Part shown: piece after piece, positions 1-64,000 of the stretch
Layout: each line of letters opens with the position of its first letter
Numbering within the stretch: position 1 is the first letter of the stretch
Assembly: GCA_018667355.1 (NCBI GenBank)
Contig: JABIVC010000013.1
Span: forward strand, 74,305 to 138,304
DNA from: Gammaproteobacteria bacterium
Lineage (GTDB): Bacteria > Pseudomonadota > Gammaproteobacteria > GCA-002705445 > GCA-002716945
Reading direction: 5' to 3'
DNA length: 64,000 nucleotides
Notes under the pieces: model-generated
The model's database searches: none
What the model was told of the DNA's origin: nothing
What the model saw: the letters and a program-made list of their open reading frames with translations, nothing else
Program-made: the position numbers and the translations under genes

Positions 1-606
1 TCTGGCTCTTTCACTGAGGGTAGATTATGCGCTAAAGCTGCAGTTCAATATATTAATGATGGCCGTGCTAATGGTATTACTGTGACAGATGGTCAATGTG
101 AAAAATTAAAAGAAGTTATTTATAAACCTCTTGAGAACTTTACAGTTGGCCGTAATGAAATTACAGCAGGTACAGTATCTCCAAGTTACTTATTACCAAT
201 CCAAGGTCTACAGAGACTCCAAAAAATAATGGATGAATATGTAGGTGGAATTGGTACTAACTATATGACTAATGGAGCTGGTTTAAAGCGTGGATTAGAA
301 CTTCTTGGAATTTTAGAAGAAGATCTAGAGCATGTTGGAGCAGAAGACTTGCATCAATTAATGAGAGCATGGGAATTAAAGCATCGTGCATTAGTTTCTC
401 AATGTGTTGCTGAGCATACAATGTTCCGTGAAGAGACACGTTGGCCTGGATATTACTACAGGGGCGACTTCTTGAAATTGGATGATGAAAATTGGCACTG
501 CTTAACTGTTTCAAGACGTGATCCTAAGACAGGTAAATTTGAATTAGAAAAAGCTCCTCTATATCATCTTATTGATGATGAAGTTGATGATGAGCAGAAA
601 GCATAA
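1..606 (+). CDS. aprA: adenylylsulfate (APS) reductase alpha subunit, C-terminal fragment (5' end lies outside the window)
   Basis: The ORF frame stays open back to base 1. The C-terminal region (RWPGYYYRGD...DDENWHC...DPKTGKF) resembles the AprA C-terminal domain. Confidence 0.55.
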   Translation, partial: SGSFTEGRLCAKAAVQYINDGRANGITVTDGQCEKLKEVIYKPLENFTVGRNEITAGTVSPSYLLPIQGLQRLQKIMDEYVGGIGTNYMTNGAGLKRGLELLGILEEDLEHVGAEDLHQLMRAWELKHRALVSQCVAEHTMFREETRWPGYYYRGDFLKLDDENWHCLTVSRRDPKTGKFELEKAPLYHLIDDEVDDEQKA

Positions 607-639
607 TTAGTTATATATTTTTTAATATATGAGTGAATT

Positions 640-990
640 ATGAATCTAGTTGAAATGACGGATGAAGAAATCTTAAAAATTGCTAATCCAATTTGGAATG
701 GACTTGTGGAATCATCTAATAAAAAAGATTATGGTGGTTTCACAAAACATTTTTCTCAAGAAATGTTATTTGGCGCAAATGAAGTCGAGATAGGTAAGCA
801 ATGGGCTGCTAACAAAATGCTAACGAGCCTATCCAAAGAGAGAGAGTTTTGCGGTTGTCTAAGGCGTAATGAACATGTAACTGTTCTATTCAAACAAACC
901 AGTTCAGAAGTCGAAGGCGAATATCTAGGTAGATTAGTATTAGGTATTGAAGATGATTCAATAAAGGTCTTTGGTGCAACGATATTTTAG
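640..990 (+). CDS. conserved hypothetical protein (116 aa) immediately downstream of aprA
   Basis: Intact ORF 33 bp after the aprA stop. No recognisable motif. Confidence 0.4.
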   Translation: MNLVEMTDEEILKIANPIWNGLVESSNKKDYGGFTKHFSQEMLFGANEVEIGKQWAANKMLTSLSKEREFCGCLRRNEHVTVLFKQTSSEVEGEYLGRLVLGIEDDSIKVFGATIF

Positions 991-1028
991 AGCCATATTA
1001 TCGTACTAAAGTTAATTAAGTAAGCTCA

Positions 1029-1535
1029 ATGAAATTAAGCCCGAATATTATACAAGATAGCGTCTTTAGAATAATAATATTGTCTGACACACATTCTTAT
1101 TTAAATCCTGCTATTTATAACATTATTAAAAAGGATGATTATGTTATTCACGCTGGAGATATTTTAGATTATGAAATACTTGAGAATATTAAACTTACAT
1201 CAAAAAAATTATATGCCGTGAACGGTAATAATGATGATTATAGTGATCTGAAAGACATAGAAGTTATAAGTACACCTATTGGCAATATTGTTGTCACTCA
1301 TGGTCACAAGCACTATCCTGATTATCATGACTCACTAAGAAATACCTTCTCTGATGCGTTAATTATTATATATGGTCATACACATCATCATGTCTTGGAT
1401 ATGGCTAAAAAACCATATATTGTCAATCCTGGTGCTGCTGGTAAAACAAGAACACAGGGTGGCGCATCATGCATTGTACTCTCAAATAGTAGTGATGGAT
1501 TTAGCTTAGAATTGAAAAAATTTAATCCTGAATAG
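1029..1535 (+). CDS. metallophosphoesterase (YfcE/MJ0936-type phosphodiesterase)
   Basis: Calcineurin-like motifs: IILSDTHS, GD..D, GNND, VTHGH, GHTH. Confidence 0.6.
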   Translation: MKLSPNIIQDSVFRIIILSDTHSYLNPAIYNIIKKDDYVIHAGDILDYEILENIKLTSKKLYAVNGNNDDYSDLKDIEVISTPIGNIVVTHGHKHYPDYHDSLRNTFSDALIIIYGHTHHHVLDMAKKPYIVNPGAAGKTRTQGGASCIVLSNSSDGFSLELKKFNPE

Positions 1536-1550
1536 TGATTTTAATAAAGC

Positions 1551-1578
1551 TTGACTTATGATCAAAACAGACTAATAT
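1551..1578 (+). promoter_or_regulatory. candidate sigma70 promoter for trxA (-35 TTGACT, 16-bp spacer, -10 TAATAT); RBS AAGAGGAAGG precedes the ATG at 1645
   Basis: Hexamers read directly in the sequence. Confidence 0.3.
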
Positions 1579-1644
1579 ATTAATATTCGTAGGCAAATCA
1601 CAACTCAATTCAAAGTATAAATATAATTAAGAGGAAGGTTTATA

Positions 1645-1968
1645 ATGAGTTTAGTACTTAATATTACAGATGATAGTTTTGAAACTGATGTTCTAAAATC
1701 AGAAATACCAGTATTGATAGATTTTTGGGCAGAATGGTGTGGACCATGTAAAGTATTAGGACCAATTATAGATGACCTTGCTCCTGAATTTGATGGTAAA
1801 GTTAAATTCACAAAGCTAAACATCGATGAGAATCCATCAACTGCTCCAAAGTATGGAATTAGAGGCATACCTACATTAATGATTTTCAAAAGTGGCGAGT
1901 TAAATGCTACATCTGTAGGAGTTTTAACTAAATCTGAGTTAACAAATTTTATAAAAGAGAACCTATAA
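1645..1968 (+). CDS. trxA: thioredoxin
   Basis: WCGPC active site; 107 aa. Confidence 0.9.
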
Positions 1969-2045
1969 CTCACCGGTATTCATATATTAAATTAAAAATA
2001 ACTATTTTCAAAAATAACCAATTCTAACTAACCAATTAAAAAAAT

Positions 2046-3302
2046 ATGAACCTAACTGAATTAAAAGAAAAACCAATCCAAGAACTTGTAGCTATTGCGG
2101 AAAAAATGGGTGCCGAGAATGTCGGTAGACTTAGAAAGCAAGATGTTATTTTTACAATTTTAAAAAACCATTCCTCTAGTGGAGAGGATATATCTGCTGG
2201 GGGTGTTTTGGAGATATTACAAGATGGTTTTGGATTTTTAAGAAATGCCAGCAGCTCATATCTAGCTGGCCCTGATGATATATATGTTTCTCCTAGCCAA
2301 ATTAGAAAATTTTCATTACGTACAGGTGATACTGTTGAAGGTAAAATTAGACCACCAAAAGAAGGAGAAAGATATTTCGCACTACTTAAAGTTGATAATG
2401 TGAATTTTGATTCTACTGAAAATTCTAAACATAAAATCTTATTCGAAAATCTTACACCTCTCCATGCAAATGATCGATTAAGACTTGAATGTGGCAATGG
2501 AAGTAAAGAAGACATGTCAGGACGCTTAGTTGATATTGCAGCCCCTATCGGCAAGGGTCAAAGAGGTTTAATTATTTCACCACCCAAGGCTGGCAAAACA
2601 ATCATGCTTCAACAAATAGCTCAGAGTTTAACTGCTAATAACCCTGACTCTATTTTAATAGTTTTGTTGATTGATGAAAGACCTGAAGAGGTTACAGAAA
2701 TGTCACGTATGGTACGAGGTGAGGTTGTAGCAAGTACTTTCGATGAACCAGCTCATAGACATGTACAAGTGGCAGAAATGGTTATAGAAAAAGCAAAACG
2801 ATTAGTTGAACATAAAAAGGATGTAATTATTCTTCTTGATTCTATTACAAGATTAGCAAGGGCATATAATACGATAGCGCCTTCATCTGGGAAAGTATTA
2901 TCTGGTGGAGTAGATGCCAATTCTTTAACTAAGCCAAAAAGATTTTTTGGGGCAGCTAGAAATATTGAAGAGGGTGGTAGTTTGACAATATTGGCAACAG
3001 CTCTCATTGATACAGGCTCTAAAATGGATGAAGTTATTTATGAAGAGTTTAAGGGTACGGGTAATATGGAAGTACATCTTGACAGAAGAATAGCTGAAAA
3101 AAGAATATATCCTGCTATCAATATTAATCGCTCAGGAACTAGACGTGAAGAGTTACTAACAACTCCAGATGAATTACAAAAAATATGGATCTTAAGAAAA
3201 GTACTGCATTCAATGGATGAGTTAGATGCCATGGAGTTTATGCTTAATAAATTACAATCAACAAAAACTAACTCTGAGTTTTTTGATTCGATGAAGAGAT
3301 AA
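2046..3302 (+). CDS. rho: transcription termination factor Rho
   Basis: 418 aa, with N-terminal RNA-binding region, Walker [13 protein letters not shown] and Rho-typical C-terminus. Confidence 0.92.
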
Positions 3303-4646
3303 TTAATTTCCTATATCTTCTCTGAAGAATACTAAATTATTATTTTCAATTTTCATATCTTTATCTTCGAAAATTTTAATTTTCTTTATATTTTTATATG
3401 CAAGATTTACTGCTTCTTTTTGATTTTCAGCATATACATTAATCGTAAGAATTCTTCCACCTGTTGTACATATTCTATTATCATCTAATACTGTCCCAGC
3501 ATGGAATAATTTAACTGTTTTGCTTTCTTCAACATTATTAGTATCAATATAAAACCCCTTTTTATATTCTTCAGGATAACCTTTAGCTGCTAAGACAATT
3601 GTGCAACAGTAGCCCCTATTATTATGATTAAAATTTTCTATGTTTAGGTCTTGAATCTTAATTGTTGGGTCATTAAAAATCATTTCTAAAAAATCAAAAT
3701 TTTGATTTTCTAAAGATAACATTAGGTTTTGAGTCTCAGGATCACCCATACGGCAGTTATATTCCAGGACTTTAACTTTATTAGTACTATCCACCATTAA
3801 TCCTATATATAGAAAACCCAAATATTTAACATTAGTTTTTTTATTATAATCATTGATTCCATTTATTGTTTTAACTAAAATCTTTTCAATATCAAGATAT
3901 AGCTTATATACTTCATTCTTATGTTCATAGCTTAAGGGATGGCTCACAGCTCCCATACCCCCTGTATTTGGACCAGAGTTATATTCATCACGAGACTTAT
4001 AGTCTTTAGTCCATGGCAGACCTATTTCAAAACTACATCCCTTATAATTGCATATATATATTGCTGATAATTCCTGTCCACTTAGGAATTCCTCTATAAC
4101 AATAAATTCTGAATAGTCGGGATTCAATAGTTTATCTATAGCGCTAATTGACTCTTCCACTGATGAGGAAACAATTACTCCTTTGCCTGCAGCTAAGCCA
4201 TCAGCTTTTATTACTATTGGATGCTTCTTGTTAGCAACATAAGCTTTAGCCTGATCTTGATTTGAAAACATCTGATATTCAGCTGTTGGAATATCATAAT
4301 TTATCATAAATTCCTTAGAGAAAACTTTAGACCCTTCTAATAATGAATGTTCTTTTGTAGGCCCAAAAATTTTTAAATTATGCTCAAAAAATTTATTAAC
4401 AATACCCTCTACCAATGGAACTTCGGGCCCAACTATTGTTAGAATAACGTTGTTTGTTTTAACGAAATTTATGAGACTATTAATATCAGAAATATTGATA
4501 TCAATATTTTCTATATCTTTTTCTAATGCTGTTCCAGCATTACCAGGACAAACAAAAACTTTTTGTACTTTTGGAGATTTAGAAATCTTCCATGCAATTG
4601 CATGCTCTCTCCCACCTTGACCAATCACTAATATATTTTGTTTCAT
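3303..4646 (-). CDS. purD: phosphoribosylamine--glycine ligase
   Basis: N-terminus ILVIGQGGREHAIAWK plus ATP-grasp body; about 15 residues longer than E. coli PurD. Confidence 0.85.
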   Translation of the reverse strand: MKQNILVIGQGGREHAIAWKISKSPKVQKVFVCPGNAGTALEKDIENIDINISDINSLINFVKTNNVILTIVGPEVPLVEGIVNKFFEHNLKIFGPTKEHSLLEGSKVFSKEFMINYDIPTAEYQMFSNQDQAKAYVANKKHPIVIKADGLAAGKGVIVSSSVEESISAIDKLLNPDYSEFIVIEEFLSGQELSAIYICNYKGCSFEIGLPWTKDYKSRDEYNSGPNTGGMGAVSHPLSYEHKNEVYKLYLDIEKILVKTINGINDYNKKTNVKYLGFLYIGLMVDSTNKVKVLEYNCRMGDPETQNLMLSLENQNFDFLEMIFNDPTIKIQDLNIENFNHNNRGYCCTIVLAAKGYPEEYKKGFYIDTNNVEESKTVKLFHAGTVLDDNRICTTGGRILTINVYAENQKEAVNLAYKNIKKIKIFEDKDMKIENNNLVFFREDIGN

Positions 4647-4648
4647 GA

Positions 4649-6208
4649 CTAATGCTTAAATACTCTCACGCCACTCATAACCATCGATATATTATGCTTA
4701 TCAGCAATAGCTATTATCTCCTTATCTTTAATAGAGCCACCGGGCTGTATAATACTAGAAACACCAATTTTTTTAGCTAAGTCAATATTATCTCGAAATG
4801 GAAAAAAAGCCTCTGATGCCATTACACATCCTTTTAGTGATAAACCATGTTTATTAGCTTTTGTTTTAGCAATATTAGTCGAATCAATCCTACTCATTTG
4901 ACCTGCACCAATTCCAAGAGTTTTTCTATTTTTAACAAAGACTATGGCATTTGATTTGACATATCTTGCTACTTTAAATGCAAATAGTAAATCATCAATT
5001 TCTCTATTAGATGGTTTTTTAACTGTTACTGCTTTTAAATTTTTAGATGTAATTACTTTAGTATCACTTTCTTGAATTAAGAATTTGCTTTGTAAGGACT
5101 TAATCTCAAGTTTGGAGCCACCTTTAACAGATTTTCCTACTTTAAGAAGCCGTATGTTTGGTTTGGATTTAATAATTTCAATGCATGCTTTACTATAACT
5201 AGTTGCGACTATAACTTCTACGAATTGTTGATTAATAATTTTTTTTAAAACCTTTTCATCCATACTTTTATTGAAAGCAATTATCCCTCCAAAAGCTGAA
5301 ATAGGATCTGTGGCATATGCATTATTATAGGCTGCCATAAGATTATTGCATTCTGCTACACCGCAAGGGTTTGCATGTTTTACGATTACACAAGACGGGT
5401 TCTTAAATTGACGCACACATGAAAGTGCACTCTCAGTATCAACTAAGTTATTATAAGATAAATCTTTGCCTGATAATTGTGTGAAATCAAAACCTTCTGT
5501 TCTAGGATATTTTATATTATATAGACTAGCATTTTGATGCGGGTTCTCACCGTATCTTAAATTATTAACCTTTTCTAGAGTAATATTAATCTTTGATGGT
5601 AGATTCTCTTTTTTAGCATTTTCTGGATTTACTAGATAATGATGAATCATAGCATCATATTCTGAAATCTTTCGGAATACCTTAATAGCTAATTTTTTTC
5701 TCATGGTCATGCTAGTCTGATTACTAGTAGTAATTTCCTTAATGACATCCTTATAGTCCTCAGGATCAGTAATAACAGTCACTCTACTATGATTTTTTGC
5801 AGCAGCTCTCAACATTGTGGGTCCACCAATATCTATATTTTCAATTGCATCTTCGTATTTACAGTTAATCTTCGATATTGTTGATTCAAAAGGATATAGA
5901 TTGACCACCACCATGTCTATGAGTGAGTAATTCGAATTTTTTAGAGAATCGATGGATTTTTTGTCTTTAGCAAGTATTCCTGCATGAATAATTGGATGTA
6001 GAGTTTTAACACGACCTTCCAGAATTTCATCAAATTTAGTGAACTCTGATATTGATATATTAGGTATTTTTTTTGATGAGAGGAATTTTGCAGTACCCCC
6101 AGTCGAAAGAATTATATAATTATGCTTAATTAGCGACTTAGCAAATTTATCGATTTCAGTTTTGTCAGAAACGCTTATAAGTGCAAATTTCATTCCTTCT
6201 TGCCCCAT
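4649..6208 (-). CDS. purH: bifunctional AICAR transformylase / IMP cyclohydrolase
   Basis: MGS-like N-terminus (ALISVSDK) and AICARFT domain. The start may be the internal Met at 6193. Confidence 0.9.
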   Translation of the reverse strand: MGQEGMKFALISVSDKTEIDKFAKSLIKHNYIILSTGGTAKFLSSKKIPNISISEFTKFDEILEGRVKTLHPIIHAGILAKDKKSIDSLKNSNYSLIDMVVVNLYPFESTISKINCKYEDAIENIDIGGPTMLRAAAKNHSRVTVITDPEDYKDVIKEITTSNQTSMTMRKKLAIKVFRKISEYDAMIHHYLVNPENAKKENLPSKINITLEKVNNLRYGENPHQNASLYNIKYPRTEGFDFTQLSGKDLSYNNLVDTESALSCVRQFKNPSCVIVKHANPCGVAECNNLMAAYNNAYATDPISAFGGIIAFNKSMDEKVLKKIINQQFVEVIVATSYSKACIEIIKSKPNIRLLKVGKSVKGGSKLEIKSLQSKFLIQESDTKVITSKNLKAVTVKKPSNREIDDLLFAFKVARYVKSNAIVFVKNRKTLGIGAGQMSRIDSTNIAKTKANKHGLSLKGCVMASEAFFPFRDNIDLAKKIGVSSIIQPGGSIKDKEIIAIADKHNISMVMSGVRVFKH

Positions 6209-6463
6209 TTATATGCTTATACCATAGTCTTTGATTCTTTTTATCAATGTTCCTCTATTAATACCTAAATAACTAGCAGTCTTAGTGACATTGCCACCTA
6301 AATGAGATAAAACTGCAGATATTAAAGATTTTTCAACTTCTGTAACAAATAAGCTATGTAAGTTACTAACCCCTTGACCATTCATTTTGTTAATGTATGC
6401 AAGAGTTTCATTTTTAATAGTTTTACTAAGAGAGCTAACAGCAATCTTTTTTATTTTTTCCAT
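6209..6463 (-). CDS. fis: Fis-family DNA-binding protein (short, 84 aa)
   Basis: C-terminal HTH GINRGTLIKRIKDYGI aligns to E. coli Fis GINRGTLRKKLKKYGM. Confidence 0.7.
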   Translation of the reverse strand: MEKIKKIAVSSLSKTIKNETLAYINKMNGQGVSNLHSLFVTEVEKSLISAVLSHLGGNVTKTASYLGINRGTLIKRIKDYGISI

Positions 6464-6572
6464 TATTTAAAAATACCCCTATGATATCAATGTCAAATTA
6501 CAATGATAAGTTTTCAAAGAAACATTTTTATTATACTACAGTTATAAAGGTTATTGATAAAGAGAAAAGTTG

Positions 6573-7916
6573 TTAATTTTTCTTAATGAACTGATTTAAT
6601 GTATTTATGGTGAAGTCTCCATTAACAAAAAAGTCACTAGTTAATAAGCGTTTGTGCAGAGGAATATTGGTCTTAATACCTTCGATGACAGTTTCATCTA
6701 ATGCGAACAACATTTTTTTGATAGCCGTAGTTCTATCTTCGGCATGTGTAACAATCTTAGCTATTAATGAGTCATAATTCGGAGGTACATCGTACCCTGA
6801 GTAAATATGCGAATCTACTCTGACACCAGGCCCACCAGGCGCATGAAACAAGCTTATGTGACCTGGTGAGGGCATAAATGTTTCAGGATCTTCAGCATTT
6901 ATTCTGCATTCTATGGAATGACCTCTGAATGTAACATCTTTCTGGGTCAGTCTTAGCTTTTCATTGGAAGCAACTAAAATTTGTTCAGAGATTAAATCAA
7001 TTCCAGTTAAAAATTCACTTACCGGATGTTCTACTTGTATTCTCGTATTCATTTCAATAAAACTAAAAGAGCCGTCTTGGTATAGAAATTCAAAAGTACC
7101 TGCACCGGTATACCCAAGTTTTTTACAAGCATCTGTACATATTTTGCCAATTTTACTAATTTCTCCCCTCGAGATTTTTACTGCAGTCGTTTCCTCTATT
7201 ACTTTTTGATTTCTTCTTTGAAGAGAACAGTCTCTCTCACCTAGGTGGATTGCATTTCCATGATTATCACAAAGCACTTGAATTTCAATATGCCTAGGTT
7301 TATCAAAATATTTTTCAAAATATAGGTCACCATTGCCAAATGCATTTTCAGCTTCTGACTTTGTAATATTCATTGCATCTGGTAGGTCCTTGGGATTACT
7401 TACAATCATCATTCCTCGACCACCACCACCATGTATGGCTTTTAACATTATTGGAAATCCAATTTCTTTAGCAGATTTTGTAACTTTAATAGGGTCGTCA
7501 GATAAAATACCATCATAGCCTGGTATACAGGGTACACCAAACCCCTTCATTGCAGTTTTAGCTTTAATTTTATCACCCATCTTTTTTAAGACTTTACTTG
7601 ATGGACCAATGAAAATAAATTTATTTGATTCAACAATTTCTGCAAACTGAGCTGACTCTGATAAAAACCCATAACCAGGATGTATTGCATCTGCATTTGT
7701 AAGTTCAGCTGCACTTATGATTGACGGGATGTTCAGATAACTTTTTTTAGGGTCTGCTGAACCTATACATACTGATTCATCAGCCATTTTTACATGAGGT
7801 AATTGTCTGTCTGCTGTTGAATGTACAGCTACAGTCTTTATACCTAATTTTTTGCATGCTCGTAATATACGTAGAGCTATTTCGCCTCTGTTGGCAATTA
7901 AAACTTTTTGAATCAT
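6573..7916 (-). CDS. accC: acetyl-CoA carboxylase, biotin carboxylase subunit
   Basis: 447 aa; ATP-grasp biotin carboxylase with KVLIANRGEIALRILRAC N-terminus. Confidence 0.92.
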   Translation of the reverse strand: MIQKVLIANRGEIALRILRACKKLGIKTVAVHSTADRQLPHVKMADESVCIGSADPKKSYLNIPSIISAAELTNADAIHPGYGFLSESAQFAEIVESNKFIFIGPSSKVLKKMGDKIKAKTAMKGFGVPCIPGYDGILSDDPIKVTKSAKEIGFPIMLKAIHGGGGRGMMIVSNPKDLPDAMNITKSEAENAFGNGDLYFEKYFDKPRHIEIQVLCDNHGNAIHLGERDCSLQRRNQKVIEETTAVKISRGEISKIGKICTDACKKLGYTGAGTFEFLYQDGSFSFIEMNTRIQVEHPVSEFLTGIDLISEQILVASNEKLRLTQKDVTFRGHSIECRINAEDPETFMPSPGHISLFHAPGGPGVRVDSHIYSGYDVPPNYDSLIAKIVTHAEDRTTAIKKMLFALDETVIEGIKTNIPLHKRLLTSDFFVNGDFTINTLNQFIKKN

Positions 7917-7917
7917 A

Positions 7918-8376
7918 TTATTTTATTATAAATAGTGGTTGTCCAAATTCTACAGGTTCAGAGTCATTTACAAGAATTTTAATAATTGTACCACTTTTCT
8001 CAGCTGTAACCTGGTTCATCATTTTCATGGCTTCTAGAATGCATACTGTATCACCTTTGTTAACTTTCTGCCCTTCTTCCACAAAAGCTTTTGAGTCTGG
8101 AGATGCAGCTCTATAAAAAGTACCAACCATTGGAGATTCGATAGTATCACCTTCTGGCAAAGCTTGTTCTTTAGTGGAAGCTTCGGGTGTAATTTCCTTC
8201 GTAATAGGTTGCTGAGTCTGCGCAATTGGCATTACTGGCTGGTTAACCGGTATAGGTTGTTGATACTGTATGTTACGCGAGAGTTTTATAGATTCTTCCC
8301 CCTCTTTAACTTCAATTTCTGCTATACCGGAATCTTCTAGTAATTCCATTAGCTTTTTAATTTTCCGTAAGTCCAT
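7918..8376 (-). CDS. accB: acetyl-CoA carboxylase, biotin carboxyl carrier protein
   Basis: EAMKMMNQ biotinyl-lysine motif; 152 aa. Confidence 0.9.
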
Positions 8377-8378
8377 AC

Positions 8379-8822
8379 TTAATTACTCCTAATATATTTT
8401 AAAGCCTGCATAAATGCATAACTATAACCATTTACACCTAGACCAACTATAACTCCAACACTTAGATCACTTAGAAATGATTTTTTTCTAAACTCTTCTC
8501 TTTTATGTATATTAGAAATATGTATTTCTATAAAAGGTATTTGAGTTCCCAAGAAAGTATCTCTCAAAGCTATACTAGTATGAGTTAGTGGGCCAGGATT
8601 GATAATAATAAATTTTGTAGAATTTTTTTTTGCCACTTGGATACTATCAATAATTTGATGTTCTGCATTTGATTGCATAAAGCTCATTGAAATATTTTCA
8701 TCATCAGCGAGTTTTTGTAGACTATTTTCCACATCATTGAGACTTTCTTTGCCATATATTTCTGGCTCTCTCGTTCCGAGTAGATTTAAGTTCGGACCAT
8801 TAATGATTAATATATCTGTCAA
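8379..8822 (-). CDS. aroQ: 3-dehydroquinate dehydratase, type II
   Basis: [21 protein letters not shown] signature; conserved aroQ-accB-accC order. Confidence 0.85.
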
Positions 8823-8888
8823 AATTATCCCTTTATTGAATTTTAATAGAAATTAACAGATTTTAAGAGAATATACAAGAAAATTATT

Positions 8889-10655
8889 TTATTTTAAAGA
8901 TATGCGCATATTGATGTTTTGATAGACCTGAATAAAATCATCTGCGTCTATAAATCCAACAATTCTCGCATTCCTTATTTCTTCGCCATCATTATTGAAA
9001 AATAATATTGTTGGTGGACCAAATAACTTATAATCTTTTAAGAATTTTGAGTTGTCATCGTTTGTTTTCGTTATATCTAATTTGATTAGATTTAAATTTT
9101 GCAATAACACAGATACTTTTTTTTCATTAAAAGTATACTTGTCTAATTCTTTACAAGCAACACACCAGTCTGCGTATAGATCAACCATTGTAATTTTATC
9201 TGTGCTTTTTATATCAGCAAATAATTCTTTAGTGGTAGTAATATTTGTAAAACTTACTATCTGTGATTGCTCAATGAAACTATATATGGGATCAAAGTTT
9301 TTATTTATACTTACTCCATATATCTGCATACCAGAATAAATAAAGAGTAGGCTTGATAAAAATTTTACAACATACCTTGAAACCTTTTTATATACAATTA
9401 TTCTTAATAACCCTATTGCAGTTATCACCGATAAAATTGCCCATAAATATGCAGCTATCTCTATAGATACTACTCTTTCAATCAGCCAAATTGAAACTAC
9501 TAGAAATAATACTCCAAAAAATTTATTCGTAATTTCTAGATAAGGGCCAATTTTTTTTGTTACCTCTGATGCAGAGGTTCCTAGTATTAGTAATGGACTA
9601 CCCATGCCCATGCCTAATGAAAATAATGCAGCTCCCCCAATAATATAATCATTTGTCATTGATATGTATATTAGAGCACCTATAAGTGGCGCTGTTACGC
9701 ATGGACCGACTATTAAGGCTGAAAGAGACCCCATGATACCTACCCCTATATAGGTACCTGAGCTATTAGTGTTTGATTTTGATATAAGTAGTTTTTGTAT
9801 GTATGAAGGCATTTGTATTCTTATGATATTGAACATAGACATGGCAAGAATGATAAATAATGCTGCGAAGCTTATTAAAACATAAGGATTCTGCAAGCTT
9901 GCTTGGATATTTGTTCCAGATAATGCTATTAAAATACCGGCCACTGAATATGTGAATGACATTGATAAAACATACGTAAGTGAGAGAAGAAAAGATTTTT
10001 TAGTAGATATATCTTTCCCTTGTCCAACGATGATACCCGTCAATATTGGTATCATTGGAAATACACATGGAGTAAATGCTAAAAGTAAACCAGCTAAAAA
10101 AAATAAAGTAATATTTAGGATAACCGACTGTTCAGATAATTTTTGACTGAAAGAATGTTGGTTTTCACCCATATTAGTTTTTAATAGATATGAATCATGA
10201 CTCGCATACTGTTCAAGTGAAAACTTTTTTGTGACAGGAGGGTAACATAATCCTGCATCGGCACAACCTTGATATTTTATAATTAAATTTGTTTTGCTGG
10301 TTATTTTATCAAAATATATATTGGCTTTAGTAAAATTATAATAAACATCTACATCCCCAAAAAACTCATCTTTTTTCTTTTTACCATCTGGCATCTCAAC
10401 TTTTATAATTTTCATATCTGAGCTATCAACTGAAAATTCAAACATACCAACATAAAGGTAATAACCTTTTTCAATATCCCAGTTAATTTCAAGATGGTTG
10501 TCACCAACTATTTTTATTGATGGTTGGAACGCTTTATCTGGAGGCAGGAATTCTGTTTGATTTTTAATGATATCAGCACTTACAAAGCTGCCCCACATCA
10601 AGAACATCATGGCTAGAAAAGTCTTTTTGATATCGTATAACTTCATTATCTTCAT
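8889..10655 (-). CDS. dsbD: thiol:disulfide interchange protein DsbD
   Basis: Central TM domain with the FTPCVFPM cysteine pair and a C-terminal thioredoxin domain (WCVACK). Confidence 0.8.
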   Translation of the reverse strand: MKIMKLYDIKKTFLAMMFLMWGSFVSADIIKNQTEFLPPDKAFQPSIKIVGDNHLEINWDIEKGYYLYVGMFEFSVDSSDMKIIKVEMPDGKKKKDEFFGDVDVYYNFTKANIYFDKITSKTNLIIKYQGCADAGLCYPPVTKKFSLEQYASHDSYLLKTNMGENQHSFSQKLSEQSVILNITLFFLAGLLLAFTPCVFPMIPILTGIIVGQGKDISTKKSFLLSLTYVLSMSFTYSVAGILIALSGTNIQASLQNPYVLISFAALFIILAMSMFNIIRIQMPSYIQKLLISKSNTNSSGTYIGVGIMGSLSALIVGPCVTAPLIGALIYISMTNDYIIGGAALFSLGMGMGSPLLILGTSASEVTKKIGPYLEITNKFFGVLFLVVSIWLIERVVSIEIAAYLWAILSVITAIGLLRIIVYKKVSRYVVKFLSSLLFIYSGMQIYGVSINKNFDPIYSFIEQSQIVSFTNITTTKELFADIKSTDKITMVDLYADWCVACKELDKYTFNEKKVSVLLQNLNLIKLDITKTNDDNSKFLKDYKLFGPPTILFFNNDGEEIRNARIVGFIDADDFIQVYQNINMRISLK

Positions 10656-10733
10656 TATCTCAATAATTATATATATTGTATATTATCTACTATAGAAATT
10701 TTGTCTATAACTGATAGTGTAAGAGTTGATATT

Positions 10734-11150
10734 ATGAATTTAAAAAAAATTATCCCCATACTACTATTACTTATTCCAATAATTGAAATTATATTATTTA
10801 TTGAGATTGGGTCAATAATAGGAAGCTTCAACACCATATTAACGATATTTATCTCTGCTGCTATTGGCATTTATATTATTAAATATAATGCTGCTGGATA
10901 TATGACTGAAATACGCTCTAAAATTATGAAAGGCTTGAGGCCAGATGGGGAAATATTATCTGGCATAATAGTATTTATATGTGGCGTATTCCTGTTATTA
11001 CCTGGTTTTCTAACAGATTTTTTAGGTTTATTATTTCTTATTAGGCCAATAAGACTATTCTTTATTAAGAGTGACGTTATAACGCCCAAAAGACGCTCAA
11101 ATAGGTCTAAGGGAAGAGTAATTGACGTAGATCATACTGAAGACAAGTAA
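10734..11150 (+). CDS. fxsA: FxsA family inner-membrane protein
   Basis: LLLLPGFLTDFLGLLFLI motif. Start moved to the ATG at 10734 (the track's TTG at 10701 is less likely). Sits upstream of groES as in E. coli. Confidence 0.6.
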   Translation: MNLKKIIPILLLLIPIIEIILFIEIGSIIGSFNTILTIFISAAIGIYIIKYNAAGYMTEIRSKIMKGLRPDGEILSGIIVFICGVFLLLPGFLTDFLGLLFLIRPIRLFFIKSDVITPKRRSNRSKGRVIDVDHTEDK

Positions 11151-11166
11151 TTCTATTGCAATTACA

Positions 11167-11195
11167 CTTGAAATTTGGGAAAAGGTCGCTATATT
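11167..11195 (+). promoter_or_regulatory. candidate groESL promoter (CTTGAAA -35-like element, then TATATT about 16 bp downstream); could serve sigma32 and/or sigma70
   Basis: Read in the intergenic region 11151-11246; no CIRCE inverted repeat seen. Confidence 0.3.
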
Positions 11196-11246
11196 ATCTA
11201 TCTGAGAGCAAAAACCGCTCATTTGAACAATTAATGAGGATTACAT

Positions 11247-13227
<1,981 letters not shown>

Positions 13228-13260
13228 CTTAAAAAATTTGTATTAGTACAATTTTATTTC

Positions 13261-13290
13261 AAAACCCCTTTTTATAGGGGTTTTGTTATT
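13261..13290 (+). terminator. rho-independent terminator after groEL (AAAACCCC / 8-nt loop / GGGGTTTT stem, then T-rich tail)
   Basis: Perfect 8-bp inverted repeat read directly. Confidence 0.6.
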
Positions 13291-13310
13291 TCTAGTGTTA
13301 AGATATATTT

Positions 13311-14957
13311 ATGGAGAAAATATGGCTTAAACATTATCCGAAAAATGTGCCATCAATAATTAGTAAATCAAAATTTAATTCAATTATAGATTTGATGAGA
13401 AACTCATCTACCTTATTCCCGAATAATACTGCTTTTACAAACTTAAATACTAAATTAAGTTATAAAAAAATAGATGCATACTCAGAAAAATTTGGAGCTT
13501 ATCTTCAAACTAAGTTATCTATAACTAAAGGATGTACGATTGCAATAATGTTGCCAAACCTATTAACATATCCTGTTGCACTATTTGGGGCATATATAGC
13601 TGGTGCTACAGTAGTTAATATTAACCCATTGTTTAAAAGTAGAGAAATAGAAAACGTATTAAATGATTCGAGAACAGATACTATAATTATACTAGACCGC
13701 TTTATATCAGAATTAAAACCTATTATAAAAAATACATCTATCAAAAATATTATTGTTTGCAGGGTAACTGATTTATTATCTCCTAGTATGTCTATTATGG
13801 TCAAAATAGCTTTGTTCTTCCGCGGACCAAAGATAAATCTTGATAGAAACTATTTATACTTTTCTAGCATCTTATCAAACTCATATCCAAGAGCTAATAT
13901 GATATTGGATAATAATGATATTGCATTATTACAATACACAGGTGGTACTACAGGAAAATCTAAAGCAGCGGTCCTTACACATGGGAATATATTATCTAAT
14001 GTTGAACAATTAGGATCATGGGTCGGACCAATTATTTCATCAGGTAAAGAAAATATTATAACCGCATTACCTCTTTATCATATTTTTTCATTTACAGTTA
14101 ACCTAATATATTTTTATAGCATAGGATCTAATAATATATTAGTAACAAATCCTAGAGACCTAAAAAGCTTCCTTAAAACTTTAAAGAAATATAAATTTAC
14201 AGTTATCACAGGTGTTAACACATTGTTTAATTTATTATTAACCAGTTCATCATTTAGAAAAATTGACTTTAGTTCCTTAAAATTCACAGTTGGTGGCGGA
14301 ATGTCTGTTTTAAAAAGTACTGCTGATAAATGGAAGAAGGTAACTGGAGTGAATATTACCCAGGGTTATGGTCTAACAGAGACTTCACCAATCGTTTCAG
14401 TCAATATTATATCTGATTCATTTAATGGAACGATAGGTTTACCAATGCCTTCAACTGATATATCAATCAGGGATGAAAATGGTTCTGAAGTTGATGTGGA
14501 ACAAAAAGGAGAACTTTGTGTAAAAGGCCCACAAGTTATGTCGAAATATTGGAATAATATTGAAGAAACTACTAGCTCGTTTACAGATGATGGTTTTTTT
14601 AAAACAGGTGATATTTCTACTATTAATAAAGATGGATTCCTAAGAATTGTCGATAGAAAAAAAGATATGATTATTACATCAGGTTATAATGTTTATCCTA
14701 ATGAGATTGAAGAGTATGTATCTCAACACCCAGATGTCAATGAATGTGGTGTAATTGGTATAAATGACATTAATCGTGGTGAGAGTATAAGCTTATTCAT
14801 TGTTAAAACAAGAGAAAGTCTAACTAAGGCGGAGATTATTAATTATTGTAAAAAAGGTTTAACAGTTTATAAGATACCAAAAAAAGTTATATTTATAAAC
14901 GAGATTCCTAAAAATAATGTCGGTAAAATACTTAGAAGAAAATTAAGAGAGTTATAG
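13311..14957 (+). CDS. fadD: long-chain-fatty-acid--CoA ligase
   Basis: 548 aa; near-collinear with E. coli FadD (MEKIWLKHYPKNVP, YTGGTTGKSKAA, GYGLTE, GKILRR). Confidence 0.8.
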   Translation: MEKIWLKHYPKNVPSIISKSKFNSIIDLMRNSSTLFPNNTAFTNLNTKLSYKKIDAYSEKFGAYLQTKLSITKGCTIAIMLPNLLTYPVALFGAYIAGATVVNINPLFKSREIENVLNDSRTDTIIILDRFISELKPIIKNTSIKNIIVCRVTDLLSPSMSIMVKIALFFRGPKINLDRNYLYFSSILSNSYPRANMILDNNDIALLQYTGGTTGKSKAAVLTHGNILSNVEQLGSWVGPIISSGKENIITALPLYHIFSFTVNLIYFYSIGSNNILVTNPRDLKSFLKTLKKYKFTVITGVNTLFNLLLTSSSFRKIDFSSLKFTVGGGMSVLKSTADKWKKVTGVNITQGYGLTETSPIVSVNIISDSFNGTIGLPMPSTDISIRDENGSEVDVEQKGELCVKGPQVMSKYWNNIEETTSSFTDDGFFKTGDISTINKDGFLRIVDRKKDMIITSGYNVYPNEIEEYVSQHPDVNECGVIGINDINRGESISLFIVKTRESLTKAEIINYCKKGLTVYKIPKKVIFINEIPKNNVGKILRRKLREL

Positions 14958-16004
14958 TTATTTACTAAATAATATTAAGTGATCCATTTCTGATTTTATT
15001 CCAATAACCTCATTAATTTCATGATCATGATGGCTTGGCGTATAGCAGAAAATATTTTCGCCATTATTAAGCTTCAACTTATATAAAAAATCTGATCCAT
15101 GAAAGATTTTTTCTATTACCTGCGCCGATTTAGTAGAATCATCATCATGAATTACATCATCTGGTCTAATCATGATATCTACGTTTGTACCAATTTTATA
15201 AGCTGATGTTTTACCAAAAAACTTACCAAGGTCTGTTAAGACATGATTTGCATCAATGACTTTGCCATCAATGAAACTGCCAATCCCGCAAAAATTTGCT
15301 ATTTCTCTTGTCAAGGGCTTATGATATATATTATAAGGAGTATCAATTTGAACAATCTTTTTATCATTCAGAAAAGCAATCTTATCAGATAATTGAAAAG
15401 CTTCTTTTATGTTATGTGTTATAACAATGGTAGTAATCTTTTCTTCTTTTAGTAATATCTTTACATCAGCTAGTAGTTTTTCTTTCAACTCTTCATCGAG
15501 TGCACTGAAAGGCTCATCTAATAATAGAATTTCTGGTCTAGGCGCTAAAGCTCTTGCTATGGCAACCCTTTGCTGCTGCCCACCGGATATTTCATGAGGA
15601 AATTTATTAGTAATTTTAGCAATATCAAGGAGTTGTTCCAGCCTTTGAAGTCTTTGAGTTTGTTCTTTAGCAGACAGCTTGGATATCCCAAATGTTATAT
15701 TGTCTGCACAATTCAGATGTGGAAACAATGCTAGATCTTGAAAGATAATACCTATATTTCTTTTCTGTGGCTCAATAACTCTTACACCATTATCAACTGT
15801 TTGGCCATTCAATTTAATTTTTCCAGCAGCAATATTTTCAAAACCTGCAATTACTCTTAATAGTGAAGTTTTACCAGACGCACTTGGGCCTATTATAGAT
15901 ATTATTTCTTCCTCTTTTATGCTTAGAAAAAGATTATCTAGAATTCTATTTCCATCTAAATTCAATGTAATATTATCAATCTCTAATTTCATTTCCAATT
16001 CCAT
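14958..16004 (-). CDS. fbpC: Fe(3+) ABC transporter ATP-binding protein (FbpC/AfuC-like, with C-terminal TOBE domain)
   Basis: Walker A GPSASGKTS, LSGGQQQRVAIARA and DEPFSALD; the roughly 100-aa C-terminal extension is typical of FbpC/PotA. Confidence 0.7.
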   Translation of the reverse strand: MELEMKLEIDNITLNLDGNRILDNLFLSIKEEEIISIIGPSASGKTSLLRVIAGFENIAAGKIKLNGQTVDNGVRVIEPQKRNIGIIFQDLALFPHLNCADNITFGISKLSAKEQTQRLQRLEQLLDIAKITNKFPHEISGGQQQRVAIARALAPRPEILLLDEPFSALDEELKEKLLADVKILLKEEKITTIVITHNIKEAFQLSDKIAFLNDKKIVQIDTPYNIYHKPLTREIANFCGIGSFIDGKVIDANHVLTDLGKFFGKTSAYKIGTNVDIMIRPDDVIHDDDSTKSAQVIEKIFHGSDFLYKLKLNNGENIFCYTPSHHDHEINEVIGIKSEMDHLILFSK

Positions 16005-17613
16005 TATTAACAGTTTTTTTGATTAATATTATAACAGGTATTAGACCAATAATAATTAGCATTAGAGCTGGTGATGCAATAAATGATAATTGCTCAGATG
16101 ATGCAAGTTCATAAATATGTATCGCTAAAGTATCAAAATTAAATGGTCGTAAAATTAATGTAGCTGGTAATTCTTTAACAATATCTACAAACACCAAAAT
16201 AAGCGAAGTTATAACAGTTGTTTTCATCATCGGTATATGGATATTTTTTAATATCATAAAGTTCGTAAATCCAAAAGACTTGGCAGTCAAGTCTATATTA
16301 TTTTTTATTTTACCCAATCCAGATTCTATTGCATTAAATGATATAGTTGAAAATCTAACGAGATATGCAATCAACAGTGCAACAAATGAGCCGCTTAGAA
16401 AAATTACAGGAGACCCAAATATTAATGCTTGAATATTATCTAAGAATGCAAGAGGTATAATAATCCCAACCGCAATTACAACTCCTGGTATCGAATATCC
16501 TATAGAAAAAATCTTTAGCGAGAGTTTAGTATATAAGCTGTTACTCGACCTATTAATATAAGATGCATATATCGATATTAAGACTATTATGATTGATGAA
16601 ATCGTTGCTATTATCAAAGTATTTAAAATTATGTCAATAAATTCTCTATCAAATAAATATGAATAGGTATCCATTAACCATATAAATAATTGAAGAATTG
16701 GGATTATAAAACCAACCATCGAAATTAATGAACACCATAAGAATGCATAAACAGCTTTTATTGGAGACATATTACTTGATTGTGTAAATCTTGAATTTTG
16801 TGATGTGTGTTCATATTTGCTACGCCCTCTTGAATACTTTTCTAAGATGATAAGCAAAAAAACAAATGTTAGTAAGATAGATGCTAAATGGAGTGCACTA
16901 GTATCATCACCAAAAGCAAACCATGTCCTATATATACCTGTTGTAAATGTACTAATACCATAGTAATCCATAGTCCCAAACTCCGCTAAAGTTTCCATCA
17001 TTACTAGACTTAACCCTGCAATTATTCCAGGTCTAGCAAGAGGAATACTTATTTTGATAAATAATTCCTTTCTATTTAGGCCTAATGATTTCCCAACTTC
17101 AATTGCACAATTTGATTGCTCCTTAAATGATGAGTATGTCAATAAATATACATATGGATATAAACATATACTTAGTATGAAGATTACCCCATAAATATTT
17201 CTCAAATCAACTAAACTATATAATTCTTTACCCATTCCTAGGGTATGCTCAATTGTATCAAATAAAAACCCAGATGGTTCAACTAACCCAGCATATATAT
17301 ATGCTGAAACATAGGTAGGTATAGCTATAGGCATAACTAATAACCATTTAAATATATCTTTTCCTGGAAATGTATACATGTTTATAAGCCAAGCGCAAGA
17401 AACTCCTAATATTAGAGATATTATTCCAACAGAAATTAAAATTACAAAAGTGTTAACTAGATATTCAACCAAGAGGTTATTAGCTAAATGCCCCCATAAA
17501 TATGTTGACGGATAAAATACATATGATACAACAGTTAATATAGGAACTATCACTATCAGGATTATAAGGAATAGAAGAACTTGATCTTTGTAATCTAGAA
17601 TTTTTGCAATCAT
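15976..17613 (-). CDS. fbpB: Fe(3+) ABC transporter permease (fused double-TMD, FbpB-like)
   Basis: 545-aa polytopic protein with two tandem permease modules. Confidence 0.7.
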   Translation of the reverse strand: MIAKILDYKDQVLLFLIILIVIVPILTVVSYVFYPSTYLWGHLANNLLVEYLVNTFVILISVGIISLILGVSCAWLINMYTFPGKDIFKWLLVMPIAIPTYVSAYIYAGLVEPSGFLFDTIEHTLGMGKELYSLVDLRNIYGVIFILSICLYPYVYLLTYSSFKEQSNCAIEVGKSLGLNRKELFIKISIPLARPGIIAGLSLVMMETLAEFGTMDYYGISTFTTGIYRTWFAFGDDTSALHLASILLTFVFLLIILEKYSRGRSKYEHTSQNSRFTQSSNMSPIKAVYAFLWCSLISMVGFIIPILQLFIWLMDTYSYLFDREFIDIILNTLIIATISSIIIVLISIYASYINRSSNSLYTKLSLKIFSIGYSIPGVVIAVGIIIPLAFLDNIQALIFGSPVIFLSGSFVALLIAYLVRFSTISFNAIESGLGKIKNNIDLTAKSFGFTNFMILKNIHIPMMKTTVITSLILVFVDIVKELPATLILRPFNFDTLAIHIYELASSEQLSFIASPALMLIIIGLIPVIILIKKTVNNGIGNEIRD

Positions 17614-17617
17614 ATAT

Positions 17618-18706
17618 TTATTGCCAATTTACCTTATCAAATATCTCGACAGCTTTATGATTACTTTCACCTAAATTATTTGCAGATAATTTATCTTTTT
17701 TAAAAGGATAACCCCATGATTTTACAATATCACTAACTTTGATATTCTCTCTAATTGGATATTCATGATTGGCATTAGCATATAACTCTTGTGCTTCGTC
17801 ACTAGCGAGATATTCAATTAATTTGATAGCATTATCAGGATTCTTTGAATATTTCACAACCCCAGCACCGCTTATATTTATATGAGCACCCCTATTATTT
17901 TGATTAGGAAAATAAACAGAAATTTGTTTAGCATAATTTCTTTCTGTTTCTTTTTTTGAAGACATCCATTTTCCAAGATAATAAGTATTAGCAAGAGTTA
18001 TATCACATTCGCCTAGGATAACTGATGTCATCTGAGTCCTATCATTACCTTTTGGTTTTCTCGAGAGGTTTTTAACAATATCCTCTGCCCAAGCCTCAGC
18101 TTTTTTTTCACCTAAATGAGAAATTAATGATGCAAGCAAAGACTGATTATAAATATTTCCAGACGATCTAACACATATTCTTCCCCTCCATTTTTTATCA
18201 GCCATATCTTCATAAGTTGAAAGATCATTAGAACTTACTGTATTTGGATTATACATTATGACTCTTGATCTAATAGATAATCCATACCAGTAACCGTCTA
18301 TATCTCTTATATTTTCAGGTATCAAAATATTAAGTTTTTTTGAATATATCTTTTTTAATAAATCTTTAGACTTCGCTATATATAGATTACCAGCATCAAC
18401 TGTTAGCAATACATCAGCTCTTGTATTTACTCCCTCTCTTTCAATCCTTTTTTGTAATTCTTTTGATTTCCCTGATATTATATTGACTTTTATCCCAGTA
18501 TTTTTCTCAAAAGCTTTTAATAATGGCTTCATTAAATAGGATTTCCTCGCACTATAAATATTCACTTCCTTTAGTTCATCATGATTAAAAGAGCCATGCG
18601 AGTCTGCCATGGCATAACCTGGGAAATTGCCAATCAATATTAAAAAGACTAATAAAAAACTTAATGATAATTTATGTCTATAGATAGATTTAATAATTAT
18701 TGACAA
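17618..18706 (-). CDS. fbpA: Fe(3+) ABC transporter periplasmic substrate-binding protein (FbpA/AfuA-like)
   Basis: Signal peptide; resembles Haemophilus FbpA. A Fur-box-like palindrome lies upstream. Confidence 0.65.
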   Translation of the reverse strand: MSIIIKSIYRHKLSLSFLLVFLILIGNFPGYAMADSHGSFNHDELKEVNIYSARKSYLMKPLLKAFEKNTGIKVNIISGKSKELQKRIEREGVNTRADVLLTVDAGNLYIAKSKDLLKKIYSKKLNILIPENIRDIDGYWYGLSIRSRVIMYNPNTVSSNDLSTYEDMADKKWRGRICVRSSGNIYNQSLLASLISHLGEKKAEAWAEDIVKNLSRKPKGNDRTQMTSVILGECDITLANTYYLGKWMSSKKETERNYAKQISVYFPNQNNRGAHINISGAGVVKYSKNPDNAIKLIEYLASDEAQELYANANHEYPIRENIKVSDIVKSWGYPFKKDKLSANNLGESNHKAVEIFDKVNWQ

Positions 18707-18725
18707 GTGACCACTCCTTATAAAC

Positions 18726-18744
18726 GAGAATGATTCTCATTATA
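18726..18744 (-). promoter_or_regulatory. Fur-box-like palindrome GAGAATGATTCTCATTATA, 20-38 bp upstream of the fbpA start
   Basis: 15 of 19 matches to GATAATGATAATCATTATC, counted by hand. Confidence 0.45.
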
Positions 18745-18867
18745 CACCTACTGAATATACATTTAAAGTTTTTAAATCTAGGAATTAATCAAAAAATACA
18801 TGTATTTTAGTTACTAAAGTCATGCTATGATTTTCAGTTAATTTATAATAAAAAAAGTGTATAACTC

Positions 18868-19797
18868 ATGATAATGTCTGACCTAGAAGGGCAAATATGG
18901 ATGGATGGTTCTTTTTGTGACTGGAAAGAAGCAAAAATTCATATACTAACCCATACTTTACATTATGGAACTGGTGTATTTGAAGGCGTTAGAGCTTATG
19001 AAACTAAGTCTGGTCCTGCGATTTTTAGACTTGAAGATCACACTGACAGGTTATTTAATTCAGCTAACTTAGTTGGAATGAATATACCTTTTAACAAAGA
19101 AACGCTTATGCAGGCACAGTGCGATGCCGTTAACAAAAATAATCTAAAAAATGCTTATATTAGGCCTTTATGCTTTTATGGTAGCGAGGGAATGGGACTA
19201 AGAGCAGACAATTTAAAAGTTCATTGTGCGATAGCAGCATGGGATTGGGGACCTTATTTGGGTGCTGAAAAAATTATTAATGGCATTAGAGTTAAAGTCT
19301 CACCATTTCCAAAAAGAGATTCAGAAGCCATGTTGTATAAAGCAAAAGCAACTGGAAATTATATAAACTCAAGTCTTGCGCTAAGGGATGCTTTAACATC
19401 TGGATATGATGAAGCTCTCATATTAGGAACAGATAATTCTGTAAATGAAGGTTCAGGAGAGAATATTTTTTTAATTAAAGACAATAAACTAATTACTCCA
19501 GAATTATTAACTGTATTAGATGGCATAACAAGGAAAACCGTTATAGCTTTAGCCGATGATTTAGGCTTGGAAACAATTCAAAGAAAGGTAAAGCTAGAAG
19601 AAGTTTTTAACTGTGATGAAGCTTTTTTTACTGGTACTGCAGCTGAAGTAACCCCTATAATAGAGATAGACGATACAAAGATTAGTAATGGAGTACCAGG
19701 ACCAATAACAAAAATGTTGCAAGAAAATTATTTTAGCCTTATCAGAGGCACTTATGGTAAACATAGCAAATGGTTAACTGTTATTTCAGATAAGTAA
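18868..19797 (+). CDS. ilvE: branched-chain amino acid aminotransferase
   Basis: 309 aa; IWMDGSF..W.EAKIHILTHTLHYGTGVFEGVRAY. Confidence 0.85.
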   Translation: MIMSDLEGQIWMDGSFCDWKEAKIHILTHTLHYGTGVFEGVRAYETKSGPAIFRLEDHTDRLFNSANLVGMNIPFNKETLMQAQCDAVNKNNLKNAYIRPLCFYGSEGMGLRADNLKVHCAIAAWDWGPYLGAEKIINGIRVKVSPFPKRDSEAMLYKAKATGNYINSSLALRDALTSGYDEALILGTDNSVNEGSGENIFLIKDNKLITPELLTVLDGITRKTVIALADDLGLETIQRKVKLEEVFNCDEAFFTGTAAEVTPIIEIDDTKISNGVPGPITKMLQENYFSLIRGTYGKHSKWLTVISDK

Positions 19798-20724
19798 ATG
19801 ATTCCAAAAAAGAAAATACTTGTTATTGGCGATATTATGTTAGACAGATATTGGATGGGGCAGGTTAATAGAATATCACCTGAAGCACCAGTACCTATAC
19901 TAGATGTTTGTTCGTCAATAGATAAACCGGGCGGAGCTGCAAATGTGGCAAAAAACTTATCTGATTTTGGAATGGATGTAACATTAATTGGTTTAACAGG
20001 AAAAGATGAAGCAGCTGCTAAACTGAAAGAGATCATCGGTGATTCAAGTATTTACTATGCCCCTATCGAAGACCCAAAAATTAGAACTACAATAAAGTTA
20101 AGAGTAATTGATAAAAATAAGCAAATAATGCGAATTGATCATGAGGATAAAGACCTTTCGAAAATTGTTAGCAACACCTGTAAATCTATAGAGAAGACTT
20201 TGGACCAATATGATGGAATTGTCATATCTGATTATGATAAAGGTATGATAAAGCCGCTAGTCAAAAAAATATTAAACAAAGCAAGACTGCTTGGTATCAA
20301 AACCTTTGTCGACCCAAAAGGTTTAGATTTTAATTTTTATAAAAAAGCATTTTTACTGAAGCCAAACTTAATTGAGTTTGAAGCAATAGTAGGAGTGTCC
20401 AAGGATAGAAAAGAATTTATTGCAAAAGGTGAAAAGCTCAGAAAGAAGCTATCAGTAGACTGTCTTCTTGTTACTGAGGGTAAAAAGGGCATGACTTTGT
20501 TTGAAAAGAGAAAATCAACATCTTATAATGCATCTCAGAAAGATGTATTTGATGTTACTGGTGCTGGTGACACGGTTATATCTATATTAGCTTCATATAT
20601 CATAGCAGGCAAAAATATTTCTTCAGCTGTAAAAATGTCTAATTTAGCAGCTGGACTATCCGTTCAAAAGCTTGGTTCAACAAGTGTAACCCAAAGTGAA
20701 TTATCTGATGAATCTAAAAAATAA
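19798..20724 (+). CDS. hldE: D-glycero-beta-D-manno-heptose-7-phosphate kinase (HldE domain I / HldA-like)
   Basis: PfkB-family kinase motifs (GGAANVA, DVTGAGDT). The stop lies at an A6 tract and the downstream ORF is the HldE domain II in the +1 frame. Confidence 0.8.
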   Translation: MIPKKKILVIGDIMLDRYWMGQVNRISPEAPVPILDVCSSIDKPGGAANVAKNLSDFGMDVTLIGLTGKDEAAAKLKEIIGDSSIYYAPIEDPKIRTTIKLRVIDKNKQIMRIDHEDKDLSKIVSNTCKSIEKTLDQYDGIVISDYDKGMIKPLVKKILNKARLLGIKTFVDPKGLDFNFYKKAFLLKPNLIEFEAIVGVSKDRKEFIAKGEKLRKKLSVDCLLVTEGKKGMTLFEKRKSTSYNASQKDVFDVTGAGDTVISILASYIIAGKNISSAVKMSNLAAGLSVQKLGSTSVTQSELSDESKK

Positions 20725-21193
20725 TAAACTTGTAGAGAGTTTGCCAGATCTTATAGCATTATGCAGAGGTTATGAGTCTGAAAATAAAAAAGTTGTTATG
20801 ACTAATGGTTGTTTTGATATTTTACATTCTGGCCATACTCATCTTTTACAAGAGTCAAAAAATTTAGGTGATATATTGATAGTTGCTCTGAATAGCGATA
20901 TGTCAATTAAAAAAATAAAATCTAATAATAGACCAATTATCGAAGAATCAGACAGAGCATATGTTTTGTCATGCTTAAGCTCGGTAGATCATATAATTTT
21001 ATTTGATGAAGAAAGTCCTGAGAAAATTATTTGTGACGTGTTGCCTGAAGTACTAGTTAAAGGCAGTGATTATAAAGGAAAAAAAGTTGCGGGAGAAGCA
21101 TGTTTGCTCAGACATGGAAAAAAAGTCATACTCATTGATTTAATTAAAGGTAAATCTTCAACATCTATAATCGAAAAGGTTTTAAAACTTTAG
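20696..21193 (+). CDS. hldE: D-glycero-beta-D-manno-heptose-1-phosphate adenylyltransferase (HldE domain II / HldC-like)
   Basis: Cytidylyltransferase motif VVMTNGCFDILHSGH. Overlaps the kinase ORF by 29 nt. First in-frame ATG at 20708 (the track's 20696 start is GTG). Confidence 0.8.
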   Translation: MNYLMNLKNNKLVESLPDLIALCRGYESENKKVVMTNGCFDILHSGHTHLLQESKNLGDILIVALNSDMSIKKIKSNNRPIIEESDRAYVLSCLSSVDHIILFDEESPEKIICDVLPEVLVKGSDYKGKKVAGEACLLRHGKKVILIDLIKGKSSTSIIEKVLKL

Positions 21194-22210
21194 AATAGCA
21201 TCTATATTTTTTGTAACATCTTCAATTCTAATTAGTGACATGGCTTTTTTATTTCTTACTCGCTTACCCCATTTAACAGAGTCTTCAGTTTCTTTATTAA
21301 ACTTTATCAATGCCTCAGGATATTTATTTATAATATATTTCATATTGCGATATGGCCCTGTTCTAAATGGATTCGATGTTGCAAATAAACCAATTACAGG
21401 TTTAGCAAGCAAAGAAGCCATATGCATAGTTCCAGAATCAGAGCCGATATATAATTCTGAATTCTTAATTATATTATACGCTTGTTCTAAGCTTGTTGAA
21501 CCAACCATATTAGTTACGTTATTTATATTATTAAACTCAGCAGACTTTCTTATTTCATAATCACTTTTTCCTCCAATAATAATAGAGTCAATGCTATATT
21601 TTTCATTAATATATTTGACTATCACTTTATAGTTATCAATATCCCATTCTCTATAATTAAATCTACGTGAACTGGTAAAGGGATTGAATACAATATATTT
21701 TTTATTTATTATTTTTTTAGCTTCGCTAATATTTATTTCATAATCGAGATACTTATTATTGATACCAATCTCTTTTAAAAAATAAAAAAATGTATCCAGA
21801 ACATGAATTCTTGGTTTTGGCCTTATTCTTTCATTAATAAATAATGAGTGGAAATTTTTTGAATTAGGCGAGTCAAAGCCAATCTTACGTATTGAATTTA
21901 CATATAAACTAATTATATTGGATCTCAATGAAACTTGCATATGAAGTAACACATCATATACTTTATCTTTGTTAATCAGTCTCAACTTTTTCAACGATAG
22001 CCTAAAATTATTTTTGTCTATCACAATAAAATCAACACCTTTGATATTCTTGACTAGCGAGTATTCTGTTTTACCGATAATCCATGTAAGATTTGCATGT
22101 GGTAGATAGTATTTTAATGTTTGTATTATTGGTATCATATGAGTAATATCACCAATAGATGAAAGTCTTATGATACAAATAGAATTTAATTGATTAGCAA
22201 CTTGGGACAT
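21182..22210 (-). CDS. ADP-heptose:LPS heptosyltransferase (glycosyltransferase family 9)
   Basis: ICIIRLSSIGDITHMIPI N-terminal signature. Start re-picked at the internal Met (22210) from N-terminal alignment to WaaC/WaaF. I cannot distinguish heptosyltransferase I from II. Confidence 0.7.
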   Translation of the reverse strand: MSQVANQLNSICIIRLSSIGDITHMIPIIQTLKYYLPHANLTWIIGKTEYSLVKNIKGVDFIVIDKNNFRLSLKKLRLINKDKVYDVLLHMQVSLRSNIISLYVNSIRKIGFDSPNSKNFHSLFINERIRPKPRIHVLDTFFYFLKEIGINNKYLDYEINISEAKKIINKKYIVFNPFTSSRRFNYREWDIDNYKVIVKYINEKYSIDSIIIGGKSDYEIRKSAEFNNINNVTNMVGSTSLEQAYNIIKNSELYIGSDSGTMHMASLLAKPVIGLFATSNPFRTGPYRNMKYIINKYPEALIKFNKETEDSVKWGKRVRNKKAMSLIRIEDVTKNIDAILKF

Positions 22211-22882
22211 AATTTGAGTATTATTATTAAAAAAATTAACAATCACTTCATATTCTATGATAAAGACATTGAAATTAATATAGAAGAATCCTTTTTTAAT
22301 GGGAACTTCGCTACCGATGAAGCACTCAATGTTCAATGGATACATAATAGAAGATGGGTTAAGAAACATTATTTTCGCAAAGGGTTAATGTCATTTCTTG
22401 ATGATAAATACATAACCAAGGGAATCAAAGATACCAGATCATACAAAGAATATTTCATATTAAACTATTTATTTAAATCAGGTTTTAATACCTGTAGACC
22501 AATCATTGGCTGGGTAACATATGGCCACATATACTATACTGCAAATCTCGTGACAGAGGCTTTGCCATCCATTACCTTAATGAAAGTCCTACAACTTAAT
22601 ACTATGAAGGATCTGTATTGGGAGAAAATTGGGATTGAAGTTAGAAAAATGCATGACTTAGGTATATATCATGGTGATTTAAATATAACTAATATTATGA
22701 TTGATGAAAAGAAGGGGAATATATTCATATTAGACTTTGACAAGTCACATTTTAGGAAAATAGACGAGAGTGTTGGCAAATCAAATCTGAAGAGGTTAAA
22801 GCGTTCATTGCTAAAAAATAATTTTTTTAATGAGTTAGATTACAAAAAAATCATTGATAGCTATAGTTTTTTTAAGAAATAA
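22190..22882 (+). CDS. kdkA: 3-deoxy-D-manno-octulosonic acid (Kdo) kinase
   Basis: LPS-kinase family (IYHGDLNITNIMID, ILDFDKS), collinear with Haemophilus KdkA. The start is a TTG in the track and is uncertain. Confidence 0.6.
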   Translation: MISNLGHNLSIIIKKINNHFIFYDKDIEINIEESFFNGNFATDEALNVQWIHNRRWVKKHYFRKGLMSFLDDKYITKGIKDTRSYKEYFILNYLFKSGFNTCRPIIGWVTYGHIYYTANLVTEALPSITLMKVLQLNTMKDLYWEKIGIEVRKMHDLGIYHGDLNITNIMIDEKKGNIFILDFDKSHFRKIDESVGKSNLKRLKRSLLKNNFFNELDYKKIIDSYSFFKK

Positions 22883-24119
22883 ATCTTTTAATAGTTTTAC
22901 AATAATTATCTACTATATCTTTTTTAGCAATCATAATTTTTTTAGCATTTTCACCAAATAATTCTCTTCTTTGCTTGGATTTTAGAAGTCTTTCGAATAC
23001 ATGCTTTAATGTATTTGAGCTCTTAACCATTATCATTGCGTTGTTCTTTAAGAATTCTTCAGTCTCGCTAATAAAATTATACATATATGGCCCCACAATA
23101 ATAGACTTCCCATATGAAGCAGCTTCAAGGAAATTTTGACCACCATGATCAACTAGAGAGCCTCCTACAAAAATAAACTCAGAATGTTCTATAAGACTTT
23201 CAGTTTCACCAATCGTATCCGCTATATATATTTGCGTAGAGCTTCTAATTCTCTCATTTTTACTTCTAATGGCAATTTCAAGCATATCTAATGGTAGATC
23301 AGACAAGATATCCCCCAGTCTTTCAGGATGTCTTGGTGCTATAACAAGAAGAACTTTCTTCCCATATGTTTTCAGCCATTCTGTAATTATTTGTCTTTCC
23401 TCGTCTGGATGAGTTGAAAGAGCTAAAACATATTTTTTGTTAATAATATTATCTTGGTTAGCAATAGTATTATATTGAGAAAACTTTATATTACCAATGA
23501 CTTCAGTTTTTAACTTAGGCCCACCAAGACTCTTGAAATTTTCTTCCTCTAATTCTGATTTACACATAATGAGATCAATCTTTTGCAATGCAGTCTTATA
23601 TATACTTTTGATTAAATTATTGGCACTTGATGTTTTGCTTGAAATTCTTCCATTAACAATCATGATTGGAATTTTATTTTTATTGCATATATTGATGAGA
23701 TTAGGCCATATCTCTGTTTCTATAACTATGCATATTTTAGGTTTTATTAGGGTAATAAATCTCTTGATAGTCAGCAACCAGTCTAATGGTAAATAGTAAT
23801 GTTTCAATTTTTTAGATTCTGTAATCAATGATTTAGAAGTTGATGTTGTAGTAGTTATAAAAAATAAAGTTTCAGGATATAGAAGAGAGAGTTTGGAGTA
23901 TAGTGTCAACGCAATCTTAGTTTCACCAATAGATGATGCATGTATCCATATGGTTTCTCCATTAACTTTCGGGTTTGCCCAGCCAAGCCTTTGCATGATA
24001 AATTTCAAACCACTTTTTCTTCTCAATGCGCTAAATACAATCCTTATTATCAAGAACGGGCTTAGTAGGTATAAAAATAAATTATATTTAAACATTCGGC
24101 TAATTGATTTACCAAACAA
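22872..24119 (-). CDS. waaA: 3-deoxy-D-manno-octulosonic acid transferase
   Basis: WIHASSIGE motif; 415 aa. Confidence 0.85.
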   Translation of the reverse strand: MFGKSISRMFKYNLFLYLLSPFLIIRIVFSALRRKSGLKFIMQRLGWANPKVNGETIWIHASSIGETKIALTLYSKLSLLYPETLFFITTTTSTSKSLITESKKLKHYYLPLDWLLTIKRFITLIKPKICIVIETEIWPNLINICNKNKIPIMIVNGRISSKTSSANNLIKSIYKTALQKIDLIMCKSELEEENFKSLGGPKLKTEVIGNIKFSQYNTIANQDNIINKKYVLALSTHPDEERQIITEWLKTYGKKVLLVIAPRHPERLGDILSDLPLDMLEIAIRSKNERIRSSTQIYIADTIGETESLIEHSEFIFVGGSLVDHGGQNFLEAASYGKSIIVGPYMYNFISETEEFLKNNAMIMVKSSNTLKHVFERLLKSKQRRELFGENAKKIMIAKKDIVDNYCKTIKRFIS

Positions 24120-25419
24120 GCATATTATTTATATCTCTAATATTTTGAACACTTAATGCAGATGAATATTTTTTCAGTTCAAGATCATTTAAGAGATATT
24201 TCAAAGTATTTGAAACTAGCTCATTTTTAGAAGCTACTAGATTATATTCTGCTTGCTTAAGAGCTACATCTGTATATAGTCCAGATTGAAAACCATTTTC
24301 TATTGCCAAATAATCTAGGTTGGAATTTTCATATCTATCTTTATTAACAATTATAAGTTTGCTTAATAAATTATGACTATTTACTTTATCAATTATATCT
24401 TTTTTAATTGTTCTTCTTAACTGGTCTAGGCTTATTTTTGCATTTTCATATTTATAACTAGACTCTTTTACTTTGGAACTTTGATATCCTCCTTGATAAA
24501 TTGGGAAGTTTACAGTTAATCCAATTGTATTAGACTCTCTTGTTACATCGCCGAACCTTGATCCACCGGCAGTGTCTGAATAATCATATGTTGCTATCAA
24601 ATCAACTGTAGGATAATGCTGAGATTTATTAGAATTCATTTCATGTTTAGAAATATCAACATCTAATAAAGCAAGCTTAATAGCATCTAATGACTTCATG
24701 GAACTAGATATCAAAGAGTCTGAGTTATAACTTGTAAAATGTATATCCATTATTGGCTTTAAATCATGAATATCAAGAACTTCTCGGCCTGTAAAGATAT
24801 ATATATCTTGTTTAGCTAACTCTAAACTATTCAAAGACATATCTGATTCAATATTTGCAACATCTAGATTATTTTTATGCTTATTCAGTTCTATGTCAGT
24901 AATATAACCATTGGAAAATAATTTTTTTGCATTTTGGTATGTTAATGCCATCATACTAGTTTTTATAACATCTGCTTTATAAGAATTGTTTGAATTAATT
25001 AGGGAAAAGTATAGTTCGGCTGATTTTATAATCAAATCTTTTTTATAGCTATTTATTTTAATTTTAGATTTATTTAAACTTGCCTCTGCCTTATTAAGCT
25101 CATCAAAAAAATAAATACGTAGAATTGGTTGTGTTATCGTCAAAGATGCACTTTCAGTAGTATAATCTTTTATAATACCTGTGCCGGTATACTTGTTAGT
25201 ATAATTTTCTTTAGTAGTCGCGCTTATTCCAATATCAGGAAATAAAGAAGAAGAGGTTTGATTATATATTTCTTCGGAAATCTGATTATCATTAGAAATG
25301 ATTCTCAGGTCATTATTATACTTAATAGCTCTATTATAGATGTCTAGAATATCTGAAGAATATAGATTCGGTGATAATGTAATTATCAATATTAAAAAAA
25401 ATAATCTAAAATTAAACAT
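24109..25419 (-). CDS. tolC: TolC-family outer-membrane efflux channel
   Basis: Signal peptide; length and organisation match TolC/OEP family proteins. Confidence 0.65.
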   Translation of the reverse strand: MFNFRLFFLILIITLSPNLYSSDILDIYNRAIKYNNDLRIISNDNQISEEIYNQTSSSLFPDIGISATTKENYTNKYTGTGIIKDYTTESASLTITQPILRIYFFDELNKAEASLNKSKIKINSYKKDLIIKSAELYFSLINSNNSYKADVIKTSMMALTYQNAKKLFSNGYITDIELNKHKNNLDVANIESDMSLNSLELAKQDIYIFTGREVLDIHDLKPIMDIHFTSYNSDSLISSSMKSLDAIKLALLDVDISKHEMNSNKSQHYPTVDLIATYDYSDTAGGSRFGDVTRESNTIGLTVNFPIYQGGYQSSKVKESSYKYENAKISLDQLRRTIKKDIIDKVNSHNLLSKLIIVNKDRYENSNLDYLAIENGFQSGLYTDVALKQAEYNLVASKNELVSNTLKYLLNDLELKKYSSALSVQNIRDINNMLVW

Positions 25420-25735
25420 ATTTAGTCATAGACGAATCAATTTCATTTGACCAAGCGTCTACGCCTCCACCTAAATTAATTATATTAGTAAAACCATTGC
25501 TCACTAAATACTTAGCAACCATTCTGCTCCTAATTCCATGATGACAAACCACAATAATCATATCGTTATGATTCAACTCATCTTTTCTCTCAGTAATTTG
25601 CCCCATAGGGATATGCACTGAGTTTTCTATATGACATATATCATATTCCCATTTTTCTCTTACATCAAGAATGAAGGGCGTAATACTTTCATCTTTTAGG
25701 ATTTCACTTATTTCTAGTACTGTTTTTTCAATCAT
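25412..25735 (-). CDS. rhodanese-domain sulfurtransferase (single domain)
   Basis: CHHGIRS active-site loop (Cys-X5-Arg). Confidence 0.7.
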   Translation of the reverse strand: MIEKTVLEISEILKDESITPFILDVREKWEYDICHIENSVHIPMGQITERKDELNHNDMIIVVCHHGIRSRMVAKYLVSNGFTNIINLGGGVDAWSNEIDSSMTKYV

Positions 25736-26372
25736 TATTTATAATTATAGGTTTAACGTCGGTTTCTATTATCTGCTCTTTAAGAAAACTTGAGGAACTC
25801 AATTTTTTGATTAGAATTCCTGTTTTAATTGGACCTGTATCTCTCCCGAAAAAAACAAAAGCTCGAGATTGCTCACTCATATGATCAGTTATAATATTAA
25901 GATTATTAATGCTACTTGTAAGAATTATAACCTTATATTTTCTGATAATCTTAAGATTATCCATTATATCCAAACATTCATACAAAATATTCTTCTTCAA
26001 AAAATCATGGTCTGCATTTTTTTTACACGATTGAATTAGGTTATTATCTATATCAATCGCATGCACTTTGTTTCCTAGAATAGAGACACATGTTGATAGA
26101 TATCCTGTCCCCGATCCTATTACAAGAATATCTTCATTAGATTGTATATTTAACGCCTGCAGTAACTTGGCTTCTACTGATGGCATTAGCATATGTTGGT
26201 TATCACCTATTGGTATATTTATATCTACATGAGAAAAACTTTTATATGAGTCTGGAGTAAATAACTTTCTAGGTATTAGTTTCAGAGTATTTAAAACATT
26301 ATTATCAATAACATTCAGAGACCTGATATGATTATCTACCATATTTATTGTATCGGTATTATCTACTTTCAT
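25728..26372 (-). CDS. pcm: protein-L-isoaspartate O-methyltransferase
   Basis: VIGSGTGYLSTCVS SAM motif; PCMT length (214 aa). Confidence 0.7.
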   Translation of the reverse strand: MKVDNTDTINMVDNHIRSLNVIDNNVLNTLKLIPRKLFTPDSYKSFSHVDINIPIGDNQHMLMPSVEAKLLQALNIQSNEDILVIGSGTGYLSTCVSILGNKVHAIDIDNNLIQSCKKNADHDFLKKNILYECLDIMDNLKIIRKYKVIILTSSINNLNIITDHMSEQSRAFVFFGRDTGPIKTGILIKKLSSSSFLKEQIIETDVKPIIINND

Positions 26373-26425
26373 TTCATCGGTAAGTTTAGTATTGTTATAT
26401 TATAAATCAAAAGACAAGCAATTAA

Positions 26426-28234
<1,809 letters not shown>

Positions 28235-28242
28235 AAACTAAC

Positions 28243-29538
28243 TTATTTCTTTTTTTTAGTTTTACCAAATACACCATCTAAGGCTTGCTGAATATCATTA
28301 ATAATGTCTTCAGAGTTTTCTATACCAATCGATAGTCTAACTAAGTCCTCTGGAACTCCAGCTTGCTTAAGTTCTTCAGGGGATAATTGCCTATGTGTTG
28401 TAGATGCTGGATGACATGCTAAAGATTTAGCATCACCAATATTTACAAGTCTTACAATTAAATCTAGGTTGTCTATAAATTTAGAGCCATTTTCCTTGCC
28501 ACCTTTAATTCCAAAACTCAAGACACTAGATGCTTTACCACCCATTAACTTTTTGACTAATTCATAATCTGGACTGCTGGCAATTCCAGGATAATTAACC
28601 CAACTAACATTAGGATGCTTCATTAAAAAATTTGCAACTTTAACCGCATTTTCACAATGCCTATCCATTCTTACCGCTAAGCTTTCAATTCCTTGTAATA
28701 TTAAAAAACTATTAAATGGCGATATTGCTGCACCCATATTTCTTAATGGAACAACTCTAGCCGCACCTATAAATGCTGCATCGCCCATTGCCTCTGTATA
28801 TATAACACCATGATATGATGGATCTGGTGTATTTAATCTACTAAATCTTCTTTTATGTTTAGCCCATGGAAATTTTCCTGAGTCAACTATAATTCCACCA
28901 ATTGTAGTTCCATGACCACCCATATATTTTGTGAGCGAATGAACAACAATATCAGCACCATGTTCTATTGGTCTAAATAAATACGGAGAGGGAACAGTAT
29001 TATCTACTATTAGGGGTATTCCGTGTTTATGTGCCATTTTGGCCATTTTTGGTATATCCACAACATTTGCAGCAGGATTCCCTATCGATTCACAAAAAAT
29101 AGCTTTTGTTTTAGAATCAATTAATTTTTCCATATCTTCAATCTTGTCATGTTCACCAAATTTTACATCCACTCCAAAACGAGGTAATTGATGAGCAAAT
29201 AATGTATACGTTCCACCATATAATGTGCTTGTACTTATAATGTTATCTCCAGCTTCGCAAATCGTCATAATGGCATATGTTGTTGCAGCTGAGCCAGATG
29301 CAAGAGCAAGAGCTCCAATACCTCCTTCCATTGCAGCAACTCGTTTCTCAAGGACATCCGAGGTAGGATTCATTATTCTGGTATAAATATTCCCAGCTTC
29401 CTTTAAATCAAATAAGTCAGCACCATGCTGAGAATCTCTGAATGAATAAGACGCTGTTTGATAAATAGGTACAGCTACTGCATTCGTTGTAGCCTCTGGA
29501 GAGTATCCTCCATGTATTGCGATAGTTTCAAATTTCAT
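28243..29538 (-). CDS. metY: O-acetylhomoserine aminocarboxypropyltransferase / sulfhydrylase
   Basis: 431-aa PLP Cys/Met-metabolism enzyme with the VVHSLTKYMGGHG lysine motif. Confidence 0.8.
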   Translation of the reverse strand: MKFETIAIHGGYSPEATTNAVAVPIYQTASYSFRDSQHGADLFDLKEAGNIYTRIMNPTSDVLEKRVAAMEGGIGALALASGSAATTYAIMTICEAGDNIISTSTLYGGTYTLFAHQLPRFGVDVKFGEHDKIEDMEKLIDSKTKAIFCESIGNPAANVVDIPKMAKMAHKHGIPLIVDNTVPSPYLFRPIEHGADIVVHSLTKYMGGHGTTIGGIIVDSGKFPWAKHKRRFSRLNTPDPSYHGVIYTEAMGDAAFIGAARVVPLRNMGAAISPFNSFLILQGIESLAVRMDRHCENAVKVANFLMKHPNVSWVNYPGIASSPDYELVKKLMGGKASSVLSFGIKGGKENGSKFIDNLDLIVRLVNIGDAKSLACHPASTTHRQLSPEELKQAGVPEDLVRLSIGIENSEDIINDIQQALDGVFGKTKKKK

Positions 29539-29600
29539 ATGTCCCCCAAAATTCAGTATTAACCATCATAAGAAAAAACCAACAATATTGCCAGTATAAT

Positions 29601-30692
29601 TTATGTGATATCTAAATTTAGTTGACTTATCGGTTCATTATTGAACTGAACACCTACACCTAAAAGTCTAATAGATTTATTATTAGTTAGAAGGGTTTTC
29701 TTTAAAAGGTTAGAGTAAACTTCATAATTAATTATTTTACTAGACACTTGAGTTGTAGTTAATTTGAAATCACTATACTTTATCTTAACATAACAAGATT
29801 TTATCAATCTATTTGCATAAACTTTCTTATCAAGCCTTTTTAATAGCTCTAAATATAATAACTTTAATTCTTTTAAAGCTTGTATTAAATCTGTTAGATC
29901 TTCCATATATGTATCTTCAACACTGAGACTCTTGCTAATCTTATGACTCTCAACTTCTCTGTCATCAATGCCTCTAGATAGAGAATATAAAGTACACCCG
30001 TACTTACCAAGTAATTTACTGAGGCTTTCTTTACTTAACTTTTGTAAGTCTTTGCATGTGTTCACTCCATTACTTTTTAATAATAATTCTGTTTTTTTAC
30101 CAACGCCATATATTTTCCTTATAGGTACTTTTATAATGAAGTCTTTAATATCTTTATCAGGTATTGAATATTGCCCATTGGGTTTATTCCAGTCACTAGC
30201 AATTTTAGCTAAAAATTTGTTAGAGGATATTCCTGCTGATGCCGTGATACCAAGGTCTTCAAAAATTTTCATCCTTATTTGTCTGGCCATCTCCTCTGGA
30301 TCTCCTTGGCAGTATTTAGAATTTGTAACATCTAAGTATGCTTCATCAAGTGACACTGGCTCGATAATTTTGGTATAACATTTATATATTTTATGAACTT
30401 CCTTGGACACTGCCCTATACTTTTCCATATTTACGGGTAAAAAAATTATCTGAGGACATAGTCTTTTCGCAGTAATTGAGGGCATAGCTGACCGAATACC
30501 ATATCCTCTAGCTACATAATTGCATGTTGTTATGACACCTCTATTTTCTGAGCTACCTGCAACGGCAACAGGTTTATTTTTTAATTCAGGCCTTTCCTTT
30601 ATTTCTACTGATGCATAGAAACTATCCATGTCTACATGAATAATTTTAGATTTTCTGAAAAGCTCTTGTCTAGGTATTATTACTCTCATCAA
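29601..30692 (-). CDS. dinB: DNA polymerase IV
   Basis: IIHVDMDSFYASVE and SLDEAYLDVT Y-family motifs. Confidence 0.85.
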   Translation of the reverse strand: MMRVIIPRQELFRKSKIIHVDMDSFYASVEIKERPELKNKPVAVAGSSENRGVITTCNYVARGYGIRSAMPSITAKRLCPQIIFLPVNMEKYRAVSKEVHKIYKCYTKIIEPVSLDEAYLDVTNSKYCQGDPEEMARQIRMKIFEDLGITASAGISSNKFLAKIASDWNKPNGQYSIPDKDIKDFIIKVPIRKIYGVGKKTELLLKSNGVNTCKDLQKLSKESLSKLLGKYGCTLYSLSRGIDDREVESHKISKSLSVEDTYMEDLTDLIQALKELKLLYLELLKRLDKKVYANRLIKSCYVKIKYSDFKLTTTQVSSKIINYEVYSNLLKKTLLTNNKSIRLLGVGVQFNNEPISQLNLDIT

Positions 30693-30903
30693 TTGTCAAT
30701 GATTTGATAGTTAATGCATGTATTTCACCTGACTTAATGTAACTATCTAATGCAGCATAGATAATTTTATGTCTTTCAATCACAGTCTTATCTTTAAAAA
30801 TGTCACTAACCACCTTAACTGTATACTTTGCTTCTCCACCTTCTACTGCGATTGACGAATCTTTTATTTTCTCAGTAAGTATTTTTCTTATTAAATCTTC
30901 CAT
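30670..30903 (-). CDS. bolA: BolA-family protein
   Basis: BolA-like C-terminal region (IHALTIKSLT). Start placed at the ATG at 30903, which has a GGGAGA RBS. Confidence 0.5.
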   Translation of the reverse strand: MEDLIRKILTEKIKDSSIAVEGGEAKYTVKVVSDIFKDKTVIERHKIIYAALDSYIKSGEIHALTIKSLTIDESNNT

Positions 30904-30905
30904 AT

Positions 30906-31394
30906 TTATTTCTCCCATAAATCCGGGTTCGCCCAATTATCACTATTTAGCCAGTCCGGAGTTTTTTTATAACTACCTATATTATAAGTATAAAAGAGAA
31001 AAAAGATATTGTCATAATTAGTCTGAGAAAATAAATTAAATCCTAATGATATTAGTAATTTATGCATTTGGTTATCCAAATATTCTGAGTTTTTAATTTT
31101 ATTAATAATGATAATATGATTCGGATGATTTAAAATTATACTTCCTATTTTTTTATAAATATCATCATAACCTATCATGTATTGATCTACTGATAATATT
31201 AGTAGATCATTAGTTTCTATATTGATTAAATTATTCATATCATCAAAGGCTTTATAATTTATATTTAAAGAATCCAATGATTCTGATACTTGATTATTAC
31301 GATGCTCATATATAATAATATTTCTATCTTTATTACTCATGCATATTTGTAAAATTGTATTTTCAAATCTTTTCATATACACCTCTATAGACAT
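30906..31394 (-). CDS. hypothetical protein (162 aa)
   Basis: Intact ORF between rsmJ and bolA; its 5' end overlaps the rsmJ 3' end. No recognisable motif. Confidence 0.35.
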   Translation of the reverse strand: MSIEVYMKRFENTILQICMSNKDRNIIIYEHRNNQVSESLDSLNINYKAFDDMNNLINIETNDLLILSVDQYMIGYDDIYKKIGSIILNHPNHIIIINKIKNSEYLDNQMHKLLISLGFNLFSQTNYDNIFFLFYTYNIGSYKKTPDWLNSDNWANPDLWEK

Positions 31395-32082
31395 TAAAGT
31401 TTAATAGCTTTGTTTTAATTATATAATCGGGTTTTAGGATATTACTTAATGAGTGTTTCGGCTCTTTAACTATTACACGACCTTTTGACTTTTTGATTGC
31501 AAGTTTAATAAGATTGTTTTTATTAGAATCTTGAAATGATATTAATTTTAATGTTTCATCATTTTTAGATGATAAAGAACTCCCCTTCAGTTTATCAAAC
31601 ATGAAATCAATATAGATATACTCATAATGATTTTCTGAATGTTTAAGGTAGTCATAAGAATTTCCATGATACATAGAAAAATTTGATAGTTCCAGTTTCT
31701 TTAATGCGCTATTCAATAGTAGAGACATGACTGGACTATTCTCAATCATTGTTATGTCATAACCCATTGATCTTAAAATATAACTATCTCTCCCATATCC
31801 CGCTGTACAATCCAATATTGTAGATCCTTTTTTTGGAAATAACTTATCAAATACATCTTTTTTCCCGGCCAGTCTTAGTTTTATTTTATTATTTAATTCT
31901 TTATCTAGAAAATTTATTGATATAGATACAGGATTTTTATAATGCGCATTAATCAACTGAATATCTTCTTTATCAAAAATAATGGATAGTTTTTTGGTTA
32001 TAATCTGATCATAGTAACTATTGAGAACTGTGCCTAAAAAAATAGATTTTTTCTCATTATTGGCATCAGATATGATATTCAT
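31363..32082 (-). CDS. rsmJ: 16S rRNA (guanine1516-N2)-methyltransferase
   Basis: DCTAGYGRDSYIL matches the RsmJ (YhiQ/DUF548) DxTAGxGxD motif; 239 aa. Confidence 0.65.
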   Translation of the reverse strand: MNIISDANNEKKSIFLGTVLNSYYDQIITKKLSIIFDKEDIQLINAHYKNPVSISINFLDKELNNKIKLRLAGKKDVFDKLFPKKGSTILDCTAGYGRDSYILRSMGYDITMIENSPVMSLLLNSALKKLELSNFSMYHGNSYDYLKHSENHYEYIYIDFMFDKLKGSSLSSKNDETLKLISFQDSNKNNLIKLAIKKSKGRVIVKEPKHSLSNILKPDYIIKTKLLNFNVYRGVYEKI

Positions 32083-32558
32083 TAACTAATATTATACCTT
32101 CGCCTTACACTTCTTAGAAAATAATAGACAAAAGGCCATACTATCGCGCTCACTACAGGCATCCAGTATAGTGAAGTTGTATAGTTACTTGTTCCCATCA
32201 TGTCATCAATCCATAAGATTATAGTGACCTTGGTAATCAAAATAATTAGAATTAGAATTCCTTGCTGCAGTACAGTCAAATGTCGTATTATCATATATGA
32301 CTTAAAAATAAGATAAGCAATTAAACTATATACCAATGCATTTACCCCTAAAGTAGAACCAAGAACCACATCTACCAGCAGTCCGATAGTCCAAGCAGTG
32401 AATAATCCAATTGATGAAGGGGAGGCTAGTATCCAGTATATTAAAAATAAATGTATCCAGTCTGGAGCAAAGTATCCTAAAGGGAATGTTGTAACAGTTA
32501 ATATAATCGATAATAACAATGTTAGAGTTATAATTAAAAAACTATTCATTAATATCAA
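32082..32558 (-). CDS. mreD: rod shape-determining protein MreD
   Basis: 158-aa polytopic membrane protein directly downstream of mreC. Confidence 0.7.
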   Translation of the reverse strand: MILMNSFLIITLTLLLSIILTVTTFPLGYFAPDWIHLFLIYWILASPSSIGLFTAWTIGLLVDVVLGSTLGVNALVYSLIAYLIFKSYMIIRHLTVLQQGILILIILITKVTIILWIDDMMGTSNYTTSLYWMPVVSAIVWPFVYYFLRSVRRRYNIS

Positions 32559-33387
32559 CCTTAGGCTTATAGTCCCATATTAGTATTAACTCAGACATCT
32601 GCCCAATTTTTTCATAAGGTTTAATCTCAATTTCACTGAATTTTTTATCCCTATTACTGATTTTATTGACAACTGTTCCAATTGGGATATTGGCTTTAAA
32701 CCTTTCTGCAAGTCCCGATGTAGATATAATGTCACCCTTCAAAATATCTATATTCATCTCAGCATATGGGACAACTAGTTTTCCATCATTTGAGTGACCA
32801 CTAACTAAAATATTGGCACCAGTCCTATTTACAACTGCAGGAATAGTATGACTAGGGTCAGTTATTAAGATAACTTTTGATGAAAGAAATGTTGTGTCTA
32901 TAACTTGCCCAACCAAGCCATTGACACCAATTACATTTTGACCTACATAAATCTTATGTTTTTCACCTTTATCGATAGCAACAACTCTTTTGTTAGGGCT
33001 AGCTGTATTGTTAATCACTTTTACAATAGTCTGTTTTTTAGATGTTATATTTGAAGCTTTTGAAATTTTTCGTAATCTTATATTTTCATCTTTCAATAGA
33101 TTTAATTCTTGTAACTGTATTTTTAAAGATATATTTTCTTTTTCTAGAGTGTCTAATTTTAGTTCTAAGCTTTTAATGTCACTAGATTCTCGTATCAATT
33201 CATTTATGAATAACGAAGGTAAGTTCGATATTCTATCGATAGGATAAACAATCAAATCATTGATAATTGATCTAATATAAGTAATCTGTTGATACTTATA
33301 ATCTAAAACTATGGTTCCAATAGACAAAGATATTAAAAATATAAGGGTATAAAAATCGGCAGTGCTTTTTCTATAATAGCGTTCCAT
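32542..33387 (-). CDS. mreC: rod shape-determining protein MreC
   Basis: N-terminal TM segment, coiled-coil region and C-terminal beta-domain; lies between mreB and mreD. Confidence 0.75.
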   Translation of the reverse strand: MERYYRKSTADFYTLIFLISLSIGTIVLDYKYQQITYIRSIINDLIVYPIDRISNLPSLFINELIRESSDIKSLELKLDTLEKENISLKIQLQELNLLKDENIRLRKISKASNITSKKQTIVKVINNTASPNKRVVAIDKGEKHKIYVGQNVIGVNGLVGQVIDTTFLSSKVILITDPSHTIPAVVNRTGANILVSGHSNDGKLVVPYAEMNIDILKGDIISTSGLAERFKANIPIGTVVNKISNRDKKFSEIEIKPYEKIGQMSELILIWDYKPKVDINE

Positions 33388-33389
33388 TG

Positions 33390-34445
33390 TTAGTCAACAG
33401 ATAGAAATTCAATCCCTTCTTGGTCAATAATTTCTAGGACTTTCCCGCCGCCCCTAGCTACGCAACTCATGGGGTCTTCAGCCACGATAACATACATCCC
33501 TGTTTCTTCAGTGATAAGCTTATCTAAGTCTCTTAATAATGCTCCGCCTCCTGTAAGAACCATCCCGCGTTCATGGATATCTGCACCAAGTTCAGGGGGA
33601 GTTTGTTCAAGTGCAGTTTTAACCGCACCAATAATCCCTTGAAGTGAATCTTGCAGTGCTTCTAGTATTTCATTGCTATTAACGGTAAATGATTGAGGAA
33701 CTCCAGCAGATAAATTAGTACCTTTAACTTCTATCTCTAACAAATCGCTACTAGGATATGCACAGCCTACTGTATGTTTAATTTTCTCCGCAGTTGGATA
33801 CCCTATAACACAACCATAATTCCTTCTTACATATGCAATAATCTGGTCATCAAATGTATCCCCTCCAATTCTTGTTGATGATGCATAGACTATTCCATTT
33901 AATGAAATTGTTGCTACTTCAGATGTACCACCACCAATATCAAGTACCATATATCCTCTTGCTTCATCTATAGGCATACCTGCTCCTATTGCTGCTGCCA
34001 TTGGTTCATCAATAAGGTGTACAATTCTTGCGCCTGCACCAGACGCTGATTCTTTAATAGCTCGTCTTTCTACTTGTGTTGCACCGCAAGGGACACATAC
34101 TAATACTCGTGGGCTGGGCCTAAACAATTTACTATCATGAACTTTTCTTATAAAATGCTGGAGCATTTTCTCGCAAACCATGAAGTCTGAAATTACACCA
34201 TCTTTCATAGGCCTAATCGCTTGCAGCCCTGTAGGAGTTCTACCCAACATTTTTTTTGCTTCTAATCCGACTGCTTCAATTTTTCTTCCGGCTGCACCAC
34301 GCTCATCTCTAACTACGACTACAGAAGGTTCGTCTAGGACAATACCTCGGCCTTTAACATATATCAGAGTATTTGCTGTTCCTAAGTCAATAGATAAGTC
34401 TGTTGAAAAAGTACCCTTTATTTTTTTAAATATATCATTAATCAT
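33390..34445 (-). CDS. mreB: rod shape-determining protein MreB
   Basis: Actin-fold protein with [17 protein letters not shown]-terminus. Confidence 0.95.
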
Positions 34446-35872
34446 TTCTTTAATTTTTCCTTAAGGATTTGATTTATCACCTTTGGATTAGCTTGTCCTT
34501 GAGTTGCTTTCATAACTTGTCCTACAAAAAAACCAAGAAGTTTATCTTTACCACTTTGATACTCTTCTACACTTTTATAGTGGTTTTTGATGATATTATC
34601 AACTATTTTATTCAATTCATCTATATTAGAAATTTGTTTCATACCCTCATTTTCAATGATATCCCTAGGTTTTTCGTTATTATTCCACATTCTTTCAAGT
34701 ACTTCTTTGGCCTGTTTGTTTGAAATAGTTTCATCTGAGATATTTGATAACAGATATCTTAAATCTTCAGCTAGCACAGGATAGTCTTTTACAGATAAAT
34801 ATGTTTTTTTGGCTAGCGCAAGAACCTCTGTGATTATCCAGTTTGCTACTAATTTTGGATTCAAGTCTGAAGTTTTTAATGTATTTTCGAAATATTCTGA
34901 TAACTCTCTATCAGAGACTAGTATAATTGTATCATATTCGCTTAAACCATATTGGCTTATGAACCTTATTTTTTTTGTACTTGGAAGTTCAGGCATATTA
35001 CTTTTTATATTTTTTATTAAATCTTGGCTAATACATACTGGAAGTAAATCTGGATCAGGGAAGTACCTATAATCATTCGCTTCTACTTTAGACCTCATTG
35101 ATCTTGTTTCATTTTTTGACGGATCATAAAGCCTAGTTTCCTGAATGACTTTATCACCTCGCTCAAGTATTCTAGCTTGGCGCTCAATTTCATGATTAAT
35201 GGCATTTTCTACATACTTAAAAGAGTTAATATTTTTTATTTCCGCTCTAGTTCCTAGTTTATCTACACCCTGCTTTTTTAGAGAAACATTTGCATCACAT
35301 CTGAATGAGCCTTCTTGCATATTACCATCACTAATTCCAAGATATCTAACAAGCGAATGAATATTTTTTAGATACTGAACCGCTTCTGCTGCATTTTCCA
35401 TTTCAGGTTCAGAAACAATTTCTATTAGAGGGGTCCCAGCTCTATTTAAGTCAATAGCACTTTCATTGGGATATAAATCATGAATTGATTTACCTGCGTC
35501 TTCTTCTAAATGAGCTCTGGTTATATTAACTACTTTAGTTTTATTATCTATTGTGATTTCCATACTTCCGCCTGATACAATTGGTATTTCAAATTGAGAA
35601 ATTTGATATCCCTTCGGCAAATCTGGGTAAAAATAATTTTTTCTAGCAAAAATAGAGTCATCCAAGATATCAGCACCTATTGCTATACCAAATTTAATGG
35701 CCATTATTACAGCCTCTTCATTTAAAACTGGCAACACACCTGGCATACCTAAATCAATAGCACAGGCTTGGGTATTCTGAGACGAGCCAAAATCTGTAGA
35801 AGCAGGAGAAAAAATCTTACTCTTTGTATTAAGTTGTACATGAATTTCTAAACCTATAACTGATTCCCACAT
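34442..35872 (-). CDS. gatB: Asp-tRNA(Asn)/Glu-tRNA(Gln) amidotransferase subunit B
   Basis: [14 protein letters not shown]-terminus; 476 aa. Confidence 0.9.
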
Positions 35873-35873
35873 A

Positions 35874-37337
35874 TTAATCTCCAGATATTTTTGGCTTTTT
35901 TGTATGCCAATCAGTTATTTGTTGATAATGATGAGCTAGTGACAATATTTTTGTTTCATCAAAATGATTACCGATTATCTGTAATCCAAGTGGCAGGTTA
36001 TCCTTGAAGCCCATTGGTAATGACATTGCCGGTAAACCTGCGAGATTTGTGCTAACTGTAAATACATCTGAAAGATACATTGCAATAGGATCATTTGTCT
36101 TTTCACCAATTTTAAAAGCACAGTCAGGAGCAGTAGGTCCTAATATTAGATCTACTTCTTTAAAGGCTTGCGCAAACTCATTAGAGATAACTTTTCTTAT
36201 TTTTTGAGCTTTAAGATAGTATGCATCATAGTACCCTGCTGATAACGCATATGTACCTATCAATATTCTTCTTTTAACTTCTTGCCCAAAACCCTCTGAT
36301 CTTGATTTTTTATATAGCTCATCTATACTTTTAACATTCTCAGCTCTATGTCCAAATCTCACTCCATCAAATCTAGATAAGTTGGAAGAGCATTCAGCTG
36401 GAGCAACTACTTGATATGCAGATACACCAAGTCTAGAACTTTTAAGGCTGATTTTCTTAAATTTACATCCATTTTTTTCTAGTACTTTAATGTTTTCATC
36501 AAAAACTTCTCTAACCTTGTTATCTAAACCATCTAAAAACTCAATAGGTATCCCAATTGTCATATTAGTAAATTTTCTCTTACATTCTTGTTCATAGTCT
36601 GGGGTATCTTTTTTAGATGAAGTAGAGTCTTTGGGGTCATATCCAGAAATATGGGTTAAGAGTATTGCGCAATCTTCTGCAGTTCTAGTAAATACCCCAG
36701 CTTGATCCAAGCTCGAAGCAAATGCAATCATTCCATATCTTGATACTCTCCCATACGTTGGTTTGATTCCGCATACCCCTGTTAGAGAAGCTGGTTGTCT
36801 TATTGAACCTCCGGTATCAGTACCAGTTGAACAAGGGATAAGTCGTGCGGAAACACTGGCTGCAGAACCACCTGACGAACCTCCGGGAACATAATCCGTG
36901 TTCCATGGATTCTTTACATCACCAAAATAACTAGTCTCATTTGATGATCCCATTGCAAATTCATCCATATTTGTCTTCCCAATGATAATCATGCCTGCAT
37001 CATTGAGTTTTTCTACAACTGTTGCATCATATGGACTAATGAAATTCTCTAGCATTTTTGAACCACATGTAGTTCTAATACCTTTGGTACAAAATATATC
37101 TTTTTGAGCAAGCGGAATACCCGCTAGAGGTCTGAAGCTTCCTTTTGCTATTTCTGAGTCAATTTTTTTTGCCTGCATGATAGCATATTCTTCTGTAAGA
37201 GAAACAAAAGAGTTTAACTGCGGGTCTATACTCTTAATTCTATCGATAAAATGATTGGTAAGTTCAAGTGAACTTATCTTCTTATCTTTGAGATCTTTTT
37301 TTAACTCTGAAACAGTTTTATTATGCATATTAATCAA
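35874..37337 (-). CDS. gatA: Glu-tRNA(Gln) amidotransferase subunit A
   Basis: Amidase signature [11 protein letters not shown]. Confidence 0.9.
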
Positions 37338-37611
37338 TTATTTTTGGTACTTTATAGTATCCATTATCAGTATACTTATTATTTTTTTGAAATAGCTCCC
37401 TTTCATTAGATGCTGTGACCATATCTTTACGTAATTCTTGTTTAAGATTCAAAGGATGGGACATAGGTGTAACGCTATCAGTATCTACTGAATTCATTTC
37501 ATCAACCAAATTTAATATCTTTTCTAGGCTAATCAAAACATCATCTATCTGACTATCTTTTATATCAATCTTTGCAAGATCCGAAATTTTTATTATTGTT
37601 TCTTTATTCAT
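37330..37611 (-). CDS. gatC: Glu-tRNA(Gln) amidotransferase subunit C
   Basis: 93 aa, upstream of gatA. Confidence 0.8.
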
Positions 37612-37612
37612 A

Positions 37613-38476
37613 TTATGGGCTTCTTGAGATCGTGAATCTCTTTATATTATTATAATCTAATATAATATCTATGTCTTCATAATAGTGTTCTTTCAGTATC
37701 TCTACTACTTTATCAGATTGATCAAACCCATTCTCAATAAATAATAAACCGTCTTTTTTTAATACCTTTCTAGATTCTACAATGATTCTTCTTATATCAG
37801 ATAGTCCTTGATCTTTAGAAAATAATGCCATCATAGGCTCATAATCAATGACACTTTTATCTATTTCTGCAGATTCAGGCTCAATATATGGAGGATTAGA
37901 TACTATAATATTGGCAGTATTTTCATCAAATGCACTTAACCAGTCACCCATTACTATATGACAGTTATTACGAGACTCTAGATGATAATTTTTGTTTAAA
38001 ATCTTTGTTGCCGCCACTGACTTTTCTATAAGTATAATATTCCATTGATTTCTTTCAGAATTGATACTTAGACCTATGCATCCAGAACCAGAACCTGCAT
38101 CTATCACATTAAATTTTTCTCTTGAGTTAAATATATTATCACCACGACTTATTATTTCTGAAATTATTATTTCTGTTTCAGGCCTCGGTATAAGAACATC
38201 ATGGTTTACATAGTATTTATAGTTATAAAAAAGTTGATTTCCTAAAACATATGCCAAAGGTGTGCCCTGTTTAAGGGAATCAAGCATGAAGTTAAATTTT
38301 ATTAATTGATTATTTTTAATCTTTACATCATGATTTGCTATTATATAAGACTTATCTTTTCCTATAGCATCCATTAAACAATGCATGATGTCTGATTTGG
38401 TTATTATTATTTTACCTGATTTATCTTTAACATCATCTAGGGACTGAATCACTAGCTTTTCTAAAGTTAATGACAT
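37613..38476 (-). CDS. prmC: release factor glutamine methyltransferase
   Basis: NPPY motif; downstream of prfA. Confidence 0.8.
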   Translation of the reverse strand: MSLTLEKLVIQSLDDVKDKSGKIIITKSDIMHCLMDAIGKDKSYIIANHDVKIKNNQLIKFNFMLDSLKQGTPLAYVLGNQLFYNYKYYVNHDVLIPRPETEIIISEIISRGDNIFNSREKFNVIDAGSGSGCIGLSINSERNQWNIILIEKSVAATKILNKNYHLESRNNCHIVMGDWLSAFDENTANIIVSNPPYIEPESAEIDKSVIDYEPMMALFSKDQGLSDIRRIIVESRKVLKKDGLLFIENGFDQSDKVVEILKEHYYEDIDIILDYNNIKRFTISRSP

Positions 38477-38477
38477 T

Positions 38478-39530
38478 TTAGTTTAGAGATGCTTTTTTTA
38501 ATTCATCTACCAATGGCTCAATGTTCCCTTCCATAATATGGTCAAGCTTATATAAAGTAAGATTGATTCGATGATCTGTAATTCTGCCCTGAGGGAAATT
38601 ATACGTACGGACACGCTCCGACCTATCTCCGCTACCAATCAAGCTTTTTCTCTCTTCAGCAGTATCTTTTTTTCTTTGCTCTTGTTCATGCATCAGTAAC
38701 CTGGAGTATAACATTGACATTGCTTGGGCTTTATTCTTATGTTGAGATCGTCCATCTTGACATTCTGAGACTGTACCCGATGGTATATGTGTAATTCTAA
38801 CAGCAGAATCAGTTTTATTTATATGCTGTCCTCCAGCTCCAGAAGCTCTATATGTATCTATTCTTAAATCTGAAGGGTTAATTGCAATTTGATCAATCTC
38901 ATCAATAGCTGGTAATACAGCAACTGTGGATGCAGAAGTATGTATCCTTCCTTGAGTTTCTGTATCAGGCACTCTTTGAACTCGATGAGTTCCTGACTCA
39001 AATTTAAGCTGACCATAGACATTTATGCCTGTGACTTTTAATATCAACTCTTTATAGCCCCCATGATCACTTTCTGTGACATTCAGCAATTCTATATCCC
39101 ATGAGTTTTTCTCAGCATATTTTGAATACATTTTGAATAGATCTCCAGCAAATATTGCAGCTTCATCTCCACCAGTACCAGCTCTTATTTCAAGAAAAAC
39201 ATCTTTAGGGTCATTAGGGTCTTTGTCTACTAATTCATTTTCAAAGTAAATTTCAAGAATATTTTTTTCAGCAGTATTTTTCTCTATATCTTCTTCAGCC
39301 ATCATTCTAAGCTCTTTATCTTTAAGAAATAGTTTTGATTCTTCTATACTATCAACTAAGTTCTCATATGATCTAAACTTATTTACGATAGGGTCTATCT
39401 TAGAAAATTCTTTATTAAGTTTTTTTAGAAGGGCATGATCTTGATATATGCTCTGGTCTTCTAATTGTTCAGATATCGTTTTATGTTTAGAACAAATTTC
39501 ATTCAGCTTTGCTATTAATTTCTCATTCAT
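38478..39530 (-). CDS. prfA: peptide chain release factor 1
   Basis: GGQHINKT (GGQ) motif and the RF1 PAT-type tripeptide region. Confidence 0.9.
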
Positions 39531-40774
39531 TTTTTATTTTTAAATATGTTTTGTATTTTAAGAGCAGTAGATTCATCTAGCAATGGAAGAATCTCTCTTA
39601 GTTTGGATGTAGTCTGATGAGTTAGCTTGTTCTTTAATGATTCAGCTAGATAAGAAATAACATCATCTATATCATCTCCAGAATGAACCATTTTTTTTGC
39701 TTTAATAACAGCTCCATCGGCAATATCATCAACATAGCCTCGATATAATTTAACTAGATTATCAGAATGATTTTCATCTAACCAAGTCCTAAAATCTTTA
39801 ATTTTATAATCTATTATTTTTTCAGCTTCGGCCACAGCTTGTTCGCGTATCTTATAATTGTTATCGATTACTTTTCCTAGGTCATCAATACTATATAAGT
39901 AAATATTCTCTAAATCAGATATCTCGGGCTCTACATCTCTTGGAACACCAAGATCAATTATGACAAAGGGTTTAGCGTTCATATTATTTATACAGCTTTC
40001 CATCATTCCTTTGCCTATAATAGGTATAGTACTAGATGTACATGTGATAATTATATCATTAGATGGAAGAATATTTGGGAGATATTGTAGTTTAGAATAA
40101 TTACATCCATTTTCTTTTGCAATTTTTAATCCTTTATCTGAATTTCTATTTGTTAAGGTAATATCTCGTACATTATTAGATTGCAGGTATTTTATAGCTA
40201 ACTGAATCATATATCCAGAACCAACAACCAACGCTTTTTTTGAAGAAATATCATCAAAAATTTTTTTAATTAAAGTTATAGACGTAAACATGAACGATAC
40301 AGGATTAGATCCTATATCTGTTTTAGTCCTAACTTGCTTTGCAACAGAGAATGAAAATTCAAAAAGTTTTTTTAACGAAGATGTCACAGATTTGTTTTTA
40401 TCGGCTATCTTAAAAGCATCTTTTACTTGTCCTAATATTTCATTTTCACCTATGACCATAGAGTCTACGCCAGAGGCTACATTGAAAAGATGTTTTATGG
40501 CTTTTTCTTCATAATAGTTATACATAAATGGTTCACAGTCTTTGACTGTGTCTTGGCTTTCACTCAACCATCTTATTATTTTTGAGTTATCAGAGTCATT
40601 TTCTGTATATATTTCTGTCCTATTACATGTAGATATTAGAACTACTTCATTTACGCCCTCAATTCTTTTGATATCATCCAGAGCTTTAGGAATAGAATGT
40701 TTGTCAAATACTAGTTTTTCCCTAATATCTATAGGGGCTGATTTATGGTTAACACCTAATACATTTATCGTCAT
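39527..40774 (-). CDS. hemA: glutamyl-tRNA reductase
   Basis: [10 protein letters not shown] active-site motif; hemA-prfA-prmC order. Confidence 0.9.
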
Positions 40775-40820
40775 AATTATTTCTCATCATACTCCTTACT
40801 TTCTCTGAAAATATGGATAT

Positions 40821-42542
40821 GTGATATATTATACTATTATGCGTAACTATTTGAATATTTTACTAATAATAATCACATTATTTGTAATGTCTTGCTCGAA
40901 AAATACAGTTGATTCATATCAGTCTGATAATGAAATTGACTTTAATGGAAGCATGGGCAATAAATATAAACATTTATATAATTCCCTCTATGTAAATATT
41001 GCTCTTAAAAGAGATTTAAAGAAGGAAGCTTTGAGAGTATTTGTTGATAATATAACATCTCTGAATGACATTAAATTATATGAGAAAATTTCAAAAATCT
41101 CTCTAGACCTTTATGATTATAAAAGATCTGAACTAATTGCTGAAAGATGGCTCATGATAAGTCCAGATTCATATTCCGCATATCAATTTGCCATTAAGTC
41201 ATCTCTAGATAGCTCAAATATTGAATTAGCTGAGAGATATTTTAGAGGATATTTGGAAACAATTAAACCTATTGATAAAAATGATTATGGAAAATTAATT
41301 TATTCATTATCAAATAATAAAAATAGATTAAACGTTATTAAGTTTTTTCAAAAATATTTAAATCAAAATCAAAATCGAATCCTTAGTTTAGGTTTTATAG
41401 AATTATTATACTCATATAATATGCCTACTGAAGTCATATCAAACATAGATAAGATCGGGTCTCTTGATGAAAGAAATTTAGTTAGATTATATGCTGACTC
41501 ATTATTTTTATTGCACCAAAATATTCGGGCAAAAGATATATTAGAAAAATATTTACAGAATAAAGCTTCGTCTGATAGACAAGTAGAATATGAACTTTTA
41601 GACATTTACTTATCTTTGGATGATATGGTTTCTGCAAACAAGTTAATAGAGAGTATTTTTGATAAAGACCCGGGTAATATTGAAAATATTTATAGAATTT
41701 CGAGAATTCTTTATGAAAACAAAAATTATAGCCTATCCGAAAAATACTTAGGAGCTATTGTTATTGAAAGCGATGAAGTTAATCTCCTAAGAGGCTTAAA
41801 TGACTATGAGCTAGGAAACTATGCTGAATCTATTAATCATTACAATAGAGTGAATAGTTATAATATAAAAATTTTAGCTTTGACAAATACATCATCAGTT
41901 TTAGTTAAAACTGATGGTATTGAAAATGCTATTTCATATCTAGATAGTCAAATAAATAATTATTCTGAAACTGCCATTAAAGAGAACTTCATTTTGAAAC
42001 AAATATCTATACTAAATGATTATGAATTATATAATCAGATAATAGAGCTATCTACAAAATATTTAATAAATGACCCATTTAACCCTAAGTTATTATATGC
42101 AAGAGCAATGGCTTATGAAGAATTAGAAGAAATTAAATTAATGGAAAGGGATTTAATGAAAATCCTGAAGATAGACAAGAAGAATGCAAATACTTTAAAT
42201 GCTCTTGGTTATAGTTTGACTATACATACACAAAGATATGATGAGGCATATTCATTGATATATGAGGCTCATCTCTATGATCCAGGTAGTGCTGCTATCT
42301 TGGATAGCTTAGCTTGGGTAGAGTATAAAAGGGGCAACTATGTGAATGCTTTGAAATTTGCTGAATCCTCTTATGCTAGAGACAAAGACAAGGAAATAGT
42401 TCTGCATTATTGCCAGATATTAGTGAAAAATAAGTCATATAATAAGCTTAGAACAGTTATTAAAATTGAATCAGAAAGAAATATTGACGAAGAAGTATTT
42501 ATAGAAAAACTTAAAGCGATGAGCAATGCAATACCTTTATAG
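40821..42542 (+). CDS. tetratricopeptide-repeat lipoprotein (573 aa)
   Basis: Lipobox VMSC after a signal peptide, with multiple TPR-like helical repeats. It sits where lolB lies in E. coli. Confidence 0.55.
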   Translation: MIYYTIMRNYLNILLIIITLFVMSCSKNTVDSYQSDNEIDFNGSMGNKYKHLYNSLYVNIALKRDLKKEALRVFVDNITSLNDIKLYEKISKISLDLYDYKRSELIAERWLMISPDSYSAYQFAIKSSLDSSNIELAERYFRGYLETIKPIDKNDYGKLIYSLSNNKNRLNVIKFFQKYLNQNQNRILSLGFIELLYSYNMPTEVISNIDKIGSLDERNLVRLYADSLFLLHQNIRAKDILEKYLQNKASSDRQVEYELLDIYLSLDDMVSANKLIESIFDKDPGNIENIYRISRILYENKNYSLSEKYLGAIVIESDEVNLLRGLNDYELGNYAESINHYNRVNSYNIKILALTNTSSVLVKTDGIENAISYLDSQINNYSETAIKENFILKQISILNDYELYNQIIELSTKYLINDPFNPKLLYARAMAYEELEEIKLMERDLMKILKIDKKNANTLNALGYSLTIHTQRYDEAYSLIYEAHLYDPGSAAILDSLAWVEYKRGNYVNALKFAESSYARDKDKEIVLHYCQILVKNKSYNKLRTVIKIESERNIDEEVFIEKLKAMSNAIPL

Positions 42543-43329
42543 TTCTCCCGCTAAAGTTAATCTCTTTCTAAATATATTAGGAAAAAGAGAAGATGGTTAC
42601 CATGATATACAGAGTATTTTTCAGCTTATAGATTTAAAAGATGAGATTATATTTAAAAAAAGAAATGGTGGTCGTATAAACCTTAGTTGTAATCACAAGA
42701 CTTTAGAAGAGGATAATATAATTATCAAAGCAATAGATTTATATAGCCAGTTATCAGGAATAGATAATATTGGCTTAGATATTCTTTTAAAGAAGAATAT
42801 TCCTATTGGTAGAGGTTTAGGTGGTGGAAGCTCTAATGCAGCCACAACGCTATTAGCCTTAAATGAAATCTATGATCATAAAGTCAAATTAACTTCATTA
42901 TATAAAGCTTCATTATCTATAGGTAGTGATGTACCATTTTTTTTGCATGCAAAAAATTCATGGGTAGAAGGAAAGGGCGATATTATCACAAATATTTTTC
43001 TAAAACCTAGGTGGTTTATCATGATCTTTGGGAAGCATAATGTTTCAACAATAGATATATATAGTTTGCTAGAAATTATTGAGAACCCATTATCTTATTC
43101 ATATGATGATTATATGAATAATAATTTCAAAAATGACTTTGAGGATATAGTTTTCCAGAAATATCCCTCTATCAAAAAATCCTATGATATTCTATCCAAT
43201 TTTGGTAACGCGAGAATGTCTGGTACAGGAGGTACAATTTTCATCTCTTTTGATACGTTAAAGAGTGCTAAAGCTATCTTATCCCTCATCCCAAAGAATC
43301 AAAAAGCAGTTTTAATACCATCTTTATAG
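42526..43329 (+). CDS. ispE: 4-diphosphocytidyl-2-C-methyl-D-erythritol kinase
   Basis: SPAKVNLFLNI and GHMP-kinase PIGRGLGGGSSNAA motifs. Confidence 0.85.
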   Translation: MQYLYSSPAKVNLFLNILGKREDGYHDIQSIFQLIDLKDEIIFKKRNGGRINLSCNHKTLEEDNIIIKAIDLYSQLSGIDNIGLDILLKKNIPIGRGLGGGSSNAATTLLALNEIYDHKVKLTSLYKASLSIGSDVPFFLHAKNSWVEGKGDIITNIFLKPRWFIMIFGKHNVSTIDIYSLLEIIENPLSYSYDDYMNNNFKNDFEDIVFQKYPSIKKSYDILSNFGNARMSGTGGTIFISFDTLKSAKAILSLIPKNQKAVLIPSL

Positions 43330-43461
43330 GTACCGATTAGATAAAACAGATTTATTTTACTTACACTTATTATATTTCTCATGTTAATCTTAGCTTATGA
43401 TTGATGGCTATGGGGCTAGTAAATTCAAGATACTCTTGATATATTTGTAATGAATTTATTT

Positions 43462-43533
43462 TGGGGTGTCGCCAAGCGGTAAGGCAGCGGGTTTTGATCC
43501 CGTCATTCGGAGGTTCGAATCCTTCCACCCCAG
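43462..43533 (+). tRNA. tRNA-Gln (anticodon TTG)
   Basis: Cloverleaf folded by hand. The 5' end TGGGGTGTCGCCAAGCGGTAAGGC is near-identical to E. coli tRNA-Gln; anticodon loop TTTTGAT; CCA not encoded. Confidence 0.85.
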
Positions 43534-43551
43534 AATAATTTGGAAAGGCAT

Positions 43552-44505
43552 ATGAAAAACGACAAACCTTTAATGATTTTTTCAGGAAATTCGAATATGC
43601 AGCTAGCTAAGAAAGTTGCATCTCATTTAAAACTATCAGTCGGTAAAGCATCTGTTTCAACATTTAGTGATGGAGAAATATCTGTGGAGATTCAAGAAAA
43701 TGTCAGAGGACAAGATATTTTTATAATTCAGCCAACATGTATGCCTACTAATGACCATATAATGGAATTAATGGTTATGACTGATGCTTTAAGGAGATCT
43801 TCTGTAGAGAGAATCACTGCAGTTATGCCATATTTTGGTTATTCGAGGCAAGATAGAAGAGTTAGATCTGCTAGAGTGCCGATTACAGCTAAAGTTATGG
43901 CTAATATGATTGAAGGAATAGGCATCGATAGACTGCTCACTATTGATCTCCATGCTGATCAAATTCAAGGTTTCTTTGATATACCTGTTGATAATATTTA
44001 TGCAACACCTTTGCTTGTTGCAGATATATACAAGCAGAAATTGCCAAATATATTAGTAGTGTCTCCTGATATTGGCGGTGTTGTGAGAGCTAGAGCATTA
44101 GCTAAACAACTTAATTGTGATTTAGCAATCATCGACAAAAGGAGGACACAGGCCAATGTATCCGAGGTAATGCAAATTATTGGTGATGTAGAAGGAATGA
44201 GTTGTATTATGGTTGACGATATTGTTGATACAGCAGGAACCCTTTGTGGGGCAGCAAAAGCTTTAAAAGCTCAAGGGGCTAAAAAAGTCTATGCATACAT
44301 TACACATCCGGTCTTATCAGGTAAGGCATATGAGAATATTAAGAAATCAATGCTTGATGAGATAGTTGTAACTGATACAATCCCTTTACATGAAAAAGCT
44401 AAGAAAATTAGCAATATCAGGCAAATATCAGTTTCTGAGATGTTGGCTGAAACAATAAGAAGGATTCATCAAGGAGAATCTGTTAGTACACTCTTCATGG
44501 ATTAG
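43552..44505 (+). CDS. prs: ribose-phosphate pyrophosphokinase
   Basis: Collinear with E. coli Prs ([32 protein letters not shown]). Start moved to the ATG at 43552, which has a GGAAAGG RBS. Confidence 0.9.
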
Positions 44506-44546
44506 TGTATAATCCTATTTTTGAAGATTAAGAGAGAATATTAGAA

Positions 44547-45263
44547 ATGACATCACAATACATATTAAGCGCAATTAAAAGGGAAAATTTTGGTAAAAGG
44601 GCTACAAAGCGTTATCGTAGAGAGAACCTAGTGCCAGCTGAAATATATGGCATATCCAAAGATAATCAGTCTGTATTAGTTAATGGGTTCGAGCTTGATA
44701 ATCAGACCAAAGACCCCCAATTTTATAGTAATGTTATAGATTTAAGTGTAGATGATAAGAAAGTCGAGGTGATTCTCAAGGATGTTCAAAGAGATCCGGC
44801 AAAATCAAATATTACTCACATTGATTTCTTAATGATAGATCAGAATGTTAAAATTGAGGTCAATGTACCAATAAAATTTATTAATGAAGATATTTGTAAT
44901 GGCGTTAAAGTTTCTGGTGGTAAACTATCACATATAATCTCAGAAACTCTAATCATTTGTTTACCTAAAGATATCCCTGAGCACCTTGAAGCAGATGTTG
45001 CAAGTTTAGAGTTGAATCATAGTCTACATTTGTCAGAAATTACTTTACCAAGTGGAGTAGAATTAGTATCTGGTACTGATAAAGAAAGCGACACTGCAAT
45101 AATAAAATGCTACATGCCAGCTGAAGAAGTTATAGAAGATGATGCTCCAGAGGAACTTGATGCTCCAGAAGCAACAAATGTGAAAGCGGATGATGTTTCT
45201 TCTGAAGAAAATAAAGACGAAAATAAAGACGACAAAAAAGTTGATTCGAAAGAAGACAAATAA
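44547..45263 (+). CDS. rplY: 50S ribosomal protein L25 / general stress protein Ctc (long form)
   Basis: Two-domain L25/Ctc with a C-terminal acidic low-complexity tail. Confidence 0.75.
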   Translation: MTSQYILSAIKRENFGKRATKRYRRENLVPAEIYGISKDNQSVLVNGFELDNQTKDPQFYSNVIDLSVDDKKVEVILKDVQRDPAKSNITHIDFLMIDQNVKIEVNVPIKFINEDICNGVKVSGGKLSHIISETLIICLPKDIPEHLEADVASLELNHSLHLSEITLPSGVELVSGTDKESDTAIIKCYMPAEEVIEDDAPEELDAPEATNVKADDVSSEENKDENKDDKKVDSKEDK

Positions 45264-45299
45264 TTTAAATTATTTCCAGCACTTAGAGATATGAGTCTA

Positions 45300-45878
45300 A
45301 TGTCACTCCAGTTAATTGTTGGCCTTGGAAACCCTGATAAGAAGCTTTTACCTACGCGACATAATGTTGGATTTTGGTTTGTAGACTCATTGTCAGAAAA
45401 GCTAGGCAAAGATTTTGATTATCAGAAAAAAATTGATTCAGATATTTTCCAGTATGAGTACCAAGAAAAATTATTTCATATAATGAAACCATTAAGTTAT
45501 ATAAATAATAGTGGTGTGCCACTGAAAAAATTTATTAAGAATAAAAATATTAGGCCTGAAAATATACTTATTGTTTACGATGACTTGGATTTAGTGGCTG
45601 GTAAAATAAGATTGAAACTAGGTGGTGGAAGTGGTGGCCATAATGGGTTGAACAGTATTATAGAGCAGTTAGGATCTAAAAACTTTTGGAGGCTGAGGAT
45701 TGGAATTGGTAAGCCTGAAGATAAAAATAGAGTTATAGAATATGTCCTAGGGAAACCTTCTAAAGAAGATAAAGAGTCAATCTTTGAAAGTATTAATCTT
45801 ATTATTAATGAGATGGATGGTTTTTTCACAGGAAGTAGTTCAACTCTAATGAATAAGTTAAATGGAGATAATAAATAA
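45300..45878 (+). CDS. pth: peptidyl-tRNA hydrolase
   Basis: LQLIVGLGNP aligns to E. coli Pth IKLIVGLANPG. Start set at 45300. Confidence 0.85.
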   Translation: MSLQLIVGLGNPDKKLLPTRHNVGFWFVDSLSEKLGKDFDYQKKIDSDIFQYEYQEKLFHIMKPLSYINNSGVPLKKFIKNKNIRPENILIVYDDLDLVAGKIRLKLGGGSGGHNGLNSIIEQLGSKNFWRLRIGIGKPEDKNRVIEYVLGKPSKEDKESIFESINLIINEMDGFFTGSSSTLMNKLNGDNK

Positions 45879-45879
45879 C

Positions 45880-46956
45880 ATGGGTTTTAAATGTGGTTTA
45901 GTAGGGATGCCCAATGTTGGTAAATCTTCAATTTTCAATTTATTAACAGAGCAAAAAATACCTGCTAATAATTATCCATTCTGCACTATTGACCCTAATG
46001 TTGCATATGTACAAGTACCAGATAAGAGGCTAATTACACTCGGAGCAACCAATGAGTCTGAAAATATCGTAAATGCATCTATTGAATTCGTAGATATTGC
46101 TGGATTAATTAAAGGTGCTTCAAAAGGTGAAGGCCTTGGTAATGAGTTTTTGAGTCATATTAATAGTACAGATGTGATCGCTCATGTTGTGAGATTTTTT
46201 AAAGATAAAGAAGTCATACATGTTAAAGATAATTACACTCCAATAGAAGACTTTGAGGATATAAATTTGGAGCTCATCCTTGCTGATATTAATACTATAG
46301 AAAAATACATTGAGAGATTTAAAAAAAGTAAAACTAACCCTAAAGAAAAAGAGATATTGGTTACCGAGATGATGGCTCTACTAAATCATTTATCAGAAGA
46401 TAATTTTGCCTCTTCTTTTACGTTTTCAGAAGATTTAGCAGCTCTTAATGATTTGAAATTATTAACAAATAAGCCCATGTTTGTGATTGGAAATATTAAT
46501 GATCAATCTGATAAGAGAGAAATAGAAGAATTCAGAAAACTAATTGGTGCAGATGTTCATTTTGTCACTATAGATGTGGGTCTTGAGCAAGATATCACTG
46601 AGCTTGATGAGAATGATCAAGAAGAGTTTCTAAAAGACCTTGGTTTAACAGAAAGCGCATTATCTAGAATCATAAGCACTGGATATAAATTACTAGGACT
46701 AAAAACCTTTTTTACTTCCGGACCAAAAGAAACTAGGGCTTGGGCAGCAAAAAAAGGTTTTAATGCTAGGGATTGTTCGGGTATTATACATACAGACATT
46801 AAAAAAGGCTTTATAAGAGCTGAGACAGTTGCCTATAATGATTATATCAAACATAATGGCGATCAAGGTTCAAAAACTGCTGGTGTATGGAGACAGGAAG
46901 GTAAAGATTATATAGTCGAGGAAGGCGATGTAATATATTTCCGGTTTAATGTTTAA
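45880..46956 (+). CDS. ychF: ribosome-binding ATPase YchF
   Basis: MGFKCGLVGMPNVGKSS P-loop. Start set at 45880, 1 nt after the pth stop. Confidence 0.9.
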   Translation: MGFKCGLVGMPNVGKSSIFNLLTEQKIPANNYPFCTIDPNVAYVQVPDKRLITLGATNESENIVNASIEFVDIAGLIKGASKGEGLGNEFLSHINSTDVIAHVVRFFKDKEVIHVKDNYTPIEDFEDINLELILADINTIEKYIERFKKSKTNPKEKEILVTEMMALLNHLSEDNFASSFTFSEDLAALNDLKLLTNKPMFVIGNINDQSDKREIEEFRKLIGADVHFVTIDVGLEQDITELDENDQEEFLKDLGLTESALSRIISTGYKLLGLKTFFTSGPKETRAWAAKKGFNARDCSGIIHTDIKKGFIRAETVAYNDYIKHNGDQGSKTAGVWRQEGKDYIVEEGDVIYFRFNV

Positions 46957-46957
46957 T

Positions 46958-47031
46958 GGTCATGTAGCTCAGTTGGTTAGAGCACAGCACTCATAACGCT
47001 GGGGTCGGTGGTTCAAGTCCACCCTTGACCA
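46958..47031 (+). tRNA. tRNA-Met (CAT), elongator-like
   Basis: GGTCATGTAGCTCAGTTGGTTAGAGCAC...CTCATAA resembles E. coli elongator tRNA-Met. tRNA-Ile(LAU) cannot be fully excluded. Confidence 0.75.
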
Positions 47032-47216
47032 TATAAACATAATAAGTGTAGTTTTTGTTTTATGATTTTTAGGCTAATATTCTGTTATGAGCAATTATTT
47101 TATTTACATCTTTTCTTCCTATACAATAGTCATTCTTTTTATGGTTATAAATCTACTATTACTTTATAAGCAGTTCCAGCATACTAAGTCATCATTGAAG
47201 AAGAAAGTTTAGCTAT

Positions 47217-47681
47217 ATGAAAAAGAGAACCCTTAGAATCTATTATGTTTCCTTTATCCTAATATCATTAAGTATCATTTTTTTCTTATTCATTAAAACT
47301 TTTAATGAAAACCTTTTATTTTACAGAAGCCCGTCTCAGATAACTGTTGGTGAATTTCCACAAGACTATATATTTAGAGTTGGTGGTGTTGTATTAGATG
47401 GAACATTAGTAAAAAGCAAAAACTCAACAAATGTAAAATTTGCTATAACTGATTATGAAAAGGTTATTAATATTAGCTATAATGGAATTCTCCCCGATTT
47501 ATTTAGGGAAGGTCAAGGAGTGGTAATCAGAGGGAAGCTGGGAGATGATGGTGTTTTTTATGCTGAGGAGGTTTTAGCAAAACATGATGAGACATATATG
47601 CCACCAGAGATATCAGATAGCTTAAAAATGAAGGAAAAAACCATAGAAGATACGACAAAATCTATGAATATTTATCAATGA
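47217..47681 (+). CDS. ccmE: cytochrome c-type biogenesis heme chaperone CcmE
   Basis: N-terminal TM anchor then OB-fold region (FRVGGVV..GT); followed directly by ccmF. Confidence 0.8.
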   Translation: MKKRTLRIYYVSFILISLSIIFFLFIKTFNENLLFYRSPSQITVGEFPQDYIFRVGGVVLDGTLVKSKNSTNVKFAITDYEKVINISYNGILPDLFREGQGVVIRGKLGDDGVFYAEEVLAKHDETYMPPEISDSLKMKEKTIEDTTKSMNIYQ

Positions 47682-47682
47682 T

Positions 47683-49602
47683 ATGATTTCTTATATAGGA
47701 TCTTTTTTAATATTAATAGCGCTTTTAAATGCAAGTTTATTAGTTCTTGCCAGACCTATATTTTCTAAGATATCAAAAGATTATGACTCGTTAATTTTAT
47801 CTACGTCTAAGCTCCAGTTCCCATTAGTTTTAATTGCTTTCATATGCCTCATCGCTTCATTTGTAAATGATGATTTTTCATTGAGATATATTTCATCTAA
47901 TTCTAATTCGGCATTACCATTCTTCTATAAAATATCAGCTACTTGGGCAGGGCACGAAGGGTCTATGCTCTTATGGTGTCTTATCCTGAGTTTTTGGACA
48001 TTTATGGCAAGCATATATAGCAAATCATTAAACATTGAATTTAGAACAAAATTTCTATCAATTATGGGTTTTTTAAATTTAGGTTTCTTGCTTTTTTTAG
48101 TATTTACATCAAATCCTTTTGAAAAAAATATCTCTATTCCAATTGACGGCAAGGATCTGAATCCTTTGTTGCAAGATTTCGGATTAATTGTGCATCCACC
48201 AATGCTTTATATGGGATATGTAGGATTATCTGTTGTTTTTAGTTTCGCCGTAACTTGTCTTCTACAGAATGATTTCAAAAGAGAATGGGCTAGATGGGTT
48301 AGGCCCTGGGCATTAATATCATGGAGTTTCCTTACATTAGGAATAGCCCTGGGGAGCTGGTGGGCTTACTATGAATTAGGTTGGGGTGGATGGTGGTTTT
48401 GGGACCCCGTAGAGAATGCATCATTTATGCCATGGCTTGTAACTACAGCTTTAATTCACTCATTAATAACATGCGAACAGAAAGCAATGTTTAAAAATTG
48501 GACGATTCTACTCTCAATTATAGCTTTCTCGTTAAGCTTGTTAGGAACATTCTTAGTGAGATCGGGTATTCTTATTTCAGTACATTCTTTTGCAAACGAC
48601 CCTGCGCGTGGTGCTTTTATATTATTATTCTTAACTATAATTGTTGGAGGCTCACTTCTGATTTATTTTAAAAATGCACCTAAAATTCAAGATAATATCT
48701 CTTTTGATTTTTTTTCTAGAGAAAGTTTCTTTCTAATAAATAATATTTTGCTTGTAACTGCAACATTTACAATATTATTAGGAACTATATATCCTTTGCT
48801 TTTAGATTTATTAGGGCTTGAAAAGATATCTGTTGGTGTTCCGTACTATAATGCTGTATTTCTTCCAATTATGACACCATTAGTCCTCCTTGCAGGATAC
48901 ATCCCTATAATGTTTTCCTCAAAGAGTAAGAATAAAAAATATATGATTTCCCATTTATTGCTAAGCTTTCTAATCGTAATACTTTTTACTTTATTCAGTA
49001 TATATTTTTTAGATAACTATAATATAAGTATACTCCTCGGTATTTTTATATTTATATGGATATCATTCAATATAATATACGATTTAATTATGAAGATTTA
49101 TTTTTCTAATATAAAGAAAATATCCTTTTCAAATATAGGAATGATGTTTGCTCACTTAGGATTAGCTGTTTTTATCTTAGGAGCAACGATTGTTGAGAAT
49201 AATAAAGTTGAAAAGGAAGTTGTTATAAAAATTGGAGATACAATACAAGTTAAAGACTATACTTTTGAGTTTAAAAACATCAGTGAATATGAAGGTCCTA
49301 ATTATCAAGGAATTATGGCTAAGTTTTTAGTCTATGAAAATAATAATTTATTAACAGAGCTTTATCCAGAAAAAAGAATATATGCATCTAATAATATGCC
49401 AATGACAGAAGCTGGTATAGATCCAGGACTTAGTAGAGATTTGTATATAACATTAGGTACTCTTATCAATGATGATGTATGGTCTGTGAGAATATATCAT
49501 AAACCTCTTATTAGGCTTATATGGTTAGGAGCCCTAATGATGGTATTTGGTGGAATCCTCAGTGTTCTCTATAAGAGAAAGAATCTTGCCTTTTCGAGAT
49601 GA
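47683..49602 (+). CDS. ccmF: cytochrome c-type biogenesis protein CcmF
   Basis: 639-aa polytopic protein with the WWFWDPVENAS WWD-domain motif. Confidence 0.88.
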   Translation: MISYIGSFLILIALLNASLLVLARPIFSKISKDYDSLILSTSKLQFPLVLIAFICLIASFVNDDFSLRYISSNSNSALPFFYKISATWAGHEGSMLLWCLILSFWTFMASIYSKSLNIEFRTKFLSIMGFLNLGFLLFLVFTSNPFEKNISIPIDGKDLNPLLQDFGLIVHPPMLYMGYVGLSVVFSFAVTCLLQNDFKREWARWVRPWALISWSFLTLGIALGSWWAYYELGWGGWWFWDPVENASFMPWLVTTALIHSLITCEQKAMFKNWTILLSIIAFSLSLLGTFLVRSGILISVHSFANDPARGAFILLFLTIIVGGSLLIYFKNAPKIQDNISFDFFSRESFFLINNILLVTATFTILLGTIYPLLLDLLGLEKISVGVPYYNAVFLPIMTPLVLLAGYIPIMFSSKSKNKKYMISHLLLSFLIVILFTLFSIYFLDNYNISILLGIFIFIWISFNIIYDLIMKIYFSNIKKISFSNIGMMFAHLGLAVFILGATIVENNKVEKEVVIKIGDTIQVKDYTFEFKNISEYEGPNYQGIMAKFLVYENNNLLTELYPEKRIYASNNMPMTEAGIDPGLSRDLYITLGTLINDDVWSVRIYHKPLIRLIWLGALMMVFGGILSVLYKRKNLAFSR

Positions 49603-49606
49603 ATAA

Positions 49607-50131
49607 ATGAATATTAAAATCTCATCAGTTATTTTTATTATATTTATAATGATTCTTTTTTTTGGCTTATTTGTAGATACAAGAGTTATACGGTCACCAT
49701 TAATTGGGAAAAAATTACCCAACTATGAATTAATTGAATTAAACACTGGGTATAAAACAGATATATCTATGTTGCCAGGTGAAACACTTTTATTAAATGT
49801 ATGGGCTAGCTGGTGTTTGGAGTGCATCAGAGAACATCGTGTATTAATGGACATATCTAAAGATCAAAAAATAAGTATAATTGGCGTGAATTATAAAGAT
49901 GAGAAAAATGATGCAATTGGATGGTTAGAAATCTATGGAAACCCATATATTTATAATATATATGATTATGCGGGTCAGCTTGGTTTAGATTTAGGTGTAT
50001 ATGGAGTACCTGAAACATTTTTAGTAGATAAAAATAGAGTGATTAGAGCAAAATATATCGGAGCTATCACAATTGAAATTTATAAGGAAGAAATATTACC
50101 AATGATTGAGAAGATAAATGAAAATATTTAA
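49607..50131 (+). CDS. ccmG: thiol:disulfide interchange protein CcmG/DsbE
   Basis: WASWCLEC (CxxC) and a TM anchor. Confidence 0.8.
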   Translation: MNIKISSVIFIIFIMILFFGLFVDTRVIRSPLIGKKLPNYELIELNTGYKTDISMLPGETLLLNVWASWCLECIREHRVLMDISKDQKISIIGVNYKDEKNDAIGWLEIYGNPYIYNIYDYAGQLGLDLGVYGVPETFLVDKNRVIRAKYIGAITIEIYKEEILPMIEKINENI

Positions 50132-50492
50132 ATATTTTATGAATCTTGCAATACTTTTATGTCTTGTTCAATCCATGACGTTTGCTGATATAAAAAATAA
50201 TGATATTTTATATAATCAGTTAATAACGGAAATAAGATGTATGGTTTGTCAAAATCAGAATATTGCTGAGTCAGAAGCTCCATTAGCAATTGATTTAAGA
50301 AATAAAGTAAGAGAGATGATAGATGAGGGAAAGGACAAAGATTATATTAAAAAATATCTATCTGAGAGATACAGTGATTTTATATTATATGACCCTCCAT
50401 TCTCACCAAGAAATTTAATATTATGGATTGGCCCATTCTTGTTCTTGATAATTATAAGCTTTTATTTTTTTCGGAAAAGTTTAAAAAGATGA
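50118..50492 (+). CDS. ccmH: cytochrome c-type biogenesis protein CcmH
   Basis: IRCMVCQNQ (LRCxxC) motif. Confidence 0.7.
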   Translation: MKIFKYFMNLAILLCLVQSMTFADIKNNDILYNQLITEIRCMVCQNQNIAESEAPLAIDLRNKVREMIDEGKDKDYIKKYLSERYSDFILYDPPFSPRNLILWIGPFLFLIIISFYFFRKSLKR

Positions 50493-51451
50493 TTTACTTA
50501 ACTCTAATATTTATATCTATAATATATTTTTTACTATTATATAAAAACTATGGTGAAAGCCTAAGATTAAAAAAAAATAGTATTAATATGAATATAATAT
50601 TCATTATTCTATTTTTTGGCATAGTAGGACTTTTTTTCAAAGACTCAGGGATATTAAATAAAAAGGGATATGATGAGATATTAGAAAAACATCAACAAAT
50701 TCGAAATAATATAGTTACCATTAAAGAGAATATACCTATACTTAGAGCAAAACTAATTGAAGAGCCTGAATATTATGAAGGTTGGGTTATGTTAGCAAAA
50801 TCTTATATAATTACAGATGATCTTTTATCATCTATAGACTCTTATGAGATGGCCATGTCGATAAATACAGATGACAATTCTGTTTTAATAGAGTACATAG
50901 ATATTTTAAGAAAAATTGACCCTAAGTCGAATAAGACTAAAATAATTAAAAGTTTTGATAAACTGATTTCATCAAATCCATCTGATATTGGTATTTATAA
51001 TATGAAGTTAAACTATTCTGTCGAAATTAATGATTCTAATCTGACCAAGAATATCTTACAAGATATTATAAACGATAAATCAATTATAAATAAAGATGCA
51101 TATATTCAGGCATTAAATAAACTAAATTTATCAGCAAATAAATTCTCTTTTGAAATAACACTTTCTGACAAGATATTTAATGACTTAAGATCATCATCAT
51201 ATATTTATTTTATTTTAAGAGATAAAATTATAGGGCCACCTTTTGCTGTAAAAAGAATTCAAAATATTAACTTAGGTAAGAAAATAACTCTAACATCCCA
51301 AGATAAGATGATCAGAGAATTAGAGCCCCCTGAAAATATTATATTAGAGATTAAAGGGAGTCAGAATAACGTTGTAGATGATAATATGGTGGAGCTTCAT
51401 AAGTCTAAAATATTAGACTTTCATTCTAGTGTCTATTATGAAATTGATTAG
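50489..51451 (+). CDS. ccmI: cytochrome c-type biogenesis protein CcmI-like (TM plus TPR-like)
   Basis: Position after ccmH with an ATGA start/stop overlap; N-terminal TM helix. Weak sequence signal. Confidence 0.45.
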   Translation: MIYLTLIFISIIYFLLLYKNYGESLRLKKNSINMNIIFIILFFGIVGLFFKDSGILNKKGYDEILEKHQQIRNNIVTIKENIPILRAKLIEEPEYYEGWVMLAKSYIITDDLLSSIDSYEMAMSINTDDNSVLIEYIDILRKIDPKSNKTKIIKSFDKLISSNPSDIGIYNMKLNYSVEINDSNLTKNILQDIINDKSIINKDAYIQALNKLNLSANKFSFEITLSDKIFNDLRSSSYIYFILRDKIIGPPFAVKRIQNINLGKKITLTSQDKMIRELEPPENIILEIKGSQNNVVDDNMVELHKSKILDFHSSVYYEID

Positions 51452-52146
51452 TAAGTAATTCTATCATCAAAAACAAAGCAGTCACCCTCCCATCTACCCT
51501 TATCTTTATTTTTATCTAAATAATTAATTATACCTCCTTTAAGCTGAAAAACATTTTTAAAGCCTAATTTATCTAAAGCTATACTGGCTTTTTCACATCT
51601 AATTCCACCCGTGCAAAATATAGCAATATCTTTTTCTTTATCTAAGTCTTTAGCCTCTTTGAGTGACTTATTCAAATCACTAAAATTTAAAAGATCCAGA
51701 CTTTTTGAATTTTTAAAAGTACCCATTAAATATTCAAATCTATTTCTCATATCAATTATAATAGGTTCACGCCCTAGCAGTTTGTCCCAATCATCTGGCT
51801 CTAACGATTTATTCTTAAATACTTTTTCTTCAGTAGCAGAAAATCCTGCCTTTATGATCTCATCTTTTACTTTTACTTTTAGTTTTGTAAATACTTTTTC
51901 CTTAATCATCGATTCATTAAAATGTATATTTCCTAAATCTAATAACCCAATGATATAGCTTTTGACTAGTTCTATATTTTTAGATGACCCACACATATTT
52001 GCATTAATACCCTCATTAGCAATAAGCACTGTTCCTAATATATTTAACTCTTTCAAATAATTAAATATGTCAAATCTGATTCTATCGGTATCATTAATTT
52101 TTATAAATTTATAAAAACTAACCACTCTATCTATTTTTTCATGCAT
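51448..52146 (-). CDS. trhO: tRNA uridine(34) hydroxylase TrhO (YceA/UPF0176, rhodanese-like)
   Basis: YceA-type architecture: an N-terminal region then a rhodanese domain with FCTGGIRCEKAS. Confidence 0.75.
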   Translation of the reverse strand: MHEKIDRVVSFYKFIKINDTDRIRFDIFNYLKELNILGTVLIANEGINANMCGSSKNIELVKSYIIGLLDLGNIHFNESMIKEKVFTKLKVKVKDEIIKAGFSATEEKVFKNKSLEPDDWDKLLGREPIIIDMRNRFEYLMGTFKNSKSLDLLNFSDLNKSLKEAKDLDKEKDIAIFCTGGIRCEKASIALDKLGFKNVFQLKGGIINYLDKNKDKGRWEGDCFVFDDRITY

Positions 52147-52799
52147 AATGTCATCCCATCATAAATTGTTATAAGACAATGACTCACTCTTTGGTCTTTA
52201 GATATAAAGCTATTAAGCGATTTGATAGATTTAGTGCTAGAGGAATTGTCATCTTTGTCTAAAACCTTCCCTTTCCAAATTGTATTATCTATAATAATTA
52301 TTCCACCCGACCTAACTAGCTTAAGAGATTTTTCATAATAGTCTAAATATCTACTTTTGTCAGCATCTATGAACACAAAATCAAATGAATTCTCATGGTT
52401 ATTCGTAATAAAACCATTTAGGGTGTCAATTGCATTACCTAATATCAGCTCAATTTTATTAGTAAGATTAGCTTTATCCCAATATTTCTTTGCGATATCC
52501 GTAAACTCTTTAGATTTTTCTAAAGCAAATAATTTTCCGTTTTCAGGCATAGCACTTGCAATACAAATAGAACTATACCCAGTAAAAACTCCTATTTCAA
52601 TACACCTAGTAAATTTACCTAGCTTAATAATCATCTCTATCAATGCACCTTGCGTTGCTCCAATTTGCATTATTGAGACATCACCAAGTTTTGCCGTTTC
52701 GTCACGGAGCTCTTTTAGAATGTTTGATTCTTTATAACCAATTGAATCTATATACTTACATAACTGATTTGGGTCTAGCTGAGTATCTTTGTTTTTCAT
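52131..52799 (-). CDS. class I SAM-dependent O-methyltransferase (family 3, caffeoyl-CoA OMT / TrmR(YrrM)-like)
   Basis: 222 aa; IEIGVFTGYSSICIA SAM motif. Overlaps trhO by 16 nt. Confidence 0.7.
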   Translation of the reverse strand: MKNKDTQLDPNQLCKYIDSIGYKESNILKELRDETAKLGDVSIMQIGATQGALIEMIIKLGKFTRCIEIGVFTGYSSICIASAMPENGKLFALEKSKEFTDIAKKYWDKANLTNKIELILGNAIDTLNGFITNNHENSFDFVFIDADKSRYLDYYEKSLKLVRSGGIIIIDNTIWKGKVLDKDDNSSSTKSIKSLNSFISKDQRVSHCLITIYDGMTLCMKK

Positions 52800-53384
52800 C
52801 TATTGTTTAATTGCTTCAAACTCAATGATTAAATCTATTTGGTTGCCAACACCATTCTCTCCAACGGCATAATCCATCCCAAAGTCTGAACGGTTAAAAC
52901 TTGCTGTTGCAGATACACCCATGACTATTGGCTTAGTAAAACCAAAAGGATATTCTTTGATTTTATTGACAGTGGTATTTAAAATAATTTCTCTCGATAT
53001 ACCTAGCAATGTTAATCTACCTGTAATTTTACCAGGATTTTTATTCAGATCATTATGCTTCGCTTTAAAAGTCATTACAGGAAAACGCTCTACATCAAGA
53101 AAATCTGGACTTCTTAAATGTGCATCTCTTTTTTCATGATTGGTAAATACACTGGATGTATCAATAAAAATTTCTACATTAGAAAGTAATTTCTTATCTT
53201 GATCATAAATAAATGAACCATTGACTTTTTTGAACATACCAAGTGTTTTTGCATAACCAGCATGTTCTACCAAAAAACCTAAGCTAAAATGAGACTCATC
53301 AATCACATAATCGGCATCTTTAGCAATCACTAGTTGTGTGAAACAAATACCTATAATAAAACTTAATGCTCTATATATATTCAT
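52800..53384 (-). CDS. yceI: YceI-family periplasmic (polyisoprenoid-binding) protein
   Basis: Signal peptide plus YceI-like lipocalin-type core (FSLGFLVEH, TLLGIS). Confidence 0.75.
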   Translation of the reverse strand: MNIYRALSFIIGICFTQLVIAKDADYVIDESHFSLGFLVEHAGYAKTLGMFKKVNGSFIYDQDKKLLSNVEIFIDTSSVFTNHEKRDAHLRSPDFLDVERFPVMTFKAKHNDLNKNPGKITGRLTLLGISREIILNTTVNKIKEYPFGFTKPIVMGVSATASFNRSDFGMDYAVGENGVGNQIDLIIEFEAIKQ

Positions 53385-54099
53385 CTTCTTTTCTCATATA
53401 TAACCAAAGTATATCCTTTGCAAAAGAAAAAGTAATGACAAATAATGATATCATTACAAAAAAAACCAATAAAGTATCTTTTACATATTGACTATGACAA
53501 AATATAAGTATGAATGTTGATAATACACAGCTAAGCTTTCTATAATAACTCCTAGGAAGTTTTCGTTTCATCCATTTATATTTCATCATAAATACTAGGA
53601 ATATATATCTATAAAAGGGTATCAAAAAAACTATAACACTTGTGTCTTTATTCAAGTATAAAGAAGTACAAAGAGTTAGGATTAACAAAGTATCAGCATC
53701 TTGATCAAAAACCTCTCCAAAATTACATTGTTCATTGAATCTCCTGGCCAGATACCCATCTATACCATCAAGACATAGAGCTATCAAAGCTAATATGGCA
53801 AAATAGTCCTCGAGATAGAATTTATTAAAAATATTTTGATCTGTTAGAGCATTAAATGATATAGATAAGAGAATTATTGATATCACTATCCTCAAGTAAG
53901 TTATGAAAGATGCATATGCAAATATATTTTCTTTAAAGTAATTAAATATATAAAATATAAGAATTGAAATAATTAAAAATATTACTGTATTTTGTAGTAC
54001 TATTAACAGTGTTAGGTCATTATATAAAATAACACCAAGCAATGTTATTAGGGCTAGATATGCTTTCAAAGTAGTTTTTAGTACGAATACATTAATCAT
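53371..54099 (-). CDS. CDP-alcohol phosphatidyltransferase family membrane protein
   Basis: DGIDGYLARR...G...DQDADTL matches the D-G-x2-A-R-x8-G-x3-D-x3-D signature; polytopic. Confidence 0.7.
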   Translation of the reverse strand: MINVFVLKTTLKAYLALITLLGVILYNDLTLLIVLQNTVIFLIISILIFYIFNYFKENIFAYASFITYLRIVISIILLSISFNALTDQNIFNKFYLEDYFAILALIALCLDGIDGYLARRFNEQCNFGEVFDQDADTLLILTLCTSLYLNKDTSVIVFLIPFYRYIFLVFMMKYKWMKRKLPRSYYRKLSCVLSTFILIFCHSQYVKDTLLVFFVMISLFVITFSFAKDILWLYMRKEDEYI

Positions 54100-54119
54100 A
54101 AATAATACTTAAGTGTAAT

Positions 54120-55103
54120 ATGAAAAAAATAAACACACAATCATTCTGGATTAAGAAAAAAAATGATAGTTATATTAGAAATCATTCTATTAATATATCT
54201 AACAAAAGTGAACTATTAATTCAGACAATATATAGTGGTATAAGTTATGGAACCGAGAAGATTGTTTATACTGGAGCTGTCCCTGATAGTCAGAAAGAAC
54301 TAATGCGGTGCCCATATCAAGAGGGTAATTTCGGATCAGATGTTAAATATGGATATATGAATATAGGTAAAGTTATTGATGGAATCTCTAATTTCAAAGG
54401 CAAATATGTTTACACACTATTTCCTCATCAAACATTTTATATGTTAAATAAATCTGAGGTTACTTTAATCCCAAAAACAATCCCACTTAAAAGATGCTTG
54501 TTATCAGCTAACATGGAGACTGCAATAAATGGTATGTGGGACACACTACCATCATGTGGTGATAAAATCTTGGTTGTAGGTTCTGGTGTAGTTGGTTTCT
54601 TAATGGCGTATTTATTAAAATCTATACCTGGTTGTGAAATATTACTTGTCGATAGTGATTCAAAAAAAAGTAAATATTCAAAAATCTTTGATATTAATTT
54701 TAAGAATAAAATACCTAATAATTATAAAGCAAATATTATCTATGAGTGTTCAGGCAATGCAAATATCCTAAATAGCCTTAGCAAGCATGTAAAAGAAGAA
54801 GCTACTATTTGCATATTAAGCTGGTATGGAAATAATGTTTCTAAAGTGAAATTTGGAGAAGAATTTCTGTCAAAGAGAATTAAACTTATTTTTTCTCAGG
54901 TATCTAAAGTTTCACAAAATAGAAACAAATACTGGGATAATGTACAAAGAAGAGAGTTAGCAATTAGCATGCTAAATGATGATAGATTGGATAATTTGAT
55001 AGAAAGAAAAATGATAAAGTTCAATGAGCTTCCTGTATTTTTTTCTCAGATAAAGAAGGAGCAGGGCTTCTTCTGTAAAGTAGTAGATTATGGAGATAAC
55101 TGA
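54120..55103 (+). CDS. zinc-less medium-chain dehydrogenase/reductase, BchC-like
   Basis: SGISYGTEKIVYTG aligns to the BchC HSGISTGTEKLLWTG motif where zinc-ADHs have CGxCxxDxH. Rossmann VVGSGVVGFLMAYLL. Confidence 0.6.
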   Translation: MKKINTQSFWIKKKNDSYIRNHSINISNKSELLIQTIYSGISYGTEKIVYTGAVPDSQKELMRCPYQEGNFGSDVKYGYMNIGKVIDGISNFKGKYVYTLFPHQTFYMLNKSEVTLIPKTIPLKRCLLSANMETAINGMWDTLPSCGDKILVVGSGVVGFLMAYLLKSIPGCEILLVDSDSKKSKYSKIFDINFKNKIPNNYKANIIYECSGNANILNSLSKHVKEEATICILSWYGNNVSKVKFGEEFLSKRIKLIFSQVSKVSQNRNKYWDNVQRRELAISMLNDDRLDNLIERKMIKFNELPVFFSQIKKEQGFFCKVVDYGDN

Positions 55104-55105
55104 TT

Positions 55106-55504
55106 ATGTATGAAGTGACAGTAAGAGATAACTTGTTTATAGCACATAGTCTGCAAGATGATTTTTTCGGCCCAGCAAAAAATCTTCATGGAGCCACTTA
55201 TGTTATTGATTTAATATTAAGTAGTCGTGAAATGACTGATAAAAATGTTGTTATAGATATAGGGCTTGCATCCAACTTGCTGCACAAGTGCATTGAAGTC
55301 TATAATTATAAAAATTTAGATGACATAGATTCATTATCAGGAGTAATAACAACCACAGAATTTATGGCAAAGAAGCTAACTACTGACTTTATAAGTCTGT
55401 TAGAAAAAGAACAATTTGATATTTCTAGGCTTTATTCGATAAAGATGATTCTAAATGAGTCACATATAGCCTCAGCATCTTATGAACAAATAATTAATGA
55501 ATGA
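55106..55504 (+). CDS. PTPS/QueD-family T-fold protein with degenerate active site
   Basis: FIAHSL...NLHGATY aligns to QueD AAHRL...CGRLHGHSF. Third zinc His is Ala, and no catalytic Cys. Confidence 0.55.
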   Translation: MYEVTVRDNLFIAHSLQDDFFGPAKNLHGATYVIDLILSSREMTDKNVVIDIGLASNLLHKCIEVYNYKNLDDIDSLSGVITTTEFMAKKLTTDFISLLEKEQFDISRLYSIKMILNESHIASASYEQIINE

Positions 55505-56499
55505 GAAAAATCTATTTCATTTATCCTGAATTTGGAAACATTACTACTGGTGGAACACTATACGATTTCTATCTATGTAAATATTTAAAAAAAATATTTA
55601 TTTATCATCAGAGCATAACCGTCAATCATGATATATCAAATATTAAGATTTTTAGGAAAATTAAGAGCATTCCAAAAGATTCTATTATCATAATAGATGG
55701 GTATTTAGCAAATAGGATTAAATATCTTTTGAAAAAATATAATAATATCCATTTACTGGTTCATCACCCTTGTTCTCTAGAGGACCCTGCTGACACTACA
55801 TCCAGTCTTAGATTATTCTTCAATGAAAAAATTGCTTTTACTCATGCACAATCTATTACTACTGTAAGTAAATATATGAAATCAAGAATTAGTAGATATC
55901 TAAATAGAAGTTCTAAGATAAGTGTAGTTTATCCTGGTATTAGAGAGTGCTTCTTTAATTGTAAAACTGATGTTGAATCTATAGACATTCTTTCAATTGG
56001 AAACCTAATCCCAAGGAAAGGATTTGAGTGGTTAGTAGAATCATTAAGTAGATTAAATATTGATTGGCATTTAAACATCATAGGAAGTTATAGCATTGAT
56101 AACAACTATTATGAAAAGGTAACAAATCTAATTAGAAAGCATAAATTAGAGGATAAGATAACTTTTTTAGGAACAGTTGAAAAGAATGTTATGCTAGATT
56201 ATATGCAAAACTCCAAGCTATTTGTTCTTGCGACACATTATGAGGGTTTTGGTATGGCATTGCTTGAGTCTTCTATTTCTGGCCTCAAAGTTATTACTAC
56301 AGATTTACCAGTATTAAGAGAAGTTTTAAGAAATAGGGATGTTGATTTTGTTGAAGAGGATAATATTGACTCTTTAGCAAAATGTATAGAATATAATTTA
56401 AGCCATACTCATTCTTTGCCAATAACTTCTTGTACAGAAAAATATGGATGGAAGAGGGCCGCTAGAAACTTTAAGATGGTGTTATATGGAAAAAGATAA
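55501..56499 (+). CDS. glycosyltransferase family 4 (GT1-fold)
   Basis: HYEGFGMALLESSISGLKVITTD (E-x7-E motif). Confidence 0.75.
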   Translation: MRKIYFIYPEFGNITTGGTLYDFYLCKYLKKIFIYHQSITVNHDISNIKIFRKIKSIPKDSIIIIDGYLANRIKYLLKKYNNIHLLVHHPCSLEDPADTTSSLRLFFNEKIAFTHAQSITTVSKYMKSRISRYLNRSSKISVVYPGIRECFFNCKTDVESIDILSIGNLIPRKGFEWLVESLSRLNIDWHLNIIGSYSIDNNYYEKVTNLIRKHKLEDKITFLGTVEKNVMLDYMQNSKLFVLATHYEGFGMALLESSISGLKVITTDLPVLREVLRNRDVDFVEEDNIDSLAKCIEYNLSHTHSLPITSCTEKYGWKRAARNFKMVLYGKR

Positions 56500-57358
56500 A
56501 TTCTCGTTATCATGGATTAAGATGAGAGAAAAATATGATTTAAAATCTAGAAGTGATCTATTATTAAGGCAGTATAAAAAAGATAATTCATTCTTTAAAA
56601 AAATCATAGATTTAGGTTCTGGTAATGGTTCATTTCTGAGATATTGCCATACTAAGAAAATAATATTTGATGACATGACCCTGATCGATTATGACCCAAA
56701 GCTATTAAGAAACTTTTATACTACAACTTGTAAGTATTTAAAAAACTCTGGTTACAGTCTACTAAAAGAATTACCTACAAAATATAAATTAAAAAAAATG
56801 GATGAGACTAAAACCAGAAATATTAAACTAATCAACAATGATATTTCAAAGTCATTTGATATTATTGATAGTTATAATTTAATTAGTTTATCTGCTATGT
56901 CAGACATATTACCAATATCATTTATTAAAAAACTTTTGAATAATGTGAGTAAAAATAAAATTATATATCTATCAATATGTTTTAGTGGGACTGTTGATTG
57001 GCATATTAAACATAAATATGATAAATATATTGTGTCAATGTTTAATAATCATCAGGAGATGAATAAAGGTTCTGGCTATGCTATTGGTGCCAAGAGCATT
57101 AAGCTTATAAAAGGCCATAGTATTAAGAAACAATATAAGGTATCTATAAAAGATTCATCCTGGAAAATAAACTCTAATACTGAAGATGATAAAACTTTCC
57201 AAAGAATGTATTTAGATACTATATATAGGCCACTAAAAAAAGATGAAAATACTGATAAAGAAATGCTTCTGGATTGGAAAGAGGCGAAACTGAGAGCAAT
57301 TCAATCTGGCAGGTCTAAAATTATTGTAGGACATAAAGATATTTTGATTAAAACATAA
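56444..57358 (+). CDS. class I SAM-dependent methyltransferase
   Basis: IIDLGSGNGSFLRY motif I. The start is probably the internal Met near 56486. Confidence 0.55.
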   Translation: MDGRGPLETLRWCYMEKDKFSLSWIKMREKYDLKSRSDLLLRQYKKDNSFFKKIIDLGSGNGSFLRYCHTKKIIFDDMTLIDYDPKLLRNFYTTTCKYLKNSGYSLLKELPTKYKLKKMDETKTRNIKLINNDISKSFDIIDSYNLISLSAMSDILPISFIKKLLNNVSKNKIIYLSICFSGTVDWHIKHKYDKYIVSMFNNHQEMNKGSGYAIGAKSIKLIKGHSIKKQYKVSIKDSSWKINSNTEDDKTFQRMYLDTIYRPLKKDENTDKEMLLDWKEAKLRAIQSGRSKIIVGHKDILIKT

Positions 57359-58251
57359 TGAGCATCAGAGACGCCTTAAAATATCTTGCCTCTATTATAG
57401 TAATTTATTATATTATTAATGAGTTCGGTATCAATATATCTAATATTCTCTCTATCATTGACCCAAGATATATTTTATTAATTGTATTAGTAAGTATTTT
57501 TCAGCATATACTGTCAGCATACAGATGGATGTATATTTCTAAGGTAACTAATCTAAATATTAGCTTTAGCCATTCTATTCAATTTTATTATATTTCTACT
57601 TTCATGAATAATATTCTTCCTGGTGGAATAATGGGGGATATATTTCGTATATACTATACTTCTGAAAAGAAAAATGAAATACTCAAAATGGGTAAGTCAA
57701 TGCAGTCTGTTATTTTTGAGAGATTATCAGGCCAAATCATGTTACTTGCTTTCTTTGTTGTATCTTTAACTATATATTTTCTTATTAACCAAAAATATGA
57801 AGCTTTTCTCTACTTATTCTTTCCTTCAATATCAATATTCATTTTATTCAAATATTTTCTTAACCAAAAAATTAAAAAAATATTAGGTAAAAAACAAATT
57901 AGCCAAAATCTTTATATGGTTTTTACAGGGGAAATATTTTGGAGACATCTAACTCTCTCTTTTTTTGTTGTATGCTCTTATATACTCATATATATCATTT
58001 CAGCAGTTTCATTAGGTCTAAATATTGATTATCTTTCATTTTTAGTATTTTCTCCAATAATTCTTTTTTCAATGACTTTACCTATTAGTGTCGGGGGGTG
58101 GGGTATTAGAGAATTAACAGCACTTCTTTTATCTCTACTCTTGGGGCTTTCAGCTTCTGCAAGCATTAGTGTTTCAATTATTTATGGGATACTAAATTTA
58201 TTATGTTCGCTACCTGGGTTATATTTTTTCATGAAAATCAAATTAAATTAA
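57358..58251 (+). CDS. UPF0104 / lysylphosphatidylglycerol-synthase-TM-type (flippase-like) membrane protein
   Basis: Polytopic; NNILPGGIMGDIFRIYY motif. Its ATG overlaps the methyltransferase stop (ATAATG). Confidence 0.55.
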   Translation: MSIRDALKYLASIIVIYYIINEFGINISNILSIIDPRYILLIVLVSIFQHILSAYRWMYISKVTNLNISFSHSIQFYYISTFMNNILPGGIMGDIFRIYYTSEKKNEILKMGKSMQSVIFERLSGQIMLLAFFVVSLTIYFLINQKYEAFLYLFFPSISIFILFKYFLNQKIKKILGKKQISQNLYMVFTGEIFWRHLTLSFFVVCSYILIYIISAVSLGLNIDYLSFLVFSPIILFSMTLPISVGGWGIRELTALLLSLLLGLSASASISVSIIYGILNLLCSLPGLYFFMKIKLN

Positions 58252-59107
58252 TATCACATAGTATATCTGTGCCCATTATACTATATGTAATCTCATGCTG
58301 TTTAATCTCACTTAATGATTGTTTCTCTGGTAGTATGAAACTACTAATACCTTCACCTAATATTATTGGACTTATACATAAATATAATTTATTAATAAGA
58401 TTTTCTTGATAGAATTTAGAGATAGTCATTCCGCCACCTTCAATAAATATTATACTCTTATTCAACTTAGTCATAAGCGATATGATATCTTTCTCATCAA
58501 ACTGATTATTTACGAGAGGCAATTGAAATATATTTGTATTTCTTGATTTTAATTTGTCACTAATTATTTTATAACCTTTATCGTCTTCATTACTAAATAC
58601 ATTATATTTTTTGCTGAGTTTATTATCTTTGTCTATGATAATGCGCATAGGATTCTCTCCTTTGACAAGTCTTGTTGTAAGCATAGGATTATCAAATTGA
58701 ACAGTTTTATAGCCTACAATAATTATATCTGATATTGCCCTCAAGGCATGTATGTGAAAAAGATTTTCTTTCGAACTTATATATTTTGACTCTCCAGACT
58801 TTGTAGCAATAAGACCATCAAGAGTTTGAGCCAAATGAGCTATCACATAATTTTTTTGGTTATTAAATATAAGAGGAAGATACATTTTGAAGAGACTATG
58901 TCCATAATCATCAATTTCAAAATTACTGTCAATTATAACTTTTTTTTGAATGTCATACTCATATTTCAATATTTTTTTGTTTATTGATTTTTCTATATGA
59001 ATTTTTGATATTTCATCAGGACTCTTGGATTTAAAGTATTTTGCCGCTAAAATTAGTGACCATGCAGATTTTTTTGTTATACTTAATTTATTAGTTTTAT
59101 TATGCAT
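58238..59107 (-). CDS. RibD C-terminal-domain (DHFR-like) reductase with about 85-aa N-terminal extension
   Basis: YVIAHLAQTLDGLIATKSGESKYISS...LFHIHALRAISDIIIVGYKTV..DNPMLTTR. Confidence 0.65.
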   Translation of the reverse strand: MHNKTNKLSITKKSAWSLILAAKYFKSKSPDEISKIHIEKSINKKILKYEYDIQKKVIIDSNFEIDDYGHSLFKMYLPLIFNNQKNYVIAHLAQTLDGLIATKSGESKYISSKENLFHIHALRAISDIIIVGYKTVQFDNPMLTTRLVKGENPMRIIIDKDNKLSKKYNVFSNEDDKGYKIISDKLKSRNTNIFQLPLVNNQFDEKDIISLMTKLNKSIIFIEGGGMTISKFYQENLINKLYLCISPIILGEGISSFILPEKQSLSEIKQHEITYSIMGTDILCDINLI

Positions 59108-59350
59108 AATGTTATGGGTTATTTAAAAAGTACTATTATCAATATAATACATGGGGCACTAATTCTCATACCCGTTATAATATTTATTCATTTTACATAT
59201 CATTATTTTTCTAATTATAGCCCAATTCCTTCAATATATTATTTTTATGCTTCAATGGAATTAGGCCCTTTATATTTAGTTATAAACTTTTATATCACTG
59301 GTATATTAGGAAGATTCTTCAGCCAGAATCTTAGTTTTAATAACTTATAG
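59102..59350 (+). CDS. possible small membrane protein (82 aa, two hydrophobic segments)
   Basis: ORF fills the 237-bp gap between two minus-strand genes. No homology signal; could be spurious. Confidence 0.2.
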   Translation: MHNVMGYLKSTIINIIHGALILIPVIIFIHFTYHYFSNYSPIPSIYYFYASMELGPLYLVINFYITGILGRFFSQNLSFNNL

Positions 59351-59800
59351 TATAGTAGGGTTTGGAGCATCTCCATATACTTCGTCTGGATCGAATACTT
59401 TTTCTTTTTCAGTAAATGTTAGTTTTGCTTTTTTACCATCATATGATATCTCCCGATAGAAGCATGAGAAATAGCCAACATGACAACTAGCATTTCCAGC
59501 AACAGTCACTTTAATCCATATGCAATCTTGATCATCATCTATTAGTATATTATCAACTTTTTGTACAAATCCACTGGTGGCACCCTTATGCCATATACAT
59601 TTTCTGCTTCTACTATAGTAATGAGCTTCACCTTTTTCAATTGTGAGCGTTAGTGCTTCTGCATTCATAAATGCATGCATTAATAAGACCCCAGATTTAC
59701 TATCAGTTGTAACTACTGGTATAAAGCCATCAGAGTTGAACTTTGGACTAAGGCTAGTCCCTTCTTCTACCTCTTTGACTGATATTCTCTCTTCAAACAT
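59345..59800 (-). CDS. hisI: phosphoribosyl-AMP cyclohydrolase (stand-alone HisI domain)
   Basis: DGFIPVVTTD..GVLLMHAFMNAEAL...YYSRSRK.IWHKGATSG...D.D.DCIW..V...G.ASCHVGYFSCF; no HisE domain. Confidence 0.75.
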   Translation of the reverse strand: MFEERISVKEVEEGTSLSPKFNSDGFIPVVTTDSKSGVLLMHAFMNAEALTLTIEKGEAHYYSRSRKCIWHKGATSGFVQKVDNILIDDDQDCIWIKVTVAGNASCHVGYFSCFYREISYDGKKAKLTFTEKEKVFDPDEVYGDAPNPTIL

Positions 59801-59802
59801 AA

Positions 59803-59982
59803 TTATTTTTTATCAAATACTGATTTCTTTATAAAGGTTTTACCGCAATAGTAGCATTCTACTGTCCCATCTTCACTATTAAGTTTCAAAAATATTTGAG
59901 GATGATTACCACTGTCACTGTCTCCAGAACAACTTATTGAATTTACATGGTCATCTATTATTTTAATATTAGATATTTTCAT
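59803..59982 (-). CDS. zf-CHCC-type zinc-finger protein (59 aa), not in the supplied ORF track
   Basis: Hand translation MKISNIKIIDDHVNSISCSGDSDSGNHPQIFLKLNSEDGTVECYYCGKTFIKKSVFDKK shows the C..HP..C.YCG pattern of the NDUFS6-type zinc finger. 3-nt spacing to both neighbouring genes. Confidence 0.5.
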   Translation of the reverse strand: MKISNIKIIDDHVNSISCSGDSDSGNHPQIFLKLNSEDGTVECYYCGKTFIKKSVFDKK

Positions 59983-59986
59983 GATT

Positions 59987-60646
59987 CTATAAAGACCCGA
60001 AATCCCCTAATTTCATTAATCTTTCTCTAAATCTTTCTTTAATCTCTTCTGTTAAGTATTTTAAATCTAATGCTTGTTTCATTTTATCAATGTTATTTAT
60101 ATCTCTAAATAATATCTCAGCAACTTCATAAACAGATAAGCTTTGTTTTTCCTTTCTAATATATTCAACCTCATCATTTTTTGATATTTTTCCTGGCTCT
60201 AATACTCTTAGGTATGAACCTAATAAGCCGCTTTGAGAAAATTTTTTTGGAAAATCTCTACTATTCATTTTTATACCTATCTTATAGCAAGGTATCCTTG
60301 GCTGAGAGATTTGGAAAAGACAATTCCCAATTTTTAACTCATCACCTATGTATATTTTCCTTTCATCAAAGTCATCAATTGTGAGATTTTCTCCTACTAG
60401 TCCAAATTCGTTATATTCTTGATTCATTTCCTCTGACCAAGTTTGATAATGTTTATATGAGTATGCATATATAGCTTTATCATATCCTCCATGGACTTTC
60501 ATATCAGCCTGTCTATCACCAATCAAGCCAACATCTGTAACTTCAATTGGCCCCTCTATTGGTTTTTTATATATACTGGTGATAAGCTCTTTACCATTAA
60601 AGACAATTTTCTTTGGCTCAGAAATATTAATAGATAAAATTTTCAT
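59987..60646 (-). CDS. MOSC-domain protein (YiiM-like)
   Basis: HGGYDKAIYAYS...GENLTI...QISQPRIPCYKIG. Confidence 0.75.
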   Translation of the reverse strand: MKILSINISEPKKIVFNGKELITSIYKKPIEGPIEVTDVGLIGDRQADMKVHGGYDKAIYAYSYKHYQTWSEEMNQEYNEFGLVGENLTIDDFDERKIYIGDELKIGNCLFQISQPRIPCYKIGIKMNSRDFPKKFSQSGLLGSYLRVLEPGKISKNDEVEYIRKEKQSLSVYEVAEILFRDINNIDKMKQALDLKYLTEEIKERFRERLMKLGDFGSL

Positions 60647-60697
60647 ATATTATATAAAGTAATTGTATAATCTCATTATAAAAAAGGATAACTTAAG

Positions 60698-61603
60698 ATG
60701 ACCTCATATACAATGAATTGGATATTATTATTATTGCTATCTGCTATTTGGGGCGGAGCTTTTACTCTTAATAAATTTGCTCTAGAGGCATATAGCCCAG
60801 AGTTTTTAGTCGCGGGACGTTTACTTATTGCCAGTATAATTCTACTAGGCTTTGTTTTAATAATTTTTAGAAAGATTGAATTTGATTTCTTAAACTGGCG
60901 TTACTATATCTTTATGAGTATTGTAGGTATTGTTGCACCATTTCTACTAATATCTCATGGACAAATTGGTATCGATAGTTCACTTGCAGGAATATTGATG
61001 TCAACAATGCCTATTTCAACATTGATATTATCACATTTTTTTTTAGATGATGAGATCATGACTAATAAGAAATTAATTGGTTTTATGATTGCATTCATAG
61101 GCATAGTCATCCTAATAATGCCTGATAAAAATATAGTTGAAAATAATTTTATTGATGGTGTCTATTCAGAACTCATGGTTATAGGAGGAGCTGTATTATA
61201 TTCTTTTGCTGCAGTTTATGGCAAGAGGTTTAAAATTACAAACCCTCTAAATGCATCAACTGGAGTAATATTATATTCAGCAATCATCATATGTATATAT
61301 ATCATGTTCAATTCTAACTTGATTCCAGTTTCTTATAGTAGCTTAAATCATATTACAGCAGTAATCATTCTAGGAGTTTTTTGTACAGCTATAGCCACTA
61401 TAATATATTTTCAGATACTACAGTCATCAGGAGCAACTTTTATATCTATAATGAATTATCTAATTCCCATTTGGGCAATATTATTTGGTGTTATCTTCTT
61501 TGAAGAAGATGTTTCATGGAACTACTTTATAGGGTTAATCATTATAGTATTTGGTATCCAGCTTAGTCAAAGCAAAGGAAATAGTAGGAAAATTACGACA
61601 TGA
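60698..61603 (+). CDS. EamA/DMT-superfamily transporter
   Basis: Ten predicted TM segments and a duplicated EamA architecture. Confidence 0.7.
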   Translation: MTSYTMNWILLLLLSAIWGGAFTLNKFALEAYSPEFLVAGRLLIASIILLGFVLIIFRKIEFDFLNWRYYIFMSIVGIVAPFLLISHGQIGIDSSLAGILMSTMPISTLILSHFFLDDEIMTNKKLIGFMIAFIGIVILIMPDKNIVENNFIDGVYSELMVIGGAVLYSFAAVYGKRFKITNPLNASTGVILYSAIIICIYIMFNSNLIPVSYSSLNHITAVIILGVFCTAIATIIYFQILQSSGATFISIMNYLIPIWAILFGVIFFEEDVSWNYFIGLIIIVFGIQLSQSKGNSRKITT

Positions 61604-61660
61604 ATACTCTGGTTTATCAGTTTCATGCTATATTTATACTATAAATCTATGAGGTGAAAT

Positions 61661-61975
61661 ATGTTATATGATGACAAACTTGCAATGGCTAAAAAATTAA
61701 AAATTGAATCTGCAACGTTTCAGAAGATTCTTGACCATTTAAGAAAAAATCCTGATGTCCAAAATATTGATATGATGAATCTTGCAAACTTCTGCCGTAA
61801 TTGTATTTCTAAATGGTATATGTCGGAGGCTGAAAAATTAGGTGAAAAATTAACTTATGATGAAGCAAGAGAACTAGTTTATGGAATGCCTTATTCTGAG
61901 TATAAAATGAAGCACCAAAAAGAGGCAACTAAAGAGCAACTTGATAAATTTAATGAAGGCAAAAAAAATAAATAA
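61661..61975 (+). CDS. DUF1244-like small protein
   Basis: LANFCRNCISKW motif. Confidence 0.45.
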   Translation: MLYDDKLAMAKKLKIESATFQKILDHLRKNPDVQNIDMMNLANFCRNCISKWYMSEAEKLGEKLTYDEARELVYGMPYSEYKMKHQKEATKEQLDKFNEGKKNK

Positions 61976-62729
61976 GTTACAGTTATCAAATGATGAACTG
62001 CTAAGGTATAACAAGCATGCTCTTCTGGAGGAAATAGAAACAGATGGGCTAGAGACCTTGAGTCAAAAACATATTGCAATAGTTGGTCTCGGGGGCTTGG
62101 GCTGCCCAATTGCTCAATATTTGTCAACCTCGGGAATTGGTGAGATTACATTGATAGATAATGATAGGGTTGAGGAAACAAATCTTCAAAGACAAATCTT
62201 ATATACAGAAGCTGATATAGGTGATTTTAAGACTGATGTAGCATACAAAAGACTGAAAGTACTAAATGTTAATATAAATATAAATAGTTTCAACGTAAGA
62301 CTCACAGATGAGTCAATTAATTTAATAAAAAATGTAGATATAATTATTGATGCAACAGATAATTTTAAATCAAGGTCATCTATCAATAGAATGTCCTTAA
62401 TCTTAAAAAAACCTCTAATTATGGGTGCTGCTATAAAGATGCAAGGACAGGTTGCCGTTTTCAGAAATGATTTATATGGCAAGCCTTGCTATAATTGTCT
62501 ATACGATGACATTGATGATGAATCCAATTCATGTATGGATTTGGGCGTTTTATCTACCTTGACAGGAGTCATTGGTTCACTTCAAGCTACAGAAGCTATT
62601 AAAATCTTATTAGGCTTTGGAGAGTCTTTGGAGAGTAAATTACTACTAGTAGATTTAAAACATATGGGATTTAGAACTGTTAAAATATCTAAAGATAAAA
62701 AGTGTAAAATTTGTAATCAAAATGATTAA
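61953..62729 (+). CDS. moeB: molybdopterin-synthase adenylyltransferase (ThiF/MoeB family)
   Basis: IAIVGLGGLGCPIAQYL nucleotide-binding motif and a C-terminal CxxC pair. Start moved to the ATG at 61953 (the track's start is TTG). Confidence 0.8.
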   Translation: MKAKKINKLQLSNDELLRYNKHALLEEIETDGLETLSQKHIAIVGLGGLGCPIAQYLSTSGIGEITLIDNDRVEETNLQRQILYTEADIGDFKTDVAYKRLKVLNVNININSFNVRLTDESINLIKNVDIIIDATDNFKSRSSINRMSLILKKPLIMGAAIKMQGQVAVFRNDLYGKPCYNCLYDDIDDESNSCMDLGVLSTLTGVIGSLQATEAIKILLGFGESLESKLLLVDLKHMGFRTVKISKDKKCKICNQND

Positions 62730-63729
62730 AGATAAACTAAATAGGAAGTTTGAATACTTAAGGATTTCAGTTACTGACAAATGTAACTATAGATGCATAT
62801 ATTGTATGCCTAAGGATATATTTGGAAGTAAGTATCAGTTTTTAAGGAAAAGTGAATTGTTATCATATGAAGAAATTATAAAAGTAGCTAAGACTCTAAA
62901 ACCATTTGGTTTAAAGAAAATTAGACTTACTGGTGGAGAGCCACTACTTAGAAAAAATATAGAGCGTCTAATTAATGGTTTAAAAAAAGATGCATTAATA
63001 GAAAAAGTAATGATCACCACCAACGGATCTTTATTAACTAAGAATAAATTAATTGCCTTGAAAGAAAATGGCTTAGACTCAATCACTATAAGCTTAGATA
63101 GCTTGTCGCAACGAGTTGGAAATATAATGAATCCTATTAATAATAGTAATTTTGTTTCAGAAGCTATAAATGATGTTATCGATATATTTGGTAGTGTAAA
63201 AATAAATATGGTTGTGATGAAAGAAATTAATGATAAGGAAATCATTCCTATGATAAATAGGTTTATAGATAAAAAAATTGAACTAAGGTTCATTGAATAT
63301 ATGGATGTTGGAGAGTCTAATAATTGGTCTTTAGAGAATGTATTTACTTCAAAGGAAACTAAATCTATAATTGGAAAATATTTTAATCTAAAGAAGTTAC
63401 CTGATTTAATAGACTCCACATCAGAAAAATGGTCTATAGATGACCATACTCTCAACGTTGCTTTTATATCCTCGATATCAAAACCATTTTGTTCTGAATG
63501 TAATCGTGGCAGGCTATCAGCAAATGGTAATTTTTATACATGTCTATTTTCAGGTAAGCCTTATAACTTTTCAAACTATTTTAGAAATGAGGAGAGCAGC
63601 TTATCATTTGACAATTACTTCAAACAAGTTTGGTCTAATAGAAACGATCAGTATTCCCAACTAAGACTTATTACAAAACCTAATAAAGATAAAAGTAACA
63701 AGGTAGAGATGTCGCATATTGGGGGGTAA
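62722..63729 (+). CDS. moaA: GTP 3',8-cyclase (radical SAM)
   Basis: CNYRCIYCMP radical-SAM cluster motif and C-terminal cysteines. Confidence 0.88.
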   Translation: MIKDKLNRKFEYLRISVTDKCNYRCIYCMPKDIFGSKYQFLRKSELLSYEEIIKVAKTLKPFGLKKIRLTGGEPLLRKNIERLINGLKKDALIEKVMITTNGSLLTKNKLIALKENGLDSITISLDSLSQRVGNIMNPINNSNFVSEAINDVIDIFGSVKINMVVMKEINDKEIIPMINRFIDKKIELRFIEYMDVGESNNWSLENVFTSKETKSIIGKYFNLKKLPDLIDSTSEKWSIDDHTLNVAFISSISKPFCSECNRGRLSANGNFYTCLFSGKPYNFSNYFRNEESSLSFDNYFKQVWSNRNDQYSQLRLITKPNKDKSNKVEMSHIGG

Positions 63730-63800
63730 TGGTTTATTTCATAATTAGTTAAGTTGTAATCTCTAATCTAGAGAGATACTATCAGTATATGTACAAAATT

Positions 63801-64000
63801 ATGAGTTATTTTTTTTACCTATTAGCAATTATTTCTGGTTATCTTGCAGCTTTTGATTTGCTTGTACAGGTATTCCCGGATTATGGTTTTTTTGAATTAA
63901 CAGCTGGTTTTTTCGTTACTGCCATGTTTTTCCCTTTAGTGCCACTATACCCCGGTATTAATAGTGGAGAGTGGATCACAGCCATAGTTTGTTATAGTTC
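63801..64000 (+). CDS. hypothetical membrane protein, N-terminal fragment (runs off the window)
   Basis: ATG at 63801 followed by an open, hydrophobic reading frame to the window end. Confidence 0.25.
   Translation, partial: MSYFFYLLAIISGYLAAFDLLVQVFPDYGFFELTAGFFVTAMFFPLVPLYPGINSGEWITAIVCYS

Follow-up and report, generated by a model that had tools for sequence, protein, structure and literature searches.

Adjacent, overlapping hldA and hldC genes in marine Gammaproteobacteria: very likely a genuine two-gene counterpart of bifunctional HldE

In Escherichia coli and most Gammaproteobacteria, the synthesis of ADP-heptose for the lipopolysaccharide (LPS) core is the work of HldE (RfaE), a bifunctional protein represented by the profile NF008454, in which a kinase domain and an adenylyltransferase domain are fused into a single chain of about 475 aa. 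Separate HldA and HldC proteins have been documented in Neisseria meningitidis and Ralstonia eutropha (PMC10221265). The split is already known in kind, and the public MAG records already annotate the proteins described below as products of separate genes. Here we analyze a locus at which an earlier note on this DNA described hldE as broken into two ORFs through a frame change at a run of six adenines (A6) and offered three explanations, namely a homopolymer error in sequencing or assembly, a genuine two-gene hldA/hldC arrangement, and a frameshift rescued by slippage. The locus belongs to a 64,000-nt stretch of gammaproteobacterial DNA, hereinafter the window, with a GC content of about 31%. 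We conclude with high confidence that the locus carries a genuine, long-established two-gene hldA/hldC arrangement in which hldC has a start codon of its own, the ATG at position 20708. The features of the locus are the following.

18868..19797, + strand: class IV aminotransferase, ilvE-like (Pfam Aminotran_4, E 4.5e-52)
19798..20724, + strand: hldA, predicted heptose-7-phosphate kinase, 308 aa (Pfam PfkB, TIGR02198)
20708..20724, + strand: hldA/hldC overlap, 17 nt, ATGAATCTAAAAAATAA, with the hldC start codon within the 3' end of hldA
20708..21193, + strand: hldC, predicted heptose-1-phosphate adenylyltransferase, 161 aa (Pfam CTP_transf_like, TIGR02199)
20716..20721, + strand: A6 run, read as Lys-Lys codons in hldA and as Lys-Asn codons in hldC
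21182..22210, - strand: convergent GT9 heptosyltransferase (Pfam Glyco_transf_9, E 1.1e-31)

Reading of the sequence bears out the description of the junction that had been given in the earlier note. The kinase ORF ends with ...SELSDESKK, and its TAA stop codon (20722-20724) directly follows the A6 run. The hldC gene is in the +1 frame relative to hldA, with its ATG located 14 nt upstream of the hldA stop and encoding the N-terminal peptide MNLKNNKLVESLPDLIALCR. The 29-nt overlap that had been reported for the second ORF is correct for the mechanically delimited +1-frame ORF, which extends from GTG 20696 to 21193; the conserved start is ATG 20708. The observation that deletion of a single A restores a full-length HldE-like frame holds as well: the virtual product of 464 aa reads ...ESKNNKLVESLPDLIALCRGYESENKKVVMTNGCFDILH, with the trans-frame peptide ...SELSDESKNNKLVESLPDLIALCR, and aligns end to end with true fused HldE proteins (43% identity to P0272 and 42% to P0274), the break between the two ORFs falling in the inter-domain linker of HldE. 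The A6 run itself is unremarkable because the window contains 121 A runs of at least six nucleotides, 10 of them within hldA and hldC; at 20716-20721, it incidentally results from a pair of lysine codons in AT-rich DNA.

Some sequencing technologies often miscall homopolymers and, given that removal of one A yields a protein that aligns with fused HldE over its entire length, an error of this type, with the real genome containing A5 and encoding a fused HldE, has to be considered. Five independent assemblies, namely two NCBI MAGs, two ENA assemblies and one JGI Saanich Inlet metagenome, were compared with the window; they come from different samples and pipelines, show 0-1 mismatches to the window over 3.9 kb, and carry the identical A6 junction, ...gaatctaaaaaataataaac.... 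The 308-aa kinase occurs with an identical sequence in 111 blocks of the assembly collection, the close homologs of the two proteins are 308 aa and 161 aa long, and divergent relatives that have no A run are split in the same manner. Against this evidence, an error in sequencing or assembly is vanishingly improbable.

Each of the two ORFs matches its own half of HldE. The product of hldA contains a full-length PfkB kinase domain (PF00294, E 1.6e-36, residues 5-296) and, in addition, scores 341.8 bits against TIGR02198 (rfaE_dom_I), compared to the curated equivalog-domain cut-off of 345 and to 84 bits for ribokinase, the next unrelated family. The translation includes an N-terminal GGAANVA and a DVTGAGD (the DxTGAGD, catalytic/anion-hole signature), which we take to be conserved motifs of PfkB kinases, and the closest solved structure is that of the stand-alone HldA 4e84 (E 5e-64). 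The product of hldC matches the CTP_transf_like domain (PF01467, E 2.6e-14) and scores 176.5 bits against TIGR02199 (rfaE_dom_II; curated cut-off 181.5), aligning with positions 6-143 of the 144 in that profile; it contains CFDILHSGH, with the HxGH motif, and SSTSII. Its best solved relative is 5x9q (E ~1.2e-24), a protein of 173 aa that was deposited as a 'putative cytidylyltransferase' and presumably is the stand-alone HldC of Burkholderia pseudomallei. On the 475-position profile of bifunctional HldE, the kinase covers only positions 10-310 and the adenylyltransferase only positions 331-472, with scores of 332 and 164 bits, respectively, against a cut-off of 521, so neither protein combines both domains in one polypeptide of ~475 aa. 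Judging from these sequence comparisons, both ORFs encode intact single-domain enzymes. No other family rivals these two for either product; because the equivalog-domain scores are just under the cut-offs, the exact substrate specificity predicted for the two products rests on homology and context.

The names of these proteins in public records vary. Some records describe them only as 'PfkB family carbohydrate kinase' or 'adenylyltransferase/cytidyltransferase family protein', and the sub-cut-off NCBIfam scores probably explain such generic names. One record (P0077) names the 308-aa kinase 'Bifunctional protein HldE'.

The split is conserved among relatives. A scan of one genome per species yielded 10 loci from MAGs of marine Gammaproteobacteria, with 61-84% amino acid identity, and in all 10, a kinase ORF of 305-309 aa is followed by an adenylyltransferase ORF in the +1 frame. 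This ortholog comparison is the check that the earlier note had suggested, naming a uniform presence of two separate overlapping genes as the result that would speak against a frameshift; two overlapping genes are what the related genomes uniformly carry, and the view of the A6 junction as a lesion in hldE finds no support. The ATG of hldC occupies an identical alignment position within the 3' end of hldA in all 11 lineages (the window and the 10 relatives) which, together with the conservation of the split, strongly supports the two-gene option. The overlap between the genes measures 17 nt in nine of the 11 lineages; it is shorter in L007 (8 nt) and longer in L008 (20 nt). The hldA residues that are encoded over the hldC ATG vary (D, N or H, followed by E, A, V or G), with the pattern xATGxx kept throughout; a constant ATG under varying hldA residues is the signature of selection on the hldC start codon. 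Three lineages (L002, L003 and L009) have a +1-frame stop two codons upstream of this ATG, which leaves no room for a longer ORF in them, and therefore, GTG 20696 cannot be the conserved start; the alignment places the true start of hldC at ATG 20708, which corresponds to a protein of 161 aa and the 17-nt overlap. Beyond these loci, nearly all of the best 120 kinase homologs (61-100% identity) are about 308 aa long, and the best 120 adenylyltransferase homologs (65-99% identity) are all stand-alone proteins of 161 aa, except for two shorter fragments.

The sole fused close homolog, P0106 (457 aa, PfkB and CTP_transf_like domains, 64% identity), was rejected as the product of a chimeric assembly. 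The respective contig is covered 2.3x and resembles the window at the nucleotide level only up to about kinase residue 260; its GC content passes from 0.30 to 0.43 to 0.22; the C-terminal part of P0106 has 33% identity to hldC over 78 residues and is devoid of the usual motif. At this locus (L016, ENA ERZ834050 NODE_23656, positions 3250-4371), the 5' part of a clade-type hldA is joined to a higher-GC, HldE-like 3' part and to unrelated 22%-GC sequence, giving rise to the spurious protein.

The pattern of substitutions around the junction is also informative. In nine gap-free aligned lineages, with 67-97% nucleotide identity, we computed the mean column entropy for each of the three codon positions of the hldA frame. 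The values are 0.40/0.25/0.93 upstream of the hldC ATG, that is, in hldA, and 0.95/0.49/0.23 downstream of the hldA stop, that is, in hldC; in the 17-nt overlap, they are 0.25/0.46/0.25, low in all three phases. Thus, it is precisely at the junction that the wobble position switches from the hldA frame to that of hldC. By this measure, purifying selection is frame-specific on either side of the junction, hldA and hldC have been coding sequences in the frames they occupy today for as long as the clade has been diverging, and the overlap is constrained in both frames. The codon-phase periodicity is strong in both genes and the junction is the same in the five assemblies, which sets the pair apart from an artefact and from a recent pseudogene.

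The last of the three explanations listed at the outset is that slippage, or +1 ribosomal frameshifting at AAAAAA-TAA, rescues a frameshifted hldE, the fused protein being the functional product. The A run abuts the stop codon and the downstream domain is in the +1 frame, which superficially resembles the RF2-type and endosymbiont poly(A) cases, and A6 or A7 precedes the hldA stop in six of the 11 lineages. However, the tract is absent in L004 and L005 (tctacagaaTAA) and in L007 (aatgtcTGA), is A4 in L010, and amounts to only 6 nt in the window, whereas the runs involved in endosymbiont poly(A) slippage are considerably longer than A6. The downstream gene has its own, independent ATG in each of the 11 lineages; the junction shows no stimulatory structure, its predicted RNA folding being no better than that of shuffled sequences (z = +0.52), and no conserved Shine-Dalgarno-like element. 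As for a +1 frameshift, the re-pairing of tRNA-Lys from AAA to AAU would be imperfect, and none is possible in L004 and L007. Taken against these observations, the rescue of a broken hldE by slippage or frameshifting seems extremely improbable. A weaker variant, in which a one-base shift in transcripts or on ribosomes generates a minor fused HldE-like product in the A6/A7 lineages, including the window, is very unlikely too, and the non-conservation of the A tract argues that such a minor fusion is not selected.

Under the two-gene arrangement that we favor, HldA and HldC would jointly perform, as two polypeptides, the work of HldE in the synthesis of ADP-heptose for the LPS core, the activities being predicted from homology. 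Together with the upstream ilvE-like gene, the stop codon of which abuts the hldA ATG without a spacer (19795-19800), hldA and hldC most likely form one transcription unit; the synteny with the ilvE-like gene is the same in L011-L016. A search for terminator-like sites between or within hldA and hldC found none. Translation of hldC is most likely coupled to that of hldA, such that ribosomes that end hldA, or that unfold its 3' end, would initiate at the nearby ATG, with the 17-nt overlap being the probable site of this coupling. Because no clear conserved Shine-Dalgarno sequence was found upstream of the hldC ATG in the 11 lineages, only a weak, non-conserved GTGA/purine-rich stretch, the mechanism of hldC initiation is one that we infer; with no such conserved sequence, termination-reinitiation or ribosome-assisted initiation is favored, if anything.

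Promoter-like matches are not enriched in the region (10 found compared to 14 expected by shuffling). One match to the sigma-70 consensus, with 11 of the 12 positions (TTGAAA-17-TATAAT; 20501-20529, + strand), lies within hldA, some 180 nt before the hldC ATG; it could serve as an internal promoter for hldC or have arisen by chance in AT-rich sequence.

Downstream, the 3' end of the convergent gene for a GT9 heptosyltransferase, a member of a family that uses the product ADP-heptose, overlaps the 3' end of hldC by 12 nt (21182-21193). Beyond the GT9 gene, there are a gene for a Kdo/WaaP-family kinase and then one for the Kdo transferase WaaA, a set of predicted neighbors that appears to fit an LPS-core locus. 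The Rfam scan of the window detected only two tRNAs and no rRNA.

The start of the heptosyltransferase gene deserves a separate comment. In the relatives, the start codons of the heptosyltransferase (342 aa) and of the divergent Kdo/WaaP-family kinase (222 aa) are 3 nt apart (22210-22214 in the window) and therefore, the promoters of these genes would lie inside each other's coding sequence. The mechanically delimited heptosyltransferase ORF in the window (21182-22369, - strand) is longer, at 395 aa, and its extra N-terminal part runs into the divergent Kdo-kinase gene; in identical contigs, the start chosen by gene callers gives a protein of 342 aa or, in one record, of 318 aa.

The origin of the two-gene arrangement is a distinct issue. 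A fused HldE ancestor could have been split by a 1-nt indel in the linker, after which a start codon, ATG, was acquired in the new frame and the two-gene state became fixed; such ancient fission is compatible with the presence of two genuine genes today. In line with this scenario, the break falls exactly in the inter-domain linker, the two halves are colinear with fused HldE, and the overlap and the frame offset would be the expected remnant of a single-base frameshift. A crude neighbor-joining tree of the kinase domain, built from 40 representatives, recovers the clade as monophyletic, with mostly fused proteins of ~476 aa as its nearest neighbors; this tree, however, is star-like and comes without support values or taxon labels. 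Furthermore, in a search of 1.8 billion cluster representatives, the next relatives outside the clade (at most 46% identity) comprise a mix of fused (~475 aa) and split (~310 aa) forms, and the two forms are interspersed at 40-46% identity. The alternatives are that the pair was split ancestrally or that fusion took place elsewhere, and we consider fission to be a possible but tentative scenario, somewhat short of an even chance.

Whichever route led to the extant pair, flagging the junction as a frameshift, a pseudogene or an assembly error would be wrong, and hldA and hldC are the appropriate annotations for the genes, not 'bifunctional protein HldE'. The locus cleanly exemplifies gene fission or fusion at a domain boundary in the streamlined genome of a marine bacterium, where the two genes overlap out of frame in a conserved manner.

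Comparison with the known systems defines the place of this pair. With endosymbiont poly(A) slippage and with the +1 frameshifting of RF2 (prfB), the locus shares an A run beside a stop codon and a continuation in the +1 frame; unlike those cases, it has no conserved slippery tract or stimulator, only A6, and the downstream ORF has a conserved start codon of its own. With bifunctional HldE, it has both catalytic domains and their order in common but, in contrast to HldE, the domains are encoded as two polypeptides, a division maintained throughout the clade. The closest similarity is to the HldA/HldC (RfaE1/RfaE2) pairs of Neisseria meningitidis, Ralstonia eutropha and Burkholderia, where a PfkB-fold kinase and a nucleotidyltransferase-fold adenylyltransferase are likewise separate polypeptides; the best solved-structure matches of the pair, 4e84 (HldA) and 5x9q, are both stand-alone enzymes. 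Those pairs come from Betaproteobacteria, whereas the one described here belongs to AT-rich marine Gammaproteobacteria, shows modest identity to the characterized HldA and HldC enzymes, and consists of adjacent genes joined by a conserved 17-nt out-of-frame overlap.

What the first reader, a model, noticed from the sequence alone, without database searches (positions are those of the whole stretch)
51448..52799. trhO overlapped by a TrmR-like O-methyltransferase: predicted Bacillus-type mo5U34 tRNA modification route
TrhO (YceA) makes 5-hydroxyuridine at tRNA wobble position 34. In E. coli ho5U becomes cmo5U via CmoA/CmoB. In Bacillus an O-methyltransferase of the caffeoyl-CoA-OMT family (TrmR/YrrM) makes mo5U. 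Here a family-3 OMT sits immediately upstream of trhO in the same operon with a 16-nt overlap. That implies functional coupling and an mo5U pathway in a Gram-negative.
Basis: inference. Interest (0 to 1): 0.5.

Follow-up and report, generated by a model that had tools for sequence, protein, structure and literature searches.

The report
TrhO paired with non-TrmR O-methyltransferase
A marine gammaproteobacterium has the tRNA wobble-uridine hydroxylase gene trhO overlapping a caffeoyl-CoA-type O-methyltransferase gene that is not a Bacillus TrmR orthologue, and the pair plausibly makes 5-methoxyuridine in tRNA, an idea that published comparative genomics already hints at and that nobody has tested.

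Summary
On the minus strand, a 222-aa Methyltransf_3 O-methyltransferase (52131-52799) overlaps by 16 nt a 232-aa short-form TrhO (51448-52146), which has the CTGGIR catalytic loop.

The overlap itself says little. In this 94%-coding, ~28% GC window, 39% of same-strand gene pairs overlap.

The OMT is not a TrmR orthologue:
- It groups with SafC, SynOMT, plant CCoAOMT and the Legionella and Coxiella OMTs (E 1e-39 to 1e-51). B. subtilis TrmR scores only 4e-11.
- It lacks TrmR's signature Arg86, Arg90 and Arg178.

A TrhO link is still supported:
- TrhO is the most recurrent neighbour of this OMT clade in 80 species (5 loci, about 3 lineages, about 0.16 expected by chance).
- Real TrhO-OMT fusion proteins, one from an oomycete, carry OMT domains of this clade rather than the TrmR clade.
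- In a published table, gammaproteobacteria that have a hydroxylase but lack CmoAB are enriched for such OMTs.

Sakai et al. 2019 already used yceA-trmR fusions and listed Gram-negatives with this profile.

The presence or absence of cmoA/cmoB in this genome could not be tested.

Verdict: a plausible (~50%) mo5U route that uses a paralogous OMT. Novelty is modest.

The parts
52131..52799 (-). Class I cation-dependent O-methyltransferase, 222 aa, of the PF01596 / caffeoyl-CoA-OMT-like clade. It is the candidate ho5U34 O-methyltransferase.
   Evidence: Pfam Methyltransf_3, E 1.4e-68. The best solved relatives are 5lhm SafC at 1e-51, 3r3h from Legionella at 8e-50 and 3tr6 from Coxiella at 8.5e-46; TrmR 5zw3 scores only 4.4e-11. 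An identical protein, P0001, is named 'MAG Gammaproteobacteria bacterium'.
52356..52370 (-). OMT motif I-D-A-D-K, residues 144-148. D145 is a metal ligand and K148 is the catalytic base. This is the CCoAOMT-type 'DADK', not the TrmR-type 'DAAK'.
   Evidence: The motif is invariant in alignment A1 and in all 86 clade members. The TrmR group has A at the position of D147. The coordinates were read.
52284..52289 (-). OMT D171-N172, the remaining two ligands of the divalent-metal triad.
   Evidence: They are invariant in the clade and align to TrmR D159/N160, which coordinate Mg2+ in TrmR.
51448..52146 (-). trhO (yceA family), 232 aa. It is the short form without the Rhodanese_C tail and is an O2-dependent tRNA U34 5-hydroxylase.
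   Evidence: NCBIfam NF001133 at 233.6 bits, cut-off 170. Pfam UPF0176_N plus Rhodanese. Legionella Lpg2838 (4f67) scores 4e-49. It is 34% identical to E. coli TrhO.
51598..51615 (-). TrhO active-site loop C178-T-G-G-I-R183, the CXGGXR motif.
   Evidence: It aligns to E. coli C200-R205, where C200, T201, G203 and R205 are essential. It is invariant in alignments A2 and A3.
52131..52146 (-). The 16-nt overlap between the OMT 3' end and the trhO 5' end.
   Evidence: The overlap is conserved in relatives. Overlaps are the norm in this window.
52800..53384 (-). YceI-family periplasmic protein, 194 aa, with a signal peptide. It lies directly upstream of the OMT with a 0-nt gap and on the same strand.
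   Evidence: Pfam YceI, E 2.4e-37. It is adjacent to the OMT only in the organism's own lineage. In E. coli, yceI is the convergent neighbour of trhO.
53371..54099 (-). CDP-alcohol phosphatidyltransferase, 242 aa. It is the first gene of the co-directional four-gene string and overlaps yceI by 14 nt.
   Evidence: Pfam PF01066, E 6.3e-16. No terminator-like site was found on the minus strand within the string.

Best explanation
The two genes probably form a two-step wobble-uridine pathway.

Step 1: TrhO uses O2 and its rhodanese CTGGIR cysteine loop to hydroxylate U34 of the tRNAs that read NYN family boxes, giving ho5U34. This is inferred from orthology and is strong.

Step 2: the upstream, probably co-transcribed and translationally coupled, Mg2+-dependent SAM O-methyltransferase methylates the 5-hydroxyl to give mo5U34. 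This is inferred from gene context, is moderate, and is not shown. The metal triad D145/D171/N172 would chelate the 4-oxo/5-hydroxy pair of ho5U as it chelates a catechol, and K148 would act as the base.

The enzyme is a paralogue of Bacillus TrmR within PF01596, not an orthologue, and it lacks TrmR's own tRNA-gripping arginines. tRNA recognition would therefore have to come from other surfaces or from TrhO itself, as it would in the natural TrhO-OMT fusion proteins.
For: TrhO identity:
- The NCBIfam equivalog is above its cut-off, the CXGGXR loop is present, and the basic strand residues K92/K94 align to E. coli K112/R114.

OMT competence:
- The SAM motif, the D-D-N metal triad and the catalytic Lys are all intact.

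Gene neighbourhood:
- Among 80 species-level loci holding OMT homologues of 38-64% identity, TrhO is the single most recurrent neighbour family.
- It occurs in 5 loci: L009 in the organism's own lineage; L069, an alphaproteobacterium, on the same strand with a 1-nt gap; and L020, L027 and L028, Nostocales, in convergent orientation. L091 and L159 are further cases.
- Chance predicts about 0.16 such loci, and P(>=3 independent cases) is about 6e-4.

Gene fusions:
- Genuine TrhO>OMT fusion proteins exist: P0325, P0367 and P0321. P0321 is from the oomycete Lagenidium.
- Their OMT domains hit this clade at 104-133 bits, with L069 and L091 as best hits for two of the three. They hit TrmR at only 55-86 bits.
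- Sakai 2019 reports yceA-trmR fusions in Phytophthora and Phaeodactylum.

Phyletic pattern:
- In Sakai's Supplementary Data 2, a PF01596 OMT is present in 6 of 12 gammaproteobacteria that have a hydroxylase but lack CmoB. It is present in 4 of 61 that have CmoB (Fisher p = 8e-4).
- The nearest solved relatives of this OMT come from two of those six, Legionella and Coxiella.

Genome economy:
- The gene is retained in a highly streamlined genome, 94% coding.
Against: - The OMT fails the TrmR ortholog signature. TrmR positions R86, R90 and R178 are K95, F99 and D184 here, K95 is not conserved even in close relatives, and the lid loop is acidic.
- Its closest characterised relatives methylate small catechols: SafC, SynOMT, LiOMT and CCoAOMT.
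- Four clade members sit next to NRPS-like genes, so the clade is functionally mixed.
- The adjacency is absent in 75 of 80 OMT loci, in 79 of 80 trhO loci from metagenomes and in 4 of 4 sampled trhO contigs.
- Within the organism's own lineage the whole 12-kb block is syntenic, so conserved adjacency there is uninformative.
- The overlap is typical of this genome.
- Some TrhO-only Gram-negatives, such as Bartonella, stop at ho5U.
- The 'TrmR' column in Sakai's table is a family-level call and not an orthology call.
- No mo5U has been reported from any organism carrying this OMT clade in the literature searched.
Confidence: 0.5

Rival explanations
1. The OMT is an ordinary small-molecule catechol / hydroxycinnamate-type O-methyltransferase with no role in tRNA. 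It sits next to trhO only because genes are packed tightly and the local gene order has been inherited. TrhO alone would then yield ho5U34 as the final wobble modification, or an unlinked enzyme would finish the job.
For: - Its best-scoring characterised homologues are SafC, SynOMT, LiOMT and plant CCoAOMT.
- It lacks the TrmR arginine signature.
- 94% of OMT-clade loci have no trhO nearby, and some are next to NRPS-like genes.
- 39% of same-strand neighbour pairs in the window overlap.
- The whole 12-kb block is syntenic in relatives.
- ho5U is the terminal modification in Bartonella.
Against: - TrhO is still the top recurrent neighbour, far above chance, in unrelated phyla.
- TrhO-OMT fusions carry OMT domains of this clade.
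- The OMT is anti-correlated with CmoAB in gammaproteobacteria.
- A streamlined oligotroph keeping a phenylpropanoid-type OMT needs explaining.
Confidence: 0.35
2. The OMT works with its upstream neighbours and not with TrhO. It would methylate an envelope-associated substrate linked to the YceI (polyisoprenoid-binding) and CDP-alcohol phosphatidyltransferase genes, or a protein, as was reported for the Anaplasma PF01596 OMT.
For: - The OMT start codon directly follows the yceI stop codon, and the four genes form one co-directional string.
- A PF01596 member from Anaplasma (4oa5) is about as distant from this OMT as it is from TrmR. That it methylates an outer-membrane protein is recalled from memory and was not checked here.
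Against: - YceI and the phosphatidyltransferase are neighbours of the OMT only in the organism's own syntenic lineage, and in none of the other 79 species loci.
- The OMT has no signal peptide, whereas YceI is exported.
- In E. coli, yceI already neighbours trhO without any OMT. This suggests that the yceI-trhO proximity is old synteny and not an OMT-YceI partnership.
Confidence: 0.07

Closest known systems
Bacillus subtilis TrmR (YrrM), tRNA ho5U34 O-methyltransferase (PDB 5ZW3/5ZW4)
   Same: Same Pfam family (PF01596), same Rossmann SAM fold motifs, same Mg2+ triad (D133/D159/N160, aligning to D145/D171/N172) and the same catalytic Lys (K136, aligning to K148). Like TrmR, it is genetically linked to a U34 hydroxylase. 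In Bacillus that is trhP1/trhP2 in the yrrMNO operon; here it is trhO.
   Different: Similarity is remote: phmmer gives 4.4e-11, no better than mammalian COMT. The TrmR-specific tRNA-binding residues R86, R90 and R178 are absent, and the motif is 'DADK' instead of 'DAAK'. TrmR orthologues are reported only in Firmicutes and make up about 3% of PF01596. The partner hydroxylase here is TrhO, not TrhP.
Bacterial CCoAOMT-like cation-dependent OMTs: Myxococcus SafC (5LHM), Synechocystis SynOMT (3CBG), Leptospira LiOMT (2HNK), and the Legionella (3R3H) and Coxiella (3TR6) structural-genomics OMTs
   Same: These are the closest sequences, at 39-41% identity and E 1e-43 to 1e-51. They have the same length, the same motifs and the same acidic lid loop, and they fall in the same clade of the NJ tree.
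   Different: SafC acts on catechols in a natural-product pathway. The Legionella and Coxiella proteins were deposited only as 'O-methyltransferase'. That SynOMT and LiOMT have only in-vitro phenylpropanoid activities is my recollection and was not checked here. None of these is reported to sit next to trhO. Legionella and Coxiella are nevertheless scored TrhO+ and CmoAB-.
TrhO-OMT fusion proteins of oomycetes and diatoms (Sakai et al. 2019; here P0321 from Lagenidium giganteum, plus P0325 and P0367)
   Same: They combine the same two activities, and the OMT domain belongs to the same CCoAOMT-like clade and not the TrmR clade.
   Different: The domain order is TrhO then OMT, in one polypeptide, and the TrhO part has the Rhodanese_C tail. 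Here there are two separate proteins in the order OMT then TrhO, and TrhO is the short form. Identity of the OMT domain to the window OMT is only 26-35%.
E. coli TrhO (YceA) / Legionella Lpg2838 (4F67)
   Same: They share the UPF0176_N plus rhodanese architecture, the CTGGIR loop and the basic beta-strand. Lpg2838 scores E 4e-49, and identity to E. coli TrhO is 34%.
   Different: It lacks the roughly 100-aa C-terminal Rhodanese_C zinc-ribbon-like tail of E. coli TrhO. In E. coli, ho5U goes on to cmo5U/mcmo5U through CmoA, CmoB and CmoM.

Membership tests
TrhO (YceA/UPF0176) tRNA U34 hydroxylase | An N-terminal UPF0176 acylphosphatase-like domain followed by a rhodanese domain, and a score above the curated equivalog cut-off. 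| tested here: met
   PF17773 at 3.6e-24 and PF00581 at 1e-11. NF001133 at 233.6 bits, above the cut-off of 170.
TrhO (YceA/UPF0176) tRNA U34 hydroxylase | The CXGGXR active-site loop, in which C200, T201, G203 and R205 of E. coli TrhO are essential. | tested here: met
   C178-T-G-G-I-R183 aligns to E. coli residues 200-205.
TrhO (YceA/UPF0176) tRNA U34 hydroxylase | The basic beta-strand that the source paper proposes as a tRNA-recognition surface (E. coli K112 and R114, both mutated there). | tested here: met
   K92 and K94 align to K112 and R114. The corresponding lysines are invariant in alignment A2.
TrhO (YceA/UPF0176) tRNA U34 hydroxylase | O2-dependent formation of ho5U34 on tRNA. | not testable with these tools
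   This needs biochemistry or tRNA mass spectrometry.
TrmR (YrrM) ho5U34 O-methyltransferase, ortholog group | Sequence neighbourhood of B. subtilis TrmR. Ryu et al. used more than about 40% identity and E below about 1e-41, and found such neighbours only in Firmicutes. | tested here: not met
   phmmer to 5zw3 gives E 4.4e-11 and 45.9 bits. The TrmR group, 8k1f and the Anaplasma OMT fall outside the clade that holds the window OMT in the NJ tree.
TrmR (YrrM) ho5U34 O-methyltransferase, ortholog group | The TrmR-specific tRNA-backbone-binding arginines R86, R90 and R178 (and R181). | tested here: not met
   The window has K95, F99 and D184 (S187 aligns to R181). The clade consensus at these positions is V/I, then W/F/Y, then an acidic or neutral residue.
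TrmR (YrrM) ho5U34 O-methyltransferase, ortholog group | The Mg2+ triad (D133, D159, N160) and Lys136 near the SAM site. | tested here: met
   D145, D171, N172 and K148 are invariant. These residues are shared by the whole PF01596 family, so they do not discriminate TrmR from its relatives.
TrmR (YrrM) ho5U34 O-methyltransferase, ortholog group | Genetic linkage to a U34 hydroxylase gene. | tested here: met
   It overlaps trhO. The same linkage recurs in other lineages and in fusion proteins. In Bacillus the linked hydroxylase genes are trhP1/trhP2.
TrmR (YrrM) ho5U34 O-methyltransferase, ortholog group | SAM-dependent methylation of ho5U34 in tRNA. | not testable with these tools
   This needs an in-vitro assay on ho5U-tRNA or nucleoside LC-MS.
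Class I cation-dependent OMT (PF01596, caffeoyl-CoA OMT-like / SafC-like clade) | A full-length PF01596 match with closest relatives in this clade. | tested here: met
   PF01596 at 230.7 bits over profile positions 5-204 of 204. The top PDB hits are 5lhm, 3r3h, 3tr6, 3cbg, 2hnk and plant CCoAOMTs.
Class I cation-dependent OMT (PF01596, caffeoyl-CoA OMT-like / SafC-like clade) | The motifs 'GxFTGYS' (SAM binding), 'IDADK' and 'DN' (metal ligands and base). | tested here: met
   G70-V-F-T-G-Y-S76, I144-D-A-D-K148 and D171-N172 are invariant in alignment A1.
Class I cation-dependent OMT (PF01596, caffeoyl-CoA OMT-like / SafC-like clade) | A small-molecule catechol as the physiological substrate. 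| not testable with these tools
   No natural-product or aromatic-catabolism genes flank the OMT here.
CmoA/CmoB cmo5U pathway (as the alternative fate of ho5U) | Presence of cmoA and cmoB in the genome. | tested here: inconclusive
   There is no hit in the 64-kb window or in any fetched locus. The rest of the genome could not be reached.

The most novel reading that the evidence does not exclude
A CCoAOMT-like subfamily of PF01596, distinct from Firmicute TrmR and currently annotated as 'caffeoyl-CoA O-methyltransferase' or 'SAM-dependent methyltransferase', would be the ho5U34 methyltransferase of many Gram-negative bacteria. Those would include marine streamlined gamma- and alphaproteobacteria, Legionella, Coxiella and Nostocales. 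The same would hold for eukaryotes in which the OMT is fused to TrhO. On this reading mo5U is not a Gram-positive speciality. The orphan bacterial enzymes of this clade, such as the Legionella 3R3H and Coxiella 3TR6 proteins, would have tRNA as their real substrate. tRNA recognition would be delegated to TrhO or to surfaces unlike those of TrmR.
Probability: 0.4. Interest if true: 0.6.

Novelty: new variant of a known kind. Interest (0 to 1): 0.4.

Why it matters
If the OMT does methylate ho5U34, the textbook split no longer holds. A 2026 review still describes mo5U made by TrmR as the Gram-positive route and cmo5U made by CmoAB as the Gram-negative one.

A large set of bacterial 'caffeoyl-CoA O-methyltransferase' annotations, some of them in pathogens such as Legionella and Coxiella, would need to be re-annotated.

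It would also predict xo5U-type wobble chemistry in oomycetes and diatoms.

For streamlined marine bacteria it bears on how a small tRNA set reads four-codon boxes.

The hypothesis can be tested directly with nucleoside LC-MS and one recombinant enzyme assay.

If it is false, the locus is simply two unrelated housekeeping genes packed together.

Tried and rejected
- The overlap as evidence of coupling: rejected. Of 51 same-strand pairs in the window, 20 overlap, and even the convergent pair ccmI/trhO overlaps by 4 nt.
- Adjacency in close relatives as evidence: uninformative. The whole 12-kb block is syntenic down to 50-55% protein identity.
- P0121 (477 aa), the top hit of the OMT+TrhO profile search, looked like a bacterial OMT-TrhO fusion. 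I rejected it as a probable artefact. Its 2x-coverage contig also has a split GatB and a frameshifted OMT N-terminus, and removing one T from a T5 run restores a stop codon overlapping an ATG. It still counts as one more same-strand adjacency.
- YceI or CDP-alcohol phosphatidyltransferase as the OMT's real partner: not supported outside the organism's own lineage.
- Residues that distinguish TrhO-adjacent OMTs from non-adjacent ones, and pI differences: none found. TrmR itself is acidic, so pI does not discriminate.
- TrhP (peptidase U32), CmoA or CmoB next to OMT homologues or in the window: none.
- Promoter and terminator scan: not informative in AT-rich DNA, with 31 promoter-like sites against 21 expected. 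No minus-strand terminator was found inside the string.
- Rfam and tRNA scans: only tRNA-Gln(UUG) and tRNA-Met(CAU) are in the window. There is no riboswitch and no xo5U-target tRNA.
- Literature searches for mo5U in Legionella, Coxiella, cyanobacteria or Acinetobacter and for PDB entry 8K1F found nothing relevant. One of these searches was badly designed.
- Whole-genome presence or absence of cmoA/cmoB: could not be done.
Full report
**What is there**

The window is ~28% GC and 94% coding. An identical copy of the OMT is recorded at NCBI as coming from a 'Gammaproteobacteria bacterium' MAG, and its relatives are in Tara Oceans assemblies.

Four co-directional ORFs lie on the minus strand:
- a CDP-alcohol phosphatidyltransferase, 53371-54099
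- a YceI-family exported protein, 52800-53384
- a 222-aa O-methyltransferase, 52131-52799
- a 232-aa TrhO, 51448-52146

Their junctions are a 14-nt overlap, a 0-nt gap and a 16-nt overlap. trhO also overlaps the convergent ccmI-like gene by 4 nt.

TrhO is secure:
- It exceeds the curated cut-off of the NCBIfam TrhO equivalog, at 233.6 against 170 bits.
- It matches Legionella Lpg2838 at 4e-49.
- It carries the CTGGIR loop (C178-R183), whose residues are essential in E. coli TrhO, and the basic strand K92/K94.
- It is a short form that lacks the Rhodanese_C tail.

The trhO start at ATG 52146, and hence the 16-nt overlap, is supported by conservation of the N-terminus and of the overlap in relatives as distant as 50% identity.

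**What the overlap does and does not show**

With ATG-only starts, the window has 51 same-strand neighbour pairs. Twenty of them overlap, 32 have gaps of 10 nt or less, and the median gap is 1 nt.

Tight packing is a property of the genome and does not mark this pair out. It is compatible with co-transcription and translational coupling but does not argue for a shared function. No minus-strand terminator-like site lies inside the string, and promoter-like matches are uninformative in this AT-rich DNA.

**Which methyltransferase it is**

The OMT is a full-length PF01596 protein with the SAM motif, the D145/D171/N172 metal triad and the K148 base all intact.

Against all PDB sequences:
- Its best matches are Myxococcus SafC (1e-51), the Legionella (8e-50) and Coxiella (8.5e-46) structural-genomics OMTs, SynOMT, LiOMT and plant CCoAOMTs (about 1e-39).
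- B. subtilis TrmR scores 4.4e-11, no better than mammalian COMT.
- An entry named 'tRNA 5-hydroxyuridine methyltransferase' (8k1f) scores 7.5e-19.

I recovered the TrmR sequence from the PDB and aligned it with the window OMT. Ryu et al. (PMC6158493) describe R86, R90 and R178 as specific to TrmR orthologues and absent from CCoAOMT. Those positions are K95, F99 and D184 here. K95 is not conserved even in close relatives. The lid loop is acidic, and the motif is 'IDADK' rather than TrmR's 'IDAAK'.

A rough NJ tree, without support values, puts the window OMT in one large star-like clade with SafC, the Legionella and Coxiella OMTs and all 80 homologues retrieved from genomes. TrmR, 8k1f and the Anaplasma OMT fall outside it.

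So the protein is in TrmR's Pfam family but is not a TrmR orthologue.

**Is there nevertheless a link to TrhO?**

(a) Neighbourhood, from the OMT side.
- A scan of one genome per species with an OMT alignment returned 80 loci at 38-64% identity.
- TrhO lies within 6 kb in five of them: L009 in the organism's own lineage; L069, a marine alphaproteobacterium, on the same strand with 1 nt between stop and start; and three Nostocales, tail to tail about 230 nt apart.
- Blind clustering of all neighbours showed TrhO to be the single most recurrent neighbour family. The next is NRPS-like genes, in four loci. YceI and the phosphatidyltransferase recur only in the organism's own lineage.
- Chance predicts about 0.16 loci, and three independent juxtapositions have P of about 6e-4.

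(b) Neighbourhood, from the TrhO side. The adjacency is rare. It was found in 0 of 4 sampled contigs and in 1 of 80 metagenomic trhO loci, which was a cyanobacterial-type locus.

(c) Fusions.
- A profile of concatenated OMT+TrhO pairs gave P0121 as its top hit. I judge that fusion a homopolymer-indel artefact.
- Searching 1.84 billion representative proteins with P0121 recovered genuine TrhO>OMT fusions: P0325, P0367 and P0321. P0321 is from the oomycete Lagenidium giganteum.
- Their OMT domains match the window's clade at 104-133 bits and TrmR at only 55-86 bits. The TrhO-adjacent bacterial OMTs L069 and L091 are the best hits for two of the three.
- The fused domain of P0325 also lacks the TrmR arginines. 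Missing arginines therefore do not exclude a tRNA substrate when TrhO is at hand.

(d) Phyletic pattern.
- In Supplementary Data 2 of Sakai et al., a PF01596 homologue is present in 6 of 12 gammaproteobacteria that have TrhO or TrhP but no CmoB: Legionella, Coxiella, two Acinetobacter, Francisella and Marinomonas.
- It is present in 4 of 61 that have CmoB (Fisher p = 8e-4).
- Two caveats apply. That column is a family-level call taken from InterPro/GTOP, and the species are not phylogenetically independent.

**Mechanism proposed**

TrhO hydroxylates U34 with O2. This is established for the family (PMC6599085). The OMT then transfers a methyl group from SAM to the 5-OH. The Mg2+ triad would bind the 4-oxo/5-hydroxy pair much as it binds a catechol, which is the hypothesis Ryu et al. 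raise for TrmR. K148 would act as the base.

The first step rests on strong orthology. The second is an inference from gene context, and I put it at about 0.5.

The main rival, at about 0.35, is that the OMT is a small-molecule catechol OMT and that ho5U is the end product, as in Bartonella. A role with YceI or the lipid genes is unlikely, at about 0.07.

**What could not be tested**

cmoA and cmoB are absent from the window and from every fetched locus.

**Comparison with what is known, and novelty**

The TrhO then TrmR pathway to mo5U is established in Bacillus. Sakai et al. 2019 explicitly used 'yceA fused with trmR' in Phytophthora and Phaeodactylum to nominate yceA. Their table already lists many Gram-negatives as TrhO+, CmoAB- and 'TrmR'+. 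The general idea is therefore not new.

This analysis adds three points:
- The OMT in question, and the OMT domain of the fusions recovered here (one of them from an oomycete), belong to the CCoAOMT-like clade and not to the TrmR clade.
- They lack TrmR's tRNA-binding signature.
- Operon-like OMT-trhO pairs occur in at least two streamlined marine lineages.

No paper in the searched library reports mo5U from an organism that uses this clade, and a 2026 review still treats mo5U/TrmR as Gram-positive.

I rate it a new variant of a known kind, of moderate interest, and cheaply testable.

Noticed in passing
P0259, P0266, P0376 (proteins); L095:2190-2828; trhO loci L096-L175: TrhO repeatedly associates with thiol-redox proteins. 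There are TrhO-GST fusion proteins in both domain orders, and a GST gene lies directly after trhO in L095. Among 84 trhO loci, a GST-like gene is a neighbour in 6, BolA-like in 6, and two DsbA/thioredoxin-fold families in 4 each. This may bear on the unknown mechanism of the rhodanese-cysteine hydroxylase.
   Followed up: partly
P0193, P0212, P0213, P0217, P0218, P0220, P0223, P0225 (proteins, about 372-399 aa): A family of TrhO proteins is fused to a GNAT acetyltransferase domain (PF00583/PF13508/PF13673). It is widespread in metagenomes; one cluster was seen on 55 contigs.
   Followed up: no
window 52800-53384 and 51448-52146; L089:4808-6477 (E. coli K-12): trhO and yceI are neighbours both in E. 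coli, where b1055 and b1056 are convergent with a 41-nt gap, and in this marine gammaproteobacterium, where the OMT lies between them. L147 also has a yceI gene 2.2 kb from trhO. This is possibly old gammaproteobacterial synteny.
   Followed up: partly
window 53371-58251: A block conserved in relatives: a CDP-alcohol phosphatidyltransferase divergent from a Zn-dehydrogenase-like gene (weak BchC-like match), a 6-pyruvoyl-tetrahydropterin-synthase-like gene, a GT4 glycosyltransferase, an unannotated gene of about 290 aa and an LPG_synthase_TM protein. It looks like an uncharacterised membrane lipid head-group or glycolipid pathway.
   Followed up: no
L091:2700-3400: The apparent bacterial OMT-TrhO fusion P0121 sits on a 2x-coverage long-read contig with a split gatB and a frameshifted OMT N-terminus. 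Deleting one T in a T5 run restores a stop codon overlapping the trhO ATG. This illustrates how overlapping gene pairs can become false fusions in protein databases.
   Followed up: yes
P0329 (441 aa): A tandem double Methyltransf_3 protein (OMT-OMT) appeared among the representatives closest to the OMT domain.
   Followed up: no
window 47683-51451: A cytochrome c maturation cluster, ccmF, ccmG-like, ccmH and ccmI-like, runs up to trhO and overlaps it by 4 nt in convergent orientation. The ccmH/ccmI junction shows a 70-nt ORF overlap, which probably means the ccmI start has been called too far upstream.
   Followed up: no
L029, L063, L070, L082 (OMT homologue loci): Four OMT-clade members from unrelated MAGs or genomes sit next to NRPS-like megasynthase genes. 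In the NJ tree SafC pairs with L070, one of these four. The clade is therefore functionally heterogeneous.
   Followed up: partly

What the first reader, a model, noticed from the sequence alone, without database searches (positions are those of the whole stretch)
53371..59107. Two tight operons (plus one convergent gene) whose gene content matches no pathway I recognise
Seen in sequence: a minus-strand operon reads CDP-alcohol phosphatidyltransferase > YceI > O-methyltransferase > TrhO. Diverging from it, a 5-gene plus-strand operon has start/stop overlaps at 55103/55106, 55501-55504, 56444-56499 and 57356-57360. That operon encodes a zinc-less BchC-like MDR dehydrogenase, a PTPS/QueD-like T-fold protein, a GT4 glycosyltransferase, a class I SAM methyltransferase and a UPF0104 flippase-like membrane protein. 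A RibD-C-type reductase gene converges on it from the far side. By eye these genes look more AT-rich and N/K/I-rich than the flanking core genes (ccm, moeB/moaA); I did not compute GC. From established knowledge: CDP-alcohol transferases build phosphodiester head groups, UPF0104 proteins associate with lipid head-group modification or flipping, and GT4 plus methyltransferase decorate them. T-fold proteins act on pterin/purine-like rings, RibD-C domains reduce them, and BchC-like enzymes oxidise secondary alcohols. Inference: this may be an uncharacterised pathway for a decorated polar lipid, lipid-linked glycan or glycosylated small molecule.
Basis: partly seen in the sequence, partly recalled or inferred. 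Interest (0 to 1): 0.75.

Follow-up and report, generated by a model that had tools for sequence, protein, structure and literature searches.

The report
Orphan GTP-derived lipid head-group pathway
These genes are one copy of an eight-gene module kept together in hundreds of bacterial species from at least five phyla, whose product nobody has identified; the evidence points to a sugar-decorated, GTP-derived compound that is fixed to a membrane lipid and moved to the outer face of the cell membrane.

Summary
All ten ORFs, their domain assignments, the start/stop overlaps and the lower GC (27.6% against 31.0%) are real.

The unit is not the two operons as drawn. The conserved module is YceI, CDP-alcohol transferase, MDR dehydrogenase, PTPS-like protein, GT4, methyltransferase, flippase-like protein and RibD_C (52800-59107). 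The O-methyltransferase and TrhO genes occur only in close relatives and do not belong to it.

The PTPS-like protein is an SCO6650-type "PTPS-IV" (PDB 3D7J, E 3.5e-27). It has no catalytic Cys and has lost the third zinc-binding His.

The same gene set recurs around the MDR gene in at least 596 species, including Proteobacteria, Actinomycetota, Gemmatimonadota, Acidobacteriota and Myxococcota. GTP cyclohydrolase II and a creatininase-family amidohydrolase often join it.

Natural fusions tie the steps together: GCH II::RibD_C, creatininase::RibD_C, RibD_C::MDR, GT4::MT and CDP-OH::sulfatase-like.

My best reading is a pathway that turns a GTP-derived ribitylaminopyrimidine into a glycosylated, methylated head group, links it to a phospholipid and flips it outward. 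In some lineages opgH replaces the lipid genes.

I found no characterised pathway that matches. The product is unknown.

The parts
52800..53384 (-). YceI-family periplasmic lipid/polyisoprenoid-binding protein with an N-terminal signal-like segment. It is a lineage-specific accessory of the module.
   Evidence: PF04264, 2.4e-37. One N-terminal hydrophobic segment, residues 3-21. It overlaps the end of the CDP-OH gene by 14 nt. It lies next to the module in 12 of 33 proteobacterial loci and in L001, L003, L005 and L060.
53371..54099 (-). CDP-alcohol phosphatidyltransferase, about 6 TM segments. Proposed to attach the head group to a lipid through a phosphodiester bond.
   Evidence: PF01066, 6.3e-16. 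The motif DGxxDGxxAR...G...D...D is readable in LDGIDGYLARRFNEQCNFGEVFDQDAD. Its nearest relative is PgsA, far below the cut-off. It is present in 57 of 65 full-flank loci, usually divergent from the MDR gene. It is fused to a sulfatase-like domain in L048 and L052.
54120..55103 (+). Zinc-less MDR-family dehydrogenase, probably NAD-dependent. It was the marker gene used to find the module elsewhere.
   Evidence: Only sub-threshold family hits. Family invariants include ANMETAxN, PHQ and a GxGxxG...D motif. The AlphaFold model has pLDDT 90.4, and its best PDB match is TarJ ribulose-5-phosphate reductase, followed by polyol dehydrogenases. A natural RibD_C::MDR fusion exists, P0311. Relatives were found in at least 596 species.
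55106..55504 (+). PTPS-IV (SCO6650-type) T-fold protein with no catalytic Cys and an incomplete zinc site.
   Evidence: PF01242, 3.5e-15. Its only PDB match is 3D7J, SCO6650, E 3.5e-27. Signature FGPAK against the family's FGPAQ. HGAT replaces HGH. Glu117, which corresponds to the conserved Glu of QueD, is kept. The subfamily is named in PMC5445326 and PMC5041015.
55501..56499 (+). GT4 glycosyltransferase (retaining-type family).
   Evidence: PF00534, 9e-27, and PF13692, 1e-22. No NCBIfam equivalog reaches its cut-off. Present in 63 of 65 loci. Fused to the methyltransferase in L001 and L060.
56486..57358 (+). Class I SAM-dependent methyltransferase. The longest ORF starts at 56444; the likely start is 56486.
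   Evidence: Motif I, IIDLGSGNG. 24 of 30 family members match Methyltransf_25. Present in 57 of 65 loci, plus the GT4 fusions. The start at 56486 is the one used in NCBI MAG gene calls.
57358..58251 (+). MprF-TM-like 'flippase-like' membrane protein (UPF0104) with no synthase domain.
   Evidence: PF03706, 3.6e-36. TIGR00374, flippase-like domain, 57.8 bits, above the cut-off of 43.2. Six TM-like segments. Present in 39 of 65 loci and in 22 of 22 actinomycete loci.
58238..59107 (-). Stand-alone RibD_C-type reductase, presumably NADPH-dependent, with an 85-aa N-terminal extension and no deaminase domain.
   Evidence: PF01872, 3.8e-33. Below the RibD equivalog cut-offs. Its best PDB matches are the riboflavin-pathway ribosylaminopyrimidine reductases 9no2, 2hxv, 6p8c and 2azn. 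The convergent position with overlapping 3' ends is conserved in L001, L007, L008, L034 and L060. Present in 47 of 65 loci. Fused to GCH II, to creatininase or to the MDR in other taxa.

Best explanation
Window 52800-59107 holds one copy of a widespread orphan biosynthetic module, the PTPS-IV or SCO6650-type cluster.

Proposed mechanism (each step is inferred unless marked as shown):
1. GTP cyclohydrolase II opens GTP to 2,5-diamino-6-ribosylamino-4(3H)-pyrimidinone 5'-phosphate. This gene lies inside the cluster in many taxa and must be elsewhere in this genome. Actinomycete clusters carry a Met-switch variant, paired with a creatininase-family amidohydrolase that probably acts as a formamidase.
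2. The stand-alone RibD_C reductase reduces the ribosyl group to ribityl. There is no deaminase, so the 2-amino-4-oxo face is kept.
3. The zinc-less, polyol-dehydrogenase-like MDR re-oxidises a secondary alcohol of the phosphoribityl chain.
4. The PTPS-IV T-fold protein binds the 2-amino-4-oxopyrimidine edge through its conserved Glu. It then processes the product, possibly by ring closure to a pterin-like bicycle.
5. GT4 and the SAM methyltransferase add a methylated sugar.
6. The CDP-alcohol phosphatidyltransferase joins the head group to a lipid through a phosphodiester bond. CDP-diacylglycerol is the simplest donor.
7. The MprF-like TM protein moves the lipid to the outer leaflet, where periplasmic YceI may bind it. 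In other lineages a sulfatase/LtaS-like transferase could pass the head group on, or opgH takes the place of the lipid genes.

Shown here: family memberships, conservation, gene order and fusions.
Inferred: every chemical step, the order of steps 5 and 6, and the product.
For: Conservation:
- MDR relatives were found in at least 596 species.
- In 65 full-flank loci: PTPS-IV 63, GT4 63, MT 57, CDP-OH 57, RibD_C 47, flippase-like 39, GCH II 35, creatininase 29, sulfatase-like 21, YceI 12.
- The order 'CDP-OH divergent from MDR-PTPS-GT4-MT-flippase' is the same in Streptomyces, Halomonas, Gemmatimonadota and the window.

Rosetta-stone fusions:
- RibD_C::MDR.
- GCH II::RibD_C, creatininase::RibD_C and CDP-OH::sulfatase-like.
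- GT4::MT.

Membrane module:
- Where CDP-OH is present, a flippase-like or sulfatase-like gene accompanies it in 51 of 57 loci.
- Where CDP-OH is absent, neither is present in 8 of 8 loci.

Individual proteins:
- The PTPS-like protein matches SCO6650. It keeps the conserved Glu and has lost the catalytic Cys and the third His.
- The RibD_C protein is closest to true ribosylaminopyrimidine reductases.
- The MDR model is closest to TarJ ribulose-5-P/ribitol-5-P reductase and to polyol dehydrogenases (the sequence search also hits 6xh9).
- Cluster GCH II copies keep all catalytic residues. 14 actinomycete copies carry Met at the Tyr105 position.
- A bacterial creatininase-family FAPy formamidase is a published precedent (PMC9478397).
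- YceI has a signal-like N-terminus, and the CDP-OH and flippase-like proteins are polytopic.
Against: - No product has been observed, and no enzyme of the module was assayed here.
- The window holds no GCH II or creatininase gene, so the GTP origin for this organism rests on other taxa.
- Actinomycete loci with Met-switch GCH II never have RibD_C nearby (0 of 15). So the reduce-then-oxidise step is not universal, or it is supplied from elsewhere.
- The creatininase also occurs with Tyr-type GCH II (15 of 29 loci), which a pure formamidase role does not explain.
- The TarJ structural match is only marginally better than other polyol dehydrogenases.
- The flippase-like gene is detected in only 39 of 65 loci.
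- Seven loci lack all lipid genes and carry opgH instead. The lipid link is therefore not obligatory for the core MDR-PTPS-GT4-MT unit.
- An unpublished remark in PMC5041015 links PTPS-IV to F420.
Confidence: 0.42

Rival explanations
1. The core genes (RibD_C, MDR, PTPS-IV, GT4, MT) make a soluble glycosylated, methylated pterin or pyrimidine. This would resemble the pteridine glycosides of cyanobacteria and Chlorobium. The membrane proteins would only export it, or serve another purpose.
For: MDR-PTPS-GT4-MT is the most constant part of the module (63, 63 and 57 of 65 loci). Seven loci have no CDP-OH, flippase-like or sulfatase-like gene at all. From established knowledge, pterin glycosides made by glycosyltransferases are known.
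Against: CDP-OH is present in 57 of 65 loci in a conserved divergent position. CDP-alcohol transferases form phosphodiester bonds and are not exporters. The CDP-OH::sulfatase-like fusions and the tight co-variation with flippase-like or sulfatase-like genes argue for lipid chemistry. PTPS-IV lacks the catalytic Cys and the full zinc site that a canonical PTPS reaction needs. No GTP cyclohydrolase I is among the conserved neighbours.
Confidence: 0.22
2. The product decorates envelope glycans, in particular osmoregulated periplasmic glucans. The lipid-linked form is only a donor intermediate, as phosphatidylglycerol is for OpgB.
For: opgH and/or opgG lie within 10 kb in 13 of 87 loci from Alpha-, Beta- and Gammaproteobacteria, Gemmatimonadota and Acidobacteriota. 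In seven of these loci opgH sits beside the MDR gene where CDP-OH normally sits. Sulfatase/LtaS-like membrane proteins occur in 21 of 65 loci and are sometimes fused to CDP-OH.
Against: Actinomycetes have the module (22 of 22 loci with CDP-OH and the flippase-like gene) but no opgGH neighbour was seen in their loci. No opg gene or sulfatase-like gene was found next to the module in the window. Some opg-linked loci may share ancestry, which would inflate the count.
Confidence: 0.15
3. The genes are an alternative or redundant early branch of riboflavin or F420 biosynthesis (GCH II, formamidase, reductase). The other genes would be unrelated neighbours.
For: RibD_C, GCH II and creatininase all have riboflavin-pathway relatives. 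The BrbF precedent exists (PMC9478397). PMC5041015 states, as unpublished work, that PTPS-IV takes part in F420 synthesis.
Against: The RibD_C protein has no deaminase domain. No lumazine synthase, riboflavin synthase, RibB or cof/fbi gene family is among the conserved neighbours. The RibD_C::MDR fusion ties the reductase to the non-riboflavin core. RibD_C scores below the RibD cut-offs. From established knowledge, Halomonas and Marinobacter are not known to make F420.
Confidence: 0.07
4. This is an ordinary surface-polysaccharide or LPS gene set, or a chance juxtaposition of unrelated housekeeping genes in a compact genome.
For: GT4 and methyltransferase genes are common in polysaccharide loci. 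The best NCBIfam hits of the GT4 are exopolysaccharide glycosyltransferases, all far below their cut-offs. Compact genomes pack unrelated genes tightly.
Against: The module recurs with the same order across several phyla, and five kinds of gene fusion link its members. No Wzx, Wzy, chain-length regulator, initiating phosphoglycosyltransferase or nucleotide-sugar gene is present in the window region.
Confidence: 0.03

Closest known systems
Streptomyces coelicolor orphan cluster around SCO6650 (PTPS homologue, PDB 3D7J) and SCO6655 (GTP cyclohydrolase II homologue)
   Same: The window's T-fold protein matches SCO6650 at E 3.5e-27. Streptomyces loci show the same order: CDP-OH divergent from MDR-PTPS-GT4-MT-flippase, followed by creatininase and GCH II. 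Their GCH II copies carry Met at the Tyr105 position. From memory, Spoonamore et al. (Biochemistry 2006) reported that this switch makes SCO6655 stop at FAPy. Also from memory, the Acta Cryst F 2008 paper reported that SCO6650 lacks zinc and the catalytic triad and has no known function.
   Different: The window version has RibD_C and YceI and lacks in-cluster GCH II and creatininase. Streptomyces versions are the reverse: creatininase and Met-type GCH II, with no RibD_C nearby. My numbering of the other SCO genes is inferred from gene order and was not checked against the genome record.
PTPS-IV subfamily of COG0720 / IPR007115
   Same: The signature FGPAQ (FGPAK here) and a neighbourhood containing PF00925 and PF01872 are exactly what PMC5445326 describes for PTPS-IV.
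   Different: That work did not report the MDR, GT4, MT, CDP-alcohol transferase, flippase-like, sulfatase-like or opgH partners, and it assigned no function. PMC5041015 mentions an unpublished F420 link that the neighbourhoods here do not support.
Early steps of archaeal/fungal riboflavin biosynthesis (GTP cyclohydrolase, ArfB/BrbF formamidase, ribosylaminopyrimidine reductase)
   Same: The enzyme families are the same and act on the same class of GTP-derived pyrimidine. RibD_C's best PDB matches are these reductases. A creatininase-family FAPy formamidase has been demonstrated in bacteria (PMC9478397).
   Different: No deaminase, lumazine synthase or riboflavin synthase is linked to the module. 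The reductase is fused or clustered with non-riboflavin enzymes.
Phospholipid head-group synthesis and translocation (PgsA-type CDP-alcohol transferases; the MprF flippase domain; OpgB/LtaS-type head-group transferases)
   Same: The CDP-alcohol motif is intact and the nearest family is PgsA. A PF03706 flippase-like domain is present. Related loci carry sulfatase-superfamily membrane proteins.
   Different: All scores are far below the equivalog cut-offs. The flippase-like protein has no aminoacyl-PG synthase domain. The acceptor would be a new head group, not glycerol phosphate, serine or inositol.
TarJ (ribulose-5-phosphate reductase) and polyol dehydrogenases of the MDR superfamily
   Same: TarJ is the best structural match to the MDR model (TM 0.76-0.78) and also a weak sequence match. 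This fits action on a phosphoribityl chain.
   Different: Identity is 18%. The catalytic-zinc ligands are absent. The margin over other polyol dehydrogenases is negligible.

Membership tests
PTPS-IV (SCO6650-type) subfamily of PF01242 | T-fold PTPS domain | tested here: met
   PF01242, 3.5e-15, covering residues 3-127.
PTPS-IV (SCO6650-type) subfamily of PF01242 | Signature FGPAQ (PMC5445326), with loss of the CxxxHGH motif | tested here: met
   The window reads FFGPAKNLHGATY. There is one substitution (Q to K), no Cys, and the third His is replaced by Ala. The family consensus FGPAQ..HGAT is at least 90% conserved in 71 sequences.
PTPS-IV (SCO6650-type) subfamily of PF01242 | Closest solved relative is SCO6650 | tested here: met
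   3D7J is the only PDB match, E 3.5e-27, over residues 1-129.
PTPS-IV (SCO6650-type) subfamily of PF01242 | Neighbourhood contains RibD_C (PF01872) and GTP cyclohydrolase II (PF00925) | tested here: inconclusive
   RibD_C is adjacent (58238-59107). GCH II is absent from the 64-kb window but present in 35 of 65 related loci.
QueD / 6-carboxytetrahydropterin synthase (the name NCBI gives this protein) | TIGR03367 score above the cut-off, and the CxxxHGH zinc/catalytic motif | tested here: not met
   32.7 bits against a cut-off of 89.25. The motif is absent. NCBI's name appears.
BchC (bacteriochlorophyllide a dehydrogenase) | TIGR01202 score above the cut-off, and a photosynthesis gene context | tested here: not met
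   49.8 bits against a cut-off of 291.25. There are no bch genes in the window region or among the conserved neighbours.
Zinc-dependent MDR alcohol/polyol dehydrogenases | Catalytic-zinc ligands (Cys, His, Glu/Cys) and, in many members, a structural-zinc Cys4 loop | tested here: not met
   The equivalent positions are Ser42 and Tyr79. The only invariant His and Cys in the family are H103 and C319. The protein is short, 327 aa. The MDR fold itself is confirmed.
CDP-alcohol phosphatidyltransferase (PF01066) | D-G-x2-A-R...G-x3-D-x3-D motif within a polytopic membrane protein | tested here: met
   PF01066, 6.3e-16. The motif is readable in LDGIDGYLARRFNEQCNFGEVFDQDAD. Six TM-like segments.
CDP-alcohol phosphatidyltransferase (PF01066) | Identity of the CDP-linked donor and of the alcohol acceptor | not testable with these tools
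   No equivalog model reaches its cut-off. PgsA scores 41.7 against 109.1.
RibD (riboflavin deaminase/reductase) | An N-terminal deaminase domain plus a reductase domain that scores above the equivalog cut-offs | tested here: not met
   Only the RibD_C domain is present, residues 87-264. TIGR00326 scores 104.4 against 156.35. TIGR00227 scores 111.6 against 150.15.
MprF (lysyl-phosphatidylglycerol synthase/flippase) | The TM flippase domain plus a C-terminal aminoacyl-PG synthase domain | tested here: not met
   Only the PF03706 TM region is present, in a 297-aa protein. There is no PDB sequence match.
F420 biosynthesis | Linkage to cofC/D/E/G/H (fbiA/B/C) genes | tested here: not met
   No such family is among the gene families conserved within 10 kb in 87 loci. 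Whole-genome co-occurrence was not testable.
O-antigen / capsule polysaccharide locus | Wzx/Wzy or ABC exporter, an initiating phosphoglycosyltransferase, and nucleotide-sugar genes | tested here: not met
   None is present in window 51448-59107 or among the conserved neighbours.

The most novel reading that the evidence does not exclude
The module makes a previously unknown class of membrane phospholipid. Its polar head would be a GTP-derived pterin-like or ribitylaminopyrimidine glycoside, displayed on the outer leaflet. In some lineages the head group would be passed on to periplasmic glucans. The lipid would be present in hundreds of species, including abundant streamlined marine Gammaproteobacteria and Streptomyces.
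Probability: 0.3. Interest if true: 0.85.

Novelty: new member of a known kind. Interest (0 to 1): 0.62.

Why it matters
The module is kept in a small, AT-rich marine genome. It is also kept, with the same gene order, in Streptomyces, Halomonas, Gemmatimonadota and Acidobacteriota. Retention that broad implies a useful function, yet no product is known.

From memory, two of its proteins were studied biochemically and structurally nearly twenty years ago (SCO6650 and SCO6655) without a function emerging.

This analysis adds three things: the full gene set, a chain of natural fusions that suggests an order for the steps, and the link to lipid head-group enzymes and to opgH. Together these turn the open question into a set of testable predictions.

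If the product is a nucleotide-derived lipid head group, it would be a new kind of bacterial membrane component. The analysis also shows that the NCBI name '6-carboxytetrahydropterin synthase' for this protein is wrong.

Tried and rejected
- Literature. Ten full-text searches on domain combinations, SCO gene numbers, PTPS subfamilies, creatininase with GCH II, and periplasmic glucans with pterins found no characterised pathway. Two papers recalled from memory could not be fetched.
- Riboswitches. An Rfam scan of the window and four related loci found no riboswitch tied to the module. It found only tRNAs, plus TPP riboswitches elsewhere in L019.
- Promoters and terminators. The scan was uninformative in this AT-rich DNA: 74 promoter-like sites against 61 ± 7 expected.
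- Horizontal transfer. Rejected. GC is 2 SD low, but GC3 equals the flanks. Relatives at 49% protein identity keep the same ccm and moeB/moaA flanks.
- O-methyltransferase and TrhO as part of the module. Rejected. They are present in only 5 loci, all close relatives.
- O-methyltransferase as the tRNA ho5U methyltransferase TrmR. Not supported as the best match. Catechol/CCoAOMT-like proteins score 1e-51, while TrmR (8k1f) scores 7.5e-19.
- BchC and QueD identities. Rejected on cut-offs and motifs.
- Fusion hints from close PTPS-IV homologues. None were found among the 120 best hits.

Full report
**1. What is in the sequence**

Pfam and NCBIfam confirm the families:
- CDP-alcohol phosphatidyltransferase, 53371-54099, minus strand, PF01066, 6.3e-16.
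- YceI, 52800-53384, minus strand.
- Family-3 O-methyltransferase, 52131-52799, minus strand.
- TrhO, 51448-52146, minus strand, above the NCBIfam cut-off.
- An MDR-type dehydrogenase, 54120-55103. Its only specific hit is a sub-threshold match to bchC (49.8 bits against 291).
- A PTPS-domain protein, 55106-55504.
- A GT4 glycosyltransferase, 55501-56499.
- A methyltransferase-like protein, 56444/56486-57358.
- An LPG_synthase_TM 'flippase-like' protein, 57358-58251.
- A convergent RibD_C protein, 58238-59107.

The methyltransferase assignment is weak for the window copy alone (0.004). The copy does carry motif I (IIDLGSGNG), and 24 of 30 family members from other genomes match Methyltransf_25.

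The MDR is zinc-less. The family alignment has Ser and Tyr where the catalytic Cys and His would sit, and it lacks the structural-zinc loop.

There is one difference: the GT4/MT overlap is probably 14 nt, not 56 nt, because NCBI gene calls on identical MAG contigs start the methyltransferase at the second Met.

The region's GC is 27.6% against 31.0% for the window, the lowest of all same-size windows. Third-position GC matches the flanking genes, and ccmG/H/I are just as AT-rich.

**2. Is it a unit?**

Homologues of the MDR were found widely. Three look-ups of distant homologues at 37-49% identity showed the same neighbours. In one of them, a Granulosicoccus MAG, a GTP cyclohydrolase II gene sat beside the RibD_C gene.

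I then scanned one genome per species with two MDR-specific peptide patterns. The 80 best loci came from Gamma-, Beta- and Alphaproteobacteria, Actinomycetota (many Streptomyces), Gemmatimonadota, Acidobacteriota and Myxococcota.

I clustered all ORFs from these loci de novo and then searched them with profile HMMs built from the clusters. Counts in the 65 loci with full 10-kb flanks:

| Family | Loci (of 65) |
|---|---|
| PTPS-like | 63 |
| GT4 | 63 |
| Methyltransferase (plus fusions to GT4) | 57 |
| CDP-alcohol transferase | 57 |
| RibD_C | 47 |
| Flippase-like | 39 |
| GTP cyclohydrolase II | 35 |
| Creatininase-family amidohydrolase | 29 |
| Sulfatase-superfamily membrane protein | 21 |
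| FkbM methyltransferase | 14 |
| YceI | 12 |

The arrangement 'CDP-OH divergent from MDR-PTPS-GT4-MT-flippase' is the same in the window, Halomonas, Kushneria, Salinisphaera, Gemmatimonadota and Streptomyces.

The O-methyltransferase and TrhO genes appear in only five loci, all close relatives of the window. They are neighbours, not members.

The conserved unit in the window is therefore 52800-59107.

**3. Identity of the T-fold protein**

The only PDB sequence match is 3D7J, 'uncharacterized protein SCO6650', at E 3.5e-27.

Two papers name this subfamily PTPS-IV. They give its signature as FGPAQ and note PF00925 (GTP cyclohydrolase II) and PF01872 (RibD_C) in its neighbourhood (PMC5445326; PMC5041015).

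The window protein reads FGPAK..LHGATY. Across 71 family members the following segments are at least 90% conserved:
- VRDH.M.AHS..G..FGPAQ..HGAT..VD
- NLD
- NT.TE
- L.ESH.A

The conserved Glu near the C-terminus is kept.

From memory, and not retrievable here, the 2008 crystallography paper reported that SCO6650 has no zinc and no PTPS activity.

NCBI names the window protein '6-carboxytetrahydropterin synthase'. The motifs and the TIGR03367 score (32.7 against 89.25) contradict that name.

**4. The GTP link**

The in-cluster GTP cyclohydrolase II copies keep the zinc Cys residues and the catalytic Arg, Glu, Asp and Lys residues.

At the position of E. coli Tyr105, 29 copies have Tyr, 14 have Met and one has His. 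The Met and His copies are all in actinomycete loci. From memory, Met at this position is the switch that makes SCO6655 stop at the formylated intermediate FAPy (Spoonamore et al., Biochemistry 2006).

How the switch residue pairs with the other genes:
- All 15 Met/His loci have the creatininase-family gene, and none has RibD_C within 10 kb.
- Tyr-type loci have RibD_C in 27 of 29 cases and the creatininase in 15 of 29.

A creatininase-family enzyme that deformylates FAPy has been demonstrated in S. meliloti and Brucella (PMC9478397). This makes a formamidase role plausible for the Met-type clusters. The role of the creatininase in Tyr-type clusters, and the missing reductase in actinomycetes, remain unexplained.

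The window itself has neither GCH II nor the creatininase. It belongs to the commonest pattern, RibD_C only, seen in 20 of 65 loci.

**5. Fusions that link the steps**

Natural fusions found:
- RibD_C::MDR: P0311, 648 aa.
- GCH II::RibD_C: L044 and L052.
- Creatininase::RibD_C: L009.
- CDP-OH::sulfatase-like: L048 and L052 (all four loci).
- GT4::methyltransferase: L001 and L060.

Each fusion lies in a single stop-to-stop reading frame with both domains matched.

Together they tie GCH II, the creatininase and the MDR to the RibD_C reductase. They tie GT4 to the methyltransferase. They tie the CDP-alcohol transferase to a periplasmic alkaline-phosphatase-superfamily domain of the kind found in LtaS and OpgB.

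**6. What the individual enzymes resemble**

- RibD_C. Its best solved relatives are true ribosylaminopyrimidine reductases: bacterial RibD, archaeal 2azn and 6p8c, at 1e-16 to 2e-15. DHFR-like RibD_C proteins such as YyaP and Rv2671 score much worse, at 1e-5 to 5e-4. It has no deaminase domain.
- MDR. The AlphaFold model is confident (pLDDT 90.4). Its top PDB match is TarJ, the ribulose-5-phosphate/ribitol-5-phosphate oxidoreductase, followed closely by idonate, sorbitol and xylitol dehydrogenases. TarJ also appears in the sequence search. The invariant Asp after the second β-strand of the Rossmann fold suggests NAD rather than NADP (inference).
- CDP-alcohol transferase. It has the complete catalytic motif and six TM-like segments. 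PgsA is its nearest relative, and a remote one.
- Flippase-like protein. It is the TM domain of the MprF family without a synthase domain.
- YceI. It has a signal-like N-terminus.

**7. Mechanism proposed**

All chemical steps are inference.
1. GTP is opened by GCH II.
2. RibD_C reduces the ribosylamine to a ribitylamine, and the 2-amino group is kept.
3. The MDR oxidises a secondary alcohol of the phosphoribityl chain. Oxidation at C2' would give the same keto-amine that GTP cyclohydrolase I reaches by Amadori rearrangement. That intermediate could close to a dihydropterin carrying a phosphorylated trihydroxypropyl side chain.
4. PTPS-IV binds the 2-amino-4-oxo edge and may catalyse this closure or the next step.
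5. GT4 and the methyltransferase decorate the product.
6. The CDP-alcohol transferase links it to a lipid, and the MprF-like protein flips it.

The membrane genes behave as a sub-module. A flippase-like or sulfatase-like gene accompanies CDP-OH in 51 of 57 loci, and both are absent in all 8 loci without CDP-OH.

**8. An unexpected link to periplasmic glucans**

Seven of the loci that lack CDP-OH carry opgH next to the MDR gene. The opgH assignment passes the NCBIfam cut-offs. In all, 13 of 87 loci from five lineages have opgH and/or opgG within 10 kb.

From established knowledge, periplasmic glucans receive substituents from phospholipid head groups through sulfatase-family transferases. The module's product may therefore end up on envelope glycans in some bacteria. 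This is a lead, not a finding.

**9. Comparison with what is known, and novelty**

The locus is a new member of a known but uncharacterised kind, the PTPS-IV/SCO6650 cluster. It fails the membership tests for BchC, QueD, RibD, MprF, F420 biosynthesis and polysaccharide loci.

Ten literature searches found no product or phenotype. The only expression note is that SCO6652 ('hypothetical protein') is strongly induced in late S. coelicolor mycelium (PMC3610822). My equation of SCO6652 with the methyltransferase rests on gene order only.

The MDR family has 185 representatives (50%-identity clusters) at E ≤ 1e-30 and 1056 at E ≤ 1e-10, out of 1.84 billion proteins searched.

The window organism is an uncultured marine gammaproteobacterium, with MAGs such as GCA_018658925.1. 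Its PTPS-IV protein was seen on 78 contigs.

**10. Verdict**

The boundaries needed correcting, and the key context (PTPS-IV, the GTP/riboflavin-type precursor, and the prior literature) had been missed. The product remains unknown.

Noticed in passing
window 51448-52799 (minus strand): TrhO (tRNA U34 hydroxylase, above the NCBIfam cut-off) and a family-3 O-methyltransferase overlap by 16 nt. They travel together in close relatives. This could be a ho5U-to-mo5U tRNA modification pair. However, the methyltransferase matches catechol/CCoAOMT-like proteins (1e-51) much better than TrmR (7.5e-19).
   Followed up: partly
L016, L020, L025, L035, L045, L056, L085 (opgH beside the MDR gene); L013, L019, L024, L033, L058, L071 (opgG/opgH within 10 kb): Periplasmic-glucan genes opgH/opgG are linked to the module in 13 of 87 loci from five lineages. 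In seven of these loci opgH sits beside the MDR gene, and all seven lack the CDP-alcohol transferase and the flippase-like and sulfatase-like genes.
   Followed up: partly
GCH II genes in L036, L046, L050, L051, L053, L057, L059, L062, L068, L073, L076, L078, L080, L086 (Met) and L032 (His): All 15 actinomycete clusters with Met or His at the E. coli Tyr105 position of GTP cyclohydrolase II have a creatininase-family gene and no RibD_C within 10 kb. Tyr-type clusters have RibD_C in 27 of 29 cases. I have no explanation for the missing reductase.
   Followed up: partly
P0311; L044:7449-8915 (-); L052:13389-14810 (+); L009:14110-16173 (-); L048:7535-9883 (-); L052:7608-10355 (-); L001:11437-13368 (+): Natural gene fusions join module members: RibD_C::MDR, GCH II::RibD_C, creatininase::RibD_C, CDP-OH::sulfatase-like and GT4::methyltransferase.
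   Followed up: yes
window 55106-55504: NCBI annotates the identical protein in several MAGs as '6-carboxytetrahydropterin synthase' (QueD). It lacks the QueD Cys/His motif and scores 32.7 bits against the cut-off of 89.25. The name is a misannotation that is likely to spread.
   Followed up: yes
window 54100-54119: Only 20 bp separate the divergent start codons of the CDP-alcohol transferase and the MDR gene; a relative, L003, has a 2-bp gap. Both promoters must therefore lie inside coding sequence, or the genes are read from upstream transcripts.
   Followed up: no
window 59102-59350 (plus strand): An 82-codon ORF with one hydrophobic segment overlaps the RibD_C start by 6 nt. No gene is called at the matching place in relatives L003 and L004, so it may be spurious.
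   Followed up: no
L053:16669-17736 (+), L080:14485-15645 (+) and other Streptomyces loci: In 7-9 actinomycete loci an AlaDh_PNT_N-domain protein and a saccharopine-dehydrogenase-family protein recur near the module; in L053 the former lies just downstream of the GCH II gene. Whether they belong to the actinomycete version of the module is unknown.
   Followed up: no
window 47683-51451 and 59345-63729: The flanks are ordinary core genes: ccmF/G/H/I upstream, and hisI-like PRA-CH, a MOSC protein, EamA, DUF1244, moeB (ThiF family) and moaA downstream. The same flanks surround the module in a relative at 49% identity (L003). This argues for long residence in this lineage and against recent transfer.
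   Followed up: yes

Follow-up and report, generated by a model that had tools for sequence, protein, structure and literature searches.

The T-fold protein that we describe here, encoded by the second of five tightly packed plus-strand genes in a 64,000-nucleotide stretch of gammaproteobacterial DNA (hereafter the window), is almost certainly a member of the PTPS-IV family and an orthologue-level relative of SCO6650, and the genes around it form a cluster that is conserved over at least eight phyla, from Streptomyces to Bacteroidota. The substitutions in its active site define a class that is already named and crystallised, and they are not a new discovery; because PTPS-IV was given its name and its crystal structure years ago, the protein is less novel than it first appeared. 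The chief interest lies in the function of the family, still unsolved although its crystal structure dates from 2008 and its name from 2012, and in the wider cluster, notably its lipid and envelope components. We think it probable that PTPS-IV acts, independently of zinc and of a thiol, on a GTP-derived 2-amino-4-oxopyrimidine or pterin intermediate, and that what it makes is then glycosylated, methylated and treated as the head group of a membrane lipid.

The protein has the PTPS/QueD fold, as the earlier note on this DNA proposed. A GGAGA box lies some 10 nt upstream of its ATG, and the translation matches the Pfam PTPS model PF01242 end to end (E=3.5e-15, 56.5 bits against a cut-off of 22.4). 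The AF2 model (pLDDT 86.7, pTM 0.82) has an E-E-H-H-E-E topology, and its lowest-confidence part is the active-site loop at residues 11-30. Among solved structures, SCO6650 (PDB 3d7j) is by far the closest relative: phmmer pairs the two over residues 1-129 at E=3.5e-27, our 35-sequence family profile covers SCO6650 at full length with E=1.2e-55, and Foldseek places it first for the AF2 model with a TM of 0.88. Canonical PTPS and QueD structures are far weaker in the sequence searches (1e-9 to 1e-3) and reach a TM of about 0.70, and FolB, FolX and GTP cyclohydrolase I reach about 0.5. A full-length alignment gives about 45% identity between the protein and SCO6650 (39% in the Foldseek structural alignment), and the two share the signature IAHS, FGPA(Q/K), LHGAT, DIG, Y.NLD, TTE and ESH, which in our protein takes the form IAHS (14-15), FGPAK (21-25), LHGAT (27-31), DIG (51-53), YNYKNLD (66-72), TTTE (82-85) and ESH (118-120).

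An FGPAQ-type motif is named as typical of PTPS-IV in PMC5445326, which cites Phillips 2012 and Zallot 2016; our protein has FGPAK at the place of the Cys-containing motif, and it differs from the usual PTPS-IV in that residue 25 is Lys instead of Gln. PMC5445326 already describes a neighbourhood of PTPS-IV with PF01872 (RibD_C) and PF00925 (GTP cyclohydrolase II), and a RibD_C gene is found beside the cluster in the window. Every testable feature of PTPS-IV is thus present; the kind is already known, and the gene is a further member of it. Spoonamore et al. reportedly crystallised SCO6650 in 2008 as a T-fold hexamer without zinc and with the pterin-binding residues kept, and SCO6650 is said by them to be without PTPS activity. 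The earlier note had allowed for a best match to a characterised PTPS subfamily that carries the same substitutions and has a known activity. The first half of this has come true, in PTPS-IV and SCO6650/3D7J, and the second half has not, since the accessible literature assigns no activity: our full-text search with SCO6650, SCO6648-6655 and the cluster enzymes returned no function or activity for PTPS-IV.

The same alignments fix the residues of the active site. In an hhalign comparison of the 35-sequence profile with E. coli QueD (Prob 96.5%, E=9e-10), H14 pairs with H16, A24 with C27, H28 with H31, A30 with H33, N67/Y68 with D70/H71 and E118 with E110. An independent HMM alignment of rat PTPS (1b66) with the family profile, made with hmmsearch, pairs FGPAQ..LHGATY with FGKCNNPNGHGHNY and LNYKNLD with LDHKNLD, and the two alignments agree on every substitution. 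The reading by eye in the earlier note stands up well to this comparison: FIAHSL keeps the first zinc histidine, the third zinc histidine is alanine, the catalytic cysteine is absent from its position (Ala24, against QueD and rat PTPS alike), and the DHH region is replaced by YNYKNL, with Asn67-Tyr68 where the Asp-His dyad would be. Its count of one or two zinc ligands was right in that the set is reduced, and can now be refined to exactly two of the three histidines, His14 and His28. TTTE and Glu118, with which PTPS and QueD grip the 2-amino-4-oxopyrimidine face of a pterin, are still in place. The His/Cys/Glu residues are substituted, not shifted: the sole cysteine of the protein, Cys62, lies in the helix 52-64 and does not align to the catalytic cysteine of QueD or rat PTPS, and no alternative His-x-His or Glu is found at the motif position.

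Set beside the better-known subfamilies, the protein shares with QueD (PTPS-I, E. coli 4NTK) a T-fold monomer of about 120-130 residues, the first two zinc histidines, the pterin-anchoring glutamate and the T-x-E region, but Cys27 and His33 of QueD have both become Ala, the CxxxHGH motif and the dyad are missing, the NCBIfam QueD model TIGR03367 gives 32.7 bits against a cut-off of 89.25, and queC, queE, queF and folE are absent within 10 kb on either side of the gene. The general NCBIfam PTPS model (6PTHBS) gives 25.2 bits against a cut-off of 125.5. With PTPS-II (rat 1B66, human 3I2B) the register of the motifs is the same (FGKCN with FGPAQ, HGHNY with HGATY, HKNLD with YKNLD, TTE with TTE), but the Cys42/Asp88/His89 triad and the zinc ligand His50 are all replaced (Ala, Ala, Asn-Tyr), and the sepiapterin reductase that partners PTPS-II is absent, the partner of PTPS-IV being an MDR dehydrogenase. 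PTPS-III, FolB and FolX have in common with the protein the T-fold and a pocket for a pterin-type ligand; unlike them, it reads AKNLHGA and not ExxHGH, its matches to DHNA/FolX structures have E>7e-4, and no folate genes lie nearby. The judgement that this is no canonical PTPS or QueD is therefore borne out, and the FolB/FolX-like role that the earlier note had entertained is not.

Judged by their distribution among sequences, the substitutions are a property of the PTPS-IV family and not chance decay, because they are invariant, or nearly so, across 35 representatives from many phyla and the canonical motifs are absent in 269 homologues. A word-indexed search found 762 homologues, and an exhaustive search 856 representatives at the 50%-identity level. 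Conservation was read from 35 full-length representatives that are 34-64% identical to the query: H14, S15, F21, G22, A24, H28, G29, T31, D51, L71, D72, E118 and A122 are the same in all 35, and A30 and P23 in 34 each, while position 25 is Gln in 27 and Lys, as in our protein, in two. None of the 269 collected homologues has a CxxxHGH, CxxxxxHGH or ExxHGH motif. Such constancy of Ala24 and Ala30 suggests a pocket that has been reshaped rather than one that is dead.

The gene is translationally coupled to that of the dehydrogenase upstream and to those of the GT4 glycosyltransferase, the methyltransferase and the flippase-like protein downstream (Table 1), and its stop overlaps the start of the next gene as ATGA.

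Table 1. Genes of the PTPS-IV cluster and its flanks, in positions of the window
Feature	Position	Strand	Remarks
YceI-like protein (polyisoprenoid/lipid-binding, secreted)	52800..53384	-	Pfam YceI E=2.4e-37; overlaps end of CDP-alcohol transferase gene
CDP-alcohol phosphatidyltransferase, non-PgsA non-PssA subfamily	53371..54099	-	PF01066 E=6.3e-16; divergent, 20 bp from dehydrogenase start
Zinc-less MDR-family dehydrogenase, polyol-dehydrogenase type, 327 aa	54120..55103	+	Ends 2 nt before PTPS-IV start
PTPS-IV (SCO6650-type) T-fold protein	55106..55504	+	132 aa; ATG at 55106, TGA at 55502-55504
GT4-family glycosyltransferase	55501..56499	+	Pfam Glycos_transf_1 E=9e-27; start overlaps PTPS-IV stop
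Class-I methyltransferase-like protein, cluster-specific	56444..57358	+	Weak Methyltransf_23 match only
Flippase-like membrane protein (LPG_synthase_TM / TIGR00374)	57358..58251	+	PF03706 E=3.6e-36; TIGR00374 above cut-off
Stand-alone RibD_C-type pyrimidine (ribosylamino) reductase paralogue	58238..59107	-	Pfam RibD_C E=3.8e-33; converges on operon

The dehydrogenase reads GISYGTE where a catalytic-zinc Cys motif would be expected and keeps its NAD(P) site, GSGVVG (GxGxxG). The PDB structures nearest to its AF2 model (pLDDT 93.1) are L-idonate 5-dehydrogenase, the TarJ ribulose-5-P reductase, and sorbitol and xylitol dehydrogenases. Its matches to Pfam ADH_zinc_N and NCBIfam BchC are weak and under cut-off; HcgC and BchC matches, being below threshold, were set aside as clues to function. 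The start of the methyltransferase is uncertain, position 56444 giving 304 aa and position 56486, as in public MAG gene calls, 290 aa, and its orthologues in Streptomyces and Marinobacter match Methyltransf_25. The motif D-x2-DG-x2-AR-x8-G-x3-D-x3-D of the CDP-alcohol transferase is intact as read from the translation, and the pgsA model scores 41.7 bits on this protein against a cut-off of 109. The YceI-like gene is a possible accessory member of the cluster. The RibD_C paralogue is extended at its N-terminus by about 85 aa and is without a deaminase domain, and its closest relatives in the PDB are RibD reductase domains and the archaeal and yeast 2,5-diamino-6-ribosylamino-4(3H)-pyrimidinone 5'-phosphate reductases. 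GTP cyclohydrolase II, creatininase and sulfatase-family genes are absent from the 64-kb window, and for this reason the GTP origin that we propose below is argued from the neighbouring RibD_C gene and from the loci of other genomes. A stand-alone HisI beside RibD_C was considered as an alternative cyclohydrolase and rejected, since its score clears the cut-off of the canonical HisI equivalog model. The window is identical to contigs from MAGs of marine Gammaproteobacteria. A promoter and terminator scan of it, at a GC content of 31%, was uninformative (64 sites against 57.5 expected).

That the operon is unusual, as the earlier note held, is confirmed by its conservation across phyla. A locus scan of one genome per species with two peptide patterns, drawn from an 8-sequence alignment, gave 594 confirmed loci, of which we examined the best 80 (tblastn); the counts below are for the 57 loci of at least 18 kb, a sample that is biased, being rich in Streptomyces and favouring members that contain HGATYVVD. 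The best 80 loci come from Bacteroidota, Alpha-, Beta- and Gammaproteobacteria, Streptomyces and other Actinomycetota, Acidobacteriota, Gemmatimonadota, Myxococcota, a Brocadiaceae MAG and a SAR11 single-cell genome. Open reading frames in high-GC loci were called mechanically, and neighbours were counted by blastp with the window proteins and proteins of other loci against the ORFs of each locus. When ORFs were clustered all against all, spurious antisense reading frames of the high-GC genomes joined unrelated families; the analysis used targeted blastp, together with Pfam scans of low-GC loci that were clean.

The dehydrogenase stands immediately upstream of PTPS-IV in 56 of the 57 loci and is its obligate partner. 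GT4 follows directly downstream in 53, the methyltransferase is present in 49, and the CDP-alcohol transferase is found with position and orientation unchanged in 42. RibD_C belongs to the cluster in 33 loci, and either RibD_C or GTP cyclohydrolase II in 51; a flippase-like protein or, replacing it, a Wzx-like MOP flippase is present in 30, and a creatininase-family hydrolase, weakly ArfB-like (39 bits), in 27. Outside Streptomyces, 20 of 39 loci have a sulfatase-family (LtaS/OpgB/EptA-like) membrane protein, and seven of the 39, including Marinobacter, Variovorax, Pseudorhodoferax and Salinicola, have YceI at a conserved position.

The Streptomyces cluster, as seen in Pfam scans, comprises CDP-OH, ADH, PTPS-IV, GT4, MT, the flippase-like protein, creatininase and GTP cyclohydrolase II, so that the Streptomyces gene shares with ours the CDP-alcohol transferase, dehydrogenase, GT4, methyltransferase and flippase-like neighbours. 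The source cluster has RibD_C and YceI, and neither of the two genes found at the flanks in Streptomyces, those for the creatininase and the Met-type GTP cyclohydrolase II. This GTP cyclohydrolase II has Met at the position of E. coli RibA Tyr105, which we take to be the switch by which SCO6655 releases the formylated product (FAPy). In Flavobacterium piscinae the operon runs GCHII - CDP-OH - GT4 - PEMT - MT - MT - Wzx-like - RibD_C - ADH - PTPS-IV - sulfatase-like, the PEMT being of the membrane methyltransferase type. Gene fusions reinforce the functional links among PTPS-IV, GT4 and the methyltransferase: one protein (P0266) joins PTPS-IV with GT4, a Marinobacter protein (locus L063) joins GT4 with the methyltransferase, and among algal-like proteins with three tandem PTPS-IV domains, the middle copy lacking FGPAQ, one (P0135) has a C-terminal part that is matched by the cluster methyltransferase profile at E=1.8e-11.

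A general pathway may be sketched from these neighbours. It would start from GTP, the ring of which would be opened by GTP cyclohydrolase II, with a deformylase step in Streptomyces; the deformylase-like creatininase would act where the GTP cyclohydrolase II is of the Met type. The stand-alone RibD_C would then reduce the product to 2,5-diamino-6-ribitylamino-4(3H)-pyrimidinone 5'-phosphate, in which the 2-amino group would be kept because the RibD_C of the cluster is without a deaminase, and this step would leave the guanine-like face to which pockets of the PTPS family bind. The MDR dehydrogenase would oxidise a secondary hydroxyl of the ribityl-phosphate chain, and PTPS-IV would bind the pterin-like intermediate and most plausibly close a ring or isomerise the molecule to give a pteridine-type product, which GT4 and the methyltransferase would decorate. 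In the source genome the product would serve as a phospholipid head group, or be linked to one, and would then be carried across the membrane.

The gene content suggests that the product is, or becomes, an exported membrane-lipid head group, because the cluster has a dedicated CDP-alcohol phosphatidyltransferase and two unrelated, interchangeable types of flippase, and because PEMT occurs in Flavobacterium, YceI in several proteobacterial loci and an LtaS/OpgB-like transferase in many. At the same time, the lipid part of the cluster may be an add-on, since Bacteroidota loci often have no CDP-alcohol transferase and flippase nearby. The order of the steps, the substrate of the dehydrogenase and the link to lipid we infer from gene content only. 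For the general pathway role of the cluster we would put the chances at about even; the specific chemistry is unlikely to be right in its particulars. If the ring closure gave a neopterin-like product, the step would be redundant with FolE, which speaks against the proposal.

A different reading, which we consider unlikely, is that PTPS-IV is a non-catalytic T-fold scaffold that binds and presents, or channels, a pterin-like intermediate to the dehydrogenase and GT4. Such a role would sit well with the loss of all known catalytic residues in PTPS-IV, with the poor confidence of the active-site loop in the AF2 model, with the fusion or tight coupling of PTPS-IV to GT4 and the dehydrogenase, and with the place of a copy devoid of FGPAQ in the middle of the algal-like triple repeats. 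Nonetheless, H14, S15, H28, T31, D51, D72 and E118 are held invariant at wide phylogenetic distances, which is more than binding usually needs, and the equally invariant Ala24 and Ala30 suggest a pocket that was remodelled. We favour a catalytic role.

It is improbable, in our estimate, that PTPS-IV is an enzyme of archaeal-type riboflavin or F420 precursor synthesis, for example the one still missing downstream of the GTP cyclohydrolase, the deformylase and the reductase. The idea appears as an unpublished remark in PMC5041015, and it is in keeping with the co-location of GTP cyclohydrolase II, the creatininase-family protein with its weak likeness to ArfB, and RibD_C, neighbours that PMC5445326 also gives. 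However, the tightest partners of PTPS-IV, namely the dehydrogenase, GT4, methyltransferase, CDP-alcohol transferase and flippases, have no place in FO/F420 or riboflavin synthesis, and the loci that we inspected showed no F420 gene. Members of the family are also present in the SAR86-like, SAR11, Marinobacter, Flavobacterium and Rhizobium lineages, none of which, to our knowledge, produces F420. We found no publication with data for the claim in the accessible literature.

That the protein might be a QueD, PTPS or FolB-replacing (PTPS-III-like) enzyme, canonical or promiscuous, in which the catalytic residues have merely shifted, as its Pfam PTPS domain, the automatic NCBI and JGI names and the tolerance of PTPS-I for a translated Cys position, reportedly found by Phillips in 2012, could lead one to think, is for practical purposes excluded by a single cysteine away from the catalytic position and without a substitute, by the want of any canonical motif among the 269 homologues, by QueD and 6PTHBS scores far under their cut-offs, by a neighbourhood without que or fol genes and by a structure much closer to SCO6650 than to QueD. 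The public annotation of the protein and of hundreds of its relatives, in MAGs among others, is nonetheless '6-carboxytetrahydropterin synthase'. Because the QueD and general PTPS models fall so far short, this name is probably a mis-annotation of PTPS-IV as judged from sequence, and a wrong name would bring errors into the queuosine, folate and biopterin pathways that are reconstructed for abundant marine bacteria.

The cluster context that we favour in its place offers a concrete and testable frame for the function of PTPS-IV. An analogy for the cluster, though not for the protein, can be drawn with the logic of PIM synthesis, in which a PgsA1-type CDP-alcohol transferase works with the GT4 PimA, and with head-group transfer by OpgB, LtaS and EptA. 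The cluster shares with these systems a CDP-alcohol phosphatidyltransferase, GT4, a flippase and, elsewhere, a sulfatase-family transferase, and this shared set adjoins enzymes that could make a polyol-phosphate. Unlike in PI/PIM synthesis, the head-group makers would be GTP cyclohydrolase II, RibD_C, the MDR dehydrogenase and PTPS-IV, and not inositol-phosphate synthase; the analogy is drawn from gene content only.

Taken to its full extent, this reading would make PTPS-IV the signature enzyme of an undescribed, multi-phylum pathway, in which a GTP-derived diaminopyrimidinone is converted by reduction, oxidation of the polyol and a T-fold step without zinc to a pteridine-like polyol phosphate, and then, by way of the dedicated CDP-alcohol phosphatidyltransferase, to a glycosylated and methylated head group of a new phospholipid, which is flipped and which, in many bacteria, an OpgB/LtaS-like enzyme passes on to a polymer of the envelope. 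We regard the pathway in this complete form as possible, if short of likely. We know of no described lipid with a GTP-derived head group of this sort, and a membrane or envelope constituent of such origin would, if real, be a bacterial lipid head group of a new class, spread from Streptomyces to the streamlined plankton of the ocean. In an acidobacterial locus with the full gene set, the cluster adjoins MdoG.

The dehydrogenase and PTPS-IV, the zinc-less T-fold protein with which it forms an invariant pair, share a similar history. In the partner dehydrogenase (54120-55103), GISYGTE stands where the Cys-containing catalytic-zinc motif is expected; its catalytic zinc site, like that of PTPS-IV, has been lost, so that both members of the pair are zinc-less descendants of zinc enzymes.

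The T-fold protein also occurs in multi-domain forms, and five homologues from the representative search (P0123, P0125, P0129, P0135 and P0156), high-GC proteins probably of algal origin, each carry three tandem PTPS-IV domains in a single chain. Such a chain would amount to a T-fold pseudo-trimer held together covalently. The FGPAQ motif is gone from the middle copy, and P0135 ends C-terminally in a methyltransferase domain of the cluster type (hmmsearch E=1.8e-11).

Features around PTPS-IV in the window and in the loci compared (L numbers)
Feature	Location	Strand	Basis or remark
TrhO tRNA uridine(34) hydroxylase and Methyltransf_3 O-methyltransferase, overlapping	window 51448-52799	-	NCBIfam NF001133; Pfam
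HisI, canonical, stand-alone	window 59345-59800	-	
59-aa zf-CHCC protein, MOSC-domain protein, MoeB/ThiF, MoaA, MoaD, MoaE	L001 14698-19734		downstream of HisI
GTP cyclohydrolase II, cluster-linked	L061 14670-15425		Streptomyces; 20 other Streptomyces loci compared alongside
Sulfatase-family membrane protein	L013 10384-12093		
Sulfatase-family membrane protein	L030 16955-18625		
Sulfatase-family membrane protein	L020 6665-8224		
Sulfatase-family membrane protein	L042 5869-7590		

The residue that corresponds to Tyr105 of E. coli RibA differs among the cluster-linked copies of GTP cyclohydrolase II: it is Met in most Streptomyces loci, where a creatininase-family gene accompanies the Met-type enzyme, Leu in one Streptomyces locus, His in two non-Streptomyces Actinomycetota loci, and Tyr in all non-Actinomycetota phyla among the loci compared. 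Some copies bear an N-terminal extension of ~180 aa without family assignment, as in L030, whose 378-aa protein has no DHBP-synthase domain. An LtaS/OpgB/EptA-like sulfatase-family membrane protein of 520-570 aa adjoins the cluster in 20 of the 39 non-Streptomyces loci of at least 18 kb, abutted in L030 by an MdoG periplasmic-glucan gene; the 64-kb window holds no such sulfatase-family gene.

Beyond the RibD_C end, HisI, zf-CHCC and MOSC genes precede the molybdopterin genes. This second GTP-to-pterin pathway was not seen adjoining the cluster in loci of other phyla, and its position is probably a coincidence. On the other side, the YceI, CDP-alcohol transferase, TrhO (233.6 bits, cut-off 170) and Methyltransf_3 (E=1.4e-68) genes form one tight minus-strand string, with TrhO immediately 3' of Methyltransf_3. 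We take this pair to resemble the TrhO/TrmR (mo5U34) couple, which is known in Bacillus and would be unusual in a gammaproteobacterium.

Within 56444-56499, the methyltransferase-like gene may begin at either of two positions: 56444, which gives a 56-nt overlap with GT4, or 56486, the choice of public MAG gene calls; in Marinobacter, GT4 and the methyltransferase are fused in one protein of 652 aa.
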